A stretch of DNA of 64,000 nt from the NCBI GenBank assembly GCA_021824915.1, contig JAKAJP010000018.1, positions 596 to 64,595 of the forward strand. The letters run 5' to 3'. This stretch comes from a bacterium. Lineage in GTDB: Bacteria > Patescibacteriota > Microgenomatia > UBA8517. Below are positions 1-64,000 of the stretch, one piece after another (within the stretch, counting starts at the first letter, position 1; every line of letters begins with the position of its first letter). Made by a program: the position numbers and the translations under genes. Below the pieces are notes generated by a model, which worked only from the letters and a program-made list of their open reading frames with translations, ran no database searches and was not told the origin of the DNA.

Positions 1-702
1 CAATTGATGAGTGGACTTAATGTTGCAATTATCGCTCCCGCTTGGTCGCTTCTTTTGGGACGCCTGTCCTTAAAAAACTTGGCGTTGATACCTGTTAAGT
101 TTATGATAGGCAGAGTCAGTTTTGATAATAAATTAATTTACTTCTTAATTACGGCTTTTTTGGGATCGCTTTTTAGCTGGCTGATATATAGAGGAAGGAA
201 GGTCGGAAGATTGGTTTGGTTATGGTTAGTTGTTCCATTATTTTTCGCGGCAATTTTAAGTTTCAGGATATCTATTTTAACCTATTTCCGTTTTCTTTTT
301 ATCCTACCAGCCTTTTACATTATTATTGCAGCGGGTATTAAAAGACTGGGGAAATATTCAAAATTGATGACTTTTCTTGTTTTGGTAATAAACTTGACTC
401 TCATTGGTTATTATGTCGCTAATCCCAGGTTTCACCGTGAAGATTGGAGAGCTGCAGCGAAGATGATAGGTAATGACCAGATAGTTTTACCTGCAGATTC
501 CCAGAAGGAAGCACTTACCTATTATGGCAAAGCCGGCCAAATAGTCACAGACCCTACCGGTAATACAATTTGGCTCTCAAGGTACGTTGCAGAGGTTTTT
601 GATCCTAGGGATTTGGTAAGGAAAAAAGTCGAGAACCTTGGGTATAATAAGGTGGCAGAATACAACTTCAACGGAGTCGTATTCTGGAAGTACAGAAAAT
701 AA
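1..702 (+). CDS. C-terminal portion of a GT-C-type membrane glycosyltransferase (PMT/ArnT/GT39-like); the 5' end lies outside the window
   Basis: The reading frame is open from base 1, so the ORF-track start at 4 is not the true start. The translation has multiple TM helices followed by a ~100-aa soluble tail whose pattern resembles the C-terminus of the 6335-7810 paralogue in the same locus. Confidence 0.4.
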   Translation, partial: QLMSGLNVAIIAPAWSLLLGRLSLKNLALIPVKFMIGRVSFDNKLIYFLITAFLGSLFSWLIYRGRKVGRLVWLWLVVPLFFAAILSFRISILTYFRFLFILPAFYIIIAAGIKRLGKYSKLMTFLVLVINLTLIGYYVANPRFHREDWRAAAKMIGNDQIVLPADSQKEALTYYGKAGQIVTDPTGNTIWLSRYVAEVFDPRDLVRKKVENLGYNKVAEYNFNGVVFWKYRK

Positions 703-747
703 TAAGCGAAGCTTGGCAAAATTTGTTTTTATGAAAGGAGGAATTTT

Positions 748-1806
748 ATGAAAATCGGAATAGATATATCTCAAGTTGTTTATGGCACGGGTGTCTCGCT
801 CTATACGAAAAACCTGTTTTCGAATCTTCTTAAGATTGATCGGCAGGATGAATATATTCTTTTCGCAGGAACTTTGAGGAGAAAAGCGGATATTTTGAGA
901 ATATTCCCTCAAACCAGAGTTTTTCCTGTTCCGCCGACGTTGGCTGATATCCTTTGGAATAGGCTCCATGTTTTGCCTATTGAGAAGCTGATCGGGCCTG
1001 TTGACGTCTTCCACTCCTCAGATTGGGCCGAACCACCCTCGATGGCTTTCAAAGTGACAACGGTTCACGACTTAATTCCGTTAAAATTTCCAAAGCTTAT
1101 TCATAGGCGAATTTTGGAAACCCACGTCAGGCGTTTGGAATGGGTTAAGAAGGAGTCAAATCGGGTTATTGTTCCATCAAGATCTACCATGGAGGATCTG
1201 GTTAATTACGGAGTATCAGAAAGTAAAATCAGGATTATTCCGGAGGCTGGCATTTTAACAAGATCGGATGGTGAATATATATCTAAAGCGAAGGCGAAAT
1301 ATAAGATTTTGGGGGATTATCTTGTGGCCTTTGCCTCCGGGCCGTACAAAAATATAAGTAGGATCAAGAAAGCTTTTGAGCTATCCTCTGCCGGAAAAAA
1401 TCTGAAGCTGGTTATTATCGGTAGGCAAAGTATGAACTTGGTTAAAGAGGATAGAAACGTGAGGTTAACCGGTTATATCTCCGAAAGTGAACTTGCGGCA
1501 TTAATCTCCGGTTCGCGAGGATTAATCTTTGCATCTCTATATGAGGGTTTTGGTCAGCCAATTCTTGATGCTTTTTCCTGCAAAGTGCCGGTGGTGACCT
1601 CAAATATTGGGAGCATGCCGGAGATTGCCGGGGAGGCAGCAGTGTTGGTTGACCCTTATTCTACCGAGTCGATCTCGGAAGGTATCGAGAAGATCTTGCG
1701 GGGTCCAAAGGCTTATATCGAAAAGGGGACTCGGCGTGTATCTGAATTTTCTTGGCAAAAGACGGCGGAAATGACATTGAAAGTGTACAAGGAGGTCGGA
1801 AAATGA
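748..1806 (+). CDS. Glycosyltransferase family 4 (GT-B, retaining)
   Basis: C-terminal GT4 signature 'EGFGQPILDAFSCKVPVVTSNIGSMPEIAG'. A strong RBS AAAGGAGG sits 7 nt upstream of the ATG at 748. Confidence 0.8.
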   Translation: MKIGIDISQVVYGTGVSLYTKNLFSNLLKIDRQDEYILFAGTLRRKADILRIFPQTRVFPVPPTLADILWNRLHVLPIEKLIGPVDVFHSSDWAEPPSMAFKVTTVHDLIPLKFPKLIHRRILETHVRRLEWVKKESNRVIVPSRSTMEDLVNYGVSESKIRIIPEAGILTRSDGEYISKAKAKYKILGDYLVAFASGPYKNISRIKKAFELSSAGKNLKLVIIGRQSMNLVKEDRNVRLTGYISESELAALISGSRGLIFASLYEGFGQPILDAFSCKVPVVTSNIGSMPEIAGEAAVLVDPYSTESISEGIEKILRGPKAYIEKGTRRVSEFSWQKTAEMTLKVYKEVGK

Positions 1807-2921
1807 TCGTTGGGATTGACGGAAATGAGGCTAATATAACCGGACGTGTCGGCATAAATGTCTATGCCTACCAGCTTCTTTGGAATTTATGGAAACTACA
1901 GGATGAGTGGAAGAATGAGATGAGTCTTATAGTTTACCTTAAAAACAATCCCTTATCCGATCTTCCGAAGGAAACACAAAGCTTTAAGTATAAAGTTATT
2001 AAGGGGGATGCAAACTGGATATTGAGTAAACTCACACCGGAGTTATTTTTTGGCAGTCCCCATACCGATGTTTTCTTTACGCCCAGTCATTATATTCCGC
2101 CCTTGGCTCCCATGCCACGTGTCTGTTCGATTATGGACCTTGGATACCTCGAAAATACGGGGCAATTTTCAAAAAAAGTGTTTTGGCAGTTAAAGTGGTG
2201 GAGTGCTATCTCCATTTTAGTATCAAAGAGGATCATAGCGATATCTAATAGTACAAAACAAGATATTGTACGACACTACCCGTTTGCTAGGAAAAAAATT
2301 TACGTTACGCATCTTGGTTATGACGACAAACGATTTAAAAGTGATATTTCAAAAGAAGTTGTGCGACGTGTCAAAAATAAGTACTCCATAGTTGATGACT
2401 ATATTCTTTATGTGGGCACATTGAAGCCCAGTAAAAACATTGAAGGTTTGATTGAGGCTTTTGCCGGCATCAAGACTAATTGCAAGCTGGTTATTGCCGG
2501 GAAAAAGGGATGGATGTACGAAACGATCTTTGAAAAGGTTAAAAAGCTAAAATTAACCAGCAGAGTCATCTTTACCGGTTTTGTTGATGAAGCAGACAAG
2601 CCCGCGTTAATAAAAGGAGCCAGAGTATTTGTTTTACCTTCGTTTTGGGAAGGGTTTGGCCTTGATGTATTAAGTGCTATGGCCGTTGGCGTGCCTGTTG
2701 TTGTTTCGAATGTGGGCAGCCTGCCAGAGGTTATTGGGAAAGCCGGAGTTCTGGTTGACCCCAATAGTATAAATAGTATAAGAGAAGGAATCTTAAAGAT
2801 TTTCTCTCTTCGATCTACCGAGTATAATAAGCTAATTAAAGCCGAGCTTACGCAGGTGAAAAATTTTTCCTGGGAAAAGTGCGCCCGCGAAACACTAAAA
2901 GTGCTTAAGGAAATTAAATGA
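1803..2921 (+). CDS. Glycosyltransferase family 4
   Basis: Signature 'EGFGLDVLSAMAVGVPVVVSNVGSLPEV'. The start is probably the ATG at 1803 (MIVGIDGNEAN), which overlaps the upstream stop by 4 nt (ATGA), rather than the TTG at 1752 given in the ORF track. Confidence 0.8.
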   Translation: MIVGIDGNEANITGRVGINVYAYQLLWNLWKLQDEWKNEMSLIVYLKNNPLSDLPKETQSFKYKVIKGDANWILSKLTPELFFGSPHTDVFFTPSHYIPPLAPMPRVCSIMDLGYLENTGQFSKKVFWQLKWWSAISILVSKRIIAISNSTKQDIVRHYPFARKKIYVTHLGYDDKRFKSDISKEVVRRVKNKYSIVDDYILYVGTLKPSKNIEGLIEAFAGIKTNCKLVIAGKKGWMYETIFEKVKKLKLTSRVIFTGFVDEADKPALIKGARVFVLPSFWEGFGLDVLSAMAVGVPVVVSNVGSLPEVIGKAGVLVDPNSINSIREGILKIFSLRSTEYNKLIKAELTQVKNFSWEKCARETLKVLKEIK

Positions 2922-3535
2922 CATCGATATTTAAGGATAAAACAGGAAGAAAATTGAGTTGGGGTGAGGCTACCCTTAAAATTTTGAGTAGATTTTTGAA
3001 TTATTTCTTAGACTTTGAGCTCATGATTTTGAGGTGTGTTGGACACATTCCCTCACATTTAATAAGAAAATTCTTTTATTTTTTGGCAGGTATAAAAATG
3101 GGTAAGGGTTCTGTCATTCATATGTGGGCTAATTTTTTTGATCCTACCGGGGTTGAGGTTGGTGAGGACACAATTATTGGGGATCATGCATTTTTAGACG
3201 GAAGGTCAAAATTAAAAATTGGTGATCATACGGACATTGCCTCCTCTGTGATGATTTACAATTCGGAGCATAATATTAATGATAATGATTTTGCTGTGGT
3301 TGAGAAAGTGACCACTGCACCGGTTGAGATTGGCGACTATGTTTTTATCGGTCCCAGAGTGATAATTCTTCCCGGGGTAAAAATCGGAAAGGGAGCGGTG
3401 GTTGGAGCGGGCGCGGTTGTAACAAAAGACGTTCCAGATTTTTCTATTGTTGGAGGGGTTCCAGCAAAAGTGATCGGTGAGCGTAAGAACAAGAATCCCA
3501 ACTACAGGCTAGGCCGTGCCAGGCTTTTTCAGTAA
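2918..3535 (+). CDS. Hexapeptide-repeat (LbH) sugar O-acetyltransferase (WcaF/maltose acetyltransferase-like)
   Basis: Imperfect hexapeptide repeats 'IGDHAFLDG...IGDHTDIAS...IGDYVFIGPRVIILPGVKIGKGAVVGAGAVVTKDVP'. ATGA overlap with the upstream gene. Confidence 0.75.
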   Translation: MTSIFKDKTGRKLSWGEATLKILSRFLNYFLDFELMILRCVGHIPSHLIRKFFYFLAGIKMGKGSVIHMWANFFDPTGVEVGEDTIIGDHAFLDGRSKLKIGDHTDIASSVMIYNSEHNINDNDFAVVEKVTTAPVEIGDYVFIGPRVIILPGVKIGKGAVVGAGAVVTKDVPDFSIVGGVPAKVIGERKNKNPNYRLGRARLFQ

Positions 3536-3537
3536 AC

Positions 3538-4056
3538 ATGAAAATATTTTCCAAGATAATCTTTGTTATTTTGTCTGTTTTGTTTTTAACCTACCTTGTA
3601 CTTCCGAGTCCAAGTTTCCCTAAGGCGCCGCCCGATTCGGTTCAATCCAGAGAACCGGCAGATACGGAAACACCTTTAAGGCGTGCCTATTTCACTAATT
3701 TTACTAGACAACAGGTGTTGGATTGGTATAAAGCGCAATTTGGTTACGGGTATTTACTTAATTATCCGCCGGAGGATGCGGGAACGATAATTCGTGATCA
3801 GACGCGAAGTACTTTCCTGCAAGAAGTGGTTCATCCTTTCAGAGAATCGGTCTATATAAATGGTTTTGAGCCTAAAGATCCTAAAGATGCAATAAATATA
3901 GAAGGAGTGAGCTGGAGACAAAAAATTATTGTTAGATTTGTTCCAAGCAGCCTTATCGTTCGGACTTCTCTATCCATTGCAACTTTGATTCTTCTATTCT
4001 TTTTGACGAGGGAATGGTATTTTGCATATAAAGACGCGAGGAAGATAATATCATGA
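3538..4056 (+). CDS. Hypothetical membrane protein (N- and C-terminal TM helices)
   Basis: ORF with hydrophobic N-terminus and C-terminal TM. No recognisable motif. Confidence 0.4.
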   Translation: MKIFSKIIFVILSVLFLTYLVLPSPSFPKAPPDSVQSREPADTETPLRRAYFTNFTRQQVLDWYKAQFGYGYLLNYPPEDAGTIIRDQTRSTFLQEVVHPFRESVYINGFEPKDPKDAINIEGVSWRQKIIVRFVPSSLIVRTSLSIATLILLFFLTREWYFAYKDARKIIS

Positions 4057-4967
4057 TTGAACTATCAATAGTAATAATTTCATCGAAAAAAGATTACTTA
4101 TTCAGTTGTCTGACCTCGCTTGAATCGACTCTTAGGGGAATTGAAAACGAAATAATCCTTGTTGATAACGCCTCCCCCGATCGTGTAGGGGATGAGGCAA
4201 AAAAGAAATTTCCACAAATAAAGGTCATAAGGCGCGAAAAGAATGGTGGGTTTGGAGAAAACAACAACATGGGCATGCGAATTGCGAGGGGAAAATACGT
4301 TCTGCTTTTGAACGATGACACGGAGATAATTGATAAGAAGATATTTGATGAGATGATTTTATGGATGGAAGAACACCCCAAGGTTGGAGTAGCAAGTTGC
4401 GGGCTTCTCAATACCGACAAAAAGACATTGCAAGGATCGGGTGGATATTTTCCCACCCTTCCGAGAGTACTAGCATGGATGACATTTATTGATGATATCC
4501 CCGGAGTTGATAGATTAATTAAACCTTATCACCCGCTTCATGGATGGTCACCCTTTTATAAAGGTGAAGGTTATTTTAAGTCCGTACATAAACAAGATTG
4601 GGTCACCGGGGCCTTTTTCCTGATGAGAAAGGAAGCAATGGATGAAGCTGGACTTTTTGATGAGGATTTCTTTTTATATGTTGAAGAGGTTGAGCTTGCT
4701 TATCGGTTTATTAAGGCTGGTTGGGAGATTTGGTATTTACCCAAGTGGAAAATAGTCCACTACGGGCAAGTTACTACAGGGAGCGAGAAGGCGATGATTT
4801 TTGAGCTTCAAAATTTACAATTATTCTACAAAAAACATATGAGCAGCTGGCAACTTCCCATACTCACTTTTATTCTTAAGCTCGGAGTGGTTTTACGCAT
4901 TGTTTTGTACGGCCTTACCAATCCCAGCGTAGCCAAAATTTATATAAAAGCCTATGCCGCAATTTAA
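4053..4967 (+). CDS. Glycosyltransferase family 2 (GT-A)
   Basis: N-terminal 'LSIVIISSKKDYLFSCLTSLE...ILVDNASPD' GT2 fold motifs and a DxD-like 'NDDTE'. ATGA overlap with upstream. Confidence 0.75.
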   Translation: MIELSIVIISSKKDYLFSCLTSLESTLRGIENEIILVDNASPDRVGDEAKKKFPQIKVIRREKNGGFGENNNMGMRIARGKYVLLLNDDTEIIDKKIFDEMILWMEEHPKVGVASCGLLNTDKKTLQGSGGYFPTLPRVLAWMTFIDDIPGVDRLIKPYHPLHGWSPFYKGEGYFKSVHKQDWVTGAFFLMRKEAMDEAGLFDEDFFLYVEEVELAYRFIKAGWEIWYLPKWKIVHYGQVTTGSEKAMIFELQNLQLFYKKHMSSWQLPILTFILKLGVVLRIVLYGLTNPSVAKIYIKAYAAI

Positions 4968-6351
4968 CCTGAATAAAATTCTAAAATATTTAGTTGCCGC
5001 TTCCATAATTACAATTCCTTTGTATCCCAAATTTCCCTTTTTGACGATACCGGGCACTTATGTTGCCGTGCGTCTTGAAGACTTCCTTTTGGCGATTTTA
5101 GCCATTTTTGTTTTGATTAAAATTTTGCCGAATTTAGGCAAATATCTTAAAAATAAAATTGTCGTTTCCGTGATATTGTTTACGGCAGCGGGACTTATTT
5201 CGTATCTTTACGGTGTATTTCTAACCAAAACCGTGGTTGCCCATATCGGCATATTGCATTGGTTAAGAAGAATTGAATACTTCATTCCTTTTTTTGCTGG
5301 CTGGGTAGTTATGAAGGGGGACAAAAACCCAAGGGAAACTTTGGAGTTTTTTGTGAAATGTTTGATGATTACAGTGTTTGTTGCTTTTATTTATGGCTTT
5401 GGTCAGAAACACTTCGGTTGGCCGGTAATTATTACCCAAAACGAAGAATATTCAAAGGGAATTGCACTAAGATGGATCCCAGGGAGCCATATTAACTCAA
5501 CCTTTGCCGGACATTACGATATGGCAAGTTACTTAGTGATTATGATGCCGATATTTTTGGCAATGCTTTTTGAAGTTAAGGGAGTCAAAACCAAAATTTT
5601 GCTGACGGCCGTTATACTATCCGGTATCTGGCTTTTGATCAACGCGATTTCCAGGATTTCGATTGTTTCTTATCTTTTGTCAGCGACTCTTTCACTTATT
5701 TTGATTAAGAAATACAAGGTAATTCCGGTTGTGTTGGTTATTAGTGTTGTTCTTTTTGCGGGGTCTTCAGATTTAATAGCCAGATATTTGAGGATTGTAC
5801 AAGTTACGATTATGGATGTCGGCAGAGTCAAAATTAATTATGTTCTGCCAAAATTTGAGGCTTATGCGGCAAGTGATGCGACAACTGTTATATTACAAGA
5901 AAAGACTCCTGCGGAAACACCCACCCCGACCCCGGTACCTGTCTTTGAGGATAGATCTACATCCATTAGATTGAATATCGAGTGGCCAAGAGCGATCCGT
6001 GCCTTTACAAAAGATCCTCTCTTGGGTACCGGTTATTCTTCAATAAATTTGGCGACAGACAACGACTTTCTAAGACTTTTGGGGGAAGTTGGATTAATCG
6101 GGTTTGCAGCGTTTTTGCTTGTCTTTGCGAGGATAGTTCTGACTTTGGTTGGCAGGATTCCTCTTGATAAATACTACAGTGGGATTGAAAAGGCTTTTCT
6201 TGCCGGTGTGATTGCGGCAGTTCCGGGAGCTTTTCTTAATTCCGTTTTTATTGATGTGTTTGAGGCCTCAAAATTTATGACCGCTTTTCTCCTGGTAGTT
6301 GGTATTGCCGTATATTTGGCAGAAAGGGGAGCTAATGAGCAAAATAATTAA
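4954..6351 (+). CDS. Wzy/WaaL-type (O-antigen polymerase/ligase family, Wzy_C-like) polytopic membrane protein
   Basis: More than 10 predicted TM helices. A large loop ends in 'DNDFLRLLGEVGLIGFAAFLLVF', which resembles the Wzy_C/WaaL conserved region. A Pro/Thr-rich linker (TPAETPTPTPVPV) lies in the loop. Confidence 0.55.
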   Translation: MPQFNLNKILKYLVAASIITIPLYPKFPFLTIPGTYVAVRLEDFLLAILAIFVLIKILPNLGKYLKNKIVVSVILFTAAGLISYLYGVFLTKTVVAHIGILHWLRRIEYFIPFFAGWVVMKGDKNPRETLEFFVKCLMITVFVAFIYGFGQKHFGWPVIITQNEEYSKGIALRWIPGSHINSTFAGHYDMASYLVIMMPIFLAMLFEVKGVKTKILLTAVILSGIWLLINAISRISIVSYLLSATLSLILIKKYKVIPVVLVISVVLFAGSSDLIARYLRIVQVTIMDVGRVKINYVLPKFEAYAASDATTVILQEKTPAETPTPTPVPVFEDRSTSIRLNIEWPRAIRAFTKDPLLGTGYSSINLATDNDFLRLLGEVGLIGFAAFLLVFARIVLTLVGRIPLDKYYSGIEKAFLAGVIAAVPGAFLNSVFIDVFEASKFMTAFLLVVGIAVYLAERGANEQNN

Positions 6352-7810
6352 CTCTCTCTTCAAGAAGGGCGTTTTTGAGTATATTATTTTATCAATTATA
6401 CTTATAGTAGGGTTTGCGGTCAGGTTGTATAAAATAAATAACCCTATTGCAGATTGGCATTCTTGGCGTCAGGCAGACACGGCTTCGGTTACCAGGACCT
6501 ATGTCGAACGTGGAATTAATTTTCTTTACCCCAAGTACCACGACATAAGTAGTATACAAACAGGTATCTTTAATCCTCAAGGATATCGAATGGTTGAGTT
6601 TCCTATTTATAACGTCATTCATGCGCTACTATTTGAGAATTTTCCTCGCTTTAATCTTGAGACTTGGGGCAGGCTTTTAACTGCTTTTACTACAATTTTA
6701 ACCGCTTTTTTCCTTTACCTAATTGGAAGGAGATTGATGGGAAGAACGGGAGGGATTTTGGCGGCCATATTCTATCTTTTTATTCCTTTTAATATTTATT
6801 TTAGCAGGGTGGTTTTGCCGGATCCTATGGGCGTAACTTTTGCCGTAATATCAATTTGGGCATACTTGGAGTTTTTTTACAACGATAAGAAGATTTTATT
6901 TATCACCTCTGCGGTCTTTTTTGCCCTTGCCTTACTTATTAAACCATACCTCGGCTTTTATTTATTCCCCATTGCCTACTTGGCAGTTAAGAAGTATGGG
7001 GTAAAGAGTTTTTTGAAAAGGAAAAATGTAATTTTTGGGACTATTATCTTTTTCTTAATAGCTTTTCTCCCATTTGCTATTTGGCGCGTCTGGGAAGCAA
7101 AATTTCCTGAAGGCATACCCTTTTATACATGGGCTTTTAACGGCAACCATATCCGTTTTAGACCATCGTTCTGGTACTGGATTTTTGGTGAACGCTTAGG
7201 ACATTTGATACTTGGTTCCCTTGGTTTAATTCCCTTTACTTTTGGGATATTGCATACCAAGGTCAAAAATTATTTTGTGCATGCACTTTTGGCGGGAGCT
7301 TTGTTTTATGTGATTGCTGTTGCGGATGCGAATACAATGCATGATTATTATCAAATCTTAATTATTCCGGCAATTGCATTAGGCCTTGCCGCCGGAAGCA
7401 TCTACCTTTGGTCGCAGAAAATATTCAACACGCTCCTTGCCAGACTGATTCTTGTCTTTTCCGTGGGTGTAATGCTCATTACCGGTTGGAATCAAATTTC
7501 CGGAAATTACAATATTAATCACCCCGAAATACTTACTGCAGGAGCCGAGGTGGATAAAATTACACCCAAGGATGCAATTGTTATTGCTCCATATAATGGA
7601 GATACGGCGTTTTTGTATGCGACAAAGAGATGGGGCTGGCCGGCGATTGATGATTCTGTCGATAATATAATTGCAAAGGGTGCAAGCTACTACGTTTCGG
7701 TCAATTTGAGTGATGGTGACACAAAGATGATCGAATCCAGATTTAAGACGGTTGAGAAAACCGACAAATTTATAATTATTAATCTCCGACAGCCTTTAAA
7801 AATACAATGA
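6335..7810 (+). CDS. GT-C superfamily membrane glycosyltransferase (PMT/ArnT, GT39/GT83-like)
   Basis: About 490 aa and polytopic, with a periplasmic loop after TM1 and a soluble C-terminal tail, an architecture typical of PMT_2/ArnT enzymes. The start is probably the ATG at 6335 (MSKIINS), preceded by GGGGAG. Confidence 0.5.
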   Translation: MSKIINSLFKKGVFEYIILSIILIVGFAVRLYKINNPIADWHSWRQADTASVTRTYVERGINFLYPKYHDISSIQTGIFNPQGYRMVEFPIYNVIHALLFENFPRFNLETWGRLLTAFTTILTAFFLYLIGRRLMGRTGGILAAIFYLFIPFNIYFSRVVLPDPMGVTFAVISIWAYLEFFYNDKKILFITSAVFFALALLIKPYLGFYLFPIAYLAVKKYGVKSFLKRKNVIFGTIIFFLIAFLPFAIWRVWEAKFPEGIPFYTWAFNGNHIRFRPSFWYWIFGERLGHLILGSLGLIPFTFGILHTKVKNYFVHALLAGALFYVIAVADANTMHDYYQILIIPAIALGLAAGSIYLWSQKIFNTLLARLILVFSVGVMLITGWNQISGNYNINHPEILTAGAEVDKITPKDAIVIAPYNGDTAFLYATKRWGWPAIDDSVDNIIAKGASYYVSVNLSDGDTKMIESRFKTVEKTDKFIIINLRQPLKIQ

Positions 7811-9015
7811 AGATATTGATGCTTACTCCTTATCTGCCTTTTCCTCCGTCATCCGGTGGGCAAATACGATCATATAATCTTATTAAACATCTTTCTAAAA
7901 AGCACGAAATAACTCTATTTTGCTACATAAGGAGGAAGGAAGAAGAAAGGTACCTACCTGAACTTAAGAAATACTGTAAAAAAGTGAAAGTTTTTGTAAG
8001 AAGGAAAGCTTGGAATCCGTTAAATGTGCTTTTGGCAGGCCTTACTCAGTATCCGTTTTTGGTTTGTATATATTTGTCTAATGCTTTCAAAAAAGCGGTA
8101 ACGGAAGAGCTTGCGGGGGCTCCCTACGACCTTATTCATGCTGAAACTTTTTATGTTATGACCAATATCCCGAAGACCAATACCCCGATTCTTTTGGTTG
8201 AGCAAACGATTGAGTATCTTGTTTACAAGCATTATGTAGAAGGACTTAAAAATGTATTTTTGAAGTGGCTTCTTTCCATTGATGTTGCAAAGTTGCGTTT
8301 CTGGGAAACATATTACTGGAAAAAGGCGGATGAAGTGGTTGCGGTTTCCGCGGCTGACAAAGATGAGATGTTGAAGTTGGCACCTCAACTAAAAGTAGAT
8401 CTTGTGCCCAACGGAGTTAACTTAGATTTCTTCAGTGTCAAAAAGAATTGGTCGGACGCTAACCCCAGAATTTTGTTTGTAGCCAATTTTAAGTGGTTGC
8501 AGAATATTGAAGCCGCCCGTTTGCTTTTGGATGAAGTTTTTCCCAGAGTGCACGCAAAATTTCAAAGAGCAAAGGTCTGGGTGGTGGGACAGTTTGTGCC
8601 GGACACAATTAAAAAATACCGATCAAAGGACGTAATCATTGAACCTCTTCAGGAGAGCGATCAGGAGGGCATAAAAAAAGCCTATTACGATTCCTCCGTA
8701 TTTGTTTCTCCGTTAAGGGGTCCCGGCGGAACCAGGTTAAAGCATTTTGGTGCAATGGCGGCAAAGTTGCCGTTAATTACTACGACCGTTGGAGCTGAAG
8801 GATTAGGGGCTAAAGATGGTAAGGAAATTATTATAAGGGACGACCCTGAAGGGATTTCTGATGCTGTTTTGAAGGTTTTGTCCGATGAAAAATACTCCAA
8901 AAAAATAGCCGAAAATGCTAGAGCCCTAGTTGAAGAAAAATATAGTTGGTATAAAATGGGGCAACTGCTCGACGAGATATATGAAAAAACCGGAACTTTC
9001 CGTAATAATTCTTAA
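7807..9015 (+). CDS. Glycosyltransferase family 4
   Basis: N-terminal 'KILMLTPYLPFPPSSGGQIRSYNL' and a C-terminal GT-B nucleotide-binding region. ATGA overlap with upstream. Confidence 0.75.
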   Translation: MKILMLTPYLPFPPSSGGQIRSYNLIKHLSKKHEITLFCYIRRKEEERYLPELKKYCKKVKVFVRRKAWNPLNVLLAGLTQYPFLVCIYLSNAFKKAVTEELAGAPYDLIHAETFYVMTNIPKTNTPILLVEQTIEYLVYKHYVEGLKNVFLKWLLSIDVAKLRFWETYYWKKADEVVAVSAADKDEMLKLAPQLKVDLVPNGVNLDFFSVKKNWSDANPRILFVANFKWLQNIEAARLLLDEVFPRVHAKFQRAKVWVVGQFVPDTIKKYRSKDVIIEPLQESDQEGIKKAYYDSSVFVSPLRGPGGTRLKHFGAMAAKLPLITTTVGAEGLGAKDGKEIIIRDDPEGISDAVLKVLSDEKYSKKIAENARALVEEKYSWYKMGQLLDEIYEKTGTFRNNS

Positions 9016-9862
9016 CTACAACACAAAAGAGCTTTTGGAGGATTGCCTTAATTCTGTTAAAGATCATATGGACGAGGTCGACCTGGAAGTTATTGTTTCC
9101 GATAACTCTTCAACTGACGGCAGCCCCGATATGGTCAGAAAAAAGTTTCCCTGGGTAAAGCTTATAGAAGGTCCGAACGAAGGTTTTTCCAAGGGAAATA
9201 ATCGTGCCAAGCCATTAGTGAAAGGTGAAATGGTTCTTTTCTTAAATCCGGACACTATTGTTCACGACAATGTTTTTGCCTGGACGGTCAGATACCTGAA
9301 GGAACATTCGGATGTTGGGGCGGTCACTTGTAAACTTGTGTTGCCCAGCGGAAAGATGGATAAGGACATAAGACGCAGATTTCCTACTCCTTGGATTTCT
9401 TTTCAGCACCTTGTACTGGGAATGAATAAAGCTTATTGGTACGAAGATATCCCTGAGGATGCGACTCACACAGTTGATGCGATTCAGGGAGCATTCTTTT
9501 TAACCTGGAAGAAGATACTTGATAAAGTCGGCTGGTATGATCCGGCATACTTTTTTGACGGAGAGGATGTTGACCTTTGCTACCAAATTCATAAGGCCGG
9601 GTATAAATTAGTTTACTATCCGGATACATATATAACCCACCTTAAAGGAGTGACTAAAGGCAAAGTGGCAAAATGGAAGTTTAAGGTCACGCCCCAGCAA
9701 AGAAAAAAGCTAAGACTTGCGGGTGTGGCATCCATGGAGAGGTTCTTTAAGAAAAATTTGTGGAATAAGTATCCGATCTGGTTTGATTATTTTGTTCTTC
9801 TTGGAATTAATCTTTTTAAGGTTGTTAGATATATAAGGGTGGCGTTGCTTTCCTCTTATTAA
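8981..9862 (+). CDS. Glycosyltransferase family 2
   Basis: The likely true start is MKKPELSVIILNYNTKELLEDCL. 'VIVSDNSSTDGS' and 'FLNPDT' are GT2 motifs. Overlaps the upstream gene by 35 nt. Confidence 0.75.
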   Translation: MKKPELSVIILNYNTKELLEDCLNSVKDHMDEVDLEVIVSDNSSTDGSPDMVRKKFPWVKLIEGPNEGFSKGNNRAKPLVKGEMVLFLNPDTIVHDNVFAWTVRYLKEHSDVGAVTCKLVLPSGKMDKDIRRRFPTPWISFQHLVLGMNKAYWYEDIPEDATHTVDAIQGAFFLTWKKILDKVGWYDPAYFFDGEDVDLCYQIHKAGYKLVYYPDTYITHLKGVTKGKVAKWKFKVTPQQRKKLRLAGVASMERFFKKNLWNKYPIWFDYFVLLGINLFKVVRYIRVALLSSY

Positions 9863-9863
9863 A

Positions 9864-10973
9864 ATGCGGATCCTCATAGACGGTCGGCTTTACGGCTTGG
9901 AAAATGCCGGTCTTGGCAGGTATATTATTAATTTGGTTACGGAGCTTACAAAAATCGATACAGAGAACGATTATGTTCTGCTTCTTAGAAAGAAATACTT
10001 TACGGAGTTAAACTTACCTAAAAATTGGAAAAAAGTTTTGGCGGACTACAGGCATTATAGCTTGTCAGAACAGGTTTGGCTCCCAGTGCTTATAAAGGGG
10101 GAAAACCCTGATCTTACCCATTTTCCCCATTTTAATGTTCCGTTTTTTTTTAATGGCAAATTTATTGTAACCATTCATGACATGCTAATGCATAATTTTG
10201 CCGGCCTTTCGGCAACGACTCTTCCCGCACCTTTCTATTTTTTCAAAAAACTTATATATAAATTCGTTTTCCGAAGGGCGATAATGGCAAGTGCAAAAAT
10301 AATTGTTCCAAGTGGTTCCGTTAAGAAAGATTTGGTTGATTATTACCACATCAATTCAGATAAAGTTGTTGTGACCCATGAAGGTTTTGATGAAAAGATC
10401 GGTAATCAATCCTTTGATTTGCCGACTCCATATTTTGTTTATGCAGGGAATGCTTATCCTCATAAGAACTTAAGCCAACTGATCAAAGCGACCCAGCTTT
10501 TGAACAGGGAAGTTGGCAAAAAGATAGTATTGGCCATAGCATCTGCAAGAAATGTATTTACTGGTAGATTGTCGGTTGAGGTTAGAAAATTAAACGCCGG
10601 TAATGTCGTCAGGCTGTTGGGTTTTGTACCGGATGAGAAGCTTGGCAGTTTATATAAAAATTCCGTTGGATTTGTTTTTCCGTCAGTAAGTGAGGGTTTT
10701 GGACTTCCTGGTCTTGAGGCACTTTCTTCCGGAACTTTGCTCTTAGCTTCTGACACCCCGGTTTTTAAGGAGATTTATAATGGCGCAGCAGATTATTTTA
10801 ATCCTCTGGACGTTTCTTCAATTAAAAGTGCGATGAAGAGTGCGTTGGAAATGGCGGGTATTACGCGTCAGGAGAGGATAAAATCCGGACAAAAATTTGT
10901 CAAAAAATATTCTTGGGCTAAAATGGCCAAAGAAACGCTAAAAATATATGCGCAAAGTGGCCATAGTATATGA
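9864..10973 (+). CDS. Glycosyltransferase family 4
   Basis: 'MRILIDGRLYGLENAGLGRY' N-terminus and 'EGFGLPGLEALSSGTLLLASDTPVFKE' C-terminal motif. Confidence 0.75.
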   Translation: MRILIDGRLYGLENAGLGRYIINLVTELTKIDTENDYVLLLRKKYFTELNLPKNWKKVLADYRHYSLSEQVWLPVLIKGENPDLTHFPHFNVPFFFNGKFIVTIHDMLMHNFAGLSATTLPAPFYFFKKLIYKFVFRRAIMASAKIIVPSGSVKKDLVDYYHINSDKVVVTHEGFDEKIGNQSFDLPTPYFVYAGNAYPHKNLSQLIKATQLLNREVGKKIVLAIASARNVFTGRLSVEVRKLNAGNVVRLLGFVPDEKLGSLYKNSVGFVFPSVSEGFGLPGLEALSSGTLLLASDTPVFKEIYNGAADYFNPLDVSSIKSAMKSALEMAGITRQERIKSGQKFVKKYSWAKMAKETLKIYAQSGHSI

Positions 10974-12057
10974 TCGTGTAAATAAATGGGGTGGGGCGGA
11001 ACGCGTGCTTCTTGCCCTCCACGAAATTTTTCCGGACGCCCCGCTTTTTACTTCCGTTTATGATGAAAAGAAAGCGCCGTGGGCAAAAGTTTTTAAGAGT
11101 GTAAAAACATCATTTCTTCAAAACATTCCTTTTGCAAAGAGCTGGCATGAAGGATTTGGCTGGGTAATGCCGTTTGTTTTTGAATCCTTTAATTTTGATG
11201 AATATGATTTGGTGATAAGCGTTACCAGCGAGGCTGCAAAAGGAATTAAAACAGGACCGAAAACCTTTCACATAAGTTATATTCTGACCCCTACACGTTA
11301 CCTTTGGAGTCATTATGATTTATATTTCAAAAATTCCATTTTGAAATATATTTCCGGTCCGGTTGTTAATTATTTAAGAGCGTGGGAAAGAATGGCTGCC
11401 AAAAGACCGGATGTTATGGTCGCGATTTCAACCGAAGTAAAAAATCGGATTAAAAAATACTATCGAAGAAATTCTGAAATAATATTTCCGCCTGTTAGTA
11501 AATCCAATACTCTAAACCCTAAATTCAAAATAAACCCGAAAGGTAAACACTATTTGTTGGTATCACGGCTGGACTTTGGATATAAAAAGGTTGATTTGGT
11601 AATTGAAACTTTTAACAGACTTAGGCTTCCTTTGGTCATAGTTGGAACCGGGCGCGAAGAAGTGAAGTTAAAGTGTTTGGCCAAAAGTAACATTAAATTT
11701 GCCGGAAGGGTCTCTGAGGAGAAACTTAAAAAGTATTATCAAAACGCGAAGGCGCTAATTATGCCGCAGGAAGAGGATTTTGGAATAGTTGCGGTTGAGG
11801 CCCAGATGTATGGTGTTCCCGTCATTGCTTATAAAAAGGGTGGGGTAATTGATACGGTGATCCCGGGAAAAACCGGAATATTTTTTGAGGAACAAAAACC
11901 GGAGAGTTTGGCAGACGCCATAAAAAGATTTGAAAAAATGAAATTTAGGAAAAATGACATTATCAAAAATGCAAAAAAGTTTTCGGTAGGTCGTTTTAGG
12001 AAAGAACTTCTGGCATTGATAAATAAGCAGGGTATGAATAAAATATATACACCATGA
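10948..12057 (+). CDS. Glycosyltransferase family 4
   Basis: 'EDFGIVAVEAQMYGVPVIAYKKGGVIDTV' GT4 signature. 26-nt overlap with the upstream gene. Confidence 0.75.
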   Translation: MRKVAIVYDRVNKWGGAERVLLALHEIFPDAPLFTSVYDEKKAPWAKVFKSVKTSFLQNIPFAKSWHEGFGWVMPFVFESFNFDEYDLVISVTSEAAKGIKTGPKTFHISYILTPTRYLWSHYDLYFKNSILKYISGPVVNYLRAWERMAAKRPDVMVAISTEVKNRIKKYYRRNSEIIFPPVSKSNTLNPKFKINPKGKHYLLVSRLDFGYKKVDLVIETFNRLRLPLVIVGTGREEVKLKCLAKSNIKFAGRVSEEKLKKYYQNAKALIMPQEEDFGIVAVEAQMYGVPVIAYKKGGVIDTVIPGKTGIFFEEQKPESLADAIKRFEKMKFRKNDIIKNAKKFSVGRFRKELLALINKQGMNKIYTP

Positions 12058-13112
12058 TTCCTGTAATCATTTGCGGAGGTTTTGGCACAAAGCTTTGGCC
12101 AATGAGCCGTGAGCATAAACCAAAACATTTTTTACCACTTATTAATGGAAAGTCTCTTTTCAGACTTAACTATGAGGCTTTATTAACCAAGTTTAAGCCG
12201 GAAGAGATTTATGTTTCTACAAATCCTGATCAGCTGATAATGGCCAAGGCCCAAGCTCCTGAAATTCCTGAAGCCAACTACATACTTGAACCGGAAATGC
12301 GAAATCAGGGGCCGGCAACGGGACTCATTGCGGCCTTCCTTTATAAAAGGGGACTTCAGGATGAACCGTTCATGATTATTCAAGCTGATGTTTTAAGAAA
12401 TCCGTCCGATGCTTTTATAAAAATGATGACCGATTGCGACGCCTTGGCCCGCAAAGATAGCAGGTATATAACCGGCGGTTTTAGGCCGGACTATCCGGTC
12501 ATGGGTGTTGATTATTTGGTAAAGGGGGAGCGGGTATCGGGGGAAAATGAAGTCGGAATTTATAAAATCGCCAAATTTATTTGGCGTGGTTCAAAAGAAC
12601 AGACCGAAGAGCTAATTAAAGAGGATACTTCACTAGTTCATGCTAATCATACTTGTATGACTCCCAAGAACTTTTTGGCTCTCTTACAGAAATATAGACC
12701 CGAATGGTATGGACCGCTTATGAATATTGTAAATGGGGCAGATATTGCGTCAGAGTATGTAAAAATGGAGCCGGGGCCGGTTGAAGACGTCACTCAAAAG
12801 GTTTATGAAGCGGGTGAAGCGCTTGTGGTGGAGCTGCCTTTTAAGTGGATGGATTTTGGGACATTTGAATCACTTGATAAATATTTGAAGGAAAATAATC
12901 TGTATTCTGTTTCGGACAACGTTGTTGATCTTAATGGAAAGGACAATTTTATAAAGTTGGACGATCCTAATAAAGTTGTCGCTCTGGTTGGTGTTGATAA
13001 TTTGGTTGTTGTTGATACGGGTGATGCACTTCTGATTTGCCCCAAAAATCAATCCGGTCAGGTTGGTGAAGCGCTAAAGGAAGTCAAGAAAAGAAAATTG
13101 GCTTTGACGTGA
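12054..13112 (+). CDS. manC: Mannose-1-phosphate guanylyltransferase (GDP-mannose pyrophosphorylase), NT domain only
   Basis: N-terminal 'MIPVIICGGFGTKLWPMSREHKPKHFLPLINGKSLF' matches the ManC/GMPP G-x-G-T-R-L-W-P signature. ATGA overlap with upstream. Confidence 0.75.
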   Translation: MIPVIICGGFGTKLWPMSREHKPKHFLPLINGKSLFRLNYEALLTKFKPEEIYVSTNPDQLIMAKAQAPEIPEANYILEPEMRNQGPATGLIAAFLYKRGLQDEPFMIIQADVLRNPSDAFIKMMTDCDALARKDSRYITGGFRPDYPVMGVDYLVKGERVSGENEVGIYKIAKFIWRGSKEQTEELIKEDTSLVHANHTCMTPKNFLALLQKYRPEWYGPLMNIVNGADIASEYVKMEPGPVEDVTQKVYEAGEALVVELPFKWMDFGTFESLDKYLKENNLYSVSDNVVDLNGKDNFIKLDDPNKVVALVGVDNLVVVDTGDALLICPKNQSGQVGEALKEVKKRKLALT

Positions 13113-13119
13113 GAGAAAT

Positions 13120-13770
13120 ATGTTGTACGACATAATTAAAAGGACCATGGACATTCTTCTGTCCTTGATTTTAATAATTCTATTTTCCCCGATAATGCTT
13201 GCCGCAATAGTTATTATTGCCATTACTTCCCCCGGGCCGGTACTAGTTGAAAGGACTAATAAAACCGCACAAAGAGTAGGGAAGAAAGGAAAAATCTTTT
13301 ACCACTACAAATTTAGAAGTATGATTCCCAATGCATATCATCTACTAAAAACTGACCCCAAGTTCAAAAGACTTTATGAGGAGTATAAAAAATCGAGTTT
13401 CAAGCTTCATGCAGACCCCAGGGTGACCAAATTCGGCAAATTTATTAGAAAATATTCGATTGATGAGATGCCGCAGCTTTTTAATGTTTTGAAGGGGGAA
13501 ATGAGTTTGGTTGGTCCCCGTCCATATTTTGTTGACGAGCTTAAAGAACAACAGCAAAGATATCCGGGCACGAGTAGGTTTGTAAAAGACACATTAACGG
13601 TGAAACCGGGAATTACAGGATTTTGGCAGGTTTCAGGGCGTAGCACGGTCAATTTTGACAGAAGGATTGAAATGGATGCTTATTATGCAAAAAAGAGATC
13701 GCTAATGCTCGACTTTCTTATTATCCTCAAAACTCCGTTTGTAATGATCAGCGGCAAAGGCGCAGTCTAG
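13120..13770 (+). CDS. Polyprenyl-phosphate sugar phosphotransferase (bacterial sugar transferase family, WbaP/WecA-like priming enzyme, C-terminal catalytic domain type)
   Basis: Single N-terminal TM followed by 'DEMPQLFNVLKGEMSLVGPRP' and 'GITGFWQVSGRS', the hallmark motifs of the Bac_transf family. Confidence 0.8.
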   Translation: MLYDIIKRTMDILLSLILIILFSPIMLAAIVIIAITSPGPVLVERTNKTAQRVGKKGKIFYHYKFRSMIPNAYHLLKTDPKFKRLYEEYKKSSFKLHADPRVTKFGKFIRKYSIDEMPQLFNVLKGEMSLVGPRPYFVDELKEQQQRYPGTSRFVKDTLTVKPGITGFWQVSGRSTVNFDRRIEMDAYYAKKRSLMLDFLIILKTPFVMISGKGAV

Positions 13771-13779
13771 TATGTTATC

Positions 13780-15852
13780 ATGAATGATATGCCCGATTTG
13801 GTCGTTCCGAAAATTGATCTCGAGAATAATGCGAATACTAGCGTTGAACCGAAAACCGGGGATTCAATTTTATTACCCAATACTCCGGATCAAACCTTGG
13901 TATCAAACGATCCCGCGCCTGAGCCTACAAATGCTCCGCCCGCAAACAAAAATTTTTTAACGCTAAGAGCACCCCTGAAAAACTGGGCAAAAATTTTAAT
14001 AGGTTTTGGAATTTTTATAGTTGTTTTGGTTGTGGCCATAGCAGTTCCCGGTTTTTTTGCATATCAAAAAGCTCTGGCACTGGCGGCTGAGTCTAAAAAA
14101 CTCTCCGAAGTTACAAAATCCAAAGACATTAATCAGGTCAAAGCCGGAATAGATAAAGAAAAGAAAGCGCTAAACGATTTCAAGTCTTCATTTGCACTTT
14201 TGGGCTGGACAAAAATAATCCCATATTTTGGAGGCTACACAAGCGATGTTGATCATGCTGTTAATGCCGCATCCGCAGGTTTAGACGCAAGTCAGATTGC
14301 AATTCAATCCCTTGAGCCATATCTTGATACGCTCGGATTTTTTAGTTCCGGGGGCAGTTCACAAAAAGATGGAACAAAAACAACTCAAGAAAGAATAGAC
14401 TTTATTGTTCAGGCGATTCCGGCCCTTCTTCCTAAAATGGACGAACTTAGCGCAAAAGCAAAAATTGTAAAAACAGAAATTGATCAAATTAACCCCGATA
14501 GATATCCGACCAAGTTTAAGAATTTTCAGGTAAAAGCAAATATTAAAAATGCCCAATTTTTGGTTGATGAGGCAACAACATTTATTACAAACGGCAAGCC
14601 TGTTTTGGAAGCAGCGCCGTACCTCCTTGGTATAGATTCCCCGAGGACTTATATGGTTATTTTCCAAAACGATAAGGAACTACGTCCCACCGGCGGTTTT
14701 ATGACCGGATACGCGATTATGAAAGTTGATAAGGCAAAGTTCCAGCCGGTTGCCAGCAACGATATGTATAATTTGGATGCTCAGTACACACCTTCTATTC
14801 CGGCCCCGGACCCAATTGTTAAATATATAAGAGGTCCATACGTTCTTTCCCAAAAACTCCGTCTAAGGGATATGAACTGGTCGCCTGATTTTGCCCAGAG
14901 CATGAACACCTTTACAACCGCCGCGAGTGAGGCGGGTGTTAATAAAATTGACGGAGTTATTGGTGTTGATACCCAGCTTTTGGTTAATCTTTTAGATGTG
15001 ATTGGCCCATTAGGTGTTCCCGGATACGGAAATTTCAGTACGCAAATTGACCCTCAGTGTAACTGCGCTCAAGTTATTCATGAACTTGAAGCTTACGCCG
15101 ATATTGAAGGGCCAATTGTTTGGGATCCGAATACCGGAAAAATTGTTTATAGTCCTCCGAATGCCGACAACAGAAAAAGGATAATCGGGCCACTAATGAA
15201 TTCAATTTTGGCCAACGCAATGGGTCAGCCGAAGGAAAAGTTGCCGGCGCTTTTTACGGCAGGGTTTAAGTCCTTAATGGAAAAGCATGTTCTTTTTTAT
15301 CTGCTTGATGACAAAACTGAAAAAGCGGTTTCTGACTTTGGTTTGGGAGGAGTTATAAATCAAAACTACTCCGGCGATTATCTTCACATAAATGATGCGA
15401 ATTTGGGGGGAAGAAAATCTAACCTTTATGCAACTGAGGAGGTTATGCAGGATATAAATGTTGCAGCCGACGGAAGTGTAACCAAAACGGTGACAATTAC
15501 CTATAAAAATCCTCAAACACAGGATGGCTGGCTTAATTCGGTATTACCGGATTGGGTAAGAGTTTATGTTCCTAAAGGAAGCACATTAATTGCCGCAGAG
15601 GGCCTTGAAGCAAAGCAAGATCCATATGACGATTTGGGCCACACTGTTTTTGCAGGATATTTCCAGCTTCGTCCGGAAGGAGTTTCCAAAGTAACTCTTA
15701 AGTATAAACTTCCTTTCAAAGTATCAAGAGATTATAAAATGTTAATTCAGAAACAACCCGGAACGGACGGGCCGCTTTATACAATTAATCTTGGCAGGCA
15801 TACGGAAGAGTTCTACTTAAAGAGCGACAAAGAAGTTAGCATAGGGTTATAA
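13780..15852 (+). CDS. Large membrane-anchored extracytoplasmic protein of unknown function (possibly DUF4012-like), associated with the glycan locus
   Basis: 690 aa, with an N-terminal cytoplasmic low-complexity stretch, one TM (ILIGFGIFIVVLVVAIAV), then a long soluble region. No motif I can name with confidence. Confidence 0.4.
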   Translation: MNDMPDLVVPKIDLENNANTSVEPKTGDSILLPNTPDQTLVSNDPAPEPTNAPPANKNFLTLRAPLKNWAKILIGFGIFIVVLVVAIAVPGFFAYQKALALAAESKKLSEVTKSKDINQVKAGIDKEKKALNDFKSSFALLGWTKIIPYFGGYTSDVDHAVNAASAGLDASQIAIQSLEPYLDTLGFFSSGGSSQKDGTKTTQERIDFIVQAIPALLPKMDELSAKAKIVKTEIDQINPDRYPTKFKNFQVKANIKNAQFLVDEATTFITNGKPVLEAAPYLLGIDSPRTYMVIFQNDKELRPTGGFMTGYAIMKVDKAKFQPVASNDMYNLDAQYTPSIPAPDPIVKYIRGPYVLSQKLRLRDMNWSPDFAQSMNTFTTAASEAGVNKIDGVIGVDTQLLVNLLDVIGPLGVPGYGNFSTQIDPQCNCAQVIHELEAYADIEGPIVWDPNTGKIVYSPPNADNRKRIIGPLMNSILANAMGQPKEKLPALFTAGFKSLMEKHVLFYLLDDKTEKAVSDFGLGGVINQNYSGDYLHINDANLGGRKSNLYATEEVMQDINVAADGSVTKTVTITYKNPQTQDGWLNSVLPDWVRVYVPKGSTLIAAEGLEAKQDPYDDLGHTVFAGYFQLRPEGVSKVTLKYKLPFKVSRDYKMLIQKQPGTDGPLYTINLGRHTEEFYLKSDKEVSIGL

Positions 15853-15859
15853 TTGGCGC

Positions 15860-16405
15860 ATGCATGCGCACTCATATACTTCAGAGGGAATAATTCTTGC
15901 CAGAAAAAATTTTGGAGAAGCGGATAGAATTCTTTGGGTTTATTCAAAATCACATGGTAGAGTTGCACTAATTGCCAAAGGTATCAGGCGCCCCAAAAGC
16001 CGTAAAAGAGGACATTTGGAAATTTTTGCCAAAGTAAATTTCCAAGCTACAAAATCGCATAGCCTAGATTTAATGCTTGAGGCAGAAGTTATTGATGCCT
16101 ATCCGGAAATTAGAAAAAGCTTAAAAAAAGTTTCTCTTGCGTACTACATCTGCGAGGTAATCGGCAAAATTACACACGAACAGGAACCGAATGTTGAACT
16201 TTATGATCTGATTTTGGAAAATTTGGAAAAATTAAAATCTACAAAGAGGTTAAAAGAACTCCGGCTGGAATTTATTCATAACCTCCTAATTTTAACCGGT
16301 TATTGGCCGCATGATAAAAAACTTTCCGATCCGGATACAAAACTTGAGGAAGTCATTGAACGGCAGTTGTATAGCAGTAGGGTTGGCAAAATCATTTCTT
16401 CTTAA
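15860..16405 (+). CDS. recO: DNA repair protein RecO (short form, OB-fold N-terminal domain)
   Basis: 'GIILARKNFGEADRILWVYSKSHGRVALIAKGIRRPKSRKRG' matches the conserved RecO N-terminal region. At 181 aa it lacks the usual C-terminal Zn-finger part. Confidence 0.6.
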   Translation: MHAHSYTSEGIILARKNFGEADRILWVYSKSHGRVALIAKGIRRPKSRKRGHLEIFAKVNFQATKSHSLDLMLEAEVIDAYPEIRKSLKKVSLAYYICEVIGKITHEQEPNVELYDLILENLEKLKSTKRLKELRLEFIHNLLILTGYWPHDKKLSDPDTKLEEVIERQLYSSRVGKIISS

Positions 16406-16408
16406 ATT

Positions 16409-16954
16409 TTAATGATTGTTTTGCTTTTGGGTGAAAAGATGTGTTTCATAATTAACTAGAGTTGCCTCCTTTTTATTAAATATTTCTTTGCAAATTAATA
16501 TTGCAACCTTTGTCGCTTTGAGATAGTGATTTTCAAAAGAGACTTTTATATCTAGCTTTTCTTCGTCATACTTTTCTTCGGTAATATGAGACTTTTTAAT
16601 ACCTGAGTCTGACAATATTCTTTTTAATTCTGGTTTGCGGGTATAGAATGCATTCGTATACCACACAGGTATATTCATAATTAAAACTCCACCAAAGTTG
16701 GCAAATTGCACAAACTTTTCATCTGTAGTATCAAAATCGAAGATTACAAACGATCCGTTTGGAAGATTTTTCAGGGCATATTTCAAAAAAGAAAAACTTA
16801 ATTTAGGATTTAGATAATTTTCTTTGTGCCAAACTAGCCAAAGCTTAAATTCATAAATTTTCTGCAATGTTTTGAAAATGGGACCCCAAAAATCAAACTC
16901 AATATTGAAGCTTATTCCCAAAATATCTCTTTTTATTACAAGCGGGTTGAACAT
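16409..16954 (-). CDS. Hypothetical protein
   Basis: 181-aa ORF convergent with recO and divergent from the downstream operon. No recognisable motif. Confidence 0.4.
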   Translation of the reverse strand: MFNPLVIKRDILGISFNIEFDFWGPIFKTLQKIYEFKLWLVWHKENYLNPKLSFSFLKYALKNLPNGSFVIFDFDTTDEKFVQFANFGGVLIMNIPVWYTNAFYTRKPELKRILSDSGIKKSHITEEKYDEEKLDIKVSFENHYLKATKVAILICKEIFNKKEATLVNYETHLFTQKQNNH

Positions 16955-17055
16955 ATGCCCATAATATTCTCAAAACTTAAACTTCGCAAACGACCTTGGC
17001 TATTTTAAGAGTAAAATAGTAGTTCAGCCCGAAAAAGTTGTAAAATACAGGCAGA

Positions 17056-20000
17056 ATGTCGCTTATAGATAATAAAAACCAAACACTTCAAGATGCACTT
17101 AAAAACGCGTTGGTGACAGCTGATAGAGTTGATATTGCAGTCGGTTTCTTTTACTTCTCCGGTTTTGAAGCTTTGGCAAAAGAACTCAAAGACAAAAAAG
17201 TCCGTATATTGGTTGGCTTAGAAGTTGACCCCAAACTTATATCCGAAATCTCCCAAAAGGCGAAGGGTGGAGACGTTGATCTTTCCAAATATCAAACCAG
17301 AGACTCCATCAATTCCCGAACGGTTAAAAAATTAAACTACATAGACGCCTTTGTGGGCTTCATGAACGATAGTGATGTTTTCGATTCAAACAAAGCCAAC
17401 GAACTTTACGAGCTTTATATGCAAAAGATTAAAGATGGCTCTTTAGAAATTAGAAAGACGATAGACGATTATCATGGCAAATTTTACTTAACATTTAACA
17501 AAAAAGGGGTTGATCAAAATGGTGATTTGCCGGGTACGGCCTTTTTTGGCTCAAGTAATTTATCTTACAGAGGACTAAATGGACAAGGTGAATTGAATCG
17601 CTCAAGCCATGAGAAAAGTGAATTTACTGAATTGGTCGGTGAATTTGAAGAAATGTGGAGTGATTCAAAATCAATCTCAATAGCAGATACTAACACCCGA
17701 GACGAGTTTATTGAATCAATCAAACCCCGTGTTTGGAAATATAGCACACCGCTTCCGTACCAAATTTATATTAGAGTTTTACAGGAATTATTCCAGCAAA
17801 AGGAGATAGAGTCCTTAAAAACGCCTAGCACCATTACAAAAGGACTTTATATTGACCTTGAATACCAAGTCGATGCAATAAAAATGGTAATAGATAAACT
17901 CAATAAATACGATGGTGCAATTCTTGCGGATGTTGTAGGACTAGGTAAAAGTATCATTGCCTTAGCTGTCGCCAGAAACATGGATATTAAAACTGTCATC
18001 ATCGCTCCACCCCATCTAATGTCCCAATGGGAAGAATATAAAGAGCAATTTGGTATTAGAGGCTCAAAAGTTTATAGCTCTGGAAAAATACAAGAAGTTT
18101 ATGATAGATATCACGAATCAAACGAGCCAATGTTGTTTGTGCTCGACGAAGCTCATAGATTTAGAAATGAGGATACCAATGATTACAAGCTACTCCATCA
18201 GGTTTGTCGTAGTAACCCTGAAAATAAAATTCTTCTTCTAACAGCAACGCCGTTTAACAATGATCCAAAGGACGTATTTGCATTGATAAAACTTTTCCAA
18301 ACACCCGGGCAATCTACGATTCGCTCGGTTGACAATTTGAGTCTTCGTTATCGCGATCTTATTCAGCGATATAAAAAACTGCGAAGGGATATGACTAAAG
18401 GTGTGGATCAAGAATTAGTTGATAAGGAGGCCTCTGAAATAGCCGCCGAACAAAGAAGACTCATCGAAACAATTATTATCAGGCGATCGCGTCTCGATTT
18501 GGATTACATAACACGTTACCGGGAAGATTTACATCGCCAGAATATTTCGTTTGCTGAAATTAGAGGACCTGAACCCCTTGAATACGATCTCGGTGAATTA
18601 CTTGAACCTTATACGAAAACTTTAGACTTAATTATTAAACCAGACAACGAAGGGTTTATCGGGGCCAGATATAAGCCGACCTCTGAAGTCTACATGGATG
18701 ATCAAAATCGCAAAAAGTTTATCGATAAGTACAAAAGCGAGTTTGATGACATTGAAGATCTTCGAACAGCACAATCTAACTTAGCAAAATTCATGCGACG
18801 ACTTTTAGTTATGCGTTTTGAAAGTTCAAAAGATGCCTTTAGATCAACTCTCGATAAGATGATCGAGTCCAACAAATTAATTGAACACTGGTGGGATACT
18901 TTAGGATCTGTACCAATTATGAAAAAGGGGCAGCTACCAGACCCAGAAGATTACCAAAGTGAGGACGGCGAAGTAGATTCACTTTCAGATGAACTTGAGT
19001 TATTACGAAATAAAAAGGGATTACTTGAGATCAGCAAGGATATGCTTGATTCAAAGTTTATCGACGATGTACGACACGATACTAAACTTCTTCAAACAAT
19101 TAGGGATGACTGGTATTCAAACAAGAAATATGTGGAGCTTGATCCAAAACTAGATAATGTAATTCAAAAAATTCGTGATCTTTTGACTGAAAACCCAGAC
19201 AGAAAAATAGTTATATTTTCAGGTTACAAAGACACTGTAGATTATTTGTATAAGGAGATTTTGAAACGTGGCTTGGATAGAGTCGCAAAGTATACAGCTT
19301 CTGAAGGGACAGATGCCTATAAAAAAGTTATTCGCCAAAATTTTGATGCATCGCTTCCAGTAACTCAACAACAAAATGATTTTGATGTCTTGGTAGCAAC
19401 AGATGCTCTTAGCGAAGGTTTCAATCTACATAGGGCTGGAATTATTATCAATTACGACATCCCATATAATCCAACAAGAGTAATTCAAAGAGTTGGACGT
19501 ATTAATCGTATCAACAAAAAAGTCTTTGACTTTCTATATATTTATAACTGCTTCCCCACAGTAATCGGTGAAGAAGAGACCCGGGTAAAATTGATATCGA
19601 CCTTGAAAATGAAACTAATAAATGCAGTTGTTGGTAGTGATACAAAAACCCTTACCAAAGATGAAGAACTTGTTAGTTTCTTTAAAGATGAGTTTGATCG
19701 AGCAAGACGAGAAGATGAAAAACTTTCTTGGGATACAAAACATAGAGAGAATTACGAAAAATCTCTAAAAGACAAAGAACTTACGCAAAAGGTTTTGGAA
19801 CTTCCTAGAAGGAGCCGTATTAAAAGAAAGGGTCAGAAGAACTTGGGGACAATTGTTTTTGGTAAAAAAGGTCAAAACACAATTTTTACATACGGTTTAA
19901 TACCCGATGAAATAAAAGTTACGTCTGCAGAAGAATCGTTGCCCATCTTTGAATCAGAGCCTGACGAAATTGGTGATGTAGTGGATAAGAATTTTACCGA

Positions 20001-20340
20001 CGTATTTAACTTAGCTAAAGAAAAATTATTCGCAAAGCATGAGCTACCACAAATAAAAGGTAGAAGAGCAACGGCGATAAATTTATTGAAAGTAATTGCT
20101 GAAAAACTACCTACTGCTAGGAACTATTGTGAGGATATAATCTCCATTATTAAAACCCTAGATGATATTAGCGATGGATCTCTGAAGGATATTTCTCAGC
20201 TTGATGCGAATAAAATTGAAGATTCTTACAAAAAACTTCTGTCAATAATTCCCGAGGTATTTGTGAGAAACATACTAAACCGATCTCAACACACCGAATC
20301 TGCAGAAGAATTAATACTATTTGCCGAGCAATTAACATGA
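17056..20340 (+). CDS. PLD-family (single HKD-like motif) nuclease domain fused to an SNF2/Swi2-family SF2 helicase/translocase
   Basis: Residues ~130-170 '[14 protein letters not shown]...[10 protein letters not shown]' resemble the H-x-K...G-S-x-N motif of Nuc/BfiI-type PLD nucleases. SNF2 motif I is '[18 protein letters not shown]', motif II '[10 protein letters not shown]', motif III '[22 protein letters not shown]', and motifs V/VI '[42 protein letters not shown]'. Confidence 0.8.
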   Translation: [1094 protein letters not shown]

Positions 20341-23300
20341 TTCAACTACATAATGAATATCAACGCGACGACATTCTTAAATTTCTTGAAGAAGATTTTT
20401 TAACAGATTTCAAAAGAGACGTCAGACCTGTTAACACTAAAGGCCTATCCTCGATACAAAAAGCGAATTATTTAGGAGAAAGTAAAAATCTTGATCTTCA
20501 AGTTTTTGAATTTTTATTTGAAGGCTCGCCAAATAAACGCGTTGCTTTAACAAAAGACGCTTTTTCGGTAATGCGGTCAAGTGCAATCTTTCGAGCTTTA
20601 GCAGTTTTTCATTCTGCGGATAACAAAGATTGGCGTTTTTCATTAATGACGGCTACTCCCGAACCGACTGAAAAAGGTAAAGTAACTCTTTCTTATTCCA
20701 ACCCCAAACGGTTATCTTTTTTTCTAGGACCGAACGCCAAAATAAATACCCCAACGAAATTTTTAGTCAGCAAAGGGAAAGTTTTGGATTTTGAAGATTT
20801 GAAAAATAGATTTTCTATCGAAGTCGTTAATAAGGAATTTTACAAGGAAATATCCCAGGCCTTTACAAAACTTGTTTCAGGTTTGCTCAAGCTCCCCTCA
20901 ATTGAAGGTAAAAGTCAAACCAATCTTGAATTTGCGGTTCGTTTGATTGGTCGCATAATTTTCTGTTGGTTTTTGAGAGAAAAGAAAAGTCATGCTGGTC
21001 TTGCTTTAATGCCAAAGGAATTGTTATCTCTTGAGGCCATTAAAAAAACAGAAAACTATTATCACAAAATTCTTGAACCGATTTTTTTTGAAGTTTTGAA
21101 TATGCAAGTTAAATCAAGAAAGAATGATTTTGCAGAAGAACCATTTTCTCATGTCCCTTACTTAAATGGAGGATTATTTTCTCCCCAAGACGATGACTAT
21201 TACAAACGCACCAATGGCGATATTCAATCACAATTTCAAAACACACTAATAATTCCTGATAGTTGGTTCAAAGATTTTTTTGAAATTCTTGAAACTTACA
21301 ACTTTACGATCGACGAAAATACTAGCTACGACGAAGAGCTTTCTATTGATCCCGAAATGCTCGGCCGGATATTCGAAAATCTTCTTGCTGAAATTAATCC
21401 AGAGACAGGTGAATCTGCAAGAAAAAGTACGGGAAGCTATTACACACCAAGAGTGATTGTAAATTATATGGTTGACGAAAGCCTGCTTCTTTATCTGAAA
21501 GTGAAAACTAATATAAGTGAAGAAAAATTACGGGCAATTATAAGCTACGATCTGGGTGATGACGTAGAAAATCCGTTAACGGCAGGAGAAAAAGAAAAAA
21601 TTATAGATGCCTTAGAAAAAGTTAAAATTTTAGATCCCGCTTGCGGATCTGGTGCTTTTCCGATAGGTGCTTTACAGAAAATTGTGTTTATCCTCCAACA
21701 AACCGATCCAGATGGACAATTGTGGTTTAAGAAACAAATCTTGTCCACTCCTGCAGAAGTAAGGAAACTTATAGAACATGAGTTTGACCATAAGAATTTT
21801 GATTACATCAGAAAACTTGGAGTCATTAGGCAAAGCATATTTGGTGTTGACATCCAACCCGTTGCAACAGAAATATCTAGACTTCGGTGCTTTTTAACTT
21901 TAATTGTTGAAGAAACAGTGGACGACAGTGAGAAGAATCGAGGCATTGAACCCCTTCCAAATTTGGACTTTAAATTTGTTACTGCCAATAGCTTGATTGG
22001 TTTTCCCGAAGAAAAATCCGGTATTGAACAGCAAAATCTACTAGGTTCTGATGAAGGGGAAATGATTCTCCAACTCAGAAATATAATGGATGACTATTTC
22101 AACTCACACAATCACGAAAGGGAGGAATGCAAAAAAAGATTTTATGTAATAAGAGATGAGTTAAGAAAATACACGGTGAACAATAACTCGTGGAACGAAC
22201 GCACGAAATATCTTACTACTTGGGACCCATTCGGCCATGAACCTTCTTCATGGTTTGATCCTGAATGGATGTTCGGGATTAAAAACGGATTCAGCATAAT
22301 AATTGCAAACCCTCCTTATGTGGGTGAAAAAGGTAATGAAGACATATTCCATGAAGTGGCTAAAACTGAATTTGGCAAAAAATTCTACACGCGATGGATG
22401 GACTATTTCTATTTCTTTTTTCATAAGGGTATCGAGATGGGTGATAAAACCGCGGTAATCTCTTTTATAAGTACAAATTATTTTTTAACCGCTACCGGGG
22501 CAATAAAATTACGAAGAGATATTAGGGATCGGACATGTATAAAATATCTGATCAATTTTAATGAGCTAAAAGTATTCGAAGCGGCCCAAGGGCAACATAA
22601 TATAATTACAATTCTTGTAAAAGGACGAAATGAAAATGAAATAAGCCTAAATTGTGAAACACAACGAAAAGGTACAGCTTCTATCAACGAAATTCAAATG
22701 ATCCTAAACGGGAAAGACGACAAAACCTCGTATTACCAAATTCCTCAAAAATACTTGTTTGAGGGACAAGACTGTCAAATAAGGTTAAATGGTTCAACTG
22801 ACACAAATAGTGCATTGCAGAACATTTTACAAAAAATTAAACGGCAGTATTATTTTCTTGATGACGCGTGCGTAATTAGTCCAGGAGTTTTTTCCGGTGC
22901 CGATAGAGTTTCAAGCCAACATATTAAAAAATTTGGAAATTCTTTTGTCAAAAAGGGTGACGGTATTTACGTTTTAACGAAAGAGGAATTAGAAGACTTG
23001 AATCTGAGTGATGAAGATTACCAAAAGTACATAAAGAAGTTTTACAAAAATTCAGATGTTAAGAAATACTATGCCAACACCAAAAATAAATACTACCTTA
23101 TTTACATACGAGACGAGGGAAAACCAATCAAGCTATCAAAAAATCTTGAACAACATTTCTCTAAATTTGAGACGATATTAACTGGTGTTAAACGAAATTT
23201 TCTTAAAAACGCTGTTGCAAGAGAGATCGTTAAAAAATGGCTAGATAATGGAAATTATTTTGTAATGTTCCTACCAAAAAAAGAAAGTATATTTACCAAA

Positions 23301-23750
23301 CCCAAAATAATAACTCCTTATAGAAGTAGTTCTAACAATTTTGCATATGTTGAAGGCGATTGGTTTGCAAGCCAAGATGTTTATTTTATAAACCAGAAAG
23401 ACTTCTATACAGATCTAAAATATATTTTGGCTCTTCTAAATTCAAAGTTATATCTCTTGTGGATGTTTAATAAGGGTAAAAGGAAAGGCGAAACGCTTGA
23501 ATTTTACCAAAAGCCTCTTTCAGAAATACCTATTAAAAAACTTACATTGAGTGAGCAATCCCCATTTATCAAAATTGTAGAAAAAATACTATTTCTCACG
23601 AGTTCTGGCGATTATTTGACCGACTTTGAAAAACAAAAGAAAGTTATAGATTATGAAAATCAGATTGACCAATTAGTTTATAAACTCTATGACTTATCAT
23701 CAGAAGAGGTAGAGATTGTAGAAAATACCACAAAACAGTCCAATGAGTGA
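20337..23750 (+). CDS. Large gamma-class N6-adenine DNA methyltransferase (Eco57I/Type IIG-IIL / BREX PglX / DISARM DrmMI-like), with an uncharacterised ~330-aa N-terminal domain and a ~400-aa C-terminal TRD-like region
   Basis: AdoMet motif I 'ILDPACGSGAFPIGALQKI' and catalytic motif IV 'IIIANPPYVG' in the order typical of gamma-class MTases. ATGA overlap with the upstream helicase gene. Confidence 0.8.
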   Translation: MIQLHNEYQRDDILKFLEEDFLTDFKRDVRPVNTKGLSSIQKANYLGESKNLDLQVFEFLFEGSPNKRVALTKDAFSVMRSSAIFRALAVFHSADNKDWRFSLMTATPEPTEKGKVTLSYSNPKRLSFFLGPNAKINTPTKFLVSKGKVLDFEDLKNRFSIEVVNKEFYKEISQAFTKLVSGLLKLPSIEGKSQTNLEFAVRLIGRIIFCWFLREKKSHAGLALMPKELLSLEAIKKTENYYHKILEPIFFEVLNMQVKSRKNDFAEEPFSHVPYLNGGLFSPQDDDYYKRTNGDIQSQFQNTLIIPDSWFKDFFEILETYNFTIDENTSYDEELSIDPEMLGRIFENLLAEINPETGESARKSTGSYYTPRVIVNYMVDESLLLYLKVKTNISEEKLRAIISYDLGDDVENPLTAGEKEKIIDALEKVKILDPACGSGAFPIGALQKIVFILQQTDPDGQLWFKKQILSTPAEVRKLIEHEFDHKNFDYIRKLGVIRQSIFGVDIQPVATEISRLRCFLTLIVEETVDDSEKNRGIEPLPNLDFKFVTANSLIGFPEEKSGIEQQNLLGSDEGEMILQLRNIMDDYFNSHNHEREECKKRFYVIRDELRKYTVNNNSWNERTKYLTTWDPFGHEPSSWFDPEWMFGIKNGFSIIIANPPYVGEKGNEDIFHEVAKTEFGKKFYTRWMDYFYFFFHKGIEMGDKTAVISFISTNYFLTATGAIKLRRDIRDRTCIKYLINFNELKVFEAAQGQHNIITILVKGRNENEISLNCETQRKGTASINEIQMILNGKDDKTSYYQIPQKYLFEGQDCQIRLNGSTDTNSALQNILQKIKRQYYFLDDACVISPGVFSGADRVSSQHIKKFGNSFVKKGDGIYVLTKEELEDLNLSDEDYQKYIKKFYKNSDVKKYYANTKNKYYLIYIRDEGKPIKLSKNLEQHFSKFETILTGVKRNFLKNAVAREIVKKWLDNGNYFVMFLPKKESIFTKPKIITPYRSSSNNFAYVEGDWFASQDVYFINQKDFYTDLKYILALLNSKLYLLWMFNKGKRKGETLEFYQKPLSEIPIKKLTLSEQSPFIKIVEKILFLTSSGDYLTDFEKQKKVIDYENQIDQLVYKLYDLSSEEVEIVENTTKQSNE

Positions 23751-25467
23751 TCCTATCCTACATAAAAAACAAAAAGACGAAAGAACAGCACAAACAGAGG
23801 AAATTGTTAATTCCACTGAAAAGAAACGACTGATAGTGTCTGGTCCCGGAACGGGTAAAACTTTTATATTTGAGGCGGTAATTAAGAAGAACCCTACCGG
23901 AAAAAAATTAGTACTAACGTTTATCAGAAGATTGGTATCAGATATTGATCAAAAAATACAATTAAAAAATACATGCAAGACTTTTCATGAATTTGCAAAG
24001 GGATTGTTGCATAACCAAAAAGGTTCTTTTGATTTACAACCGTATTTATCAGACATCATTAAAAGAGATGCGGAGTTGTTAGGGTTAGATCTACAGGAGT
24101 TTGATACAAAATTTCAAGAACTTGATGAATATGGGTCAGAAATACCTTTTTATATTAAACGAGGTGATTACTATAATACCGTTTCATTCAATGATTCTGT
24201 ATATCGAATTTTTAAAATGGCAACAAAAGATGAAGCCGTTTTACCAGAATTTACCCAAATCATAGTTGATGAATACCAGGACTTTAACAAACTTGAGATA
24301 GAACTCATCAAACTTTTAGAAAAGCGTGGACCAATACTAATAGCTGGAGACGATGATCAAGCCCTGTATGATGGCCGTTCGGCTTCCTCAAAATATATTA
24401 AAGAGTTGTATCGATCGGGAAGGTTCAAGGTTTTTAAGCCTAAATATTGTAGTCGTTGTACGTTAGTGATAGTTAATGCCATGAATGCTTTCATCAAAAA
24501 TGTTCAGAGGTTTGGTTTTTTCAAAGATAGGATTGAAAAAAATTATGAATGTTACCTTCCAGATAAGGAGAACGATAGTGTTAAACATCAGAAAGTCGAT
24601 TTTGTTGAATGTAGCACGATAAAAACAGTGGCAAAATATGTGCGAAGAATGGCAGAAAAAATAGATGTCCAAGATATCCAAGATTCTCATAAGGGCGGGT
24701 ATCCGACCATTTTAATAATTGGTCCATCATATTATCTCAGAGTAGTCTATGAAGAACTCCAGAAGGAGTTTGCTAACATAATATTTACTCCAAGTGAAGA
24801 GTTTACTTATTCTTTAAGTGATGCTTACAGGTTACTATTGGCTGATGAATTCTCCAACATGGGTTGGAGAATATTGGCAGAATTTTCTATCGGTGAAAAA
24901 ACACTTGCGGATATAATTGCTGGGTCAGAAAACGCAACTCCAATTATCGATTTATTACCGAAGGAAATAATATCAACACACCAAAAGATCTTAGAGATAA
25001 TTAAAAGTATCACAAACAAGGATACTTTTAAAAATGAATTTGTTAATGAATTGAAAAAAACATTACCAAATAATTACACGGAAATAATTGAAAATTTTAG
25101 ATACAAAGATGAAGAACCAAAAGACGAGACTCAAATTGACAAAACAAAACCGTCGATTTTGCTTACCTCGTATAAGGGAGCTAAAGGATTGTCTGGTGGG
25201 CACGTTTTCCTTCTCGGGGCACATAACGGCTCACTTCCCAAAAATAAAGATATTATAAGTGATGTTGAGATTTCACAATTTTTAGTTGCAATGACCCGGA
25301 CTAGAAAAAAATTATTCCTGGTAAGTAACAGATGGTATATAAACCCCATGACACCAGATCACAAATTTATTGACCCTAATGAAAGAAGTATATTTATTGA
25401 TTGGATACCAAATGAATTTTTAAATAATGTAGGTTATTTAAAAAGCGATGATGTAAATAAGTTATAG
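23743..25467 (+). CDS. UvrD/PcrA/Rep-family SF1 DNA helicase (short, 574 aa)
   Basis: Walker A 'LIVSGPGTGKTF', motif II 'IIVDEYQDFN', motif III 'IAGDDDQALYDGRSAS', motif V 'LLTSYKGAKGLSGGHVFLLG' and motif VI 'VAMTRTRKKLFL'. 8-nt overlap (ATGAGTGA) with the MTase gene. Confidence 0.8.
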   Translation: MSDPILHKKQKDERTAQTEEIVNSTEKKRLIVSGPGTGKTFIFEAVIKKNPTGKKLVLTFIRRLVSDIDQKIQLKNTCKTFHEFAKGLLHNQKGSFDLQPYLSDIIKRDAELLGLDLQEFDTKFQELDEYGSEIPFYIKRGDYYNTVSFNDSVYRIFKMATKDEAVLPEFTQIIVDEYQDFNKLEIELIKLLEKRGPILIAGDDDQALYDGRSASSKYIKELYRSGRFKVFKPKYCSRCTLVIVNAMNAFIKNVQRFGFFKDRIEKNYECYLPDKENDSVKHQKVDFVECSTIKTVAKYVRRMAEKIDVQDIQDSHKGGYPTILIIGPSYYLRVVYEELQKEFANIIFTPSEEFTYSLSDAYRLLLADEFSNMGWRILAEFSIGEKTLADIIAGSENATPIIDLLPKEIISTHQKILEIIKSITNKDTFKNEFVNELKKTLPNNYTEIIENFRYKDEEPKDETQIDKTKPSILLTSYKGAKGLSGGHVFLLGAHNGSLPKNKDIISDVEISQFLVAMTRTRKKLFLVSNRWYINPMTPDHKFIDPNERSIFIDWIPNEFLNNVGYLKSDDVNKL

Positions 25468-25469
25468 AA

Positions 25470-26216
25470 ATGAATAAATACCACCAACGAGCCAGAAATT
25501 TGTATGATCCTAAATCGGATAAGCCGTTTGCTATCAGCAGAAGCAAGATCGATTTATTTTTAGAATGCCCTAGGTGTTTCTATTTGGATTGTCGGCTTGG
25601 TTTGGGGAGAACGAGTATCCCCAGTTTTTCATTAAACTCTGCTGTTGATGCCCTCCTTAAAAAGGAATTTGATCTACTCCGTAAAGAAAAGAAACCTCAC
25701 GAACTTATGACGTTGTACAACATTAAAGCAGTTCCTTTTGACCACCCAGAAATTGACAAATGGCGGGAAAATTTTGTCGGTAAAAGATATTTGCATGAAG
25801 GAACAAACCTAGAAATCTTCGGGGCAGTTGATGATCTTTGGATTAATTCCCAAAAAGAACTCTTAGTTGTTGATTATAAATCTACAAGTACAAGTAAAGA
25901 AATTTCGTTGGAAGATGAGTATAAGCAAGGATACAAAAAGCAAATGGAAATTTACCAATGGATTTTCAGAAAAAGCGGATTCAAGGTAAATGATACTGGT
26001 TATTTTGTTTTTGCCAATGCAAGTAAAGAAAAACCAAAATTTGATAAGAAGTTAGTTTTTAATCTCTCAATAATCTCCTATAAAGGTGATGATTCTTGGG
26101 TAGAACCAACAATTTTTGAAATCAAGAAATGTCTTGGTTCGGACGAAATCCCTGATTCAGATCCCGACTGTGAGTTTTGTGAATATAGAAAATTAATAAA
26201 ATCTTTTGAAAAGTAA
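25470..26216 (+). CDS. Cas4/RecB/AddB-like PD-(D/E)xK nuclease with putative Fe-S Cys cluster
   Basis: Motif II 'GAVDDLW', motif III 'LLVVDYKSTS' (the hhDYKT signature), and a Q-h-x-x-Y motif 'EIYQWIF'. Cysteines near the N-terminus (CPRCFYLDC) and the C-terminus (KKC...DPDCEFCEY) are arranged as in Cas4/AddB iron-sulfur nucleases. Confidence 0.65.
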   Translation: MNKYHQRARNLYDPKSDKPFAISRSKIDLFLECPRCFYLDCRLGLGRTSIPSFSLNSAVDALLKKEFDLLRKEKKPHELMTLYNIKAVPFDHPEIDKWRENFVGKRYLHEGTNLEIFGAVDDLWINSQKELLVVDYKSTSTSKEISLEDEYKQGYKKQMEIYQWIFRKSGFKVNDTGYFVFANASKEKPKFDKKLVFNLSIISYKGDDSWVEPTIFEIKKCLGSDEIPDSDPDCEFCEYRKLIKSFEK

Positions 26217-27493
26217 TGGACATTTTTGGAAGATTGGCGACAAATATCAGACTTAAATTTAAAAATTTTGTTTTCGGAATTAAAAAATATTTCAAAAAAC
26301 TTCTTCTTCCAATTTATCTTTTCCCAATCAAGCTGATTACCTATTCCGCTTATTATCTTCTAAAGTTTTTGATTAAACTTCTGATTGCCTTTATAGGCTT
26401 AATAATTGACTGTATTGTTTTTCCGTTCAAATCACTTAAAAATTTTCTTAAATCGATCGTTTTGACAATAGTTGTGATTTATTTATGCCTAACTCTCGTT
26501 GTTATAGCCGACTATCTGAAAAGACAATACGGAAGTTTTAGGAAAACATTTTGCGCATTAGGGTACCCAATAAATCAGAAGTTGCAAAAATCGGTTGTTA
26601 GGATAATCGGGGGATATTCTGAAGGTTCCGGATTTTTTGTCGAAGATGACAAAGTTTTAACAAATTTTCATGTAATCGCGGACGAGCCAAGCCCCAAGAT
26701 AGTATTTCCGGACGGAAGCTTTACGACGCCTGTAAAAATATTGGGAAATAAAGATGCTGACTTGGCGTTGTTATTTGTTAAAGAAAAAAGATCCGACTTG
26801 GTTTTTAAACTTCCCGACGAAATTAAACTCTACGAAGATGAACCTTTGGTTTCAGGAGGGTATGCCTTGGGTACGAATTTAAGTGGAGAAACCACTGTCG
26901 TAAAAGGGAATTTTGTAAATTTCAGAAAGCAGAAGACTTCCCCTGTGGGTTATATCCAGACCAACCTCAGTTTAGTTCGCGGGATGAGTGGAGGACCGCT
27001 TGTTGATCAATGCGGACAAGTCGTGGGCATTAATACCCAAAGCCTGGCCGGGCTTTCCTTGTTTATCACCGGTGTTGATGCCAAAAACCTGATTCCCAGT
27101 TTTACCGACCAAAATATAACTAAAATTAATGTTGATCCTTCAAAATCTCCCGAAGATGCCGTCTATGCTTTCTACACGTATCTCAAAGCCAGAAGAATGC
27201 GGGATGGTTTTAATTTATTGAGTGCGGAGTACCTTAAAAAGACTAACTATCAGGAGTGGACGAACCGGTTTACCGACATTTTGGATGTTAATGTTTTCAA
27301 GACGGAAAGATATCAAAATTCGGGAGATGTGGCGTTTGTGAAATTTTCTACTAAAAATTGGGTGGATGGGGAAGCGGAAATGCATTTTTATGAGGGTACG
27401 TGGCAGACGGTAAATGAGGATGGAGTTTATAAAATGTTCAGGGCTGATATCAAAGAAGTCGAAAATCCGGATTGGAATTGGTTCTATGAATGA
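26216..27493 (+). CDS. Membrane-anchored trypsin-like (S1/chymotrypsin-fold) serine protease with an extra ~130-aa C-terminal domain
   Basis: Two or three N-terminal TM helices. Catalytic triad His 'LTNFHVIAD', Asp 'DADLALL' and Ser 'GMSGGPLVD'. The start overlaps the nuclease stop by 1 nt (TAATG). Confidence 0.75.
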   Translation: MDIFGRLATNIRLKFKNFVFGIKKYFKKLLLPIYLFPIKLITYSAYYLLKFLIKLLIAFIGLIIDCIVFPFKSLKNFLKSIVLTIVVIYLCLTLVVIADYLKRQYGSFRKTFCALGYPINQKLQKSVVRIIGGYSEGSGFFVEDDKVLTNFHVIADEPSPKIVFPDGSFTTPVKILGNKDADLALLFVKEKRSDLVFKLPDEIKLYEDEPLVSGGYALGTNLSGETTVVKGNFVNFRKQKTSPVGYIQTNLSLVRGMSGGPLVDQCGQVVGINTQSLAGLSLFITGVDAKNLIPSFTDQNITKINVDPSKSPEDAVYAFYTYLKARRMRDGFNLLSAEYLKKTNYQEWTNRFTDILDVNVFKTERYQNSGDVAFVKFSTKNWVDGEAEMHFYEGTWQTVNEDGVYKMFRADIKEVENPDWNWFYE

Positions 27494-27504
27494 TACAATG
27501 AATC

Positions 27505-28233
27505 ATGAGCGACGGGGCGAATATTCTTTCTGTTGAAAACCTCAAGGTTGAATTTGATAATCACGTAATCCTCAATGGAATTAGTTTTGATATAAAAAGG
27601 GACGATACTTTGGCGATAATCGGGCCGAATGGGGCGGGAAAATCCGTTCTTTTCCGCGCTCTTTTAGGGCTTATTCCTTATTTCGGAAAAATTACATGGG
27701 CGGCGGATGCCAAAATCGGTTATGTTCCTCAAAAACTTTCCGTTGCAAAAGATTTACCATTAACCGTTAACGAATTTTTGAAATTTAAGGAAAAGAGTGA
27801 TCAAAAAATTCATGAAGTTTTGGAAGAAGTCGGTTTTCAGAAAGAAGCCAATCACGTTCATAACGATGCAAGAGTTCTAAAAACCCGAATGGGGGATTTA
27901 TCCGGAGGAGAAATGCAAAGAGTGTTAATTGCCTATGCGCTTTTGAATAACCCAAATATCCTTCTTTTTGACGAGCCCACGGCGGGGGTTGATGTTGCCG
28001 GGGAAGAAACGATCTATTCTTTAATCCATAAACTTCAGGCAAAAGCGGATTTAACAATAATTTTTATTTCTCACGAACTTCAAGTTGTAAATAAGTACGC
28101 AAATAATGTTTTGTGTCTAAACCGCGAAATGGTTTGTTTCGGGCCGCCGCAGACGGCGATTGACCGCGAAATCTTAAATAAAATGTACGGTGAAGAAGTC
28201 CATTTATACAAACATCACGATCATGACCACTAA
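27505..28233 (+). CDS. ABC transporter ATP-binding protein, metal (Zn/Mn)-uptake type (ZnuC/TroB-like)
   Basis: Walker A 'GPNGAGKS', ABC signature 'LSGGEMQRV', Walker B 'LLFDEP' and a C-terminal His-rich tail 'HHDHDH'. Confidence 0.8.
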   Translation: MSDGANILSVENLKVEFDNHVILNGISFDIKRDDTLAIIGPNGAGKSVLFRALLGLIPYFGKITWAADAKIGYVPQKLSVAKDLPLTVNEFLKFKEKSDQKIHEVLEEVGFQKEANHVHNDARVLKTRMGDLSGGEMQRVLIAYALLNNPNILLFDEPTAGVDVAGEETIYSLIHKLQAKADLTIIFISHELQVVNKYANNVLCLNREMVCFGPPQTAIDREILNKMYGEEVHLYKHHDHDH

Positions 28234-28990
28234 CATATTATTTTTACTTTTTATCGGGGCAATGGTAGGCGCAGTGAGCGCATACCTGGGAAGTTTTATG
28301 GTTCTTAAGCGTATGTCCTTGGTCGGGGACGCATTAAGCCATGTGGCTCTTCCCGGAATTGCGATAGCTTTAACATTCGGAATTAACCCGATGATTGGTG
28401 CCCTAACTGCGCTTTTGATTGCAACTTTCGGGATTTGGTATTTAAGTGAACATTCGGAAGTTTATCCGGAAGCTCTTGTCGGAGTATTTTTTACGGCCTC
28501 GCTTTCCTTGGGACTTCTTTTGACTCCCGAACCGGACTTACTTGAAGCTCTTTTTGGGAATATAGATAAAGTTACAATGTTTGACGGGGCATTCGTGATA
28601 ATTGGCGCAATTATAATTTTTGTGACCACTTATGCAATTTCAAAAAATCTTCTTTTGGGAGTTGTTTCGGAAGACTTGGCCAAATCTCAAAAGATAAATA
28701 TAGGGAAAATAAATCTGATTTATTTGGTTTTGGTTGCATTAGTTGTTGCCCTGGGGGTAAAGTTTTTGGGAACTCTTTTGACCGGAGCAATGGTGATTAT
28801 TCCCGCCGTAACTGCGAAGAATTTAGCTAAAAGTATTCAGAACTACCATTTGGTATCTGTAATTATCGGAATTATTTCTTCCGTAGCAGGAATTTTAATT
28901 GCAAAATCTTTTGGAATTTCATCCGGTCCGGCTGTAGTTCTAACTGCCGTGACGCTATTTGCATTTAGTTATTTGTTTAAGTTAAAATAA
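28223..28990 (+). CDS. ABC transporter permease, metal-uptake type (ZnuB/TroCD-like, ABC-3 family)
   Basis: Eight predicted TM helices. 'VGDALSHVALPGIA' is typical of ABC-3 permeases. The likely start is the ATG at 28223, overlapping the ATPase gene by 11 nt. Confidence 0.7.
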   Translation: MTTNILFLLFIGAMVGAVSAYLGSFMVLKRMSLVGDALSHVALPGIAIALTFGINPMIGALTALLIATFGIWYLSEHSEVYPEALVGVFFTASLSLGLLLTPEPDLLEALFGNIDKVTMFDGAFVIIGAIIIFVTTYAISKNLLLGVVSEDLAKSQKINIGKINLIYLVLVALVVALGVKFLGTLLTGAMVIIPAVTAKNLAKSIQNYHLVSVIIGIISSVAGILIAKSFGISSGPAVVLTAVTLFAFSYLFKLK

Positions 28991-28994
28991 CAAA

Positions 28995-29633
28995 GTGAAA
29001 AATAAATTGGTTGTCGCAATCGCCGTAGTTTTGATTCTTCTGGTCGGCGGATACGGAGCATACAGAGTTTATAAACACTTCAAGAGGTTGGCAAATCCGA
29101 TTGCCCAAGTAATTCAAAATGCGAGCAAACCTACAACATTGAAAGATTTGTTGGGGTTGGGGAGCGCGCAGAAATGTACTTATACAGGGGGCACGGTTTA
29201 TGTTGCAAGTGGAAAAGTTAGGGGAGACTTTGGTGTTACTGAAAGCGGTAAGACAATAAATTCACATATGATTGTTGACGGAACGACCAGCTACATTTGG
29301 ACCGATGGTGAAAAAACCGGTTTTAAGATGACTTTTAACCCTGACGCAACGAGTGCACCTGCTCCTTCAATGTCACCAAGTGCAGCCGAGGCAGGACAGA
29401 GTGGTGCAATGGAGGCTGAACAACCTCAAGATTATAAGTGTGAGAGTTGGGCTTCCGATCCGACAATGTTTACTCTACCGAAAGATATAACTTTCCAGGA
29501 TTTTGGTTCTCTAGTACCGACGGCCGCGCCGCAGTCTACGGGTTCAACGGGCAATTCTTCTCAATGTGCGTACTGCGATAATCTTAGCGGGAACGATAAG
29601 ACGCAGTGTCTCTCCGCTCTTAACTGCAAATAA
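28995..29633 (+). CDS. Secreted or membrane-anchored protein of unknown function with a Cys-rich C-terminus
   Basis: GTG start. N-terminal signal/TM (LVVAIAVVLILLVGG). C-terminus 'SQCAYCDNLSGNDKTQCLSALNCK'. Sits immediately after the ABC permease. Confidence 0.4.
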   Translation: MKNKLVVAIAVVLILLVGGYGAYRVYKHFKRLANPIAQVIQNASKPTTLKDLLGLGSAQKCTYTGGTVYVASGKVRGDFGVTESGKTINSHMIVDGTTSYIWTDGEKTGFKMTFNPDATSAPAPSMSPSAAEAGQSGAMEAEQPQDYKCESWASDPTMFTLPKDITFQDFGSLVPTAAPQSTGSTGNSSQCAYCDNLSGNDKTQCLSALNCK

Positions 29634-30209
29634 TTATTTACCCGAAGCAAGAAGATTAATTCCAAGACTATTATCCTGTTGAGTTGGTTCCGGGGTAGCT
29701 TCTATTACATCTTTAAGTAATCCCCTTTTGGTTAAAACGTTTTTTACGGCGGTGCGGCACATTTCTGCTCTTTCTTCCGGCGAGGATTTGATTAAAGCTT
29801 CAGGGGCTTCGCAGCCTATTGCCATCACACTTCCGCTTTCGGAAAACATTAGATAACCCGGGAGATTTTGGGAAAAATCTGCCGAAACTCTACGGATTAC
29901 GGCATTGGCGCGGTTTTGTGAATCAAACCTGAAATTTTCCTGCCAAAGCCAGCCCGAATCTTTTTCGCCTTCAAATTGATTGACGGACAAATCTCCCCAC
30001 CTGCCCGGATTTTCAAAGCATCTCATACTAAACATTCCATCCGTATATATGTGCTCGAAGCCTACTTTTATGTCAGTGTGTGTTCCTTTGAGTTTTTCCC
30101 AGTTAATTTTGCCGGCCCCCAAAACTTCTTCGATATGGGTTTGGACATTTGTGTACCGGGATTCATCATTCAGGGCAATTTCGTTATTCGGGTGATTGAG
30201 CATAATCAA
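29634..30209 (-). CDS. Hypothetical protein
   Basis: 191-aa ORF with no recognisable motif. Its stop abuts the stop of the convergent upstream gene. Confidence 0.35.
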   Translation of the reverse strand: MIMLNHPNNEIALNDESRYTNVQTHIEEVLGAGKINWEKLKGTHTDIKVGFEHIYTDGMFSMRCFENPGRWGDLSVNQFEGEKDSGWLWQENFRFDSQNRANAVIRRVSADFSQNLPGYLMFSESGSVMAIGCEAPEALIKSSPEERAEMCRTAVKNVLTKRGLLKDVIEATPEPTQQDNSLGINLLASGK

Positions 30210-30231
30210 ATTATAACAACATTTTATGCTT

Positions 30232-31017
30232 TCACTTAGATGGTTTTATGGGGTAAGGAGTTTTGGTTGCCGTTTGTTCCAAAGAGTTTTGTCCTGATTT
30301 CGCGGCCATCTGTAAAAAACCAAGTGGATCGTAAACAAGGGATAATGTTTCTAATTCTTCTTTAAGGCGACTCAGTCTTTCTTGATCGACTGCTTCCTGC
30401 GAGGTTATGGAATATTCGGGTTGGGGATAGAACGATTCTACCGGCTCGACTTTTATATTCACCCCGTAGTCGCAACTTAAGATTTCGGCCCGAGGCGCAT
30501 GTGACGCGTGTGTAATGCCCAATATCTTTTTGTACCCGTGTAGGTCGGAGTATGTTCTTAAATCTCGGGCGTTGGTTGCCGTATTTACTGATCCGTCGGC
30601 TATATCTACAGAGTTTCTATCTAATTCGGTGTTTCCATGAGAAATTTGTTTTACCTCTTGTTGTATAAATTCGATTGAAGCTTCCGCGACGTTATTATCC
30701 CCTGCATCTATGATCAAAATCTTATCAGCTTGTCGTTCGACATAGGCTTTCGCAGCTGCCTGAAGGCGTTCTCTTTGGGCGGTGTTTGGGTGAATTTTTC
30801 CGTCACCATCAACGTAAGTGCCTGCGCTAAAAACGGCAATTAAATCATATGGTCTTGAGGGATTAGCGGCTTCACCGTGGGAACAATCGGGTACACCACC
30901 TGATAGGTGTTTAAGTACCATTTTTGTGGTATCAAAATTTATAGTTGGGATACCCAGGATTATTGCTGCCAAAAGACTATTTCTAAGAGCTCTATAGTTT
31001 CTTGCCTCTTTACTCAT
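30232..31017 (-). CDS. DUF218 (YdcF/SanA/ElyC)-like protein with N-terminal TM
   Basis: 'KILIIDAGD...SVNTATNARD...ITHASHAPRA' resembles the conserved DUF218 core (S-x-N-T-x-x-N-A, V-T-x-x-x-H-x-x-R-A). Confidence 0.45.
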   Translation of the reverse strand: MSKEARNYRALRNSLLAAIILGIPTINFDTTKMVLKHLSGGVPDCSHGEAANPSRPYDLIAVFSAGTYVDGDGKIHPNTAQRERLQAAAKAYVERQADKILIIDAGDNNVAEASIEFIQQEVKQISHGNTELDRNSVDIADGSVNTATNARDLRTYSDLHGYKKILGITHASHAPRAEILSCDYGVNIKVEPVESFYPQPEYSITSQEAVDQERLSRLKEELETLSLVYDPLGFLQMAAKSGQNSLEQTATKTPYPIKPSK

Positions 31018-31095
31018 GTCGTATTATAGGGCTTTTTTATCATTTTTTCATTTTTCGGAATTGACAGAGAAGTTTGCATGCCTTTTAATTAGGGA

Positions 31096-31497
31096 GTGAA
31101 GGAGAAATTATATTTTTGGGTTAAAGTTTTGGCCTTGGTTGGTATTGGCCTTGCCATATTTCTTCTTTGGGAGCAGTTTTTTCATCCCAGTTTTCAGCCC
31201 TGTAACATAAACGAGACCGTTAACTGCGATGCAGTTATCAGTGGTGTTGTTGCCAAAACTTTGGGAATCCCCACACCTCTAATTGGTTTAATCGGCTATG
31301 TTGTGATCTTTTTCTCCGCTATAAAGAAGAACGCAAAGCTCCTTTTGGGTATGGCAACTTTTGGCTTGGTATTTTGTCTTTATATTGCATATCGTGAACT
31401 TTTTGGGCTTCACGTAATCTGTCCGGTTTGTGTTTTATGTCAACTTGATATGATTACGGTTTTTATCCTCGGGATACTTCTAGTTAGGAAAAAATAG
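31096..31497 (+). CDS. Vitamin K epoxide reductase (VKOR)-family thiol-disulfide oxidoreductase, 4-TM
   Basis: Loop Cys pair 'CNINETVNC', a VKOR-like 'SGVVAKTLGIPTPLIGLIGY' segment, and a CxxC 'CPVC' in the last TM. GTG start. Confidence 0.65.
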   Translation: MKEKLYFWVKVLALVGIGLAIFLLWEQFFHPSFQPCNINETVNCDAVISGVVAKTLGIPTPLIGLIGYVVIFFSAIKKNAKLLLGMATFGLVFCLYIAYRELFGLHVICPVCVLCQLDMITVFILGILLVRKK

Positions 31498-31524
31498 CGT
31501 TAAAATAGTAGCTACCCAAAAAAT

Positions 31525-32142
31525 ATGTCAAAAAGCGTTTACGAAGTTATTTTTGACACCGAAACAAAAAAGTTTTTTGATGACGAAAGCGGATTTGATC
31601 CGTCAAAACTTGGTGTTTCAATAGTTTCCGTTTACACAAGGAAGCTTGGCGGTGATCTCAAAGAGATAGAGGGTAAGATGCAATCTTTTTGGGAAGAGGA
31701 CTTTCCCGAAATGTTTAAGCTTATAGAAAACGCTGACCGTATAATTGGGTTTAACTCCAAAGGTTTCGATGTTCCTGCTCTATCTCCGTATTTACCTGCG
31801 CATTGGGAGAGGCTGGCCCATTTTGATATTTTGGATGAGATTAAAATCGCTATCGGAAAAAGGGTTTCTCTTGATTCGCTGGCTCGGGCAACTCTTGGGA
31901 CAAAGAAAAATGATAACGGTGAAAACGCGATCAAATATTGGCTCACACACTCAAAAGAAAGTCTTGAGAAGCTTAAAAAGTATTGTGAAATGGACGTTGA
32001 AATAACCAAAAACATTTATGATCACGCCCTTCATAACGGAGTTCTAAAATACATTGATTTTTGGAACGAGACACACGAAGTTAAGCTTGATTTTTCCTAT
32101 CCCAAAGAAGATATATCAAACGTTCAGCACAGCCTCTTTTAA
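31525..32142 (+). CDS. DEDDy-type 3'-5' exonuclease domain protein
   Basis: Exo I 'IFDTETKKFFDDES', Exo II 'GFNSKGFDVPAL' and Exo III 'YCEMDVEITKNIYDH' (Y-x3-D). Confidence 0.5.
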   Translation: MSKSVYEVIFDTETKKFFDDESGFDPSKLGVSIVSVYTRKLGGDLKEIEGKMQSFWEEDFPEMFKLIENADRIIGFNSKGFDVPALSPYLPAHWERLAHFDILDEIKIAIGKRVSLDSLARATLGTKKNDNGENAIKYWLTHSKESLEKLKKYCEMDVEITKNIYDHALHNGVLKYIDFWNETHEVKLDFSYPKEDISNVQHSLF

Positions 32143-32531
32143 TGCTTGGCGTTTTCGGCTGCAAGAGCTTCGGCTTTAGTTTTGTGAATTGTTCCGTCCG
32201 GATGATGTGCCGGAGAATAAATCGTATAAAGTTTGAGTTCCGTAGTTTTTGACGTATTAATTATGTTATGTTCGTTTCCTGCCGGAACTATAACGCAATC
32301 CCCAGCACTTAGTATAAATTCTTCCCCGTTTATTATTGCCTTTGCTTCTCCCGACTCGAATCTTAAGAACTGATCGTTTTCGGGATGAACCTCCATTCCG
32401 ATTTCTTCAGAAGGGGCAAGACACATTAGAACTAATTGTGAATGTGGTGCCGTAAAAATTACTTTGCGGAAGAAAGTGTTTGCGGCAGTATCTTTTTCCA
32501 GCGTTGATTTGAAACCGCTCATTTTTCTCAC
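32139..32531 (-). CDS. Cupin-domain protein
   Basis: 'GMEVHPENDQFLRFESGEAKAIINGEEFILSAGDCVIVPAGNEHNIIN' matches the two-motif cupin pattern. Confidence 0.6.
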   Translation of the reverse strand: MRKMSGFKSTLEKDTAANTFFRKVIFTAPHSQLVLMCLAPSEEIGMEVHPENDQFLRFESGEAKAIINGEEFILSAGDCVIVPAGNEHNIINTSKTTELKLYTIYSPAHHPDGTIHKTKAEALAAENAKH

Positions 32532-32589
32532 CCTCTTTCCAATTCATATTACCAGGTTTTGCATAGTGTTGTATAATTTCTTGAAAGTT

Positions 32590-33201
32590 ATGAAATATTT
32601 TATTTCGGTAGTGGTTACGGCATTGATAGTGGGCCTTGGTGTTACTGCTTATTTCAAAGGATGGCTTCCTCAAGTTTCGTTTACAAAACCTCAGGCAGTT
32701 TCCGTTCAGGGCACAGAAGTTGCAACTCCTATTAATTCGCCGGCAGTTTCTCCAACACCAACAGCCTTGACACCCACAGAGATTAAAGCCGGGGGAATTT
32801 TATCAATGAGCGCGTACTCTATTAATATTCCGTCCGATTGGTCGTATTCAAAGGACGGATCTATTGCCGGACAATCAGACAAGCTTACAATAACAAAAGG
32901 TGCCTATTCGATAACTATTTCTCAGGGAGCTTTTGGAGGCGGAGGCTGTCTTTATCCCGGAGACGCTGATAGTGAGATGTCACAGAGATTTACTTCATTT
33001 ACCGCTATCACGGATCAATCCGGAGATAACTTGCGTCTTAGCACTCTTTCTTCCGGGGGATATGTGGTTTGTCAGGGGAATGGAACTTCCTGGGGGGATA
33101 TTACAAGCTTCGGTCATATTAGTGTTACCGCACCGGCTGGACCCGATATGACATTAGTTAGTCAAATAAACTCTATTCTTTCAAGCCTCAAGAAAATTTA
33201 A
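32590..33201 (+). CDS. Secreted protein of unknown function (signal peptide/TM then Pro/Thr/Ser-rich region)
   Basis: The likely start is MKYFISVVVTALIVGLG at 32590. The ORF-track start at 32464 would overlap the convergent cupin gene. Confidence 0.4.
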   Translation: MKYFISVVVTALIVGLGVTAYFKGWLPQVSFTKPQAVSVQGTEVATPINSPAVSPTPTALTPTEIKAGGILSMSAYSINIPSDWSYSKDGSIAGQSDKLTITKGAYSITISQGAFGGGGCLYPGDADSEMSQRFTSFTAITDQSGDNLRLSTLSSGGYVVCQGNGTSWGDITSFGHISVTAPAGPDMTLVSQINSILSSLKKI

Positions 33202-34259
33202 AAACTACCCGAGACGTATTTTTGAACTTCTGAGTATTCAAACATTCCTGCCTTGGGGTAAAGTATATATTCTCCGTCCGCGGCTGTTCCCTGATTAAGA
33301 ACATTGTCAGTTGTCAGTTGAATTTGTTTAATTGTATAGGCCTTGGGGTCTCCGAAAACAGCGATCAAGCTTTTGATGGTTCCGGCATCGAGGTCTGTTC
33401 TGACAATCTGCGAAACGGTGTTTATTATGTCATTTAACTTTCCGGTAGCGTTAAGGGAGATTAATTTATTTTCGACTCCGGTTAGTACGGCAAATTGTCT
33501 TAAAGATCTTCCGAAATCACTATCTCCATGGCGGGAACGGGAAAATTTAAGTGCGGTCACCCCATCAAGATTTGCCGACCCAACATCGAAATGAAGATGT
33601 TCAAAACGGCAGGGGAATTGTTCTTCAAGAGCGGTTCCCGAATATTGAGCTTTTAGAGCATTAACCTGATCGTTCGAATATCCGCAGACATTGTTTTCCT
33701 GACCTGTTATTGGATAAAAAGGATCGTCAAAAGTCTTTGGAACCTGAACCGTGATACCGCCAAGATCATCAATAATTTTTATAAATCCTCCAAAATCTAC
33801 GGAGACATAATAATTTATCGGAAGCCCTATGACGTTTTGTACTACCGGGCCGGAGTTTTGGAAGCCGTTAATACCGGCCGCATTTATTTTATGATTTCCC
33901 GATACCCAGAGGTCTCTTGGAATGCTGATTAAAGCTGCCTTTTTGGTGATAGTATCTACGTGAATAACTATAATACTATCTGTTAATAAAGCCCCGTCAT
34001 GTCCGTCGCCTCCGTAACCCAGAAGGAGCACATTATAAGTTCCCTTAGATTGATTGATTTGGTCGATTGGTTTTGGGGTGGCTTTAGCATAGATGTTTGG
34101 TGTGGGAAGAATTTGTCTAAATGGGTTTTTTGTAAAAACTTTACCGAAGTTGAAGGCAAGATACGGAACTCCGAAGCCGATTACAAAGACCATAAAAAGC
34201 CCGACCCCTATTAATATGTTTTGCCAAATTGGTCGGTCACCTTCAAAAATATTTAGCAC
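33198..34259 (-). CDS. LytR-CpsA-Psr (LCP) family cell-envelope polymer phosphotransferase
   Basis: N-terminal TM, then 'NVLLLGYGGDGHDGALLTDSIIVIHVDTITKKAALISIPRDLWV', the LCP core motif. Confidence 0.75.
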   Translation of the reverse strand: MLNIFEGDRPIWQNILIGVGLFMVFVIGFGVPYLAFNFGKVFTKNPFRQILPTPNIYAKATPKPIDQINQSKGTYNVLLLGYGGDGHDGALLTDSIIVIHVDTITKKAALISIPRDLWVSGNHKINAAGINGFQNSGPVVQNVIGLPINYYVSVDFGGFIKIIDDLGGITVQVPKTFDDPFYPITGQENNVCGYSNDQVNALKAQYSGTALEEQFPCRFEHLHFDVGSANLDGVTALKFSRSRHGDSDFGRSLRQFAVLTGVENKLISLNATGKLNDIINTVSQIVRTDLDAGTIKSLIAVFGDPKAYTIKQIQLTTDNVLNQGTAADGEYILYPKAGMFEYSEVQKYVSGSF

Positions 34260-34285
34260 GCTAGCGTTAATTATACATTAGAGTT

Positions 34286-34690
34286 ATGATGAATTTAGTG
34301 GATCTTAATTGGTATAACACTCTCTCTAAACCCTTTTTTACGCCTCCATCATGGATTTTTGGCCCGGCGTGGACAATTCTTTATTTTTTAATGGCAGTCT
34401 CCGCAGTTTTGATTTTCCGGAAAGGAATTAAAAAGCCGGAAATAAAAGCTGCCCTTAAGCTGTTTTTCTTCCAGCTCGTATTGAATCTTATCTGGTCGCC
34501 AGTGTTTTTTGGGCTTCATAACATTTTCCTTGCCCTGCTTTTAATCTTGATTCTTTGGTATTTAATACTGGCAACGATAAAAGCGTTTTATAAGATTGAC
34601 AAAATTGCCTCATATCTTCTTTGGCCTTATATCTTGTGGGTAAGTTTTGCCACAGTTCTAAATTTTTCCGTTTGGATTTTGAATAGATAG
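34286..34690 (+). CDS. tspO: TspO/MBR (tryptophan-rich sensory protein) family membrane protein
   Basis: 'LSKPFFTPPSWIFGPAWTILYFLMAVSAVLIF' matches the TspO N-terminal signature. Five TM helices in ~134 aa. Confidence 0.75.
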   Translation: MMNLVDLNWYNTLSKPFFTPPSWIFGPAWTILYFLMAVSAVLIFRKGIKKPEIKAALKLFFFQLVLNLIWSPVFFGLHNIFLALLLILILWYLILATIKAFYKIDKIASYLLWPYILWVSFATVLNFSVWILNR

Positions 34691-34706
34691 AGAGGGGGTG
34701 AGAAGA

Positions 34707-34973
34707 ATGAAGCTTAAATTAGGTGCTACGGCGATGGTTCTTGGGGTTTTTGTCGCTCTGATGCATGCGGTTTGGATGCTTTTGATTTATTTGGGGTTGG
34801 CGCAGATTTACTTGAATTGGATTTTTGGTTTGCATCTTATAACGAATCCCTACAGAGTACTGCCGTTTAATTTTGGAACAGCATTAACTCTAATTGTTGT
34901 TACTTTTATTGTTGGATACATAATGGGTTGGGTGTTCGCGTTTATTTGGAACAGACTACACAAAGGAAAGTAA
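34707..34973 (+). CDS. Small membrane protein of unknown function
   Basis: About 88 aa with three hydrophobic helices. The ATG at 34707 follows GGGGGTGAGAAG. The ORF track lists a GTG at 34698. Confidence 0.35.
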   Translation: MKLKLGATAMVLGVFVALMHAVWMLLIYLGLAQIYLNWIFGLHLITNPYRVLPFNFGTALTLIVVTFIVGYIMGWVFAFIWNRLHKGK

Positions 34974-34991
34974 TAACTATATAATTCAGCT

Positions 34992-36296
34992 ATGGATTCG
35001 AGAGTTTCGTCGCAGACGACGATGGACAAGATAACTTCACTTGCGAAGCGGAGGGGTTTTATCTTCCAAGGAAGTGAAATTTACGGAGGCTACCAAGGGT
35101 TTTGGGATTATGGTCCTTTGGGAGTCGAGCTCAAAAACAACATTAAGCGTGAATGGTGGAAGTCTATGGTTTACGGACGGGAGGATGTTGTCGGAATTGA
35201 TGCGGCGATAATAATGAATCCGGTAACTTGGGAAAAGTCAGGTCATCTTAAAGCCTTCACAGATCCCTTAGTTGAATGTAAGATTTGCCACAAAAGGGTG
35301 CGTGCCGATAATGAAGCGGCGATTGCCGAGCATGAGAAAGAACATGGAGAAAAAGTAAGTTGGAGCGAACCTAAAACTTTCAATTTGATGACGGAGGTTC
35401 TTCTGGGAACGACGGAGCCGAAAGAAAAATCGTATCTTCGCGGGGAAATCACCCAAGGGGTTTTTGTTAATTTTAGGAATGTAACCGACTCTACCCGCGT
35501 TAAGATTCCGTTTGGAATTGCCCAAATAGGTAAAGCCTTCAGAAATGAAATTACTCCCGGAAATCTGACTTTCCGATCGCGTGAATTTGAACAGATGGAG
35601 CTTGAGTATTTTGTCAGACCGGATGAACAAGTAAGCAAAGAGAATTTTGAATATTGGAAAGAGCAAAGGTTAAGCTGGTATGAAAATTTGGGTATGACCA
35701 AATCAAAACTAAGGTTTAAGGATCATGAACCCGAAAAAAGGGCTCATTATGCGAAGTATGCGACAGATATTGAGTATGAAGCGCCGTTTGGTTGGAGTGA
35801 ATTTGAAGGAGTTCATCACAGGGGGGACTTTGATTTGAAAAACCACGGTTTAACTTATAAAGACAATTTAACCGGCGAAGAATTTACACCCTGGGTGATT
35901 GAGACTTCCGGCGGGGTTGACAGGGCGGCATTATTTTTCCTGATTGATGCGTATCATGAGGATGGTGACAGGATTGTTTTGAAATTGAGCCCGAAGCTTG
36001 CGCCATACAAAGTTGCAGTCTTCCCGCTCCTTGCGAATAAGCCGGAGCTGGTTGAGAAGGCGAGGGATATTTATAAGGCTCTTAAGAAAAATTTTGTTGT
36101 TGCCTGGGACGATAGGGGGAATATCGGGAAGCGATACTTTGCTCAGGATGAAATAGGAACCCCGTGGTGTGTTACGGTTGATTTTGATTCTTTGAACGAT
36201 AAAAAAGTTACGGTACGCTATCGGGACACTGGTAAACAAAAAAGGATTGATATTGACAAGCTAACGGATTACTTCCAAAATGAATTACTCGCATGA
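34992..36296 (+). CDS. glyQS: Glycine--tRNA ligase, alpha2 homodimeric type
   Basis: 'LAKRRGFIFQGSEIYGGYQGFWDYGPLGVELKNNIKREWW' is the canonical N-terminus of class II dimeric GlyRS. A C-terminal anticodon-binding region is present. Confidence 0.9.
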   Translation: MDSRVSSQTTMDKITSLAKRRGFIFQGSEIYGGYQGFWDYGPLGVELKNNIKREWWKSMVYGREDVVGIDAAIIMNPVTWEKSGHLKAFTDPLVECKICHKRVRADNEAAIAEHEKEHGEKVSWSEPKTFNLMTEVLLGTTEPKEKSYLRGEITQGVFVNFRNVTDSTRVKIPFGIAQIGKAFRNEITPGNLTFRSREFEQMELEYFVRPDEQVSKENFEYWKEQRLSWYENLGMTKSKLRFKDHEPEKRAHYAKYATDIEYEAPFGWSEFEGVHHRGDFDLKNHGLTYKDNLTGEEFTPWVIETSGGVDRAALFFLIDAYHEDGDRIVLKLSPKLAPYKVAVFPLLANKPELVEKARDIYKALKKNFVVAWDDRGNIGKRYFAQDEIGTPWCVTVDFDSLNDKKVTVRYRDTGKQKRIDIDKLTDYFQNELLA

Positions 36297-36955
36297 AAAA
36301 GTTTCTTCCCCTAATTTTAATCGGAGTCGGCATTTTGATAGTTGTGGGGGTTGTTTTTGTTTTAGTAAACAGATCAAAAACCGGAAATACTACTGATAAC
36401 TCCGAGGATATGAATGTGCCTGAACTACCTCAATCGCAGTGGCCTGCGGTTTCTCTGACTCCTACCGAAGACCCCAATGTTCCTAATTCACTTGGCCATT
36501 ATTTAGACTTTAAGGTTGAAAAGATAAACGTTCCCAATGCAAAGACCATGGATTATGAACTTGTTTATTCTACGACTAATGGGGGCCAGCAGGGAGTACC
36601 GGGAACGGTCCAGTTGAGCGGGGACATCGAAAGAAAACTTTTGATGGGCTCGGCTTCTTCGGGTAAATACCGGTTTGATGCGGGAGTTGATCATGGAACT
36701 ATGACTATCAGGTTTAGAGATGGGAACGGAAAGCTTTTAGGGAAGCTTTCCACCGATTTTCATTTGCAACTCGGTGACACAAAGCTAACCTCACAGGATG
36801 GTAAGTTCACCTATACGCTCGAAAAAGTGGCTAGCGGGGTCTATTTTGTTACAATGCAAACCTTTGCCCAGCCAAGTTCTTCTGTTGTCTGGCAAAATGG
36901 TTACGGCGTTTTTGCCTCAGATGGCCTTCCTCATAAAGGTAGTGTAAGTCAGTAA
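36293..36955 (+). CDS. Secreted or membrane-anchored hypothetical protein
   Basis: N-terminal TM 'LPLILIGVGILIVVGVVFVLV'. ATGA overlap with glyQS. No motif. Confidence 0.4.
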   Translation: MKKFLPLILIGVGILIVVGVVFVLVNRSKTGNTTDNSEDMNVPELPQSQWPAVSLTPTEDPNVPNSLGHYLDFKVEKINVPNAKTMDYELVYSTTNGGQQGVPGTVQLSGDIERKLLMGSASSGKYRFDAGVDHGTMTIRFRDGNGKLLGKLSTDFHLQLGDTKLTSQDGKFTYTLEKVASGVYFVTMQTFAQPSSSVVWQNGYGVFASDGLPHKGSVSQ

Positions 36956-36994
36956 CTTCCTTATAGGTTTTTTGTGAAAATCGTGAAGAACCCC

Positions 36995-37065
36995 TTGACA
37001 TGGCCGTGAAAAAATATCAAAATGGTATCTAATGGCATTGAATGGTAAGCATTCAAACCATTTTG
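36995..37065 (+). promoter_or_regulatory. Candidate dcw-cluster promoter/operator: TTGACA (36995-37000), extended -10-like TGgTATCTA (37023-37031), overlapped by a nested inverted repeat CAAAATGG...TTGAATG-gtaag-CATTCAA...CCATTTTG (37018-37065)
   Basis: Read directly from the sequence 35-105 nt upstream of the mraZ start codon. Confidence 0.3.
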
Positions 37066-37099
37066 AATATGAACTCTGCCCAGTTCAAAAACTACTTTT

Positions 37100-37537
37100 A
37101 TGCTTTTAGGAACATATCCTGCAAAGCTTGCTTCAGGTCACAGAATTTCTGTTCCTTTTCAGTTTCGCCAAGAACTTGGAGAAAAGATTATTTTGGCACG
37201 TTGGTATGAAGGGTGTTTGGTTTTGGTTGGGAGAGAATTTTGGAAGGCACTTTACAAAAGGTTGACGGGTGAAACTAACTTAATTGTTAATCCTGTTCGC
37301 GATACTGAAAGATTTATATTAGCTTCGGCTTATGAAGTCTTTCCCGATGAACAAGGAAGAATAGTGATCCCGGAGAGGCTGGTTGAGTACTCAGGACTTA
37401 AAGACGATGTTTATTTTATAGGTCTTGGAGAAAAAGCCGAAATTTGGGACAAAAACAGTTGGGAAGAGAAAGAAAAGGAGGTTGTCGCCAATGCCTCCGA
37501 ATATATCGAACAGCTGGCAAAGAATTTCAAAAAATGA
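37100..37537 (+). CDS. mraZ: Transcriptional regulator MraZ
   Basis: Tandem MraZ repeats 'GHRISVPFQFRQELG' and 'GRIVIPERLVEYSGL'. First gene of the dcw cluster. Confidence 0.85.
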   Translation: MLLGTYPAKLASGHRISVPFQFRQELGEKIILARWYEGCLVLVGREFWKALYKRLTGETNLIVNPVRDTERFILASAYEVFPDEQGRIVIPERLVEYSGLKDDVYFIGLGEKAEIWDKNSWEEKEKEVVANASEYIEQLAKNFKK

Positions 37538-38412
37538 ACCAACCAAAATATCACGAGTCGGTAATGGTAAGTGAGGTGGTTGAGAGTTTGCACGTTAAAA
37601 AGGCTCACAAATATATTGACGCAACGCTGGGGACGGGAGGGCACCTGCTCGAAATCGCAAATCTTGGAGGAGATGTTTTGGGAATTGATATGGATCCGGA
37701 GATGGTCAGAATTAGCGAAAGTAGGTTGGCGGGAAAAGCCAGATTAGTTCAGGGAAATTTCATAAATATTGACAAGATTGCGGAGGATCAAGGGTATGGT
37801 CGTGTTTCCGGAATACTTTTTGATTTGGGGGTAAGTAACCTACACCTTAAAGATCTTGGCCGCGGCTTTTCGTTTGAGAATCCCGATGCTAGCTTGGATA
37901 TGAGAATTAATCCTGAAACTCAGGGAATTAAAGCAAGCGATTTACTTAATGCACTTAGAGGGGATCAATTAAGAGAAATGTTTGAGACGACACTTGAACC
38001 GGGAGCGGCCAGGTGGATAACGGATAGAGTGCTAAGTTTTCGCGAGAATCAGGCTATAAAAACGGTTTCAGATTTGTTAACAATCTGCCGGGGTTTAAGG
38101 ACGGGAAAATCCGGGTTAAACGAGGCGACATTACCATTTTTAGCTATTAGAATTGCGGTCAATAGTGAGCTCGACAACATAAAGTTAGCTCTTCCAAAAG
38201 CCTATAAACTTTTGGAAAAAGGCGGAAGGTTGGTAGTTATCAGTTTTCACTCTGGGGAAGACGAAATAGTTAAGGATTTTTTTAAGGAAAAGCAAAATTC
38301 CGGTGACAAACTTATAACTTTCAAACCGGTGGTACCGGAAGAAAGTGAAAAAGAAGTAAATAAACGCGCCAGAAGCGCAAGGATGAGGATACTAGAAAAA
38401 ACAAATGATTAA
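37534..38412 (+). CDS. rsmH: 16S rRNA (cytosine1402-N4)-methyltransferase RsmH (MraW)
   Basis: 'YHESVMVSEVVESL...YIDATLGTGGHLLEI' and 'ISFHSGEDEIVK' RsmH motifs. The start is probably the ATG at 37534. Confidence 0.85.
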   Translation: MNQPKYHESVMVSEVVESLHVKKAHKYIDATLGTGGHLLEIANLGGDVLGIDMDPEMVRISESRLAGKARLVQGNFINIDKIAEDQGYGRVSGILFDLGVSNLHLKDLGRGFSFENPDASLDMRINPETQGIKASDLLNALRGDQLREMFETTLEPGAARWITDRVLSFRENQAIKTVSDLLTICRGLRTGKSGLNEATLPFLAIRIAVNSELDNIKLALPKAYKLLEKGGRLVVISFHSGEDEIVKDFFKEKQNSGDKLITFKPVVPEESEKEVNKRARSARMRILEKTND

Positions 38413-38677
38413 AAAATATTTATTTATCAGTTTAATAGTTGTTTTTGCAGTCACCTCGGTTTTTTATACAATCGAGGCGGTGACTAGTGGGGCCGAGGTG
38501 GCCAGTCTTGAAAAAACCAGTGAAAATCTTTCAAAAGAAAATGTTGGACTTGAGGATGCGTTTGTAAAAACATTATCTCTTACAAGTCTTCAGGAAAAAA
38601 GCGCCGAACTTGGATTTATAAAGCCAGTGGATATTGTTTATGTGTCGGAGACCGGACCTGTCACTGCACTAAGATGA
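38405..38677 (+). CDS. ftsL: FtsL-like cell-division protein (small bitopic)
   Basis: 90 aa with an N-terminal TM and a coiled-coil-like region. Sits between rsmH and ftsI. Confidence 0.45.
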   Translation: MIKKYLFISLIVVFAVTSVFYTIEAVTSGAEVASLEKTSENLSKENVGLEDAFVKTLSLTSLQEKSAELGFIKPVDIVYVSETGPVTALR

Positions 38678-38684
38678 CCGCAAA

Positions 38685-40391
38685 ATGCGAGCTCGAATTT
38701 ATCTACTAACCTTTGCGTTTATAATAGTCTTTGCGGTTCTAATTTTGAGACTTTTTTACTGGCAGATTGTAAAAGGGTCGGACCTGTCCCGTGCGGCGGG
38801 GAATCAGTATAAAGTCTCCGAAGTTACAAGTGCACCCAGAGGTAATATTTTAGCATCGGATGGCAGTTTTTGGGCACTCCGCGCTGATGCCTGGCTCGTC
38901 TTTGCCAATCCAAGTCAGATTACTGACCCCCGTGGGACTTCCGAGAAACTTGCCCCTTATTTTGTTGATGATGTGAAGGATCAGACAACGCTCCTTGATG
39001 AGATAGATAGACTAACGGGCCTTCTTTCTAAAAAAGACGCTTTCTGGGTTTCGTTAAAAGAAAGAGTTAGCCCCGATGTTAAAGGTGAAATAGAGAAGAT
39101 GAATATAAGAGGGATTGGTTTTCAAAATCAGGAGGCGAGATATTATCCGGAGGCTTCAAGTGCCGCCCAACTTTTGGGTTTTGTCGGAAAGGATAATAAT
39201 GGCGGAGATTTGGGCTATTTTGGCCTTGAGGGGTATTATAATCTTGCGCTTTCCGGTAAGTCAGGGTTTATTGGTGGAGAGAGAGACGCAAAAGGAGCAC
39301 CAATCCTGCTTGGAACGACTCAGCAAGTTGCGGCTATTGCGGGTGTGGATCTAATGACAAGTATAGACAAAAGGGTTCAGCTAATTTTGGAGACCAAATT
39401 GAGGGAAGGAATTGAAAAGTATGGGGCGAAGGGTGGATCGGTGGTGGTAATGAACCCGACTAGCGGGGATATCTTGGGAATGGCAAGTTACCCATCGTTT
39501 GACCCGGCAAAATATTGGCAGTATTCTGACTCCCTTTTTAAGAACCCGATAATCTCTGATGCCTATGAGCCGGGTTCAATATTTAAGCCAATTGTGATGG
39601 CGGCTGGCATTGACGCCGGGAAAATTAAGCCGGACACAAAGTGCGATATTTGTGGCGGTCCGTTAAAGGTGGATAAATATTATATTGAAACTTGGGACAA
39701 TAAATATCGTGACAACGAAACAATGACGGATGTTATTGTTAATTCGGATAATGTTGGTATGAGTTTTGTGGGACAAAAATTGGGGGTGGACGCTCTCTAC
39801 GATTATTTGGAAAAGTTTGGAATAGGAAAATCTTCCGGAATAGATTTACAAGGCGAAGCTGTGCCTAAGCTTAGGCAGAGAGGAACATGGAATATAGTGG
39901 ACCAGGCGACGGCAACTTTTGGACAGGGTGTGGCGGTTACTTCTATTCAGATGGTCAGGGCAATATCTACTATTGCTAATGGCGGTTATTTGGTTACTCC
40001 TCACGTTGTCACGAGTGTCCAGGGAGATGGTTGGCGCGAGGACGTTGGAAATGTTTCTAAAGTCAGAATAATCAGTAAAGATGCGGCGGGCGACGTGGCT
40101 CTCATGATGGCTACTGCAGCTCAAGACGGAGAGAGTAAATGGGCTTATATACCCGGCTTTAGGATTGCGGGAAAGACAGGAACTGCCCAGATTCCAATTT
40201 CTGGTCACTATGATGATAAAAATACAATTGCGTCGTTTGTAGGCTTTGCCCCCTATGATAGTCCGAAGTTTGTAATGCTGGTCACGCTTCAAAAGCCACA
40301 GACCAGTGAGTGGGCTTCGGAGACAGCAGCTCCACTCTGGTATTCGATTGCGGGTGAGCTATTGACTTATTTGGGTGTTCAACCTAGATAA
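38685..40391 (+). CDS. ftsI: Peptidoglycan D,D-transpeptidase, class B PBP (FtsI/PBP3-like)
   Basis: N-terminal TM and dimerisation domain. Transpeptidase motifs are SxxK-like 'SIFKP', SxN 'SDN' and KTG 'KTGTAQ'. Confidence 0.85.
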   Translation: MRARIYLLTFAFIIVFAVLILRLFYWQIVKGSDLSRAAGNQYKVSEVTSAPRGNILASDGSFWALRADAWLVFANPSQITDPRGTSEKLAPYFVDDVKDQTTLLDEIDRLTGLLSKKDAFWVSLKERVSPDVKGEIEKMNIRGIGFQNQEARYYPEASSAAQLLGFVGKDNNGGDLGYFGLEGYYNLALSGKSGFIGGERDAKGAPILLGTTQQVAAIAGVDLMTSIDKRVQLILETKLREGIEKYGAKGGSVVVMNPTSGDILGMASYPSFDPAKYWQYSDSLFKNPIISDAYEPGSIFKPIVMAAGIDAGKIKPDTKCDICGGPLKVDKYYIETWDNKYRDNETMTDVIVNSDNVGMSFVGQKLGVDALYDYLEKFGIGKSSGIDLQGEAVPKLRQRGTWNIVDQATATFGQGVAVTSIQMVRAISTIANGGYLVTPHVVTSVQGDGWREDVGNVSKVRIISKDAAGDVALMMATAAQDGESKWAYIPGFRIAGKTGTAQIPISGHYDDKNTIASFVGFAPYDSPKFVMLVTLQKPQTSEWASETAAPLWYSIAGELLTYLGVQPR

Positions 40392-40411
40392 TGCTACAAT
40401 ATGGGGCGCCA

Positions 40412-41677
40412 ATGTCGAAATTCATCGTAACCGGCGGAAGAAGACTTGAGGGAAGCATAACTATTAATGGAAATAAAAACTCCGCCCTTAAGCTTATTCC
40501 GGCTGCGCTCATTGCCGATTCTCCGTCAACTTTTACAAATGTGCCTGATATATCCGACGTAAGGGTAATGCTTGAAATTATTGAAAGTCTGGGGGCTAAG
40601 GTCAAAAAGGACGGGCATGAGATCACGATTGACCCGTCCGGTCTAAAGTCTTTTGATCTTGATCCTGATTTGTCCTCAAAATTCAGAGCTTCGGTTGTTC
40701 TTGCGGCTCCTCTATTGGTCAGATTTGGCAAAGCCATAGTTACTCCTCCGGGAGGAGATCAGATAGGTGACCGACTGCTTGATACTCACTTTAGCCTAAT
40801 GCAGAAAATGGGTGTTACTATTGAGCGCAAGGACGGCAGGTTTTATCTCGACTGGGAAAAGAGGAAGGCTGCAAAAATATTTTTGGAGGAAGCGAGTGTT
40901 ACCGCAACGGAAATGGGTTTAATTATGGCTTCTTCTATGAATACCGAAACCGAGCTAACCGATGTGGCTGCTGAACCGCACGTAAGTGACTTGGCAGAGT
41001 ATTTAGTCGCAACCGGGGCAAAGATTTCCGGAATAGGCACTAATAGTTTAGCTATAAGTGGAGGTAAGTTGCATGGTGCGTCTCATAAAGTTTGTCCCGA
41101 TCATATTGAAGGAGGAACTTTTGCGATAGCGGCTGCTTTGACAGGTGGAAAAATTGAAATTAATGATTTTGCACCGGATAAGTATCCTATGATTTTTAAT
41201 TATTTATCCTACATGGGAGTTACCTTCAAGGTCTCAAAAAATTCGGTGACGGTTTTGCCTTCAAAGTTGGTAGCCGAGAGGCGCAAGTTTCAAACCCGTC
41301 CATGGCCGGGTTTTCCGACGGATTTAATGAGTCCTTTTATTGTTCTGGCAACACAAACTAAGGGGACGGTGCTTTGTCATGACTGGATGTATGAGTGGCG
41401 GATGTTTTTTGTTGACGATCTTATCTCGATGGGTGCAAATATCTTCATTGCCGACCCGCATAGAGTGATCGTGAGCGGCCCGACTCCTCTAATGAGCGAT
41501 AGACTTTTTTGTAAGGATATAAGAGCCGGGATCTCCGTTATTTTGGCAGCGCTAGCAGCAAACGGCAGGAGTGAAATAGAAAACATTGAGGTTGTTGAAC
41601 GCGGCTACGAAGATGTTGAGGCCCGCTTCGCCTCGCTAGGAGCCCAAATTATCAAGGTCAATGGTGAAAAAAGTTAG
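40412..41677 (+). CDS. murA: UDP-N-acetylglucosamine 1-carboxyvinyltransferase
   Basis: 'MSKFIVTGGRRLEGSITINGNKNSALKLIPAALIA' is the canonical MurA N-terminus. Two-domain EPT fold length. Confidence 0.85.
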   Translation: MSKFIVTGGRRLEGSITINGNKNSALKLIPAALIADSPSTFTNVPDISDVRVMLEIIESLGAKVKKDGHEITIDPSGLKSFDLDPDLSSKFRASVVLAAPLLVRFGKAIVTPPGGDQIGDRLLDTHFSLMQKMGVTIERKDGRFYLDWEKRKAAKIFLEEASVTATEMGLIMASSMNTETELTDVAAEPHVSDLAEYLVATGAKISGIGTNSLAISGGKLHGASHKVCPDHIEGGTFAIAAALTGGKIEINDFAPDKYPMIFNYLSYMGVTFKVSKNSVTVLPSKLVAERRKFQTRPWPGFPTDLMSPFIVLATQTKGTVLCHDWMYEWRMFFVDDLISMGANIFIADPHRVIVSGPTPLMSDRLFCKDIRAGISVILAALAANGRSEIENIEVVERGYEDVEARFASLGAQIIKVNGEKS

Positions 41678-43688
41678 AGGAGTTACTTCCGATTCCAGAT
41701 TAGTTAAAGAAGGTTTTATGTTTGTGGCGATTAAAGGTCTAACTGAAGATGGCCACGACTTTATTCCGGATGCAATTAAAAACGGCGCCATAGTGATTGT
41801 GGGAGAAAAAGATCTCAAAGTTCCTTCCGGGATTAAATATGTTAAGGTTGCCGATAGCCGTGATGCCATTGGGAAATATGCCTCGGAATTTTACGGAGAT
41901 CCTTCAAACAAACTTAAAGTTATTGGGGTGACAGGCACCAAAGGTAAGACAACTACGGTTCATATTATTTACCATATTTTATCATCTTTAGGTAAGAAGG
42001 TTGGAATGGTGAGTTCGATTGCAGCAAAAGTTGGAAATAAAGAATTTGATACCGGCTTCCATGTAACAAGTCCTGACTGCCTAACACTCCAAAAGTTGTT
42101 AGCGGATATGGTTAAGGCGGGTTGCGAATATGCAGTGATCGAAGTAAGCTCTCATGGCATTAAGCAAAAAAGGATAGCCGGTGTTAATTTTGATACCGCT
42201 GTTTTAACCAATATTGCTCCCGAACATCTTGATTACCACAAAACTTTCGAGGAATATAAAAAAGTCAAAATGTCGTTTATCAATTCGGCAAAAAATAAAG
42301 TTATTTGCCCCCCAAAAACCGATATAAACATTTTGCCGGGGCTTTTTAACAACCTGAACGCTGAAGCAGCAATTCGCGCCTTATCTTTTTATGGCATTGA
42401 TAAAAATGAGGCAGTTTCAACTCTTGACTCTTTTAGGCTTCCGGCCGGGCGTTTGGAAGAGACTGAAAATGAAGGAGTAAAAATTTTTATTGATTTTGCG
42501 CATACGCCGAATTCACTTGAAGCGGCTCTAACTTACTTAAGAACAAAAACAAAGAGAAAACTAATTTCGGTTTTTGGTTGTGCCGGAGAAAGAGATAAGC
42601 GGAAAAGATTTCAAATGGGGAAAATTTCTGTCAGTTTGGCGGATTTTTCGGTCTTCACGGCTGAGGATCCGAGACGTGAGGATTTGGGCGTAATTTTAGG
42701 CAGAGTTTCTAAAGGAGCTAAGAGTGTTGGCGCGAAAGAAGGGCAGAATTTTGTCAGAATTTACGAACGCGGAGAAGCGATTGCTTACGCCCTATCAATT
42801 GCTAAAAAAGGAGACGTTATCGGAATATTCGGTAAGGGGCACGAGAAGAGCCTTGCTTATGGCTCCGAATCTTTCGGTAAAGTCTTTGAACATCCGTGGA
42901 GTGATCAGGAAGCGGTTGAGAATTACATAACTTCTGATAAAAGCATAACCGCAATTGTTTTGGCTGCAGGTAAGGGAACCAGGATGCACTCTAGCCTTCC
43001 TAAAGTTCTCCATGAAATTTGCGGCAGGCCGATGATTTCCTACACCTTGCAAAATTTGAGAAGGTCGGGCGTTAGCGAAATCATTACGGTGGTTTCTTTT
43101 AAGAAAAATTTGGTAATCCGAAAGATTTCAGGTGCGGTTAAGATTGCCGTTCAAAAGAACCCCAAAGGAGGTACAGCCGACGCTGCAAAGGCGGGTTTTG
43201 CTTTTGTACCTGATGGCACCCGAACATTAATTGTAATAAATGGGGATGACAGCGCTTTCTATACTCCGGGGACGATCAAAAATATTTTGAAGATACATAG
43301 TCAGCGCGAGCGAAAATTAACTTTTGTATCACTAATGAAAGATAATCCTACCGGTTTGGGAAGAGTTATCAGAGGGGAAAGTGGATTAATAACAAAGATA
43401 GTTGAAGAAAAAGATGCAACCGCGGAAGAACGTAAGATTAAGGAAGTCAATGACGGACTTTATGTTTTTGACAAAGCTTGGTTTTCTCAAAATATAGGTA
43501 AGGTTAAGATAAGCCCGCAAGGCGAGTATTATTTGGTTGATTTGATTAAAATAGCAATTGACCAGGGAGACAGGATGGCGACATATACGTTACCCAATGA
43601 TGATGAATGGCAAGGGATTAATACTTCTGAGGAGCTGGAAAAGGCAAGGTCTAAGATGGTAAAAAGGATTGAGGCTCTGAATGAATAA
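41661..43688 (+). CDS. murE: Fusion protein: Mur ligase MurE (UDP-MurNAc-L-Ala-D-Glu:diamino acid ligase) plus a C-terminal GlmU-like sugar-1-phosphate nucleotidyltransferase domain with no acetyltransferase LbH domain
   Basis: The N-terminal ~420 aa carry Mur-ligase motifs ('GVTGTKGKTTTVHII', 'DFAHTPNSLEAAL'). From ~aa 425, 'ITAIVLAAGKGTRMHSSLPKVLHEICGRPMISYTLQNL' is the GlmU/RmlA-type nucleotidyltransferase signature. It is one continuous ORF. Confidence 0.75.
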   Translation: MVKKVRGVTSDSRLVKEGFMFVAIKGLTEDGHDFIPDAIKNGAIVIVGEKDLKVPSGIKYVKVADSRDAIGKYASEFYGDPSNKLKVIGVTGTKGKTTTVHIIYHILSSLGKKVGMVSSIAAKVGNKEFDTGFHVTSPDCLTLQKLLADMVKAGCEYAVIEVSSHGIKQKRIAGVNFDTAVLTNIAPEHLDYHKTFEEYKKVKMSFINSAKNKVICPPKTDINILPGLFNNLNAEAAIRALSFYGIDKNEAVSTLDSFRLPAGRLEETENEGVKIFIDFAHTPNSLEAALTYLRTKTKRKLISVFGCAGERDKRKRFQMGKISVSLADFSVFTAEDPRREDLGVILGRVSKGAKSVGAKEGQNFVRIYERGEAIAYALSIAKKGDVIGIFGKGHEKSLAYGSESFGKVFEHPWSDQEAVENYITSDKSITAIVLAAGKGTRMHSSLPKVLHEICGRPMISYTLQNLRRSGVSEIITVVSFKKNLVIRKISGAVKIAVQKNPKGGTADAAKAGFAFVPDGTRTLIVINGDDSAFYTPGTIKNILKIHSQRERKLTFVSLMKDNPTGLGRVIRGESGLITKIVEEKDATAEERKIKEVNDGLYVFDKAWFSQNIGKVKISPQGEYYLVDLIKIAIDQGDRMATYTLPNDDEWQGINTSEELEKARSKMVKRIEALNE

Positions 43689-44958
43689 GCACATACATTT
43701 CATTGGCATCTTGGGTAGTGGAATTTCGGGGGTTGCAAATTTGGCATCAGAAGTTGGGTACAAGGTTACCGGATGTGATATGGAAGCGGCTTCAGCTTAT
43801 ACAACTACCGGAGAAAAAGTTTTTTTGGGGCATGACACAAAACATATAAAAGACGCCGATTTGGTTGTTGTATCTCCCGCGGTTCTTTATCAAAACTTCG
43901 ACAATCCGGAAATTGCTGAAGCAAGACGGCGAAAAATCTTAATCACCTGGCAGGAATTTTTAGGGAGAACACTTCTGAAACAAAAGAAAGTAATTTGCAT
44001 CGCCGGAACTCATGGCAAATCGACAACTACAGCCATGGCAGGACAACTTCTCGAAGCCCTTAAGTTTGATCCGTTAGTTGTTGTTGGGGCACTTATACCC
44101 GAGTGGAAAAGTAATGTTAGATTTGGGAAAGGTGAGTTTGCCGTTATTGAGGCGGATGAGTTTAATGATAATTTTCTGAATTATTCTCCTGAAATTGTGA
44201 TTCTTAACAATGTTGAGTTTGATCATCCTGATTATTTTAAGAATGAGCAGGAAGTTTTTGCCAGTTTCAAAAAATTTATTGAAAGTTTGTCTGGGGATGC
44301 AATTTTGATTACGAACTCAAATTCTTTTGGTATATCAAAACTTCTTGGTTTGATAGATCGGAAAATTAATGTTATCGATATCAAAGATTTGGACGTTGAT
44401 CTTAAATTAAAAATTCCGGGTAGACATAACATTGAAAACGCCAAAGGTGTTTATGCGCTCGGTTTATATTTGGGGATTAAAAGCTCGGATATTAAGCATG
44501 TTATATCTGGTTTTAGCGGAATAGGAAGAAGAATGGAGCTGATTGCGAGTAAAAAAGGAATTGAGGTTTATGATGATTATGCTCATCATCCGACTGCAAT
44601 AGCCGCAACCATTCAGGCAATTCGCGAAAGTCACCCCAAGGCGCGTATTTGGGCGATTGATGAGCCGCATGGCTTTGCCAGGACAAAGGCGCTTCTAAAC
44701 AAGTACAGAGGTGTTTTTGAAAAAGCCGATAGGGTTATAATCGGGCCGATTTTTGTTGCCCGAGATAGAGAAACATTTGGTATGTCGCCTAGAGCGGTAG
44801 CGGAGGCTTCCGGGTACCCGAAAGCCATCGGGGTTGATTCATATGATGCGATTGAAAAAATTCTTTCTAAAGAAATAAGACAGGGAGATGTGATTCTGGT
44901 TATGGGTGCGGGAAAGAGTTATCTTTGGACACGCAAAATTGCAAAATTAATTAAATGA
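43681..44958 (+). CDS. murC: UDP-N-acetylmuramate--L-alanine ligase
   Basis: 'HIHFIGILGSGISGVANLA' N-terminal MurC motif and a Mur ligase central domain 'IAGTHGKSTTTAM'. Confidence 0.85.
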   Translation: MNKHIHFIGILGSGISGVANLASEVGYKVTGCDMEAASAYTTTGEKVFLGHDTKHIKDADLVVVSPAVLYQNFDNPEIAEARRRKILITWQEFLGRTLLKQKKVICIAGTHGKSTTTAMAGQLLEALKFDPLVVVGALIPEWKSNVRFGKGEFAVIEADEFNDNFLNYSPEIVILNNVEFDHPDYFKNEQEVFASFKKFIESLSGDAILITNSNSFGISKLLGLIDRKINVIDIKDLDVDLKLKIPGRHNIENAKGVYALGLYLGIKSSDIKHVISGFSGIGRRMELIASKKGIEVYDDYAHHPTAIAATIQAIRESHPKARIWAIDEPHGFARTKALLNKYRGVFEKADRVIIGPIFVARDRETFGMSPRAVAEASGYPKAIGVDSYDAIEKILSKEIRQGDVILVMGAGKSYLWTRKIAKLIK

Positions 44959-45983
44959 GAAAGCTTAGAATTTTTGAGAACAAAAGGTTTAGTGATTTGA
45001 CTACATTTCGTATTGGCGGACGGATAAAATATTACACTGAGGTTGAGAATAAAGATCAGATTTGCGAGGCTGTCTCATTAGCCAAGAAAAAGAAACTTGA
45101 AATATTTGTATTGGGTGGTGGAAGTGACATCTTGGTCTCCGATAAAGATTTTTCCGGAATTGCAATTAAATATGTGGGGACCACTATTTCATATCTTGGA
45201 GACGGGAAGATAAAAGCGGAGGCTGGCGCGATTTGGGATGATTTGGTAAATTTTTCGGTCGAGAAAAATTTGCAGGGCCTTGAATGCATGAGCGGAATTC
45301 CGGGGACGGTCGGAGCTTCACCTATTCAAAACATTGGAGCTTACGGGCAAGAACTAAAAAATTCGTTTTTTAGTTTAATTGCGTTTGATATTAATAGTGA
45401 AAAATTTGTAGAGTTTGATAAAAGTGATTGCGAGTTTGCCTATAGGGAAAGTTTTTTCAAGAAAAAAGAGAATTGGCAGAAATATATGATTTCAGATGTA
45501 ACCTTTCAACTTAAAACCGATGCCAAGCCACAGGTAAGTTACGATTCGCTTAAAAATTATCTGAAAGAGCGGAAAATAAACGACCCGACATTGCTTGAAG
45601 TCAGAAAAGCAGTTTTAAGAATTAGAGCCGGAAAGTTTGAAAACCCGAAAGATGTGGGTAATGCAGGTTCGTTTTTTCAAAATCCCGTCGTTGACGCAAA
45701 GAAAATACAGGATTTAAGAAAGAATTATTCCGACATACCATGCTTTGATAACGGTGACGGAACGTACAAATGTTTTGCCGGTTGGTTTATAGAGAATTCC
45801 GGTTGGAAAGGAAAAGTTTATAAGGGCGCCGGCGTTTCGCCCCGTCACGCCTTAATATTAATTAATCCTGAGAGTAAGGCTAAGGCGGATGATGTCTATG
45901 AACTTTCGGAAAAAATAATAAATGATGTTGATAAAAAATTTGGGGTAAAACTAAAACGGGAGGTTCAACTTATTAATTTTTGA
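44955..45983 (+). CDS. murB: UDP-N-acetylenolpyruvoylglucosamine reductase
   Basis: FAD-binding region 'TTFRIGGRIKYY...FVLGGGSDILV' and a C-terminal MurB domain. ATGA overlap with murC. Confidence 0.8.
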   Translation: MRKLRIFENKRFSDLTTFRIGGRIKYYTEVENKDQICEAVSLAKKKKLEIFVLGGGSDILVSDKDFSGIAIKYVGTTISYLGDGKIKAEAGAIWDDLVNFSVEKNLQGLECMSGIPGTVGASPIQNIGAYGQELKNSFFSLIAFDINSEKFVEFDKSDCEFAYRESFFKKKENWQKYMISDVTFQLKTDAKPQVSYDSLKNYLKERKINDPTLLEVRKAVLRIRAGKFENPKDVGNAGSFFQNPVVDAKKIQDLRKNYSDIPCFDNGDGTYKCFAGWFIENSGWKGKVYKGAGVSPRHALILINPESKAKADDVYELSEKIINDVDKKFGVKLKREVQLINF

Positions 45984-45993
45984 TACGAAAGTT

Positions 45994-47250
45994 ATGAATA
46001 TGAATTATCGGGGTAAAAAAATTGCAATATTAGGTTATGGGCTTGAGGGGGTTGATGCGGAAAAATTTTTGAAAAGCGAAGGGGCAGATATCACTGTTTT
46101 GGATCAAAAGTTTGATGGAAAATATTTAGAAAACTTAAGTAGTTTTGATTTTATTGTCCGTTCCCCCGGGGTTTACAGGTTTTTGCCGGAGATTGTTCGG
46201 GCAGAAAAAGCCGGAGTTAAAATAACAAGTGCTGTAAAACTTTTCTTTGAAAGTTGTCCGGCCAGGATTATTGGCGTAACCGGGACAAAGGGTAAAGGAA
46301 CGACTTCAACATTAATATATGAGATATTGAAAGCTGATGGACGCGAGGTTTACCTTGTAGGCAATATTGGTAAACCTTACTTGGAGCTTTTGCCAAAACT
46401 AAACTCTAAAGCCTGGGTGGTTATGGAGATGTCTTCGTTTCAGCTAATTGATATGGATATAAGTCCAAATATTGCGGTTGTTTTGAATATAACTTTGGAC
46501 CACATGGATTGGCATAAGAGTATTGAGGAATATAGAAATGCAAAAAAGAACATTGTAACTCATCAAAAACCTTTCGATTTTGCGGTTGTTAACGAAGAGT
46601 ATGATACTCCCAAGGGTTTTGCTACAGGGCTCAAATCAAAAGTGGTATTTTTTTCAAAAAAAACATTGAAGAAAGATTTCAAAGAAGGGCTTTTATTGAG
46701 GGGACAACATAATCTTGAAAACGTAGCGGCGGCGGTATCAGTAGCGCAAATAGTTGGGGTAAATGAAAAAACTATATTGAGTACAATAAAGAACTTCAAA
46801 GGATTGGAACATAGGCTTGAACTTGTTTCCGAAGTTGATGGAAGGACATTTTACAATGACTCGTTTGCTACGGGACCGCAGCCAACTATTGCTGCAATCA
46901 GGTCTTTTGACGAACCGGAGACGCTAATACTTGGCGGAAGTGACAAAGGTCTTGATTTTGATGAGTTGGGTGAGGAAATAACAAAGAGAGTTAATGTCAA
47001 AAACATTTTGTTAATAGGCCTAATTGGTCCGAAGATCGGGGAGGCGATTAAAAGATCTGGCTTTGGGGGTAATTTAGAGTATTTAGGAAAACCTGATATG
47101 AAAGAGATTGTTAGGCGCGCTTTTGAAATTACTCCGAAGGGTGGAGTTGTAGTTCTTTCGCCAGCTGCAGCGAGTTTTGATATGTTTGAAAACTATAAAG
47201 ATCGTGGAAATCAGTTTAAGAAGGCAGTACTAGAACTTAAAAATGGCTGA
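45994..47250 (+). CDS. murD: UDP-N-acetylmuramoylalanine--D-glutamate ligase
   Basis: 'KIAILGYGLEGVDAEKFL' N-terminus and 'GVTGTKGKGTT' Mur ligase P-loop. Confidence 0.85.
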   Translation: MNMNYRGKKIAILGYGLEGVDAEKFLKSEGADITVLDQKFDGKYLENLSSFDFIVRSPGVYRFLPEIVRAEKAGVKITSAVKLFFESCPARIIGVTGTKGKGTTSTLIYEILKADGREVYLVGNIGKPYLELLPKLNSKAWVVMEMSSFQLIDMDISPNIAVVLNITLDHMDWHKSIEEYRNAKKNIVTHQKPFDFAVVNEEYDTPKGFATGLKSKVVFFSKKTLKKDFKEGLLLRGQHNLENVAAAVSVAQIVGVNEKTILSTIKNFKGLEHRLELVSEVDGRTFYNDSFATGPQPTIAAIRSFDEPETLILGGSDKGLDFDELGEEITKRVNVKNILLIGLIGPKIGEAIKRSGFGGNLEYLGKPDMKEIVRRAFEITPKGGVVVLSPAAASFDMFENYKDRGNQFKKAVLELKNG

Positions 47251-48019
47251 TAATCGCCCCATCGGAATATTTGACTCGGGTTTGGGTGGTCTGACTGTTG
47301 TCAGGGAGATTATTAAAATTTTACCAAACGAAGATTTAGTTTATTTAGGGGATACTGCCAGAGTACCATATGGAACTCGTAGCAAGGAGACGATTATTAA
47401 ATTTTCTTTTGAAGATGCAGAATTTTTACTGACTAAGAATGTTAAATGCATAATAATCGCTTGCAACACGGCATCTTCGGTCGCAGCCTCAGTATTAAAA
47501 AAGGAGCTGGATGTTCCTGTTTTTGATGTAATTGGTCCGGCTCTAAGAGATGCCCGTATGATTTCTGGAAACGGAAAGATCGGAATGATAGGGACAAGGG
47601 CGACTGTGGCAAGTGGTGCCTATAAGGACACTTTCGGAATTGCCTGTCCACTTCTTGTGCCGTTTATTGAAGAAGGTGAAATTAATTCTGGAGCTTTAGA
47701 GCTTGTGGTTAAAAATTATCTTAAGGGTTTTGAAAAAACCAAAATTAAGGCTTTAATTTTAGGTTGTACCCATTATCCGATAATTGAAGAACTTATTCGT
47801 AGGGTAATCGGAGGTGGTATTAAGCTAGTTAATCCGGAGAAGTCTGTTTCGATTGCTACCAAGAAGTATTTAATTGAACATAAAATGTTATCAGATAAAC
47901 AAGGACAAGGAAGACGAACATATTTTGTAACCGATTTAACCGATCGGTTCAAAAGTGTGGCTGAAATGTTCTTGGGTCATTCAATTAACGGTTATCTCAA
48001 AAAGGTTATAATAGGCTAG
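47243..48019 (+). CDS. murI: Glutamate racemase
   Basis: 'PIGIFDSGLGGLTVV' and 'IIACNTAS' / 'GCTHYP' catalytic-Cys motifs. Confidence 0.85.
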   Translation: MADNRPIGIFDSGLGGLTVVREIIKILPNEDLVYLGDTARVPYGTRSKETIIKFSFEDAEFLLTKNVKCIIIACNTASSVAASVLKKELDVPVFDVIGPALRDARMISGNGKIGMIGTRATVASGAYKDTFGIACPLLVPFIEEGEINSGALELVVKNYLKGFEKTKIKALILGCTHYPIIEELIRRVIGGGIKLVNPEKSVSIATKKYLIEHKMLSDKQGQGRRTYFVTDLTDRFKSVAEMFLGHSINGYLKKVIIG

Positions 48020-48021
48020 AC

Positions 48022-49143
48022 ATGAAGACTTACGGATTTGTTAGGCGGTGGATGGGAATAAAATTGCCCGAAGTACACTACAAGGATAAGACCAGCTTTG
48101 TGAAAAAATTCTTTTTTCACCCTATTAAGCGTAGATTGGCGAGATGTTATCTTATTTTCCTTCAAAAATTCACCAACCTGAAAGTTATTGCAATTACTGG
48201 GAGTGCGGGTAAAACAACAACAAAAGAAATGCTATCTTCAGTTTTGAAACAAGACGGTTTGACTGTTTATACAAAGGAGAATATCGACCCGGTTTACAAC
48301 ATTCCTACAACTATATTGAGAACTCTCCCATGGACCAAATATTTAGTTTTGGAGATGGGTGTCGAATATCCGGACGAAATGGATTTTTATTTATGGCTTG
48401 CAAAGCCAGATGTTGGGATTATTACTAATATTTTTCCTACCCATACCGCATTCCTTAATGACGTTGAGGGTGTGTTTAATGAAAAGAAAAAGCTGATTTT
48501 CGGACTTTCTGAAAAGGGTGTGGCGGTTCTTAATTCCGGGGACGAGCGATTGAAAAAACTGAAGGGTAAATTGAGAACTAAGATTGTTTGGTTCTCCGCA
48601 GATATCGATCCCTTTGTTCAAAACCATAATGCCGCCTATGCCGCCGCTGAGGTGTTGAAGATAAGTAAAGAAAAAATTGAGAAAGGTCTTTCAGAATATA
48701 AAAATCCTCCGCACAGACTGGCCTTGGTCAATCTGAAATCCGGCGCGGTGCTTCTGGATGATAGCTACAACAGCAATCCCTGGGCTGCAGTCTCGACGCT
48801 TAATTATTTTAATAGTCTGGTTAAAAAGCGAAATGATGTTAGAGGTAAAAAGATTGCTGTTTTGGGAGACATGTTGGAGCTTGGAGATTTTGACGAAGAG
48901 GGTCATAGACTTTTGGGCCGCGAGGTTGCCAAATCAGGTTTTAAGACCGTCATCGGGGTGGGAAAATCAGCCGGATTTATGATTGATGAAATAAATAGAA
49001 ACTCAAAAACCACTACTTTTTTAGTTCCGGATGTTTCAAGTGCGATTTTGCTGATTAAGAAGATGCTTAACAAAGGTGTGTTTGTTCTTGTGAAGGGCTC
49101 CAGATCAATTGGGCTTGATAAACTAGTTGAAGCTCTTTCTTGA
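48022..49143 (+). CDS. murF: Mur ligase, MurF-like (UDP-MurNAc-tripeptide--D-Ala-D-Ala ligase), short form
   Basis: Mur ligase P-loop 'AITGSAGKTTTKEML'. The other Mur ligases are assigned elsewhere in the cluster. 373 aa is shorter than the typical MurF. Confidence 0.65.
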   Translation: MKTYGFVRRWMGIKLPEVHYKDKTSFVKKFFFHPIKRRLARCYLIFLQKFTNLKVIAITGSAGKTTTKEMLSSVLKQDGLTVYTKENIDPVYNIPTTILRTLPWTKYLVLEMGVEYPDEMDFYLWLAKPDVGIITNIFPTHTAFLNDVEGVFNEKKKLIFGLSEKGVAVLNSGDERLKKLKGKLRTKIVWFSADIDPFVQNHNAAYAAAEVLKISKEKIEKGLSEYKNPPHRLALVNLKSGAVLLDDSYNSNPWAAVSTLNYFNSLVKKRNDVRGKKIAVLGDMLELGDFDEEGHRLLGREVAKSGFKTVIGVGKSAGFMIDEINRNSKTTTFLVPDVSSAILLIKKMLNKGVFVLVKGSRSIGLDKLVEALS

Positions 49144-49181
49144 TTGCGTGTGTTTTCACGAAGGATATATAATTAGTACCA

Positions 49182-50237
49182 ATGAGATCAATTAGCTCGC
49201 TTCCGCTGTCTCTTGGACTTGTGATTTTTTCGTTCTTGGTTAACTCAGTGATAATAATTCCTTTTATTGATCTTCTTTATAAACTCAACCTCACAAGAAG
49301 AGTCGAGGCGCCAAAGAAAGGCAAAATACCGCTTTTTGATAAATTGCATGATATTAAGGCCGGTACCCCGGTTGGGGGCGGAATTTTAATTATCGTTATG
49401 GTTAGTTTGCTATTTGTCATTCTTTTTCCGCTGGCATCGCGTTTAGGAGTCTTTATTCATACGGCATATAACCTTCGTGGTGAATTAACGGTCATTTTCT
49501 TTACTTTTATTTCCTTTGGTCTTTTGGGTCTTTTTGATGACCTGATCAAAATGTTTGGAAAACCTACGCAGGGGATACTGGGTTATTGGTTTGGTATAAG
49601 ACGGTGGCACAAATTTATAATTCAGTGGATTTTGGGTTTAATAACTGCCTATATGATTTATGGCTATCTTGGCATTGATATAATTCACATACCATTAATA
49701 GGAACGGTTTATCATTTGGGGATTTGGTTTGTGCCTTTTGCGGCATTTGTAATTGTCGCTTTTACAAACGCTTTTAATATAACGGACGGGTTGGATGGGT
49801 TGGCCTCCGGACTCTTGATAATTTGTTTGGGAGCCTTTGGAATAATTGCGGCGGGAAATCTTGATACACCACTTTCTCTTTTTATAGGTCTATGGATGGG
49901 GGCCTTGGTTGCTTTTTTATATTTCAATATTTGGCCTGCAAGAATTTTCCTGGGTGATGCCGGGGCTCTTTCATTTGGGGCGAGTTTGGCGGTTATCGGA
50001 CTTTTGACCGGCAGTATTGTTGCACTAGTGGTCATTGGGGGAATATTTGTTATTGAGATAACCTCATCTGCTATTCAGATTGTTGGTTGGAAGGTCTTTA
50101 AGAAACCAATTTTTCCACTCGCCCCTATACACCACAGTTTTTTGGCAATAGGTTGGGAAGAGCCAAAAATTGTTATGAGAGCGTGGCTCTTTGGACTTAT
50201 GCTAGCAGTTTTTGGTCTTTGGCTGGCCACAATTTAG
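49182..50237 (+). CDS. mraY: Phospho-N-acetylmuramoyl-pentapeptide transferase
   Basis: Polytopic membrane protein with 'NAFNITDGLDGLASG' and 'GDAGALSFGA' MraY motifs. Confidence 0.85.
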   Translation: MRSISSLPLSLGLVIFSFLVNSVIIIPFIDLLYKLNLTRRVEAPKKGKIPLFDKLHDIKAGTPVGGGILIIVMVSLLFVILFPLASRLGVFIHTAYNLRGELTVIFFTFISFGLLGLFDDLIKMFGKPTQGILGYWFGIRRWHKFIIQWILGLITAYMIYGYLGIDIIHIPLIGTVYHLGIWFVPFAAFVIVAFTNAFNITDGLDGLASGLLIICLGAFGIIAAGNLDTPLSLFIGLWMGALVAFLYFNIWPARIFLGDAGALSFGASLAVIGLLTGSIVALVVIGGIFVIEITSSAIQIVGWKVFKKPIFPLAPIHHSFLAIGWEEPKIVMRAWLFGLMLAVFGLWLATI

Positions 50238-50247
50238 CTCCCAATTA

Positions 50248-51348
50248 ATGCGTCAAAAAAAGAGTTTTCTTTCAAAACAAGTCAAGAAACCCGACAGGAG
50301 TTTGTTGATTTTAATTTTGGTTTTTGTATTTCTTGGTCTTGTTGCGGTCGCGGATGTTTCTGCCCCACAAGCACTATCCCAATTTAACGACAAGTTTTTT
50401 TTCTTGAAACAACAGGCAATCTGGGCAGTTCTCGGTTTGATTGCAATGTTTGTAGTTTCAAAGATCGACTACAAGTTTTGGGAGAAAGTTGCTACGCCAT
50501 TTTTCTTCGCAGCTGTTGTTCTTTTGGTGGTTGTATTGATTCCGGGAATTGGAGCCAAACTTTTGGGGGCACGGCGCTGGATTGCAATCGGTTCGTTTAA
50601 TTTACAACCCTCTGAGATTATAAAACTGGCACTCGCTATGTATTTAGCTAAAGTAGCCCAATCAAAAAAAGGAGTATTATCTTTTTTTGTTCCATTCGCT
50701 CTAGTACTTGTTCTCATAATGCTGCAGCCGGATTTGGGAACGGCTCTTGTGGTAGCCTTCTTGGGGTTTTCTCAGATTTTTGTTTCCGGAGTAAATATTT
50801 TATATTTTGTCGGAGCGACATTGATTGGGGCTGTTGCTACGTTGACGTTGATTGTTTTTTCACCATACCGGAAAGATCGTTTAATGACGTTCTTGCAGTC
50901 AACGAGCGATCCCCTAGGACGCGACTATCATATTAGGCAAATTCTTTTGAGCCTGGGTTCTGGGGGAATTTTTGGGGTCGGCATTGGGCAGTCACACCAA
51001 AAATATCTTTTTTTACCGGAGGCGTCCACGGATTCTATTTTTGCGGTAATACTGGAGGAGCTGGGGTTTGTGGGCGGAGTGATATTGATAGGGCTTTTTG
51101 TATATTTTATTTTTAGATTACTTAGGGTTTGTTTGAACGCCCCTGACGATTTTGCAAAAATATTTGCTATAGGGATAACTTGTTGGTTGGGAGGACAAAT
51201 ATTCTTAAACATGGCTTCCATGGTTGCATTAGTACCTCTGACGGGGATTCCGCTTCCATTTTTTTCATACGGGGGCAGTAGTTTGGTTACGATCCTTATA
51301 GCTTGCGGTATACTACTTAATATATCTTCCCATGCAACAAAGACGTAA
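50248..51348 (+). CDS. ftsW: SEDS-family peptidoglycan glycosyltransferase FtsW
   Basis: 'PDLGTALV', 'SGGIFGVGIGQS' and 'LPEASTDSIFAVILEELGFVG' SEDS motifs. Sits between mraY and murG. Confidence 0.8.
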   Translation: MRQKKSFLSKQVKKPDRSLLILILVFVFLGLVAVADVSAPQALSQFNDKFFFLKQQAIWAVLGLIAMFVVSKIDYKFWEKVATPFFFAAVVLLVVVLIPGIGAKLLGARRWIAIGSFNLQPSEIIKLALAMYLAKVAQSKKGVLSFFVPFALVLVLIMLQPDLGTALVVAFLGFSQIFVSGVNILYFVGATLIGAVATLTLIVFSPYRKDRLMTFLQSTSDPLGRDYHIRQILLSLGSGGIFGVGIGQSHQKYLFLPEASTDSIFAVILEELGFVGGVILIGLFVYFIFRLLRVCLNAPDDFAKIFAIGITCWLGGQIFLNMASMVALVPLTGIPLPFFSYGGSSLVTILIACGILLNISSHATKT

Positions 51349-52441
51349 AAACATTCTAATGACAGGAGGTCACGCCGCAACGACGGCTCTGGCGGTTATC
51401 GAAGAGATAAAAAGGACCGAGTCATTAAGAGATATTCAAATCTATTTTGTGGGTTCCAGGTATGCAATGGAGGGTCTTGACATTGAAACCCTTGAATATA
51501 AGACTCTTACTAAAATTGGAGTTAATTTTTACCCAATTGTCACCGGTAGGTTGCAAACAAAATTTACCCGATACACATTGTTCTCACTTATTAAAATTCC
51601 GATTGGTTTTGTACATGCTTTTTTTATTTTGTTAAAAATTAAACCCAGACTTGTCCTTACTTTTGGGGGTTTTGCTTCTTTCCCGGTTGTTTTTTGGTCG
51701 TTTTTGTTCGGAATACCGGTTGTCATGCAGGAACAGACAATCGCAGCAGGTAGAGCTGCGATCTTTTCCGCTGTTTTTGCAAGAAAAATATTACTTGCAA
51801 GAAGCGAAAGTCTTAAATATTTCCCCAAAGATAAGTGCGTTGTTACCGGCAATCCAATTATGAGAGAAGTATTAAATATTAAACCGGTTGGTAAACATTC
51901 GCCTGAGAGCATTCTTTTTATGGGCGGTTCACGAGGTTCAAGTTTTGTAAATAAGCTTGCAATGGCAATTATTCCTGAGCTTATAAAGAAATATCACGTT
52001 ATACACATTACGGGTGACAAAGATTTTCCAGAAGTAGTTAAGTTTAAGTCGGCACTATCAAAGGCCACAAGTGATAATTACGAGGTGGTTTCCGGTGCCA
52101 CACCGTTTGAGATGGGCCGATTTTACGGGCAGATCGATTTAGTTGTTGGCCGTGCCGGAGCTAATACGGTTTCCGAAGTTTTATATCTAAAAAAGCCGGC
52201 GATTTTTATTCCCCTCGGCCTATCGTTTGCGGACGAGCAGACAAAAAATGCCATGTACTCAAAAGAATTTGGGATTGGCCGAGTAATTTCCGAAAAAGAT
52301 GCAACTCCGGTCAGGGTAGCGTCTGAAATTTCTGACGTTTTTAGTGATTATCAATCTATTATTGAAAGAGTTGAAAGTAAATCCTCGCCTGATCTGGATG
52401 CTCCCCAAAAAATTGTCGCTATTCTTAAAGAATATCTTTAA
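51332..52441 (+). CDS. murG: UDP-GlcNAc:undecaprenyl-PP-MurNAc-pentapeptide GlcNAc transferase
   Basis: GT28 architecture, 'ILMTGGHAATT' N-terminus and a C-terminal 'GRAGANTVSEV' motif. Sits between ftsW and ftsQ. Confidence 0.75.
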   Translation: MQQRRKNILMTGGHAATTALAVIEEIKRTESLRDIQIYFVGSRYAMEGLDIETLEYKTLTKIGVNFYPIVTGRLQTKFTRYTLFSLIKIPIGFVHAFFILLKIKPRLVLTFGGFASFPVVFWSFLFGIPVVMQEQTIAAGRAAIFSAVFARKILLARSESLKYFPKDKCVVTGNPIMREVLNIKPVGKHSPESILFMGGSRGSSFVNKLAMAIIPELIKKYHVIHITGDKDFPEVVKFKSALSKATSDNYEVVSGATPFEMGRFYGQIDLVVGRAGANTVSEVLYLKKPAIFIPLGLSFADEQTKNAMYSKEFGIGRVISEKDATPVRVASEISDVFSDYQSIIERVESKSSPDLDAPQKIVAILKEYL

Positions 52442-53111
52442 CGTCGGTATCCGTTGGTTTTTAATCCTTATTACCCCGGGTATTGTCCTATTCGCTATTG
52501 CTTTTCCGTTTTTTGCCAAAGCGAAGTCTTTTGAGTGTTCTACACAATATGGGCCCTGTTCGGATCAGGTAAATTCTGCCTTAACGTCTTTTTCCGGGAA
52601 AACAATTTTTACAGCAAGACGTGAGATAAAAAATCTGTTACGCAAGGATATTTATATAAAAAATATGACGGTTAGGTTTACTTTTCCGGACAAGATCAGT
52701 GTCGACATACTTATCAAGAAGCCATCGTTTTGTATAAGTACCGATAACCCTCAAAAATTTGCTTTTGTAGATGAAGATGGCGTAATTTTGACTTTGGCCT
52801 CCTCCTGTGCACTTCCGGAAGTTTTAACAAAACCAACGCCCCGTATTCAGGGGCAGAAGGTTCTCGATCAGGAACTCTTTTCTCTAAAAATTGTTCGCGG
52901 GGTTTATGAAATGTATCAAGTGTCAACGGGAGTGCTTAACGACAATTTGACCGTTGAACTCGGAAGTGGGATCAAGGTAATATTTCCTGTGCAGGGGGAT
53001 AGTGATGCCCTACTCGGGGCGTTGCGGCTTATTTATACTAAAATTCAAAAGTATTTCCCGGGAAAGTATAAGGAAATCGACTTGCGTTTTGATAGTCCTG
53101 TATTAAGATAA
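52401..53111 (+). CDS. ftsQ: FtsQ/DivIB-like cell-division protein (TM + POTRA-like)
   Basis: N-terminal TM 'WFLILITPGIVLFAIAF' then a beta-rich region, located between murG and ftsA. The start is uncertain (candidates 52344 and 52401). Confidence 0.45.
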   Translation, partial: LPKKLSLFLKNIFNVGIRWFLILITPGIVLFAIAFPFFAKAKSFECSTQYGPCSDQVNSALTSFSGKTIFTARREIKNLLRKDIYIKNMTVRFTFPDKISVDILIKKPSFCISTDNPQKFAFVDEDGVILTLASSCALPEVLTKPTPRIQGQKVLDQELFSLKIVRGVYEMYQVSTGVLNDNLTVELGSGIKVIFPVQGDSDALLGALRLIYTKIQKYFPGKYKEIDLRFDSPVLR

Positions 53112-53118
53112 GGAAGTT

Positions 53119-54378
53119 ATGGGTAAAACAAAGATAATTGCCGGAATCGAGATGGGTTCCTCAAAAATTGCAACTTTAGTTGCTCAAGTAAATTTAGATC
53201 CGGTTACTATGGAGACTTCAATTAATGTGATAGGTGCTTCTTCGGTCAACTCTCAGGGAATTAAGAAGGGTCAGATAGTTGATATTGAGGAAGCTGTTGA
53301 GGCAACTATTGCATCAGTCGAAGCTGCTGAAAGGATGGCGGGTTATAGCCTTGAATCTGCCTATATTGCTTTAGGTGGAGCGCATGTACGTAGTCAAAAC
53401 TCACATGGAGTTGTTGCAGTATCGGACCCTCAGGGCGAGATAACTCAGAACGATGTAGACAGGGCGATTGAAGCCGCGGCTGCTATCTCTGTTCCTACAT
53501 CAAGGGAGGTTGTGCACGTTTTACCGCGGGAGTTTGTTGTCGATGGAGAGACCGGGGTTAAAGATCCGGTCGGAATGAGTGGGGTGCGTCTTGAAGTTGA
53601 CACGCATATTGTTTCGGCCGCTGTTAGTTCCATAAAAAACTTAACGAAAGCCATCGGCGAAGTTGGGGTAGAAATCTCCGACATGGTTTTTTCGGGTCTT
53701 GCTTCGGCAGAGGCTGTAGTGAGTTCAACCGAAAAGGAATTGGGGTGTGTGCTTGTTGATATTGGCGGTGGAACAACCTCCATTGCCGTGTTTTTGGAGG
53801 GTTCACTTGCGTATTCCGGAGTAATCCCTGTTGGGGCTAAAAATGTTACCAACGATTTGGCGATAGGTCTTCGAGTTTCATTGGAAACCGCGGAGAAAAT
53901 AAAAATTGCCCTTTCTTCCAAGAAAAAGGATAAGGAGGAAAGTGATGAGATAGATTTGGAGAGTCTTGGAATTTCAGAGGTGAAGAAAATATCCAAGAAA
54001 ACCCTTCTTGAAGGGATAATTAGGCCACGCCTAAATGAAATTTTTACAATGGTTCGTCTTGAACTTGAAAAAGAAGGCTTGGCTACGAGAATTCCGAGCG
54101 GCGCAATCGTTACTGGCGGAGGAGCAGAGACTGCCGGAGTTATCGATTCAGCAAAAAGAATGCTCTCCTTACCGGTCCGGATTGGGATTCCGAAGGGAAT
54201 TAGTGGATTAATTGACGATATTATTGTTCCCTCTTTCGCAACCCCTGTCGGTCTTATTATTTATGGATCGAAAGACAGTCAAAGCGAGAACTTGACAACA
54301 TTCGGGAAAAAGATGAAACTACCTGTGACTGGAATTTTCGGAAAAATTGTATCAACAGTTAAGGATCTTCTGCCCTAG
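53119..54378 (+). CDS. ftsA: Cell-division protein FtsA (actin-like ATPase)
   Basis: 'IIAGIEMGSSKIATLVAQ' N-terminus and a 'VLVDIGGGTTSIAVF' phosphate-2 motif. RBS AAGGAAG. Confidence 0.85.
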   Translation: MGKTKIIAGIEMGSSKIATLVAQVNLDPVTMETSINVIGASSVNSQGIKKGQIVDIEEAVEATIASVEAAERMAGYSLESAYIALGGAHVRSQNSHGVVAVSDPQGEITQNDVDRAIEAAAAISVPTSREVVHVLPREFVVDGETGVKDPVGMSGVRLEVDTHIVSAAVSSIKNLTKAIGEVGVEISDMVFSGLASAEAVVSSTEKELGCVLVDIGGGTTSIAVFLEGSLAYSGVIPVGAKNVTNDLAIGLRVSLETAEKIKIALSSKKKDKEESDEIDLESLGISEVKKISKKTLLEGIIRPRLNEIFTMVRLELEKEGLATRIPSGAIVTGGGAETAGVIDSAKRMLSLPVRIGIPKGISGLIDDIIVPSFATPVGLIIYGSKDSQSENLTTFGKKMKLPVTGIFGKIVSTVKDLLP

Positions 54379-54422
54379 TTGTTTTTTTCTTCTGCCCCAT
54401 ATAAAATCCTGCTACAAAAGGC

Positions 54423-55577
54423 ATGGCACTCGTAAAACCTGATTCTGCAAGAATTGCAAAAATAAAAGTTATTGGTGTGGGTGGTGGTGGAGGAAATGCG
54501 GTTACCTCAATGATTGATGGCGGTAACATTAATGGGGTTGAATTTATTGCTATTAATACAGACGCTCAGGTTCTTCTTGCAAATAAAGCCCCAACGAAAC
54601 TTCAGATAGGAGAAAAGTTGACTAAAGGTCTTGGCGTTGGAGGAAATCCGGGAATTGGCGAGCAGGCGGCAGAAGAATCAGTTGAAAAAATTAAGGAGCT
54701 TCTTATTGATAGCGATATGGTTTTTATAACGGCCGGAATGGGTGGGGGAACCGGTACCGGGGCTGCACCTGTGATCGCGAAATTAGCAAAAGAAACCGGA
54801 GCTCTTACCGTTGCAATTGTTACAAAACCTTTTGCCTTCGAGGGAACGAGAAGGATGGTTGCAGCGGAAGATGGAATAGAGAAGCTTAAAGATTCAACTG
54901 ATACTCTTATTGTTATACCGAATCAAAGATTAATGGACGTGATTGATAGGAAGATGACTCTTCTTGAAGCTTTTAAGGTGGTTGACTCTGTACTGGGTCA
55001 GGCGGTTGGAGGAATTGCGGACATCATAACTACTGCAGGTTTGGTTAATGTTGATTTTGCAGATGTTAAAACAATAATGAAAGACGCAGGAACGGCACTT
55101 TTGGGAATTGGAACCGGGGTAGGGGAAAATAGGGCCCAAATGGCGGCCCGTGCTGCAGTTAGCTCTCCACTTCTTGATCTTTCAATCGAAGGGGCCAGAG
55201 GAGTTCTTTTTAACATTGCCGGTGGACAGGACCTTACGATGTTTGAGGTCGATGAGGCTGCAAGGATCATTTCTTCGGCTGCTGATCCTGATGCAAATGT
55301 CATTTTTGGAGCCGTAATTAAAGACGACCTCAGTGATCAAGTCAGAATTACTGTTATTGCAACAGGGTTTGATGAAACTAGATCCCGTCTTGCACAGATG
55401 AGTAAGCCGTTGGTGTCTAAACCGGTTGTTCAAGGGGTGGTTAGCGAGGTTTCACAAAAAGAAGAGGAAGAGGAAAAAAGGAACGAGCCTCCTACTGAAA
55501 CTGGCGGTTCTCAAGACGACGAGGACATTTTTGGCGAAAAGTTTGAAATCCCTGCATTTTTAAGGAAGATTCACTAG
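54423..55577 (+). CDS. ftsZ: Cell-division GTPase FtsZ
   Basis: Tubulin signature '[10 protein letters not shown]' and '[18 protein letters not shown]', plus an acidic C-terminal tail. Confidence 0.95.
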
Positions 55578-55815
55578 TTTAGATATTATTAAGCTAAAGG
55601 TGTAGGAGACGGCTGAGGGGTGAAACTCTCGTTTTTTTTGACTTCGGGTTGTATTTCGATAGCTTCAGCGGGTTTCTCTTTTAATTTCCCCATATCCGTT
55701 TCCACTACGGGGCTTTTTAGACTTTGTCCGTAAACATTTGGGTCCTTGCCTGTTAAGTCTTCGATTGCCATTTGATTGCGATTTTACTTCAAGTATCTAT
55801 GCAAGTCAAAATAAA

Positions 55816-56256
55816 TTATTTCCCTACCGGACAGACTTCAATTTCGTTGGGTTGATAAACACCACCTACATTTTCGGTTGTGATTTTGTTGTTTGTATCA
55901 CCGCCGAATTTTCCCATTTCCTGGCCATCTCTATAAATTACAACTTCGGTTTTTGGATACCCAAGAGCTCTTGAGGCACCAAAAGCCGTTTGAAGGTTTC
56001 CTACTTCCGTTTTTCCGACAATTACACATCCGTTAGGTTCAAGTTCGTAAGTAGCACCCGTATCCGGGCTTTTAATTGTAGTTACCGGTGTAGGGCTGAG
56101 AGCCGGAAGGGCTTTGGTTGGCTGAGTTTCAGGTGTAGGCTCAATATTGCCAGTAAGCGTTGGGGCTACATTTCTTGAACGTAGCACGTAACCAACTCCA
56201 AGCGCGATGGAGGTTGTTACTGCGATAGCGGCATATATCAGTTTCTTTCTTTCCAC
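55816..56256 (-). CDS. Secreted or membrane-anchored hypothetical protein
   Basis: 146 aa, N-terminal TM 'LIYAAIAVTTSIALGVGYVL', Pro/Thr-rich linker. No motif. Confidence 0.35.
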   Translation of the reverse strand: MERKKLIYAAIAVTTSIALGVGYVLRSRNVAPTLTGNIEPTPETQPTKALPALSPTPVTTIKSPDTGATYELEPNGCVIVGKTEVGNLQTAFGASRALGYPKTEVVIYRDGQEMGKFGGDTNNKITTENVGGVYQPNEIEVCPVGK

Positions 56257-56354
56257 AACCGGATTTTAGTACTACTATGAGATGAACGCAAACGAAAATG
56301 GCTTCCACAAAGGTTGGAAGTTGATGTACAATAGCTTCAAGCGAAAGCTTTTTT

Positions 56355-59294
56355 ATGGCCGTCAAAAAGGCATATTTTGAACCAGTTGATCTTAAGGTTG
56401 ATTTTCCTGAAATGGAAAGGAAACTCTTGGCTAAATGGTATAAGTCAGGACTAGTCAAAAAATACCTCTCGAGAAACAGAGACTCCAAAAAATACTTCTC
56501 TTTCCTAGATGGACCGATTACAGCCAATAACCCCATGGGAGTTCACCATGCCTGGGGTAGAACTTATAAAGACCTTTGGCAGCGATGTAAGAACATGCAA
56601 GGATACAAAGAGAGGTTTCAAAATGGTTTTGATGCTCAGGGTCTTTGGGTTGAGGTTGAGGTTGAAAAGGAACTTGGCTTTAAGAATAAGCGCGATATTG
56701 AAAAATTTGGGGTGGCCAAGTTTGTCCAACTTTGTAAGGATCGGGTAAAAAAATATTCTGAAATTCAGACCGAACAAAGCAAACGTTTGGGTTACTTCAT
56801 GGACTGGGATAATTCTTACTACACATTAAGCGACGATAACAATTACATGATTTGGCATTTTTTGAAGGTAGCCTATGAGAATGGTTGGATTTATAAAGGC
56901 GCGGACTCTGTTCCTTGGTGCCCGAGATGCGAAACTGCAATTTCCCAGCATGAAATGCTGACCGAGGATTATAAAGAACTGACGCATGAATCCGTTTATT
57001 TAGCATTCCCCATTATTGGAAAGAATGATGAATATTTATTGGTATGGACAACGACTCCCTGGACGGTCCCCGCAAATATTGCGATAGCGGTTGATGTTGA
57101 TTTGGAGTATGCATTAGTACAAAAAGATAAATATAAATATTGGATTGCAAGAGAGGCGGTAGCCAGAGTTTTTGCTGGTGAAAAAATTAAAGAGCTTAAA
57201 GTTGTTAGAGGTGAGAAATTGGTTGGCTTGAAGTATAAAGGTGCCTTTGATGATCTTCCCAAGGTTAAGGAAGTTATGGTGGGCAAAAATGACAAGTTTC
57301 ATATTGTTGTTGCCACAGATAACCTGATTTTACCGGTAACAACCACCGAAGGGACCGGTATGGTTCACACAGCGGTTTCAGCAGGGTCGGAAGACTTTAA
57401 GCTTGGTAAAAAGATAGGTCTCCCAATGATCCCAATCATTAACGATGACGCTTCGTATATGGAAGGGCTTGGAATTTTCTCCGGTGCTAATGCCAAGAAA
57501 CATCCTGAGATTATTCTTGACTATCTTCGAGACCTTGATAGTAAGGGTGAACACTTTTATTACAAGGTTGAAAAGTATACTCACAGGTACCCGGCTTGCT
57601 GGAGATGTAAGACAGAGCTTGTCTGGAAGGTTACGGATGAATGGTACATTTCAATGGATAGGGGTGAACCCACTCTAAGACAAAGAATGATTGATGTTGC
57701 CCAGAAAATTAACTGGATTCCGGGTTTTGGCCTTGACCGCGAACTTGATTGGCTTTCTCATATGCATGATTGGCTTATTAGTAAGAAAAATCGATATTGG
57801 GGTCTCGCTCTCCCCATTTGGGAATGTAAAAAATGTGGTCACTTTGAGGTAATAGGTTCCAAAGAGGAGTTGAAAGAAAAGGCGGTTGAGGGCTGGAAAG
57901 AATTTGACGGAGAAAGTCCGCATAAACCCCAAATTGATGCAGTCAAAATAAAGTGTTCAAAATGTGGCCAAGTGGTCTCACGAATTGAGCCGGTTGGTAA
58001 TCCCTGGCTTGACGCCGGAATTGTTGCTTTTTCAACAATCAGTGAGAATAATAAAGCAGCCAATTTTTCACCGACGAAGACTAAACCCCTATACGAATCC
58101 AATAAAGAAATCTGGGCTAACTGGATTCCGGCGGATTTTATTACCGAAAGTTTCCCCGGTCAGTTTAAGAATTGGTTTTACGCATTGATTGCGATGAGTA
58201 CAGTCTTGGAAAACAAAGCTCCAATGAAAACTGTTTTGGGTTTTGGAACAATGGTAGACGAAAACGGTAGACCGTTTCACAAGTCGACAGGTAATGCAAT
58301 TGAGTTTGTCGAGGGGGCAAACAACGCCGGCGCGGATGTCATCAGATGGTTTTGTGCAAGAACTGATCCCGCTCAAAATGTTCTATTCGGATATAAAAGT
58401 GCCGATGAAATAAGAAGAAAATTCCATTTGAAACTTTGGAATGTTTATAACTTTTTTGTGACATATGCGAATTTGGATGGTTGGGTACCCACCAAAACTA
58501 AGTTGGTAAAGCCTAAAAGCACAAATGTTTTGGATAAATGGATATTGGTTAGATTGAGTAGCGTGATTGGCTCTGTCACCGCAAGTTTGGAAAAATTTGA
58601 TGCTTTCGGAGCGTCCTTAGAAATTGAGAAATTTGTCGACGACCTTTCGCTCTGGTATATAAGGCGTTCGAGAGATAGGGTTGGGCCGGCTGCCGAATCG
58701 CAAAAAGATAAAGAAGCTTTTTACGATACAACTTACTATATACTACTAACTCTTTGTAAGCTTCTTGCTCCTTTTACCCCGTTTATTTCCGAAATCATTT
58801 ACTCAAATCTTACAAGGGAAACTTCGGTTCATCTTGCGGATTGGCCACAGCCTTTCAAAATTACTAACGACTCGATTGTTGGTGAAATGGAAATGGCAAG
58901 AAACGTAGTTGAGACAGCCCACGCCAAAAGGCGCGAAAAACAAATTTCAGTCAAGCAACCATTGATGTCGTTTTCGAGCACTTCTGAAGCGGTATCCAAA
59001 AATGTTGAGGATCTTATAAAAGACGAGATAAATGTAAAGAAGATTGTTTGGAAAGCAAAAACTAATAAATTTGATACAAAAGTAACCCGCGAGCTTGAGG
59101 ACGAATTGTACGTTCGGGATTTGGTAAGAAAAATTCAGGATAGAAGGAAGGAGATGGGGTTAAATTTGACTCAAAGAGTTGAAGTTAGAATAGAGACGCT
59201 ACCGGTGAATAAAAAATTGGTTAACTGGATGATGAAAAAAGCCCAAATTTCAAAATTGGGCAAGGGCAAATTTAGTGTGACAAAGTTCTCCTAA
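56355..59294 (+). CDS. ileS: Isoleucine--tRNA ligase, type 2 (archaeal/eukaryote-like)
   Basis: HIGH-variant 'MGVHHAWGRT', 'WTTTPWTVPANIAIAV' editing-domain signature, KMSKS-variant 'FHKSTGN', and Zn-finger Cys pairs 'CPRCET' and 'CWRCKT'. Confidence 0.9.
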   Translation: MAVKKAYFEPVDLKVDFPEMERKLLAKWYKSGLVKKYLSRNRDSKKYFSFLDGPITANNPMGVHHAWGRTYKDLWQRCKNMQGYKERFQNGFDAQGLWVEVEVEKELGFKNKRDIEKFGVAKFVQLCKDRVKKYSEIQTEQSKRLGYFMDWDNSYYTLSDDNNYMIWHFLKVAYENGWIYKGADSVPWCPRCETAISQHEMLTEDYKELTHESVYLAFPIIGKNDEYLLVWTTTPWTVPANIAIAVDVDLEYALVQKDKYKYWIAREAVARVFAGEKIKELKVVRGEKLVGLKYKGAFDDLPKVKEVMVGKNDKFHIVVATDNLILPVTTTEGTGMVHTAVSAGSEDFKLGKKIGLPMIPIINDDASYMEGLGIFSGANAKKHPEIILDYLRDLDSKGEHFYYKVEKYTHRYPACWRCKTELVWKVTDEWYISMDRGEPTLRQRMIDVAQKINWIPGFGLDRELDWLSHMHDWLISKKNRYWGLALPIWECKKCGHFEVIGSKEELKEKAVEGWKEFDGESPHKPQIDAVKIKCSKCGQVVSRIEPVGNPWLDAGIVAFSTISENNKAANFSPTKTKPLYESNKEIWANWIPADFITESFPGQFKNWFYALIAMSTVLENKAPMKTVLGFGTMVDENGRPFHKSTGNAIEFVEGANNAGADVIRWFCARTDPAQNVLFGYKSADEIRRKFHLKLWNVYNFFVTYANLDGWVPTKTKLVKPKSTNVLDKWILVRLSSVIGSVTASLEKFDAFGASLEIEKFVDDLSLWYIRRSRDRVGPAAESQKDKEAFYDTTYYILLTLCKLLAPFTPFISEIIYSNLTRETSVHLADWPQPFKITNDSIVGEMEMARNVVETAHAKRREKQISVKQPLMSFSSTSEAVSKNVEDLIKDEINVKKIVWKAKTNKFDTKVTRELEDELYVRDLVRKIQDRRKEMGLNLTQRVEVRIETLPVNKKLVNWMMKKAQISKLGKGKFSVTKFS

Positions 59295-59299
59295 ACTAA

Positions 59300-60328
59300 A
59301 TGCGGGATGTTTTTTTGGTGATAGCTATAGCCTTTTTGATTTTCTTAAGTGTTTTTATCCTTAAGGCAATCGCTCCAAGTCTTTTTCCGTTTTATTTTGT
59401 TTATATTGCGGTGGGTATAGTCACCTTTTTGATCTTTTCGAAGGTCGGATTTGAGGTTACTTCAATTTTTTCTAAGCATTTTTATATTTTTTCGATTTTT
59501 CTTTTAATTCTGACACTAATCATTGGGAGAGTGACTAGAGGTGCGGTTCGTTGGATTCCAATCGGGGCCTTTACTGTTCAAGCTGCTGAAATTGTTCGAC
59601 CTTTTCTTCTTCTTTTTTTTGCGGTCTTTCTAACTCAAAAATCAGTTAGTCTTAAAAGGTTTCTTATTGCACTGGTTTTACTTGCTATTCCCTCACTTTT
59701 GATTTTAATACAACCATCTCTGGGAGTAACTGTTCTTACAGTTATTGGTTTCTTGGGGGTAATGCTTGCCTCGAAATTTGACAAAAAGTACATTCTTTGG
59801 GGGATATTGGGAATGTTGGTCCTTTTACCTATTGTCTGGCTGGTTATGGCTCCGTACCAAAGGGGGCGGGTTGTTACTTTTTTGGATCCAGCCAGCGATC
59901 CCTTGGGAGCCGGTTATAATAGTCTTCAATCAACAATCTCGGTGGGATCGGGAAAACTCACAGGGATGGGTCTTGGTAGAGGTATTCAAACTCAACTTTC
60001 ATTTTTACCGGAAAAACAGACAGATTTTGTCTTTGCTGCAGTAGCTGAAGAATTGGGGTTTACAGGTGTAATACTGATGCTTATGGCTATTTTTGTAGTC
60101 CTATACCGGTTGACCGTTTATATGGAGAACGTCGTAAGTCCTACCGCCCGGGCATATGTTTCGGGTCTATTTTTGACACTTCTGGCTCAGGTTTTTACCC
60201 ATGTGGGTATGAATTTGGGAATGTTACCCATTACCGGGCTCCCATTTCCTTTGGTTTCGGCGGGCGGTTCTTCGTTCCTTGCCACAATGATTGGGTTGGG
60301 GATTGCAGTTGGAGCCTATAAAAAGTAA
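59300..60328 (+). CDS. rodA: SEDS-family protein (RodA/FtsW paralogue)
   Basis: 'DPASDPLGAGYN', 'VGSGKLTGMGLGRGIQ' and 'LPEKQTDFVFAAVAEELGFTG' SEDS motifs. It is a second SEDS gene outside the dcw cluster. Confidence 0.75.
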   Translation: MRDVFLVIAIAFLIFLSVFILKAIAPSLFPFYFVYIAVGIVTFLIFSKVGFEVTSIFSKHFYIFSIFLLILTLIIGRVTRGAVRWIPIGAFTVQAAEIVRPFLLLFFAVFLTQKSVSLKRFLIALVLLAIPSLLILIQPSLGVTVLTVIGFLGVMLASKFDKKYILWGILGMLVLLPIVWLVMAPYQRGRVVTFLDPASDPLGAGYNSLQSTISVGSGKLTGMGLGRGIQTQLSFLPEKQTDFVFAAVAEELGFTGVILMLMAIFVVLYRLTVYMENVVSPTARAYVSGLFLTLLAQVFTHVGMNLGMLPITGLPFPLVSAGGSSFLATMIGLGIAVGAYKK

Positions 60329-60343
60329 AATACAGGCATTGTT

Positions 60344-60652
60344 ATGAAATACGCGGTTGTTAGAATTAGTGGAAGTCAGTATAGAGTCACCGAAGGCGAG
60401 GAGATTTTGGTGAATAAACTCCCCGATCCAAAGAAATTTGAGGCCGAGGTGCTTTTGGTTGTTGACGGAGAAAAAGTTTCTGTCGGAAAGCCAGTAGCCT
60501 CTGGTTCAAAAGTTACTTTCAAAGTGATTAGTGAAGTGGAAAAAGGGGATAAAGTTGATGTTTATAAGTTTAAGGCAAAAAGCAGGTATAGAAAACACAC
60601 CGGTTTTACACCAAGATTTACACGACTTCTGGTTCAAAGTATAACTTTCTGA
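60344..60652 (+). CDS. rplU: 50S ribosomal protein L21
   Basis: 'MKYAVVRISGSQYRVTEGEEILVNKL' L21 N-terminus. Confidence 0.9.
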   Translation: MKYAVVRISGSQYRVTEGEEILVNKLPDPKKFEAEVLLVVDGEKVSVGKPVASGSKVTFKVISEVEKGDKVDVYKFKAKSRYRKHTGFTPRFTRLLVQSITF

Positions 60653-60657
60653 TCATC

Positions 60658-60686
60658 TTGACAACTGTGAAAAGTCAAGATATATT
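60658..60686 (+). promoter_or_regulatory. Sigma70-like promoter candidate TTGACA-(17 nt)-TATATT between rplU and rpmA, overlapping a 6-bp inverted repeat CTTGAC/GTCAAG
   Basis: Seen directly: TTGACA at 60658-60663 and TATATT at 60681-60686 with a 17-bp spacer, 12 nt before the rpmA ATG. Confidence 0.3.
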
Positions 60687-60697
60687 GCACTAGACAT

Positions 60698-60949
60698 ATG
60701 TCCACACACAAAGCTGCAGGAAAAGCTTCCCAACACGTAAGCCCGGCAGGAAAAAGGCTGGGAATAAAAAAATCTGATGGATCAAAAGTTACTCCGGGTA
60801 TGATTATTATCAGGCAACGAGGGTCACAAATTAGGCTTGGTAGAGGAGTGGCAATGGGGCGAGATCATACAATTTATGCAGTAGTTAAAGGAGTTGTAAA
60901 ATTCGGGAAAAAATTGGGAAGAAAGTTCGTAGGAGTTGTAACTAAATAG
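60698..60949 (+). CDS. rpmA: 50S ribosomal protein L27
   Basis: 'HKAAGKASQHVSPAGKRLGIKKSDGSKVTPGMIIIRQRGSQIRLGRGVAMGRDHTIYA' L27 core. Confidence 0.9.
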   Translation: MSTHKAAGKASQHVSPAGKRLGIKKSDGSKVTPGMIIIRQRGSQIRLGRGVAMGRDHTIYAVVKGVVKFGKKLGRKFVGVVTK

Positions 60950-60950
60950 T

Positions 60951-61787
60951 ATGGCGGAAGAAGTAATTCAATTAGAGATTTCGCAGCTTCAACCAAATCC
61001 ACTTCAACCGCGTGGTGCAATAACTCCAGAATCATTAGTTGATTTAGTCGATTCAATTCGCGAGCATGGCATTTTGGAGCCATTAGTGGTTGCTAAAACT
61101 CCTGCTGGTTATCAAATTGTGGCCGGAGAGAGGCGTTGGAGAGCAGCAAAATTAGCAGGTTTAACTCATGTTCCGGCAATTATCCGTGAAACAAGCCCTA
61201 AGGGCATGCTTGAAATGGCTCTTGTGGAGAATGTCCAAAGGGTTGATCTTAATCCCCTTGATCGTGCAAAGGGTTTTGAAAGATTGATGAACGAATTCGG
61301 TCTTACCACAAGTGAGATTGCTGTAAGAATTGGAAAATCGGTTGCTTATGTAAGTAATTCCCTGAGACTTCTCTCTCTGCCTGACGCACTTAAAGATGGT
61401 CTTCTTTCAGGGCTTATCTCTGAAGGTCATGCAAGGGCGCTAGCGGCAATTGATGACCCTGCACTAATGATTGAAGCCTATAAAATTGTGCTTCGCGAGA
61501 GCGGAAGTGTAAGACGTGCTGAGGAGCTCGCCAGACGGATGAAGGCTAAAAGTCAACAGGAAGCCAAAAAGACAATCTCTCAAATTAGAGTTGTTTCTGA
61601 GGAACTTGATCGTATGCAGCAGGAATTTGAAACCGCCTTGAGTAATGGTGTAAGCGATGATGCTAAAAAGACTTCCGTAAAGCTTATTAGGTCCAGGCGA
61701 GAGACAAGGTTGGTATTTATATTTAAGGGCGGTTTGGACGAAACAGAAGACAGGCTTCAGAAGATGTACAAAGCTTTAACTCAGTAG
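60951..61787 (+). CDS. parB: ParB/Spo0J-family partition or nucleoid-binding protein
   Basis: ParB box 'GILEPLVVAKTPAGYQIVAGERRWRAAKLAGL' and an HTH 'TTSEIAVRIGKSVAYVSNSLRLL'. Confidence 0.8.
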   Translation: MAEEVIQLEISQLQPNPLQPRGAITPESLVDLVDSIREHGILEPLVVAKTPAGYQIVAGERRWRAAKLAGLTHVPAIIRETSPKGMLEMALVENVQRVDLNPLDRAKGFERLMNEFGLTTSEIAVRIGKSVAYVSNSLRLLSLPDALKDGLLSGLISEGHARALAAIDDPALMIEAYKIVLRESGSVRRAEELARRMKAKSQQEAKKTISQIRVVSEELDRMQQEFETALSNGVSDDAKKTSVKLIRSRRETRLVFIFKGGLDETEDRLQKMYKALTQ

Positions 61788-62335
61788 CTTATTTTTTTAA
61801 CTACTCCAGCGAGATTTGGCGGCCAGTAAACGACCCATGCGCGTCCAGTGATTTTATTTGGCGTTATGGGACCCCAAGAACGTGAATCTGAGGAGTGCTC
61901 GCGGTTATCACCCATTACAAATAGTTCTCCGGGTTTAACGGTATATTCAACTCCTTCCGCCAGAAAATCTCCTCCGGAGGTATAGACATCAGATGACAGA
62001 TATTTACTTTCATCAAGAAGTTGGCCGTTGATATAGACTCTGCCGTTTCTAACCATAACACGTTCTCCGGGGAGCCCTATTACTCTTTTTATGAACTCAT
62101 CGGAATCGCTTATTGGGGGTTGAAAGACAACAACATCACCCCGCTGGGGCTTATGTAAATAGTAGGTGACTTTTTCAGTAAGCAAATATTCAGCATCCGG
62201 AAAGTTTGGTTCCATAGATTGGCCCTTAATTTTGTGGGGTCGCATAATAAGAAGATAAACGAAGAAAAAGATGCCTATGGCAAAGACAATAACCTCCAAA
62301 ACATCCAAAAAAAATGCGCCGAGACGCTTGAGCAT
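61781..62335 (-). CDS. lepB: Signal peptidase I
   Basis: N-terminal TM, catalytic Ser box 'KGQSMEPNF', Lys box 'GDVVVFQPP', and 'GDNREHSSDSRSWG' box E. Confidence 0.85.
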   Translation of the reverse strand: MLKRLGAFFLDVLEVIVFAIGIFFFVYLLIMRPHKIKGQSMEPNFPDAEYLLTEKVTYYLHKPQRGDVVVFQPPISDSDEFIKRVIGLPGERVMVRNGRVYINGQLLDESKYLSSDVYTSGGDFLAEGVEYTVKPGELFVMGDNREHSSDSRSWGPITPNKITGRAWVVYWPPNLAGVVKKISY

Positions 62336-62640
62336 AACTTAATTATGTTTTGTTTACCGGAGATTTACAAGGAGTATTTAATCCCAAGTATGACCCATTT
62401 CCATTTTGGTGGGGTGTGTTTCAGTCGTTGGCTTCCTTAGAATATTTCTAATTTTAACCTTTACTTTTTGTGGAATATCTTTGATTGCATCAGTGTGCAC
62501 GATGCTTGCATTTGGGTTGGTTGGTGCTTGTCTATGTAGGTCGCAATCTTTACACACAAGGGTAATAATCTTACAACCTGCTTTTTGTGTCAAGACTTAA
62601 TTTAAGGTTGGTAGAATGTTAGAATATAAGATTAGTACCT

Positions 62641-62714
62641 GCTCGAATAGCTCAGTTGGCTAGAGCGTTGCATTCACATTGCAAAGGTCCCTGGTTCGAG
62701 TCCAGGTTCGAGCA
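62641..62714 (+). tRNA. tRNA-Val (anticodon CAC)
   Basis: Hand-folded cloverleaf. 7-bp acceptor stem GCTCGAA/TTCGAGC, D-arm GCTC-AGTTGGCTA-GAGC, anticodon arm TTGCA-TTCACAT-TGCAA (anticodon CAC), T-arm CCTGG-TTCGAGT-CCAGG, discriminator A. CCA is not encoded. Confidence 0.85.
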
Positions 62715-62715
62715 C

Positions 62716-63384
62716 ATGACCAAGAAACTAGTTTTTTATGCGGTCTGGATTTTTTTAGTCCTATTTGGTTTGTATGTAGTAAAGGCTAATACTAACTTGG
62801 CCCCGGTGCTTCATAGCCGTTCCGCTTTGGCCAATCTTTCACAGAGAATTTTTGGAATACTTGTTTATATTTTGATGTTTTGGCAGATAATTTTGGGGGC
62901 CAACATGGAGTGGTGGACGGAAAAATTTGGGGGTTGGGTATTCAAGTTTCATGTTTACGAAGGGGTCTTTATATATTTGTTTATACTAGCCCACACTTTT
63001 TCATTTGTTCTTTTTAATTATTTTCTTTATCACAGATTTGACCCCATGTTTGTTTATCTTGATGCGTGTTTGCTTTGTAAAACATCGCTCGACTATTTTT
63101 ATACGATTGGGAGAATTAACTTCTGGCTAATCACAATCACTGTCTTTGCCGGGCTTTTTAGGGCATCAACTCCTTTTATGAGAGCAAATTGGAGAAAGTT
63201 CCATGTATTGAATTATTTGATCTTTCTTCTTGTAGGAGTGCATGCTTATTTTCTGGGAACCGATTTTTCAACCAAGCCTTTCTTTTATTTCGCAGTTTTT
63301 GCCTATGTGGCAGTTTTGTATATTATTATCTTCAGAAAACTTCCGGAGTTAATAAAAAATTTTCTATCTTGGGTTAGAGTTTAA
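62716..63384 (+). CDS. Polytopic membrane protein with paired intramembrane His residues (possible ferric-reductase/MsrQ-like heme-binding TM domain)
   Basis: About 222 aa and 6 TM helices. His pairs lie in 'FHVYEGVFIYLFILAH' and 'FHVLNYLIFLLVGVHAY'. The ORF-track start at 62656 lies inside the tRNA, so the ATG at 62716 is used. Confidence 0.35.
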   Translation: MTKKLVFYAVWIFLVLFGLYVVKANTNLAPVLHSRSALANLSQRIFGILVYILMFWQIILGANMEWWTEKFGGWVFKFHVYEGVFIYLFILAHTFSFVLFNYFLYHRFDPMFVYLDACLLCKTSLDYFYTIGRINFWLITITVFAGLFRASTPFMRANWRKFHVLNYLIFLLVGVHAYFLGTDFSTKPFFYFAVFAYVAVLYIIIFRKLPELIKNFLSWVRV

Positions 63385-64000
63385 TTCAAGATATCTTCTT
63401 GTGGGTTTTCCAAAGAAAAATTGAGAGTTTTGAAATTGGGTGCAAAACCCTTGATATTATATTCCTTGTATTTAACATCCCCGTTTGGCAGAAATTGAGC
63501 AACAATAAATAAGGTATTATTTGATAACGGAAGCAAATTTAATCTGTAAGACCCAGATTTTGGATTATTAAAACTTACCATACCATTATTACTAATTCTA
63601 CGATTACCCTTCTGATCCGTAATTACAAAGTTTGACGGATAACCGATTATTATGAGCGAAGATTTTAGTTCGGAATTGAGCGGTGATAATTGAACATGGA
63701 ATGTTCCCAGAAATTTTAGTATTTCGGTCATTCCCTCCATAGAACTAACTAATCCTGAATGCGTTTGATTCATTGTTATGTTGTCTGCGCCGTCAAGGCG
63801 ACTGCTTATTCCTAAAACTGTGCCGTCTCCTTCTCGAGAAAATATTTTACTTGCCGGTTTACCATCTAACCAAAGATTGAAGCCTACCTCTCTTTTATTT
63901 GCTGGTTTTAGTGAGATTTCGGATAGGGTGTCATATCCATTTCCTGAAAGAGTTTTTACGTTTAAGCCGCTGGGAAGTGTGAAACCGGAATTTGCCCATG
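63381..64000 (-). CDS. Hypothetical protein (Asn/Ser-rich, likely secreted); N-terminus lies beyond the window end
   Basis: My manual translation of the minus strand shows no stop between 63774 and 64000, so the ORF-track Met at 63773 is internal and the gene is truncated by the window. Confidence 0.35.
   Translation of the reverse strand, partial: WANSGFTLPSGLNVKTLSGNGYDTLSEISLKPANKREVGFNLWLDGKPASKIFSREGDGTVLGISSRLDGADNITMNQTHSGLVSSMEGMTEILKFLGTFHVQLSPLNSELKSSLIIIGYPSNFVITDQKGNRRISNNGMVSFNNPKSGSYRLNLLPLSNNTLFIVAQFLPNGDVKYKEYNIKGFAPNFKTLNFSLENPQEDILN

What the first reader, a model, noticed from the sequence alone, without database searches (positions are those of the whole stretch)
17056..27493. 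Translationally coupled 5-gene operon: PLD-SNF2 helicase / giant gamma-class adenine MTase / UvrD-like helicase / Cas4-like Fe-S nuclease / membrane trypsin-like protease. Candidate undescribed defence system
The five genes are chained by start/stop overlaps (ATGA at 20337, ATGAGTGA at 23743, a 2-nt gap at 25468-25469, TAATG at 26216). That argues for a single co-translated module. The first two genes have the order and domain content of class 1 DISARM drmD (SNF2) and drmMI (large N6A MTase), with the PLD nuclease (DrmC-like) fused onto the SNF2 protein. The DISARM core DrmA/DrmB (DUF1998) is absent. In its place are a UvrD-family SF1 helicase, a Cas4/RecB-type PD-(D/E)xK nuclease and a membrane-anchored serine protease. 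I do not recognise this combination as any named system (DISARM, BREX, Druantia, Gabija, Hachiman, Type I-IV RM). The operon sits between housekeeping genes (recO upstream, a metal ABC importer downstream), as a defence island would. An alternative reading is that the MTase plus PLD-SNF2 form an ATP-dependent Type IIG/ISP-like restriction system, and the UvrD plus nuclease are a minimal split RecB/AddAB-like repair module co-transcribed with it.
Basis: partly seen in the sequence, partly recalled or inferred. Interest (0 to 1): 0.9.

Follow-up and report, generated by a model that had tools for sequence, protein, structure and literature searches.

The report
Three-gene restriction island, two resident neighbours
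The five tightly packed genes are not one defence system: a horizontally acquired three-gene restriction-modification-like module (nuclease-motor, DNA methylase, UvrD-type helicase) sits directly upstream of a nuclease and a protease that related Patescibacteria carry with or without it.

Summary
The five-gene system is not supported. g4 (Cas4-like nuclease) and g5 (membrane trypsin-like protease) belong to abundant Patescibacteria families whose listed hits are 65-81% identical. They occur without g1-g3: among housekeeping genes, behind a GmrSD gene, or split by a Mokosh-like insert. Tight junctions are the norm in this window (39 of 48 same-strand pairs are within 15 nt), so they do not define a unit.

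The mobile part is g1-g3. g1 (PLD-SNF2) and g2 (Type IIG/PglX-like N6A methylase) recur as a pair in Parabacteroides and Rhodococcus plasmids without g3. I read them as an ATP-dependent restriction-modification-like pair.

g3 belongs to a conserved UvrD-like helicase family of about 572 aa. It sits inside or just after methylation-based defence operons of several kinds: Type I, Type II, ISP-like, DISARM-like and SNF2+MTase. A methylase lies within 5 kb in 14 of 29 family loci, against 2 of 97 generic UvrD loci. None of the libraries searched names this family. The closest precedent is ArmD of ARMADA II.

Verdict: a new variant of a known kind, of moderate interest, mainly for the restriction-associated helicase.

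The parts
16409..16954 (-). Orphan 181-aa ORF divergent from g1. It may be island cargo; its function is unknown and its membership is uncertain.
   Evidence: It has the lowest GC of the region (0.304). It has no hit in Pfam, NCBIfam, PHROGs or PADLOC. No homologue was found in the six related loci searched (L004, L091, L093, L255, L258, L259).
16955..17055 (.). 101-nt intergenic gap upstream of g1, between the divergent orf181 and g1. It is the likely promoter region of the island and the largest gap in the block.
   Evidence: The promoter scan gave nothing above the shuffled background.
17056..20340 (+). g1: N-terminal HKD/PLD nuclease fused to an SNF2 (SF2) translocase, 1094 aa. Proposed restriction subunit.
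   Evidence: Pfam PLDc_2, SNF2-rel_dom, Helicase_C. PADLOC 'HKD+Snf2' 1e-40 and DrmD 5e-31. phrog_26785 1.6e-98 over most of the length (residues 2-874). Motifs are intact. 84% identical in L259. 41% identical over the full length in a Parabacteroides plasmid, again next to a large MTase.
20337..23750 (+). g2: 1137-aa gamma-class N6-adenine MTase with a TaqI_C/MmeI-type TRD and a conserved N-terminal domain of about 330 aa of unknown function. Proposed modification and specificity subunit.
   Evidence: Pfam Eco57I, TaqI_C, MmeI_Mtase. PADLOC REase_MTase_IIG 2e-76. NPPY at 658. Residues 1-771 are 68% identical in L259, and no match was reported beyond residue 771, the TRD region. 34% identical to the Parabacteroides partner MTase from residue 8. 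No MmeI_N hit. The N-terminal profile has no PDB relative.
23743..25467 (+). g3: UvrD/Rep/PcrA-like SF1 helicase, 574 aa. Member of a conserved family that sits next to methylation-based defence operons.
   Evidence: 42-69% identity across phyla. (invariant Walker A, DExQD, GDDDQA). AF2 pLDDT 88 and Foldseek top hit UvrD-DNA 2is4, TMq 0.72. Contexts. Enrichment of neighbouring MTases: 14/29 vs 2/97.
25470..26216 (+). g4: Cas4/RecB-type PD-(D/E)xK nuclease with Cys clusters. A resident Patescibacteria gene, NOT part of the mobile module.
   Evidence: 7999 of 8000 scored candidates hit and the top 120 are 65-81% identical; the few named hits are Patescibacteria. Found among housekeeping genes without g1-g3. 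Its identity matrix does not track island presence.
26216..27493 (+). g5: membrane-anchored trypsin-like serine protease with no PDZ and a conserved C-terminal alpha+beta domain. Resident Patescibacteria gene and frequent neighbour of g4; NOT part of the mobile module.
   Evidence: The listed homologues nearly all align over 94-100% of g5 at 65-73% identity; the named ones are Woesebacteria, WWE3 or Patescibacteria, plus one labelled Ignavibacteria. The g4-g5 pair occurs without the island in L258 and L266/267. In L259 the pair is separated by a Mokosh-like insert.
21988..23136 (.). Perfect 20-nt inverted repeat inside g2 (arms 21988-22007 and 23117-23136).
   Evidence: Inverting the segment in silico introduces 20 stop codons. 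The repeat is absent from the L259 and L004 homologues.

Best explanation
The block is composite.

(1) g1-g3, possibly with the orphan orf181, form a horizontally acquired defence island. It sits directly upstream of g4 in a Patescibacteria (Microgenomates/Woesebacteria-like) chromosome.

(2) Within the island, g2 methylates adenine in a motif read by its own TRD. This marks self DNA and supplies site recognition. g1 is the ATP-driven dsDNA translocase whose N-terminal single-HKD nuclease, presumably acting as a dimer, cuts DNA that lacks the mark. Together they work as a two-gene ATP-dependent restriction-modification-like pair.

(3) g3 is a real UvrD-type 3'-5' helicase from a family recruited into many kinds of methylation-based restriction operons. 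I infer that it acts on the nicks or ends the restriction step makes. It would unwind or strip invader DNA, or signal through ATP turnover. In that role it reinforces restriction, as ArmD does in ARMADA II and GajB in Gabija.

(4) g4 (Fe-S Cas4/RecB-like nuclease) and g5 (membrane serine protease) are a resident, lineage-conserved gene pair. The DNA just upstream of g4, and in one genome between g4 and g5, holds different defence genes in different genomes. They may be co-transcribed with the island by read-through, but they are not components of it.

Shown here: domain content and intact motifs; co-occurrence patterns; conservation of the g1+g2 pair across phyla; the association of the g3 family with methylases; residency of g4/g5.

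Inferred: methylation-dependent cleavage by g1; any physical or functional coupling of g3 to g1/g2; the transcript structure.
For: Residency of g4/g5:
- g4 hits 7999 of 8000 scored candidates. The top 120 are 65-81% identical and the few named hits are Patescibacteria.
- The listed g5 homologues nearly all align over 94-100% of g5 at 65-73% identity. The named ones are Woesebacteria, WWE3 or Patescibacteria, plus one labelled Ignavibacteria.
- g4 stands alone between housekeeping genes in L255 and next to xseA/xseB in L264.
- g4-g5 occur with a 4-nt overlap and no defence gene in L266/267.
- GmrSD lies directly upstream of g4-g5 in L258.
- A Mokosh-like helicase plus an AlbA_2 protein lie between g4 and g5 in L259.
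- The window's g4 is 74-75% identical to the island-free L258/L266 copies, but only 68% to the island-bearing L093/L259 copies.
- g4 GC roughly follows the GC of each locus.

Island:
- GC3 is 0.28-0.31 for g1-g3, against 0.32-0.41 for the flanking genes (recO 0.32, the rest 0.36-0.41).
- L259 is a mosaic: g1 84%, g2 68% (no match reported beyond residue 771), g3 69%.
- L093 keeps g3/g4/g5 at 66-68% identity, but its SNF2 and MTase are non-orthologous.
- L004 has PLD-SNF2 + MTase + g3, followed by an Mrr-like gene and no g4/g5.

g1+g2 as a pair:
- Parabacteroides plasmid: g1 41% over the full length; g2 34% including the N-terminal domain.
- Rhodococcus plasmid: PLD-SNF2 plus an MmeI-like MTase that lacks MmeI_N.
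- 77 PLSDB records carry g1 relatives; the g3 search found no PLSDB match at E<=1e-20.

g3 family:
- Invariant ATPase motifs and a UvrD-like fold.
- It lies between hsdS and hsdR (L008, L010) and between hsdM and hsdS (L020).
- It lies after AlwI REase + MTase (L106) and after an ISP-like 1643-aa MTase (L022).
- It lies after a DUF1998/MZB protein + SNF2 + MTase block (L011).
- A methylase lies within 5 kb in 14/29 family loci against 2/97 generic UvrD loci (Fisher p=5e-9).

Precedent: ARMADA II ends with an essential UvrD/GajB-like helicase after an SNF2 helicase and an MTase (PMC12458937, PMC13463889).
Against: - In three of the five contexts known for close g3 relatives (64-69% identical: window, L093, L259), g3 lies directly upstream of g4. 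In L093, g3, g4 and g5 show similar divergence (66-68%). A lineage-specific functional link between g3 and g4 therefore cannot be excluded.
- g4's GC (0.345) looks like the island's rather than the flanks'. By composition alone the boundary could fall between g4 and g5.
- No terminator-like site separates g3 from g4, so co-transcription is likely.
- Nothing tested here shows methylation, cleavage or phage resistance.
- About half of the g3-family loci have no methylase nearby. g3 may therefore act on its own.
- The N-terminal 330 aa of g2 are unexplained and could carry an activity I cannot see.
- The g4 context sample is small (7 genomes).
Confidence: 0.68

Rival explanations
1. First reader's model. 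All five genes form one co-translated defence system. In it, a UvrD helicase, a Cas4-like nuclease and a membrane protease replace DrmA/DrmB of DISARM.
For: The junctions are overlapping or near-overlapping. The same five-gene order recurs in L093, and in L259 with an insert. g1-g4 share low GC.
Against: g4 and g5 are abundant Patescibacteria families found without g1-g3. g1-g3-type blocks occur without g4/g5. g4 phylogeny does not follow island presence. Tight junctions are the norm across the window.
Confidence: 0.06
2. In this Patescibacteria lineage, g3 and g4 cooperate as a split AddAB/AdnAB-like helicase-nuclease. This pair degrades DNA that the g1/g2 restriction step has cut. So four genes are functionally linked, even though g4 is also a core gene. 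g5 might be a fifth.
For: g3 is directly upstream of g4 in the window, L093 and L259, separated by gaps of 2 to 26 nt. g4 has the RecB/AddB-type nuclease motifs and Cys clusters. By Foldseek, g3 also resembles the AddA, RecB and AdnB motor subunits.
Against: Six of the seven g4 contexts examined were reached through g3 or g4 searches; only the three found through g3 relatives have a g3 upstream, and none of the four genomes reached through g4 itself does. g3-family members in other phyla partner with RM genes and have no such nuclease nearby. The closest g4 relatives of the window copy come from g3-free loci.
Confidence: 0.12
3. g3 is a self-contained single-gene defence or DNA-surveillance helicase. 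It shares hotspots and transcripts with restriction systems but has no mechanistic link to g1/g2.
For: 15 of 29 family loci have no detectable methylase within 5 kb. Some neighbours are other defence-type genes (AIPR, KAP NTPase, DUF3644, DUF3800) or unknowns. g1+g2 pairs exist without g3.
Against: g3 often sits inside the RM operon, with start/stop overlaps to hsdM, hsdS or hsdR, in Bacteroidota and Woesebacteria. The enrichment for neighbouring MTases is 44-fold over generic UvrD loci. ArmD shows that a terminal UvrD-like gene can be essential to an SNF2+MTase system. No effector domain is fused to g3.
Confidence: 0.2
4. The block is a remnant of a phage or other mobile element. Its SNF2, MTase, UvrD and nuclease genes serve the element's own replication, recombination or anti-restriction, rather than host defence.
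For: L091 and L093 carry the SNF2+MTase+UvrD block next to a terminase-like gene and a ParB-N6_N4 MTase. g1 matches phrog_26785 over most of its length.
Against: No g3-family member was found in INPHARED phages or in IMG/VR. The window has no integrase, terminase, tRNA or att-like repeats near the block. A large TRD-bearing MTase paired with a nuclease-motor is the signature of restriction, and the pair occurs on plasmids of many phyla.
Confidence: 0.04

Closest known systems
Class 1 DISARM (DrmD SNF2 helicase, DrmMI N6A methylase, DrmA, DrmB/DUF1998, DrmC PLD)
   Same: It has an SNF2 helicase followed by a large Eco57I/PglX-type adenine methylase, plus a PLD nuclease activity. PADLOC and NCBIfam DrmD models match g1 partially. 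One g3-family locus (L011) follows a DISARM-like block: a partial upstream ORF (cut by the contig end) with a DUF1998/MZB domain, an SNF2 helicase and an MTase.
   Different: There is no DrmA or DrmB anywhere in the flanks. The PLD is fused to the SNF2 protein rather than separate. g1 scores 132 bits against the 610-bit cut-off of DISARM_DrmD. The DrmMI match is weak (8e-12). A UvrD-like gene is added.
BREX-related Type-2 BR / Hma systems (DUF499 ATPase + N6-MTase + HKD-Snf2 helicase + DUF3780; Rakesh & Krishnan, NAR 2026, PMC12839542)
   Same: The helicase has the same architecture, an N-terminal HKD endonuclease on a Swi2/Snf2 core, and it is paired with an N6-MTase. That paper proposes an RM-like logic with the HKD-helicase as effector.
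   Different: No DUF499 ATPase or DUF3780 gene is present. The PADLOC HmaA match covers only the C-terminal helicase lobe. g3 is a UvrD-type SF1 helicase, and the word 'UvrD' does not occur in that paper's text.
ARMADA type II (ArmA RapA/SNF2-like, ArmB methylase, ArmC YprA-nuclease, ArmD RelE-GajB-like UvrD helicase; PMC12458937, PMC13463889)
   Same: The gene order is SNF2 helicase, then large adenine MTase, ending in a UvrD-like SF1 helicase. In ARMADA II the UvrD-like gene is required for defence.
   Different: There is no YprA/DUF1998 helicase-nuclease. The nuclease is a PLD on the SNF2 protein. g3 has no RelE-like N-terminal domain. It matches E. coli EDL933 ArmD only at the helicase motifs (BLASTP 6e-06 over 72 aa; hhalign 186 columns).
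Type IIG / Type ISP restriction-modification enzymes (MmeI, Eco57I, LlaGI families)
   Same: g2 has the MmeI/Eco57I-type methylase core and a TRD. PADLOC REase_MTase_IIG scores 2e-76. The proposed ATP-dependent translocating restriction resembles Type ISP.
   Different: No nuclease domain is recognisable in g2: there is no MmeI_N hit, and a lysine present at one candidate position in the L004 and Parabacteroides homologues is replaced in the window and L259 copies. The motor and nuclease are on a separate polypeptide (g1), not fused to the methylase.
Gabija GajB and housekeeping UvrD/Rep/PcrA
   Same: g3 has the SF1A helicase motifs. Its model superposes on DNA-bound UvrD across most of its length (TMq 0.72). 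The best PADLOC hits are GajB models (2e-19).
   Different: No GajA/OLD nuclease partner is present. Similarity to the GajB structure 8sm3 is low (TMq 0.31). g3 scores far below the uvrD/rep/pcrA equivalog cut-offs. Its genomic context is restriction operons, not repair loci.

Membership tests
Class 1 DISARM | DrmA helicase and DrmB (DUF1998/MZB) core genes are present | tested here: not met
   No such genes lie within about 10 kb on either side. The flanks are glycosyltransferases, DUF4012, recO, a Zn/Mn ABC transporter and others.
Class 1 DISARM | DrmD SNF2 helicase at equivalog level | tested here: not met
   NCBIfam DISARM_DrmD scores 132 bits against a 610-bit cut-off. The PADLOC DrmD match is 4.6e-31 and partial.
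Class 1 DISARM | DrmMI N6-adenine methylase and PLD nuclease (DrmC) | tested here: inconclusive
   A large N6A MTase is present, but the DrmMI models match only weakly (7.6e-12). The PLD is present as a fusion on g1, not as a separate DrmC.
BREX-related Type-2 BR / Hma | DUF499 AAA+ ATPase (HmaC/BrxC-like) | tested here: not met
   None of the five proteins or the flanking genes matches.
BREX-related Type-2 BR / Hma | Stand-alone DUF3780 gene in the locus (98% of taxa according to PMC12839542) | tested here: not met
   No such Pfam hit in the locus.
BREX-related Type-2 BR / Hma | HKD endonuclease fused N-terminally to a Swi2/Snf2 helicase, next to an N6-MTase | tested here: met
   g1 has PLDc_2 at residues 23-201 and an SNF2 core from about residue 260. 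g2 is adjacent.
ARMADA type II | YprA-family (DUF1998) helicase-nuclease ArmC | tested here: not met
   Absent from the locus.
ARMADA type II | ArmD: GajB-like helicase with an N-terminal RelE-like domain | tested here: not met
   g3 begins with the helicase core (Walker A at residue 34). Its similarity to EDL933 ArmD is limited to the helicase motifs.
Type IIG restriction-modification | Endonuclease, methylase and TRD on one polypeptide | tested here: inconclusive
   The methylase and TRD are met. There is no MmeI_N or other nuclease hit in residues 1-330. The profile has no PDB relative. No invariant ExK-type motif appears in the four-sequence alignment.
Gabija | GajA OLD-family ATPase/TOPRIM nuclease next to the UvrD-like GajB | tested here: not met
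   No GajA-type protein is in the locus.
AddAB/RecBCD-type helicase-nuclease | Obligate pairing of the SF1 motor with the RecB-family nuclease | tested here: not met
   g4 occurs without g3 in 4 of the 7 genomes examined. g3 occurs without g4 in most of its contexts. The addA_Gpos model scores 24.8 bits against a 708-bit cut-off.
CRISPR-associated Cas4 | Equivalog-level match and a cas/CRISPR context | tested here: not met
   TIGR00372 scores 28 bits against a 65-bit cut-off. No cas genes lie in the flanks. The whole window was not scanned for CRISPR arrays.
HtrA/DegP proteases | Trypsin domain followed by PDZ domain(s) | tested here: not met
   Only Trypsin_2 matches. degP_htrA_DO scores 69 bits against a 416-bit cut-off. 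In the model the C-terminal 110 aa are helices plus a four-stranded sheet, at low confidence.

The most novel reading that the evidence does not exclude
The g3 family is a portable, previously unnamed helicase co-factor of restriction. It would be a UvrD-type motor that plugs into mechanistically different methylation-based systems (Type I, Type II, ISP-like, DISARM-like, PLD-SNF2+MTase). It would be needed for, or would markedly boost, destruction of restricted DNA. That would make 'restriction + UvrD' a general two-layer design, of which ARMADA II's ArmD is one instance. In Patescibacteria it may additionally hand substrates to the resident Cas4-like nuclease g4.
Probability: 0.27. Interest if true: 0.65.

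Novelty: new variant of a known kind. Interest (0 to 1): 0.45.

Why it matters
Three points follow if this reading is right.

First, it is a caution for defence-system discovery in streamlined genomes such as the CPR/Patescibacteria. There, start/stop overlaps and same-strand packing are universal, so they cannot define a system. Conserved resident genes can look like components.

Second, it marks the g4-g5 locus as a place where defence genes vary in Woesebacteria-like genomes. Four different contents were seen: SNF2+MTase+UvrD, GmrSD, a Mokosh-like pair, or nothing. That makes it a useful anchor for mining CPR immunity.

Third, and most interesting, it points to a well-conserved UvrD-like helicase family (42-69% identity across phyla). 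The family is strongly enriched inside or beside restriction-modification operons of several types, and it is unnamed in PADLOC v2, NCBIfam r20 and Pfam. With ArmD of ARMADA II as precedent, the question becomes testable: why would restriction systems recruit an SF1 helicase?

Tried and rejected
They returned mostly housekeeping UvrD loci. Only about 40 true family loci were usable; the rest served as the control set.
- Viral-contig scans for g3, g4 and g5 found no family members.
- tblastn of g3 against INPHARED phages gave one weak generic hit, and against PLSDB plasmids gave none.
- I looked for att-like direct repeats, an integrase or a tRNA bounding the island. None was found.
- Promoter and terminator scans were no better than shuffled sequence.
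- I looked for shared flanking genes between the window and L255/L258/L259/L093 to pin the insertion point. No synteny exists beyond g4/g5; only an SNase gene recurs near g4 in L255 and L258.
Its sequence profile has no PDB relative.
- The g5 model reached only pLDDT 68, so I did not fold-search it.
- I considered Type-2 BR/Hma, DISARM, ARMADA II, Gabija, Type IIG, AddAB, Cas4 and HtrA membership. Each fails at least one defining feature (see the membership table).
- I considered that orf181 might be a regulator of the island. It has no hit in any library.
- Literature searches for a UvrD-like gene embedded in RM operons found only ARMADA II and Gabija.

Full report
OBSERVATION. The five ORFs lie exactly where stated. 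The junction strings are ATGA, ATGAGTGA, TAG-AA-ATG and TAATG. Pfam confirms every domain call:
- g1: PLDc_2 + SNF2-rel_dom + Helicase_C
- g2: Eco57I/MmeI_Mtase/N6_Mtase + TaqI_C/MmeI_TRD
- g3: UvrD-helicase/AAA_19/UvrD_C
- g4: PDDEXK_1
- g5: Trypsin_2, without PDZ

All catalytic motifs are intact. GC falls from about 0.41 to 0.33-0.37 across orf181 and g1-g4.

The inference from the junctions is weak. With longest-ORF calls, 39 of 48 same-strand neighbour pairs in the window overlap or lie within 15 nt (median 1 nt), and about 98.6% of the window falls in called ORFs. The same spacing joins unrelated genes: DUF4012 to recO is 7 nt and g5 to znuC is 11 nt. Promoter-like and terminator-like sites are no more frequent than in shuffled sequence.

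NAMED SYSTEMS. PADLOC v2 gives these best hits:
- g1: 'HKD+Snf2' (1e-40) and DrmD (5e-31)
- g2: REase_MTase_IIG (2e-76)
- g3: GajB (2e-19)
- g4: Cas4 (2e-08)
- g5: protease domains of RT-protease and Lamassu-type models

No NCBIfam model reaches its cut-off. No library names the combination.

SYNTENY, STARTING FROM g3. g3 belongs to a well-conserved family of about 572 aa, with 42-69% identity across Nitrospirota, Bacteroidota, Omnitrophota, Acidobacteriota and uncultured lineages. Its ATPase and helicase motifs are invariant. The contexts found were:
- L004 (g3 64%): PLD-SNF2 (29% to g1), MTase (33% to g2), g3, then an Mrr-like gene. No g4 or g5.
- L091 (67%): SNF2, a split MTase, g3, then unknown genes.
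- L093 (67%): a non-orthologous SNF2 and an ISP-type MTase, then g3, g4 (68%) and g5 (66%), next to a terminase-like gene and a ParB-MTase.
- L259 (69%): g1 at 84%; g2 at 68% over residues 1-771, with no match reported beyond that (the TRD region); g3; g4 (68%); a Mokosh-like helicase plus an AlbA_2 protein; then g5 (61%).
- Bacteroidota (L008, L010, L098): the family member sits inside Type I operons, hsdM-hsdS-g3-hsdR. In L008 its stop overlaps the hsdR start.
- A Woesebacteria genome (L020): hsdR-hsdM-g3-hsdS.
- L106: after AlwI endonuclease plus MTase.
- L022: after a 1643-aa ISP-like MTase.
- L011: after a partial upstream ORF with a DUF1998/MZB domain, an SNF2 helicase and a 1576-aa MTase.

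For a control I used the generic UvrD loci returned by the same scans. A methylase-like gene lies within 5 kb in 14 of 29 family loci, against 2 of 97 generic loci (odds ratio 44, Fisher p=5e-9). Hits at 90% identity or more, which include each locus's own methylase, were not counted. The family gave no match in PLSDB. In INPHARED the g3 query found only one weak partial match to a generic DNA helicase, and in IMG/VR only partial, generic UvrD-type matches.

The AF2 model (pLDDT 88) superposes on DNA-bound UvrD (2is4, TMq 0.72), Rep and PcrA. It superposes poorly on GajB (TMq 0.31). g3 is therefore a real UvrD-type helicase.

SYNTENY, STARTING FROM g4 AND g5. This changed the picture. g4 hits 7999 of 8000 scored candidates. 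The top 120 clusters are 65-81% identical, and the few named hits are 'PD-(D/E)XK nuclease family protein [Patescibacteria group bacterium]'. For g5, the listed homologues nearly all align over 94-100% of its length at 65-73% identity. The named ones are Woesebacteria, WWE3 or Patescibacteria, plus one labelled Ignavibacteria. The contexts were:
- L255 (691-kb genome): g4 alone, with uvrC and secG upstream and bipA downstream.
- L264: g4 followed by xseA/xseB, with der, ispH and groES/EL further along.
- L266/267: pyrG, then g4-g5 with a 4-nt overlap, then a NUDIX gene. No defence genes.
- L258: GmrSD (Type IV restriction), then g4-g5.

The window's g4 is 74-75% identical to the island-free L258 and L266 copies. 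It is only 68% identical to the island-bearing L093 and L259 copies, which are themselves 66% identical to each other. g4 GC roughly follows the GC of each locus.

So g4, often with g5, is a resident, vertically inherited gene pair. The DNA just upstream of g4, and in one genome between g4 and g5, is occupied by different defence genes in different genomes. That is what a defence hotspot looks like.

THE g1+g2 PAIR. g1 has near-full-length relatives in 77 PLSDB records from many phyla, 11 of them covering at least 80% of g1, and it matches phrog_26785.
- On a Parabacteroides distasonis plasmid, a 1082-aa PLD-SNF2 (41% identical) is followed by a 1133-aa N6 MTase. That MTase aligns with g2 from residue 8 at 34% identity, so it shares the unexplained N-terminal domain. 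No UvrD gene follows.
- On a 17.7-kb Rhodococcus plasmid, the pair is PLD-SNF2 plus an MmeI-like MTase that has the MmeI helical, MTase, TRD and C domains but no MmeI_N nuclease.
- Thermus, Allomeiothermus and Thermococcus plasmids also place a DNA MTase gene one to four genes away from the homologue.
- Lactococcus and Erysipelothrix place it before DUF4391 and a Type III-like mod/res pair.

The pair therefore looks like a self-sufficient ATP-dependent restriction-modification-like unit. g2 supplies the methylase and sequence specificity. g1 supplies the motor and the HKD nuclease. g2's N-terminal 330 aa are conserved but have no recognisable nuclease motif and no PDB relative.

COMPARISON WITH KNOWN SYSTEMS.
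- Class 1 DISARM shares the SNF2 + MTase + PLD content, but DrmA and DrmB are absent here.
- Type-2 BREX-related/Hma systems (PMC12839542) share the HKD-Snf2 + MTase arrangement, but they require a DUF499 ATPase and DUF3780, which are absent.
- ARMADA type II (PMC12458937, PMC13463889) has SNF2, MTase and a YprA-nuclease, and ends with an essential UvrD/GajB-like helicase. This is the best precedent for g3's position. However, the YprA protein is absent here, and g3 resembles E. coli EDL933 ArmD only at the helicase motifs.

g1-g3 is therefore best filed as a new variant within the SNF2+MTase family of RM-like defences. It is not a member of any named system.

MECHANISM.
Shown: domain content and intact motifs; conservation of the pair and of the family; residency of g4/g5.
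Inferred: g2 methylates self DNA and recognises unmodified sites. g1 translocates and cleaves through a dimeric HKD site. g3 loads on the resulting nicks or 3' tails and unwinds or clears invader DNA, reinforcing restriction.

I give 0.68 to the composite reading as a whole. Residency of g4/g5 stands at about 0.85, the RM-like role of g1+g2 at about 0.75, and an accessory role for g3 at about 0.5.

Points against: g3 abuts g4 in three of the five contexts known for its close relatives, so lineage-specific cooperation cannot be excluded. g4's GC in the window is island-like. Co-transcription into g4-g5 is likely. Half of the g3-family loci lack a nearby methylase. No function was tested experimentally.

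Noticed in passing
window 21988-22007 and 23117-23136 (inside g2): A perfect 20-nt inverted repeat, 1109 nt apart, lies within the methylase gene. By my own rough estimate a chance match is very unlikely (about 1e-4 expected in 11.8 kb). Inverting the segment in silico introduces 20 stop codons, so any recombination here would switch g2 off. The repeat is absent from the L259 and L004 homologues.
   Followed up: partly
window 16409-16954 (-): A 181-aa orphan ORF divergent from g1 has the lowest GC of the region (0.304). It has no hit in Pfam, NCBIfam, PHROGs or PADLOC and no homologue in the six related loci searched. It may be island cargo or a regulator.
   Followed up: partly
L259 9642-13249: A Mokosh-like SF1 helicase (PADLOC MkoC 2.5e-64) and a Schlafen/AlbA_2 protein are inserted between the g4 and g5 homologues. 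This is a second insertion point at the same locus.
   Followed up: partly
L258 5577-10030: An 800-aa GmrSD_N (Type IV restriction) gene occupies the position directly upstream of g4-g5. In the window, g1-g3 sit at that position.
   Followed up: partly
L093 1-3062 and L091 1-2562: The SNF2+MTase+UvrD blocks of these two contigs lie next to a terminase-like gene, a small ORF and a ParB_N-N6_N4 methylase. This suggests carriage on a phage-like element, yet the g3 family was not found in IMG/VR or INPHARED.
   Followed up: no
L174 (Erysipelothrix 'phage' phi1605) 3194-12209; L273 (Lactococcus plasmid) 7258-17690: PLD-SNF2 homologues of g1 also occur in a different fixed arrangement: PLD-SNF2, a small DUF4391-type protein, a Type III-like methylase, and a res-like DEAD helicase. 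This may be the 'SMRD' cluster mentioned in bioRxiv 10.1101/2024.12.27.630466.
   Followed up: no
L022 2365-7296: The 1643-aa ISP-like methylase upstream of a g3-family helicase carries an IS200-like Y1_Tnp match at residues 751-797 and three Type_ISP_C stretches. It may be a fusion or a disrupted gene.
   Followed up: no
L004 13219-14355, L093 13766-15421, L091 14584-15183: An uncharacterised protein family recurs downstream of the g3 helicase in three loci (37-47% identity). It has no Pfam hit (tested for the L004 and L093 copies) and no PADLOC hit (tested for those two copies). It may be another cargo gene of these islands.
   Followed up: no
window 26216-27493 (g5) and alignment A3: The g5 family has a strongly conserved C-terminal domain of about 110 aa (many invariant residues, for example W348, W382, W396, W422). 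The model shows it as helices plus a four-stranded sheet in place of a PDZ domain. The N-terminus forms two long hydrophobic helices, so which side of the membrane the protease faces is unresolved.
   Followed up: partly
window 15860-16405: RecO is only 181 aa here, although it matches both RecO_N and RecO_C. The NCBIfam RecO profile is 239 positions long and the match covers positions 3-144.
   Followed up: no

Follow-up and report, generated by a model that had tools for sequence, protein, structure and literature searches.

A conserved fusion of MurE to the uridyltransferase half of GlmU in the dcw operon of Woesebacteria-like Microgenomates

The dcw operon in a 64,000-nucleotide stretch of a Microgenomatia contig (JAKAJP010000018.1; the whole stretch is hereafter the window) contains a fused gene, murE::glmU-N (41661..43688, + strand), which was delimited by the ORF list, Pfam, NCBIfam and comparison with a family of at least 120 related protein clusters. 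The ORF listing shows a single unbroken reading frame with an ATG start that encodes 675 aa plus a stop. Its 5′ end overlaps by 17 nt the stop of murA (40391..41677, +; TIGR01072, 442 bits, above cutoff), the product of which consumes UDP-GlcNAc, and its 3′ end overlaps by 8 nt the start of murC (43681..44958, +; TIGR01082, 347 bits, above cutoff), which lies directly downstream. Both murA and murB are within the operon, and the window has its own separate murC, murD and murF genes. An initial annotation of this DNA had described a continuous 675-aa ORF, directly downstream of murA, that joins a complete-looking Mur ligase of the MurE type to an LAAGKGTRM-type nucleotidyltransferase domain of the GlmU kind without the acetyltransferase half. 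The reading frame is upheld by the ORF listing, the junction DNA and Pfam, the murA neighbour by TIGR01072, and both domain assignments by the profile matches described below.

The MurE module (aa 1-423; 41661..42929, +) is defined by Pfam, TIGR01085, NF001126, the structure 4bub and Foldseek. It features three Pfam domains in the order Mur_ligase N (PF01225, aa 5-77), Mur_ligase_M (PF08245, aa 90-250) and Mur_ligase_C (PF02875, aa 263-393), followed by a terminal strand and helix that end at aa 423. The cutoffs of both MurE models are passed (TIGR01085, 425.1 bits against 257.3; equivalog NF001126, 411.5 bits against 373), and the murF model gives only 110 bits. The closest PDB sequence match is Thermotoga maritima MurE (4bub, E 6.6e-71), and Foldseek comparison with MurE structures gave TMt values of 0.68-0.76. 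In an alignment of 120 family members, the Mur ligase P-loop G89-V-T-G-T-K-G-K-T-T-T99 (41925..41957, +) is at least 97% conserved with the exception of V90, as are E161 and the H189/D191/H193 block, and K392-G-H-E is also conserved. The MurE specificity motif position is occupied by EDPR (E335-D-P-R338; 42663..42674, +), with E335, D336 and R338 unchanged in all family members and P337 conserved in at least 90%. The T. maritima enzyme, an L/D-lysine ligase, has DDPR at the aligned position, while the DNPR motif of MurE is associated with meso-DAP selection. The module is predicted to add the third amino acid to UDP-MurNAc-L-Ala-D-Glu.

The remainder of the protein is a GlmU-type GlcNAc-1-P uridyltransferase module (NT module, aa 429-675; 42945..43685, +), assigned from NCBIfam, a match to Streptococcus pneumoniae GlmU and Foldseek. 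Bifunctional GlmU is a GlcN-1-P N-acetyltransferase and GlcNAc-1-P uridyltransferase. The Pfam NTP_transferase domain spans aa 431-665, no Hexapep domain was matched by Pfam anywhere in the fused protein, and the chain stops after a helical C-terminal arm (helix 656-674), where the left-handed β-helix (LbH) of GlmU would start. In NCBIfam, the C-terminal 253 aa cover only positions 2-241 of the ~450-position GlmU models (E 7e-64) and score 198-216 bits, under every GlmU equivalog cutoff (367-450), so the absence of the LbH half and these sub-cutoff scores mean that the module was not filed as a bifunctional GlmU. The initial annotation had named an RmlA or CTP-transferase identity as one outcome that would refute its reading, but RmlA (E 6e-15 to 2e-15 for the same 253 aa) and cytidylyltransferases are much poorer matches to this domain than GlmU-N. 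It is homologous to the full length of the N-terminal domain of bifunctional GlmU (S. pneumoniae 1G97, Escherichia coli 1HV9), with 35% identity to residues 4-244 of the S. pneumoniae enzyme (E 7e-41), and the AlphaFold2 (AF2) model of the module superposes on 1g97, which contains UDP-GlcNAc and Mg2+, with an rmsd of 1.5 Å over 248 columns.

The GlmU catalytic and substrate-contact residues are also shared. The nucleotide-binding signature L434-A-A-G-K-G-T-R-M442 (42960..42986, +) was identified from the DNA, alignment to 1g95/1hm0 and family conservation; its R441 and the downstream K448 are the counterparts of R15 and K22 in S. pneumoniae GlmU. The metal-binding GD motif takes the clade form G528-D-D-S-A-F-Y534 (43242..43262, +), in which the Gly and both Asp residues are invariant and D529 corresponds to D102. 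Across the family, the equivalents of R15, K22, Q72, G77, T78, D102, G139, E154, N169, E195, Y197 and N227 (S. pneumoniae numbering) are at least 97% conserved, while T199, a sugar-contact position in GlmU, is Val in the window protein. In contrast to GlmU, the module lacks the LbH acetyltransferase and therefore the LbH-mediated trimer, has MurE attached instead, and has the motifs GTADA and NGDDSAFY of its clade. Homology and active-site residues suggest that it would convert GlcNAc-1-P and UTP to UDP-GlcNAc, which would feed the adjoining MurA and also MurG.

The two modules meet at aa 416-428 (QEAVENYITSDKS; 42906..42944, +), a junction defined by the family alignment and the AF2 model. 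This is the sole poorly conserved, indel-bearing stretch of the fused protein: mean identity to the window protein over aa 401-428 is 0.40 with 21% gaps, compared with 0.56-0.70 elsewhere (0.56-0.66 in MurE, and 0.70 in the NT module, the best conserved part). Judged by this pattern of sequence conservation, both modules are under constraint. In the AF2 model, the last MurE helix (415-423) is separated by two residues from strand β1 of the NT module (426-434), with a junction pLDDT of 80-92, and the whole chain has a pLDDT of 89.8 and a pTM of 0.87.

The fusion is widespread. Three contigs from NCBI and ENA encode a nearly identical protein (P0001, 674 aa, 100% identity), and at least 119 additional clusters of 59-77% identity, each 630-715 aa long, have the same Pfam content, which provides a lower bound for the family of at least 120 clusters that are 59-100% identical. 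These were drawn from NCBI, ENA, JGI and Logan assemblies, and the fusion is also present in the complete genome CP066686.1, a closed 1.08-Mb chromosome. A wider set of relatives was retrieved with the pattern NGDDSAF[YF], which yielded 160 in GTDB species genomes. The comparison of dcw clusters that the initial annotation had called for showed that 34 of the 80 best GTDB species loci carry murE::glmU-N, all of them in Woesebacteria-like Microgenomates, with murA upstream in 33 of the 34; the fusion persists in this lineage with NT identity down to ~41%. Free-standing members of the NT clade, ~250 aa long, are abundant, and the NT gene is free-standing in 35 of 82 loci. An LbH-less glmU-N is a member of the dcw cluster in this Microgenomates group, with a gene order of murE, NT and murC, and in seven of nine unfused loci examined the murE stop and NT start overlap by 1-14 nt.

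The NT domain has other fusion partners in these relatives. Two proteins (P0129 and P0141) are NT-MurC fusions of the Curtissbacteria type that are 35-36% identical to the window MurC over its full length, and neighbour fusions of MurC with MurB and of MurB with MurD are common in the same loci. Relatives of ~480 aa were considered as canonical GlmU proteins, but those checked (P0128 and L057, L061, L081 and L083; 463-490 aa) are all NT-HAD fusions. Synteny and overlap suggest that the starting point was an LbH-less glmU-N flanked by murE and murC in the dcw operon, with stop and start codons that overlap. Loss of the murE stop in the Woesebacteria-like lineage would have turned two genes into one, while in a separate lineage the NT gene would have joined murC instead. 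Stop-codon loss between overlapping neighbours is the most likely route to the fusion. In the best neighbour-joining tree of NT domains, the fusions form exclusive clades, but with a bootstrap of 3/100, and we make no claim for a single origin.

Taken together, the protein is probably a real two-enzyme product of MurE and a monofunctional GlmU-type uridyltransferase that was born of overlapping dcw neighbours. Such a fusion would fix a 1:1 ratio of the two enzymes and place the supply of UDP-GlcNAc beside the Mur enzymes. The initial annotation had proposed that it physically links UDP-GlcNAc synthesis to a late Mur step, and this stands in that both reside in one polypeptide; it does not extend to channelling between MurE and GlmU-N, which is unlikely because their steps are non-consecutive and there is no direct product hand-over. 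As relatives fuse the NT domain to MurC or HAD proteins, the link looks like an effect of gene adjacency and overlap. It is conceivable, although we consider it unlikely, that the fusion is instead a functional device with a fixed interface, which either anchors UDP-GlcNAc synthesis in a Mur complex or allows UDP-sugars to control MurE. The very short structural linker is compatible with this, and the high whole-chain pTM might stem from a true interface between the modules that is under selection, which would speak for something beyond neutral adjacency. In addition, the fusion has been kept across a deep lineage, the same NT domain has become attached to another Mur ligase, MurC, in an independent event, and Mur chimeras are viewed as stabilising a Mur complex (PMC10214165). 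However, in addition to the non-consecutive chemistry, the NT gene is free-standing about as often as it is fused to MurE, and the many kinds of neighbour fusion in these operons suggest a general tendency.

An alternative specificity of the NT module, with MurNAc-1-P (a MurU-like salvage shortcut to UDP-MurNAc), GlcN-1-P or Glc-1-P as substrate, is improbable. MurU is a MurNAc-α-1-P uridylyltransferase that, with AmgK and MupP, forms the Pseudomonas cell-wall sugar salvage route. Like the NT module, MurU, a stand-alone nucleotidyltransferase, has no acetyltransferase half, and partners found in relatives of the module, an APH-family kinase (P0182) and HAD hydrolases (P0128 and P0157), belong to the families of AmgK and MupP, while the T199 to Val change affects one sugar-site residue. 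However, the NT module is clearly GlmU-derived: the MurU model NF045761 reaches only 42.2 bits (cutoff 250, E 8e-11), far below the GlmU model scores. The equivalents of E154 and N169, which we take to contact O3 and O4 of GlcNAc, are invariant, and UDP-GlcNAc would be needed anyway, as the operon retains murA and murB.

It is more improbable still that the NT module is an inactive remnant or a sensor domain on MurE that binds UDP-GlcNAc or UTP. The usual trimerising LbH partner has been lost, and in some genomes a second, archaeal-type GlmU adjoins the NT gene and could do the chemistry, but the NT module, the best conserved part of the fused protein, keeps at the level given above its catalytic Arg and Lys, the Asp and Asn that bind the metal, and the residues in contact with uracil and sugar. 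An LbH-less GlmU can also be functional: the uridyltransferase function of E. coli GlmU is kept in vivo when the protein is cut to its N-terminal part, and GlmU_Cc (Ccan_15070) of Capnocytophaga canimorsus, a type also present in many Bacteroidetes, was shown biochemically to be a monofunctional GlmU-N uridyltransferase that is active in vitro and can serve as the essential uridyltransferase of the cell (PMC4358021). The NT module resembles GlmU_Cc in domain content, as a GlmU-N-like domain without an acetyltransferase domain. Unlike the NT module, which is fused to MurE inside a dcw operon, GlmU_Cc is free-standing in a GlcNAc auxotroph that lacks GlmM, whereas some NT-module relatives have an adjoining glmS.

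The last alternative, that separate murE and glmU-N genes were merged by an error of assembly or sequencing, merits virtually no weight: a 1-nt error could imitate a fusion where sister lineages have overlaps of a few nucleotides, and one related contig (L031) does have a suspicious 1519-aa four-module ORF, but the junction near 42.9 kb, for which an artefact check had been advised, runs cleanly in frame into the LAAGKGTRM codons, family members have in-frame linkers of differing length, and a local missing stop or frameshift is excluded by an architecture shared by at least 120 non-identical clusters from four sequence sources and many independent assemblies, including the closed chromosome. 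The fused protein is thus a genuine single polypeptide of MurE and the uridyltransferase half of GlmU.

The initial annotation also asked where acetylation takes place and suggested a search for a separate glmU or LbH acetyltransferase. Neither an acetyltransferase for this pathway nor a GlcNAc-1-P source was found in the 64-kb window, in ~10 kb further upstream or in ~2 kb downstream; these flanks contain only polysaccharide and housekeeping genes. The only hexapeptide protein of the window (2918-3535) lies in a glycosyltransferase cluster, matches GlmU over just 47 residues and is a WcaF/WbbJ-type polysaccharide O-acetyltransferase (E 1.6e-26), so it was rejected as the missing half. An NTP-transferase at 12054-13112 is ManC-like and was rejected as a second GlmU. 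Several separate candidates do adjoin the NT genes of relatives, where neighbours comprise glmS, YvcK, HAD, GNAT, a separate GlmU C-terminal LbH gene and the archaeal-type GlmU. These include a split GlmU, a gene slot in which GNAT and LbH are swapped, and, next to glmS and YvcK, fusions of the HAD-GNAT and NT-HAD-GNAT types. From these relatives, acetylation may be performed by a separately encoded enzyme or bypassed via GlcNAc salvage. A GNA1 identity for the GNAT beside glmS has no support from sequence (the GNAT of L001 has no GNA1 match): the profile of the Woese-type GNAT retrieves generic GNATs only, and that of the Levy-type retrieves GNA1 structures only mid-list (E ~1e-6). A role of the HAD protein as a β-phosphoglucomutase-like mutase is likewise unsupported, as the top matches of its profile are uncharacterised HADs and N-acylneuraminate-9-phosphatase, with no β-phosphoglucomutase.

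A broader, tentative interpretation is that the Microgenomates UDP-GlcNAc route has been dismantled, re-assembled and built into the dcw operon, with GlmU-N alone (on MurE, MurC or HAD), an acetyltransferase half interchangeable with GNAT or with an archaeal-type GlmU in the same gene slot, a HAD protein that replaces or bypasses GlmM, and YvcK/GlmR and GlmS. If this is true, MurE::GlmU-N is one element in view of a route that is complete although not canonical, and the repeated fusions would mark a physically coupled assembly of precursor supply and Mur ligases; if the acetyltransferase and GlmM leads fail, it would be an ordinary neighbour-gene fusion. The fusion hints at how reduced bacteria may make UDP-GlcNAc from non-standard parts. 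Two other CPR organisms have been described as needing UDP-GlcNAc import (PMC10768705, PMC6851277), and the conserved, apparently competent GlcNAc-1-P uridyltransferase kept by at least the Woesebacteria-like CPR lineage, as judged from sequence, bears on these statements. A 2026 preprint postulated an acetyltransferase for species with only the N-terminal GlmU half, and the split GlmU, GNAT/LbH swap and HAD-GNAT fusions of the relatives provide concrete candidates for it, while their gene context also offers a candidate GlmM substitute.

No description of a MurE-GlmU-N architecture was found in literature on Patescibacteria GlmU, CPR MurE fusions or Microgenomates UDP-GlcNAc, in line with the initial annotation. 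Monofunctional GlmU-N and Mur chimeras are both already known, which leaves the fusion partner as the sole unusual feature. Natural Mur chimeras include MurE-MurF, MurC-Ddl, MurC-MurB, MurG-MurC, MurD-FtsW and MraY-MurG, some of which join non-consecutive enzymes (PMC10214165). As in these, the window protein combines a Mur ligase with an adjacently encoded peptidoglycan-pathway enzyme in one lineage-conserved ORF, but its partner is the precursor-supply enzyme GlmU-N rather than Mur, Ddl, FtsW or MraY, a type that the published survey does not list. CPR MAGs fall outside this survey because it left out unidentified species (PMC10214165). From this radiation, the catalogue of chimeras now gains a Mur ligase that shares its chain with an enzyme of precursor supply. 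Such chimeras are cited in support of a cytoplasmic Mur complex and give structural studies stable constructs.

The gene at 41661-43688 (+) is a single unbroken ORF of 675 aa in the ORF listing of the window, in which Pfam analysis assigned aa 5-393 to three Mur ligase domains and aa 431-665 to an NTP_transferase domain (NT, the GlmU-type nucleotidyltransferase module), and found no hexapeptide repeat. The N-terminal part scored above the cutoffs of the NCBIfam MurE models (TIGR01085, 425 bits, cutoff 257; equivalog NF001126, 411.5 bits, cutoff 373). With every GlmU model, the alignment of the C-terminal 253 aa was confined to the first ~241 model positions (best E 7e-64), and matches to RmlA (E about 1e-15), MurU (8e-11) and cytidylyltransferases were all far weaker in NCBIfam. 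Across the junction, the DNA is open straight into the LAAGKGTRM motif (42960-42986). Directly 5' and 3' of the fused gene lie murA and murC, both above their equivalog cutoffs and overlapping it by 17 nt and 8 nt, respectively. This confirmed the observation as the initial annotation had put it: one continuous ORF, just downstream of murA, joins a complete MurE to a GlmU-type domain that lacks the acetyltransferase half, and the RmlA or cytidylyltransferase identity considered there as the alternative fits the C-terminal domain far less well than GlmU. Its interpretation was likewise right in essentials.

When the whole protein was searched against 5.8 billion clustered proteins, at least 120 clusters matched it at 59-100% identity; all are of 630-715 aa with identical Pfam content, and they come from NCBI, ENA, JGI and Logan assemblies. 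The few named clusters are labelled Candidatus Woesebacteria or Patescibacteria group, and the proteins carry generic database names ("NTP transferase domain-containing protein", "Mur ligase family protein") or that of MurE alone. Comparison with related cell-wall and division (dcw) gene clusters, proposed at the outset as a check, showed that a closed 1.08-Mb Woesebacteria chromosome (CP066686.1) and a 609-kb contig both carry the fusion at the corresponding place in the operon. An assembly artefact is ruled out by this closed chromosome and by at least 120 clusters of several assembly sources; the MurE::GlmU-N fusion is real and fixed in a CPR lineage. Across 120 family members, the MurE domains share a mean identity of 0.56-0.66 with the window protein and the NT module 0.70, compared with just 0.40, and 21% gaps, at the junction (aa 401-428), a conservation profile of two constrained enzymes with a tolerated linker between them.

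Both modules retain their expected active-site residues. In the family alignment, conservation is at least 97% for the MurE P-loop (G89-T99), E161, the H189/D191/H193 block and K392-G-H-E. Among solved structures, Thermotoga maritima MurE is closest in sequence (E 6.6e-71); its DDPR motif aligns with an invariant EDPR of the fusion family, at a position where meso-DAP MurE enzymes have DNPR. Residue equivalences in the NT module, counted along a HMMER alignment to Streptococcus pneumoniae GlmU, showed conservation of R15, K22, Q72, G77, T78, D102, G139, E154, N169, E195, Y197 and N227, twelve positions that contact the nucleotide, the metal or GlcNAc in GlmU structures; the window protein has V in place of T199. 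An AlphaFold2 model built on 60 homologues (pLDDT 89.8, pTM 0.87) places just two residues between the last MurE helix (415-423) and the first NT strand (426-434), and ends in a helix (656-674) that is the counterpart of the GlmU helical arm. In superpositions, one half of the model matches MurE structures and the other S. pneumoniae GlmU in complex with UDP-GlcNAc and Mg2+ (1.5 A, 248 columns), and a structure search with the model found no solved chain covering both.

The distribution of the fusion was assessed by scanning one genome per GTDB species with the motifs NGDDSAF[YF] and [RKQ][KR]I[KN]E[VI]N[DI]G. The scan retrieved 160 relatives; the best 80 loci were kept and their ORFs annotated by BLASTP against reference proteins of the window and of one related locus (L001). 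Informative record titles name Woesebacteria, Woykebacteria, Curtissbacteria, Levybacteria, Shapirobacteria, Daviesbacteria, Microgenomates and WWE3. Titles at odds with these stand on L007, L012, L015, L016, L020, L022 and about 30 further loci: many read "uncultured Gammaproteobacteria bacterium", and single ones name Alphaproteobacteria, Pseudomonadales and Nanoarchaeia. Such records hold a Microgenomates-type dcw cluster and the clade-specific NT, and these titles therefore look like placeholders or wrong taxonomy. Among the best 80 loci, a MurE-NT fusion is present in 33, a free-standing NT in 35, an NT-MurC fusion in seven, a fusion of NT to a HAD domain in four and an apparent MurE-NT-MurC-MurB ORF (1519 aa, L031) in one. 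The MurE-NT class is tallied at 34 below because L003, outside the 80, was added as a further locus.

Gene order differs between these groups. The fused group has ftsI-murA-[murE::NT]-murC-murB, with murA directly upstream in 33/34 loci, while the order is ftsI-murE-[NT]-murC-murB-murA in Woykebacteria-type, ftsI-murE-[NT::murC]-murB-murA in Curtissbacteria-type and murE-murC-murA-[NT]-X-HAD-glmS in Levybacteria-type loci. The murE stop and NT start overlap by 1-14 nt in seven of the nine unfused loci examined. In a neighbour-joining tree of NT modules, each fusion type forms one exclusive clade, with bootstrap values of 83/100 for NT-HAD, a weak 16/100 for NT-MurC and 3/100 for MurE-NT; together with the shared synteny, the tree suggests, rather than demonstrates, a single origin of the fusion. 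The simplest and most likely account is a merger of overlapping neighbour genes. An LbH-less glmU-N gene (lacking the left-handed beta-helix acetyltransferase half) would already have lain between murE and murC in the dcw operon; NT would have merged with murE in the Woesebacteria-like lineage when one stop codon was lost, and with murC elsewhere through loss of another. The protein is therefore expected to have two independent activities, those of a MurE ligase and a GlcNAc-1-P uridyltransferase. The physical link between UDP-GlcNAc synthesis and MurE put forward in the initial annotation would hold in that both reside in one polypeptide, but GlmU-N acts before MurA and MurE four steps later, so direct channelling between these non-consecutive steps is not expected. 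Plausible benefits would be a constant ratio of the two enzymes, their assembly during translation or the bringing of precursor supply to a Mur complex; benefits of this kind have been proposed for other Mur chimeras of non-consecutive enzymes (PMC10214165).

The NT module alone was searched against 1.84 billion representative proteins, and a sample of its closest relatives was examined by Pfam, PDB or BLASTP. These include MurE-NT fusions and many free-standing proteins of ~250 aa; all tested NT modules are GlmU-N by NCBIfam, and no canonical GlmU was found in the examined sample. The Curtissbacteria-type NT-MurC proteins (about 663-699 aa; P0129, P0141 and P0234, and loci L040, L041, L044, L045, L049, L050 and L054) carry NT at the MurC N-terminus and are the mirror image of the MurE-NT fusion of the window. 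P0129 and P0141 share 35-36% identity with window MurC in their MurC part (E about 1e-90) and 45% with window NT in their NT part. NT-HAD fusions (P0128; L057 9983-11392, L061, L081 and L083) are ~470 aa, a length that could pass for GlmU. Further combinations are an NT-HAD-GNAT triple fusion (P0157, 626 aa), an NT-APH-family kinase fusion (P0182), a peptidase_C39-NT fusion (P0218) and a HAD-GNAT fusion between glmS and murE::NT (L012 7505-8677 (-); also L010, L013 and L021). HAD and GNAT proteins are candidate partners of NT in its pathway.

Fusions between neighbouring Mur genes are also frequent in Woesebacteria-like dcw loci, as MurC-MurB (~730 aa; L001 13097-15289, L003 11973-14174, L005-L008, L018, L021, L024, L029 and L030), MurB-MurD (L016, L019 and L046) and MurC-MurB-MurD (L052). 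In the window, murC and murB are separate genes with a 4-nt overlap. The 1519-aa ORF joining MurE, GlmU-N, MurC and MurB (L031 2292-6851, + strand) lies on a 7-kb Woesebacteria contig. It may truly combine four enzymes, or result from an indel error where NT and murC overlap.

The missing acetyltransferase half raises the question of which protein acetylates GlcN-1-P. The sole hexapeptide protein of the window (2918-3535) was rejected as this half, since it is a WcaF/WbbJ-type polysaccharide O-acetyltransferase. No glmS, glmM, YvcK, HAD, GNAT or archaeal-type GlmU gene was found in the 64-kb window, about 10 kb beyond its upstream end or about 2 kb beyond its downstream end. Acetyltransferase genes do lie beside NT in relatives, so a separate gene is our best guess. 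Three loci have a split GlmU, in which NT is paired with an adjacent but separate LbH-only gene: L034 (9923-10741 and 10745-11416), L074 (6344-7084 and 7087-7725, in different frames) and L080 (10004-10735 and 10742-11383), with the LbH-only genes of L074 and L080 beginning 3-7 nt downstream of NT. The 223-aa LbH-only protein of L034 is a genuine acetyltransferase half of bacterial GlmU (E 6.5e-44 against C-terminal constructs of the E. coli enzyme); its two ORFs share a frame, separated by TAA and one codon, and may instead reflect an interrupted gene or a sequencing error. Elsewhere, an NT+LbH protein of 415-425 aa abuts the NT gene (L028 8613-9860 (-), L057 8721-9980, L068 10743-11996, L075 8721-9998 and L082 10736-11989), or one of 447 aa lies about 4.7 kb away (L083 12240-13583). 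The two NT+LbH proteins tested scored 262 and 286 bits with TIGR03992, slightly below its cutoff of 292, and are archaeal-type GlmU-like.

In Levybacteria-type clusters, the position between NT and HAD-glmS is taken by a GNAT in L070 (10675-11187), L076, L078 and L079, an archaeal-type GlmU in L068 and L082, and an LbH-only GlmU C-terminal gene in L074 and L080. The type of acetyltransferase thus appears to differ by lineage, LbH in some and GNAT in others. Sequence comparison did not establish a GNA1-like identity for the GNATs. Woesebacteria with the MurE fusion often carry YvcK, glmS and a divergently transcribed GNAT or HAD-GNAT between murA and murE::NT. The HAD profile is nearer to sugar-phosphate phosphatases (e.g. 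N-acylneuraminate-9-phosphatase) than to beta-phosphoglucomutase, and the protein may stand in for a mutase or supply the phosphatase step of a bypass by phosphatase and anomeric kinase like that of MupP-AmgK-MurU. A YvcK/GlmR-family gene, absent from the window, lies inside the dcw cluster, beside glmS and the fusion, in 23/34 MurE-NT loci; the one copy scored (L001 6254-7270) reached 231 bits with TIGR01826, a UDP-GlcNAc-binding protein family (cutoff 196). Listeria GlmR is reportedly an accessory uridyltransferase. Where no partner is linked, as in the window genome, GlcNAc salvage would be an equally viable route; Capnocytophaga canimorsus combines GlcNAc salvage with a monofunctional GlmU-N enzyme only (PMC4358021).

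Monofunctional GlmU-N uridyltransferases are established in Bacteroidetes (PMC4358021). A survey of Mur chimeras, which left out unidentified species, distinguished six kinds, one of them solved, and a GlmU partner is not among them (PMC10214165). In line with the initial annotation, which was aware of no such report, no description of a MurE-GlmU fusion was found in the literature searched, whose coverage was incomplete. As judged from sequence, the fusion is a Mur chimera not catalogued before, in which MurE is partnered by a predicted monofunctional GlmU uridyltransferase. Synthesis of UDP-GlcNAc has been stated to be impossible for two other CPR organisms, TM7x (PMC10768705) and a Gracilibacterium (PMC6851277). 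The fusion matters more as a starting point for studying the mosaic UDP-GlcNAc module of Microgenomates dcw clusters, with its split GlmU, GNAT/LbH swapping, HAD fusions, YvcK and glmS, which is directly testable.

Several other features of these loci were recorded. The window cluster includes murI and lacks ddl and alr, both present in the clusters of several relatives. Its MurF is short (48022-49143, 373 aa), scored 246.7 bits, below the murF subfamily cutoff of 288.6, and had no Pfam match to the Mur ligase N-terminal domain. Woykebacteria-type loci carry a YfiH/YlmD-family gene between NT and murC (L038 10743-11498, L039 2342-3121, L047 10740-11462, L053 1951-2706 and L075 10753-11487), with YfiH (6dzd, E 1.4e-30) as top PDB match; we take this family to be the peptidoglycan editing factor PgeF. 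One Woesebacteria subgroup has a 354-aa ORF between murE::NT and murC::murB (L001 12036-13100; also L006 and L007), which gave only weak alpha/beta-hydrolase matches (Pfam, E 3e-4) and no PDB relative by sequence. Window positions 16000-26200 have a low GC content (0.33-0.37, against about 0.40-0.43 in the flanks) and encode a PLD/SNF2-type helicase (17056-20340), an Eco57I/MmeI-type methyltransferase-restriction protein (20337-23750), a UvrD-like helicase (23743-25467) and a PD-(D/E)XK nuclease (25470-26216); this region looks like an acquired restriction or defence island. Positions 1-13770 form a large surface-polysaccharide cluster that continues upstream of the window (L085), with multiple GT4 and GT2 glycosyltransferases, a Wzy-like polymerase, PMT_2 proteins, the WcaF-type O-acetyltransferase (2918-3535), ManC (12054-13112) and an initiating sugar transferase (13120-13770).
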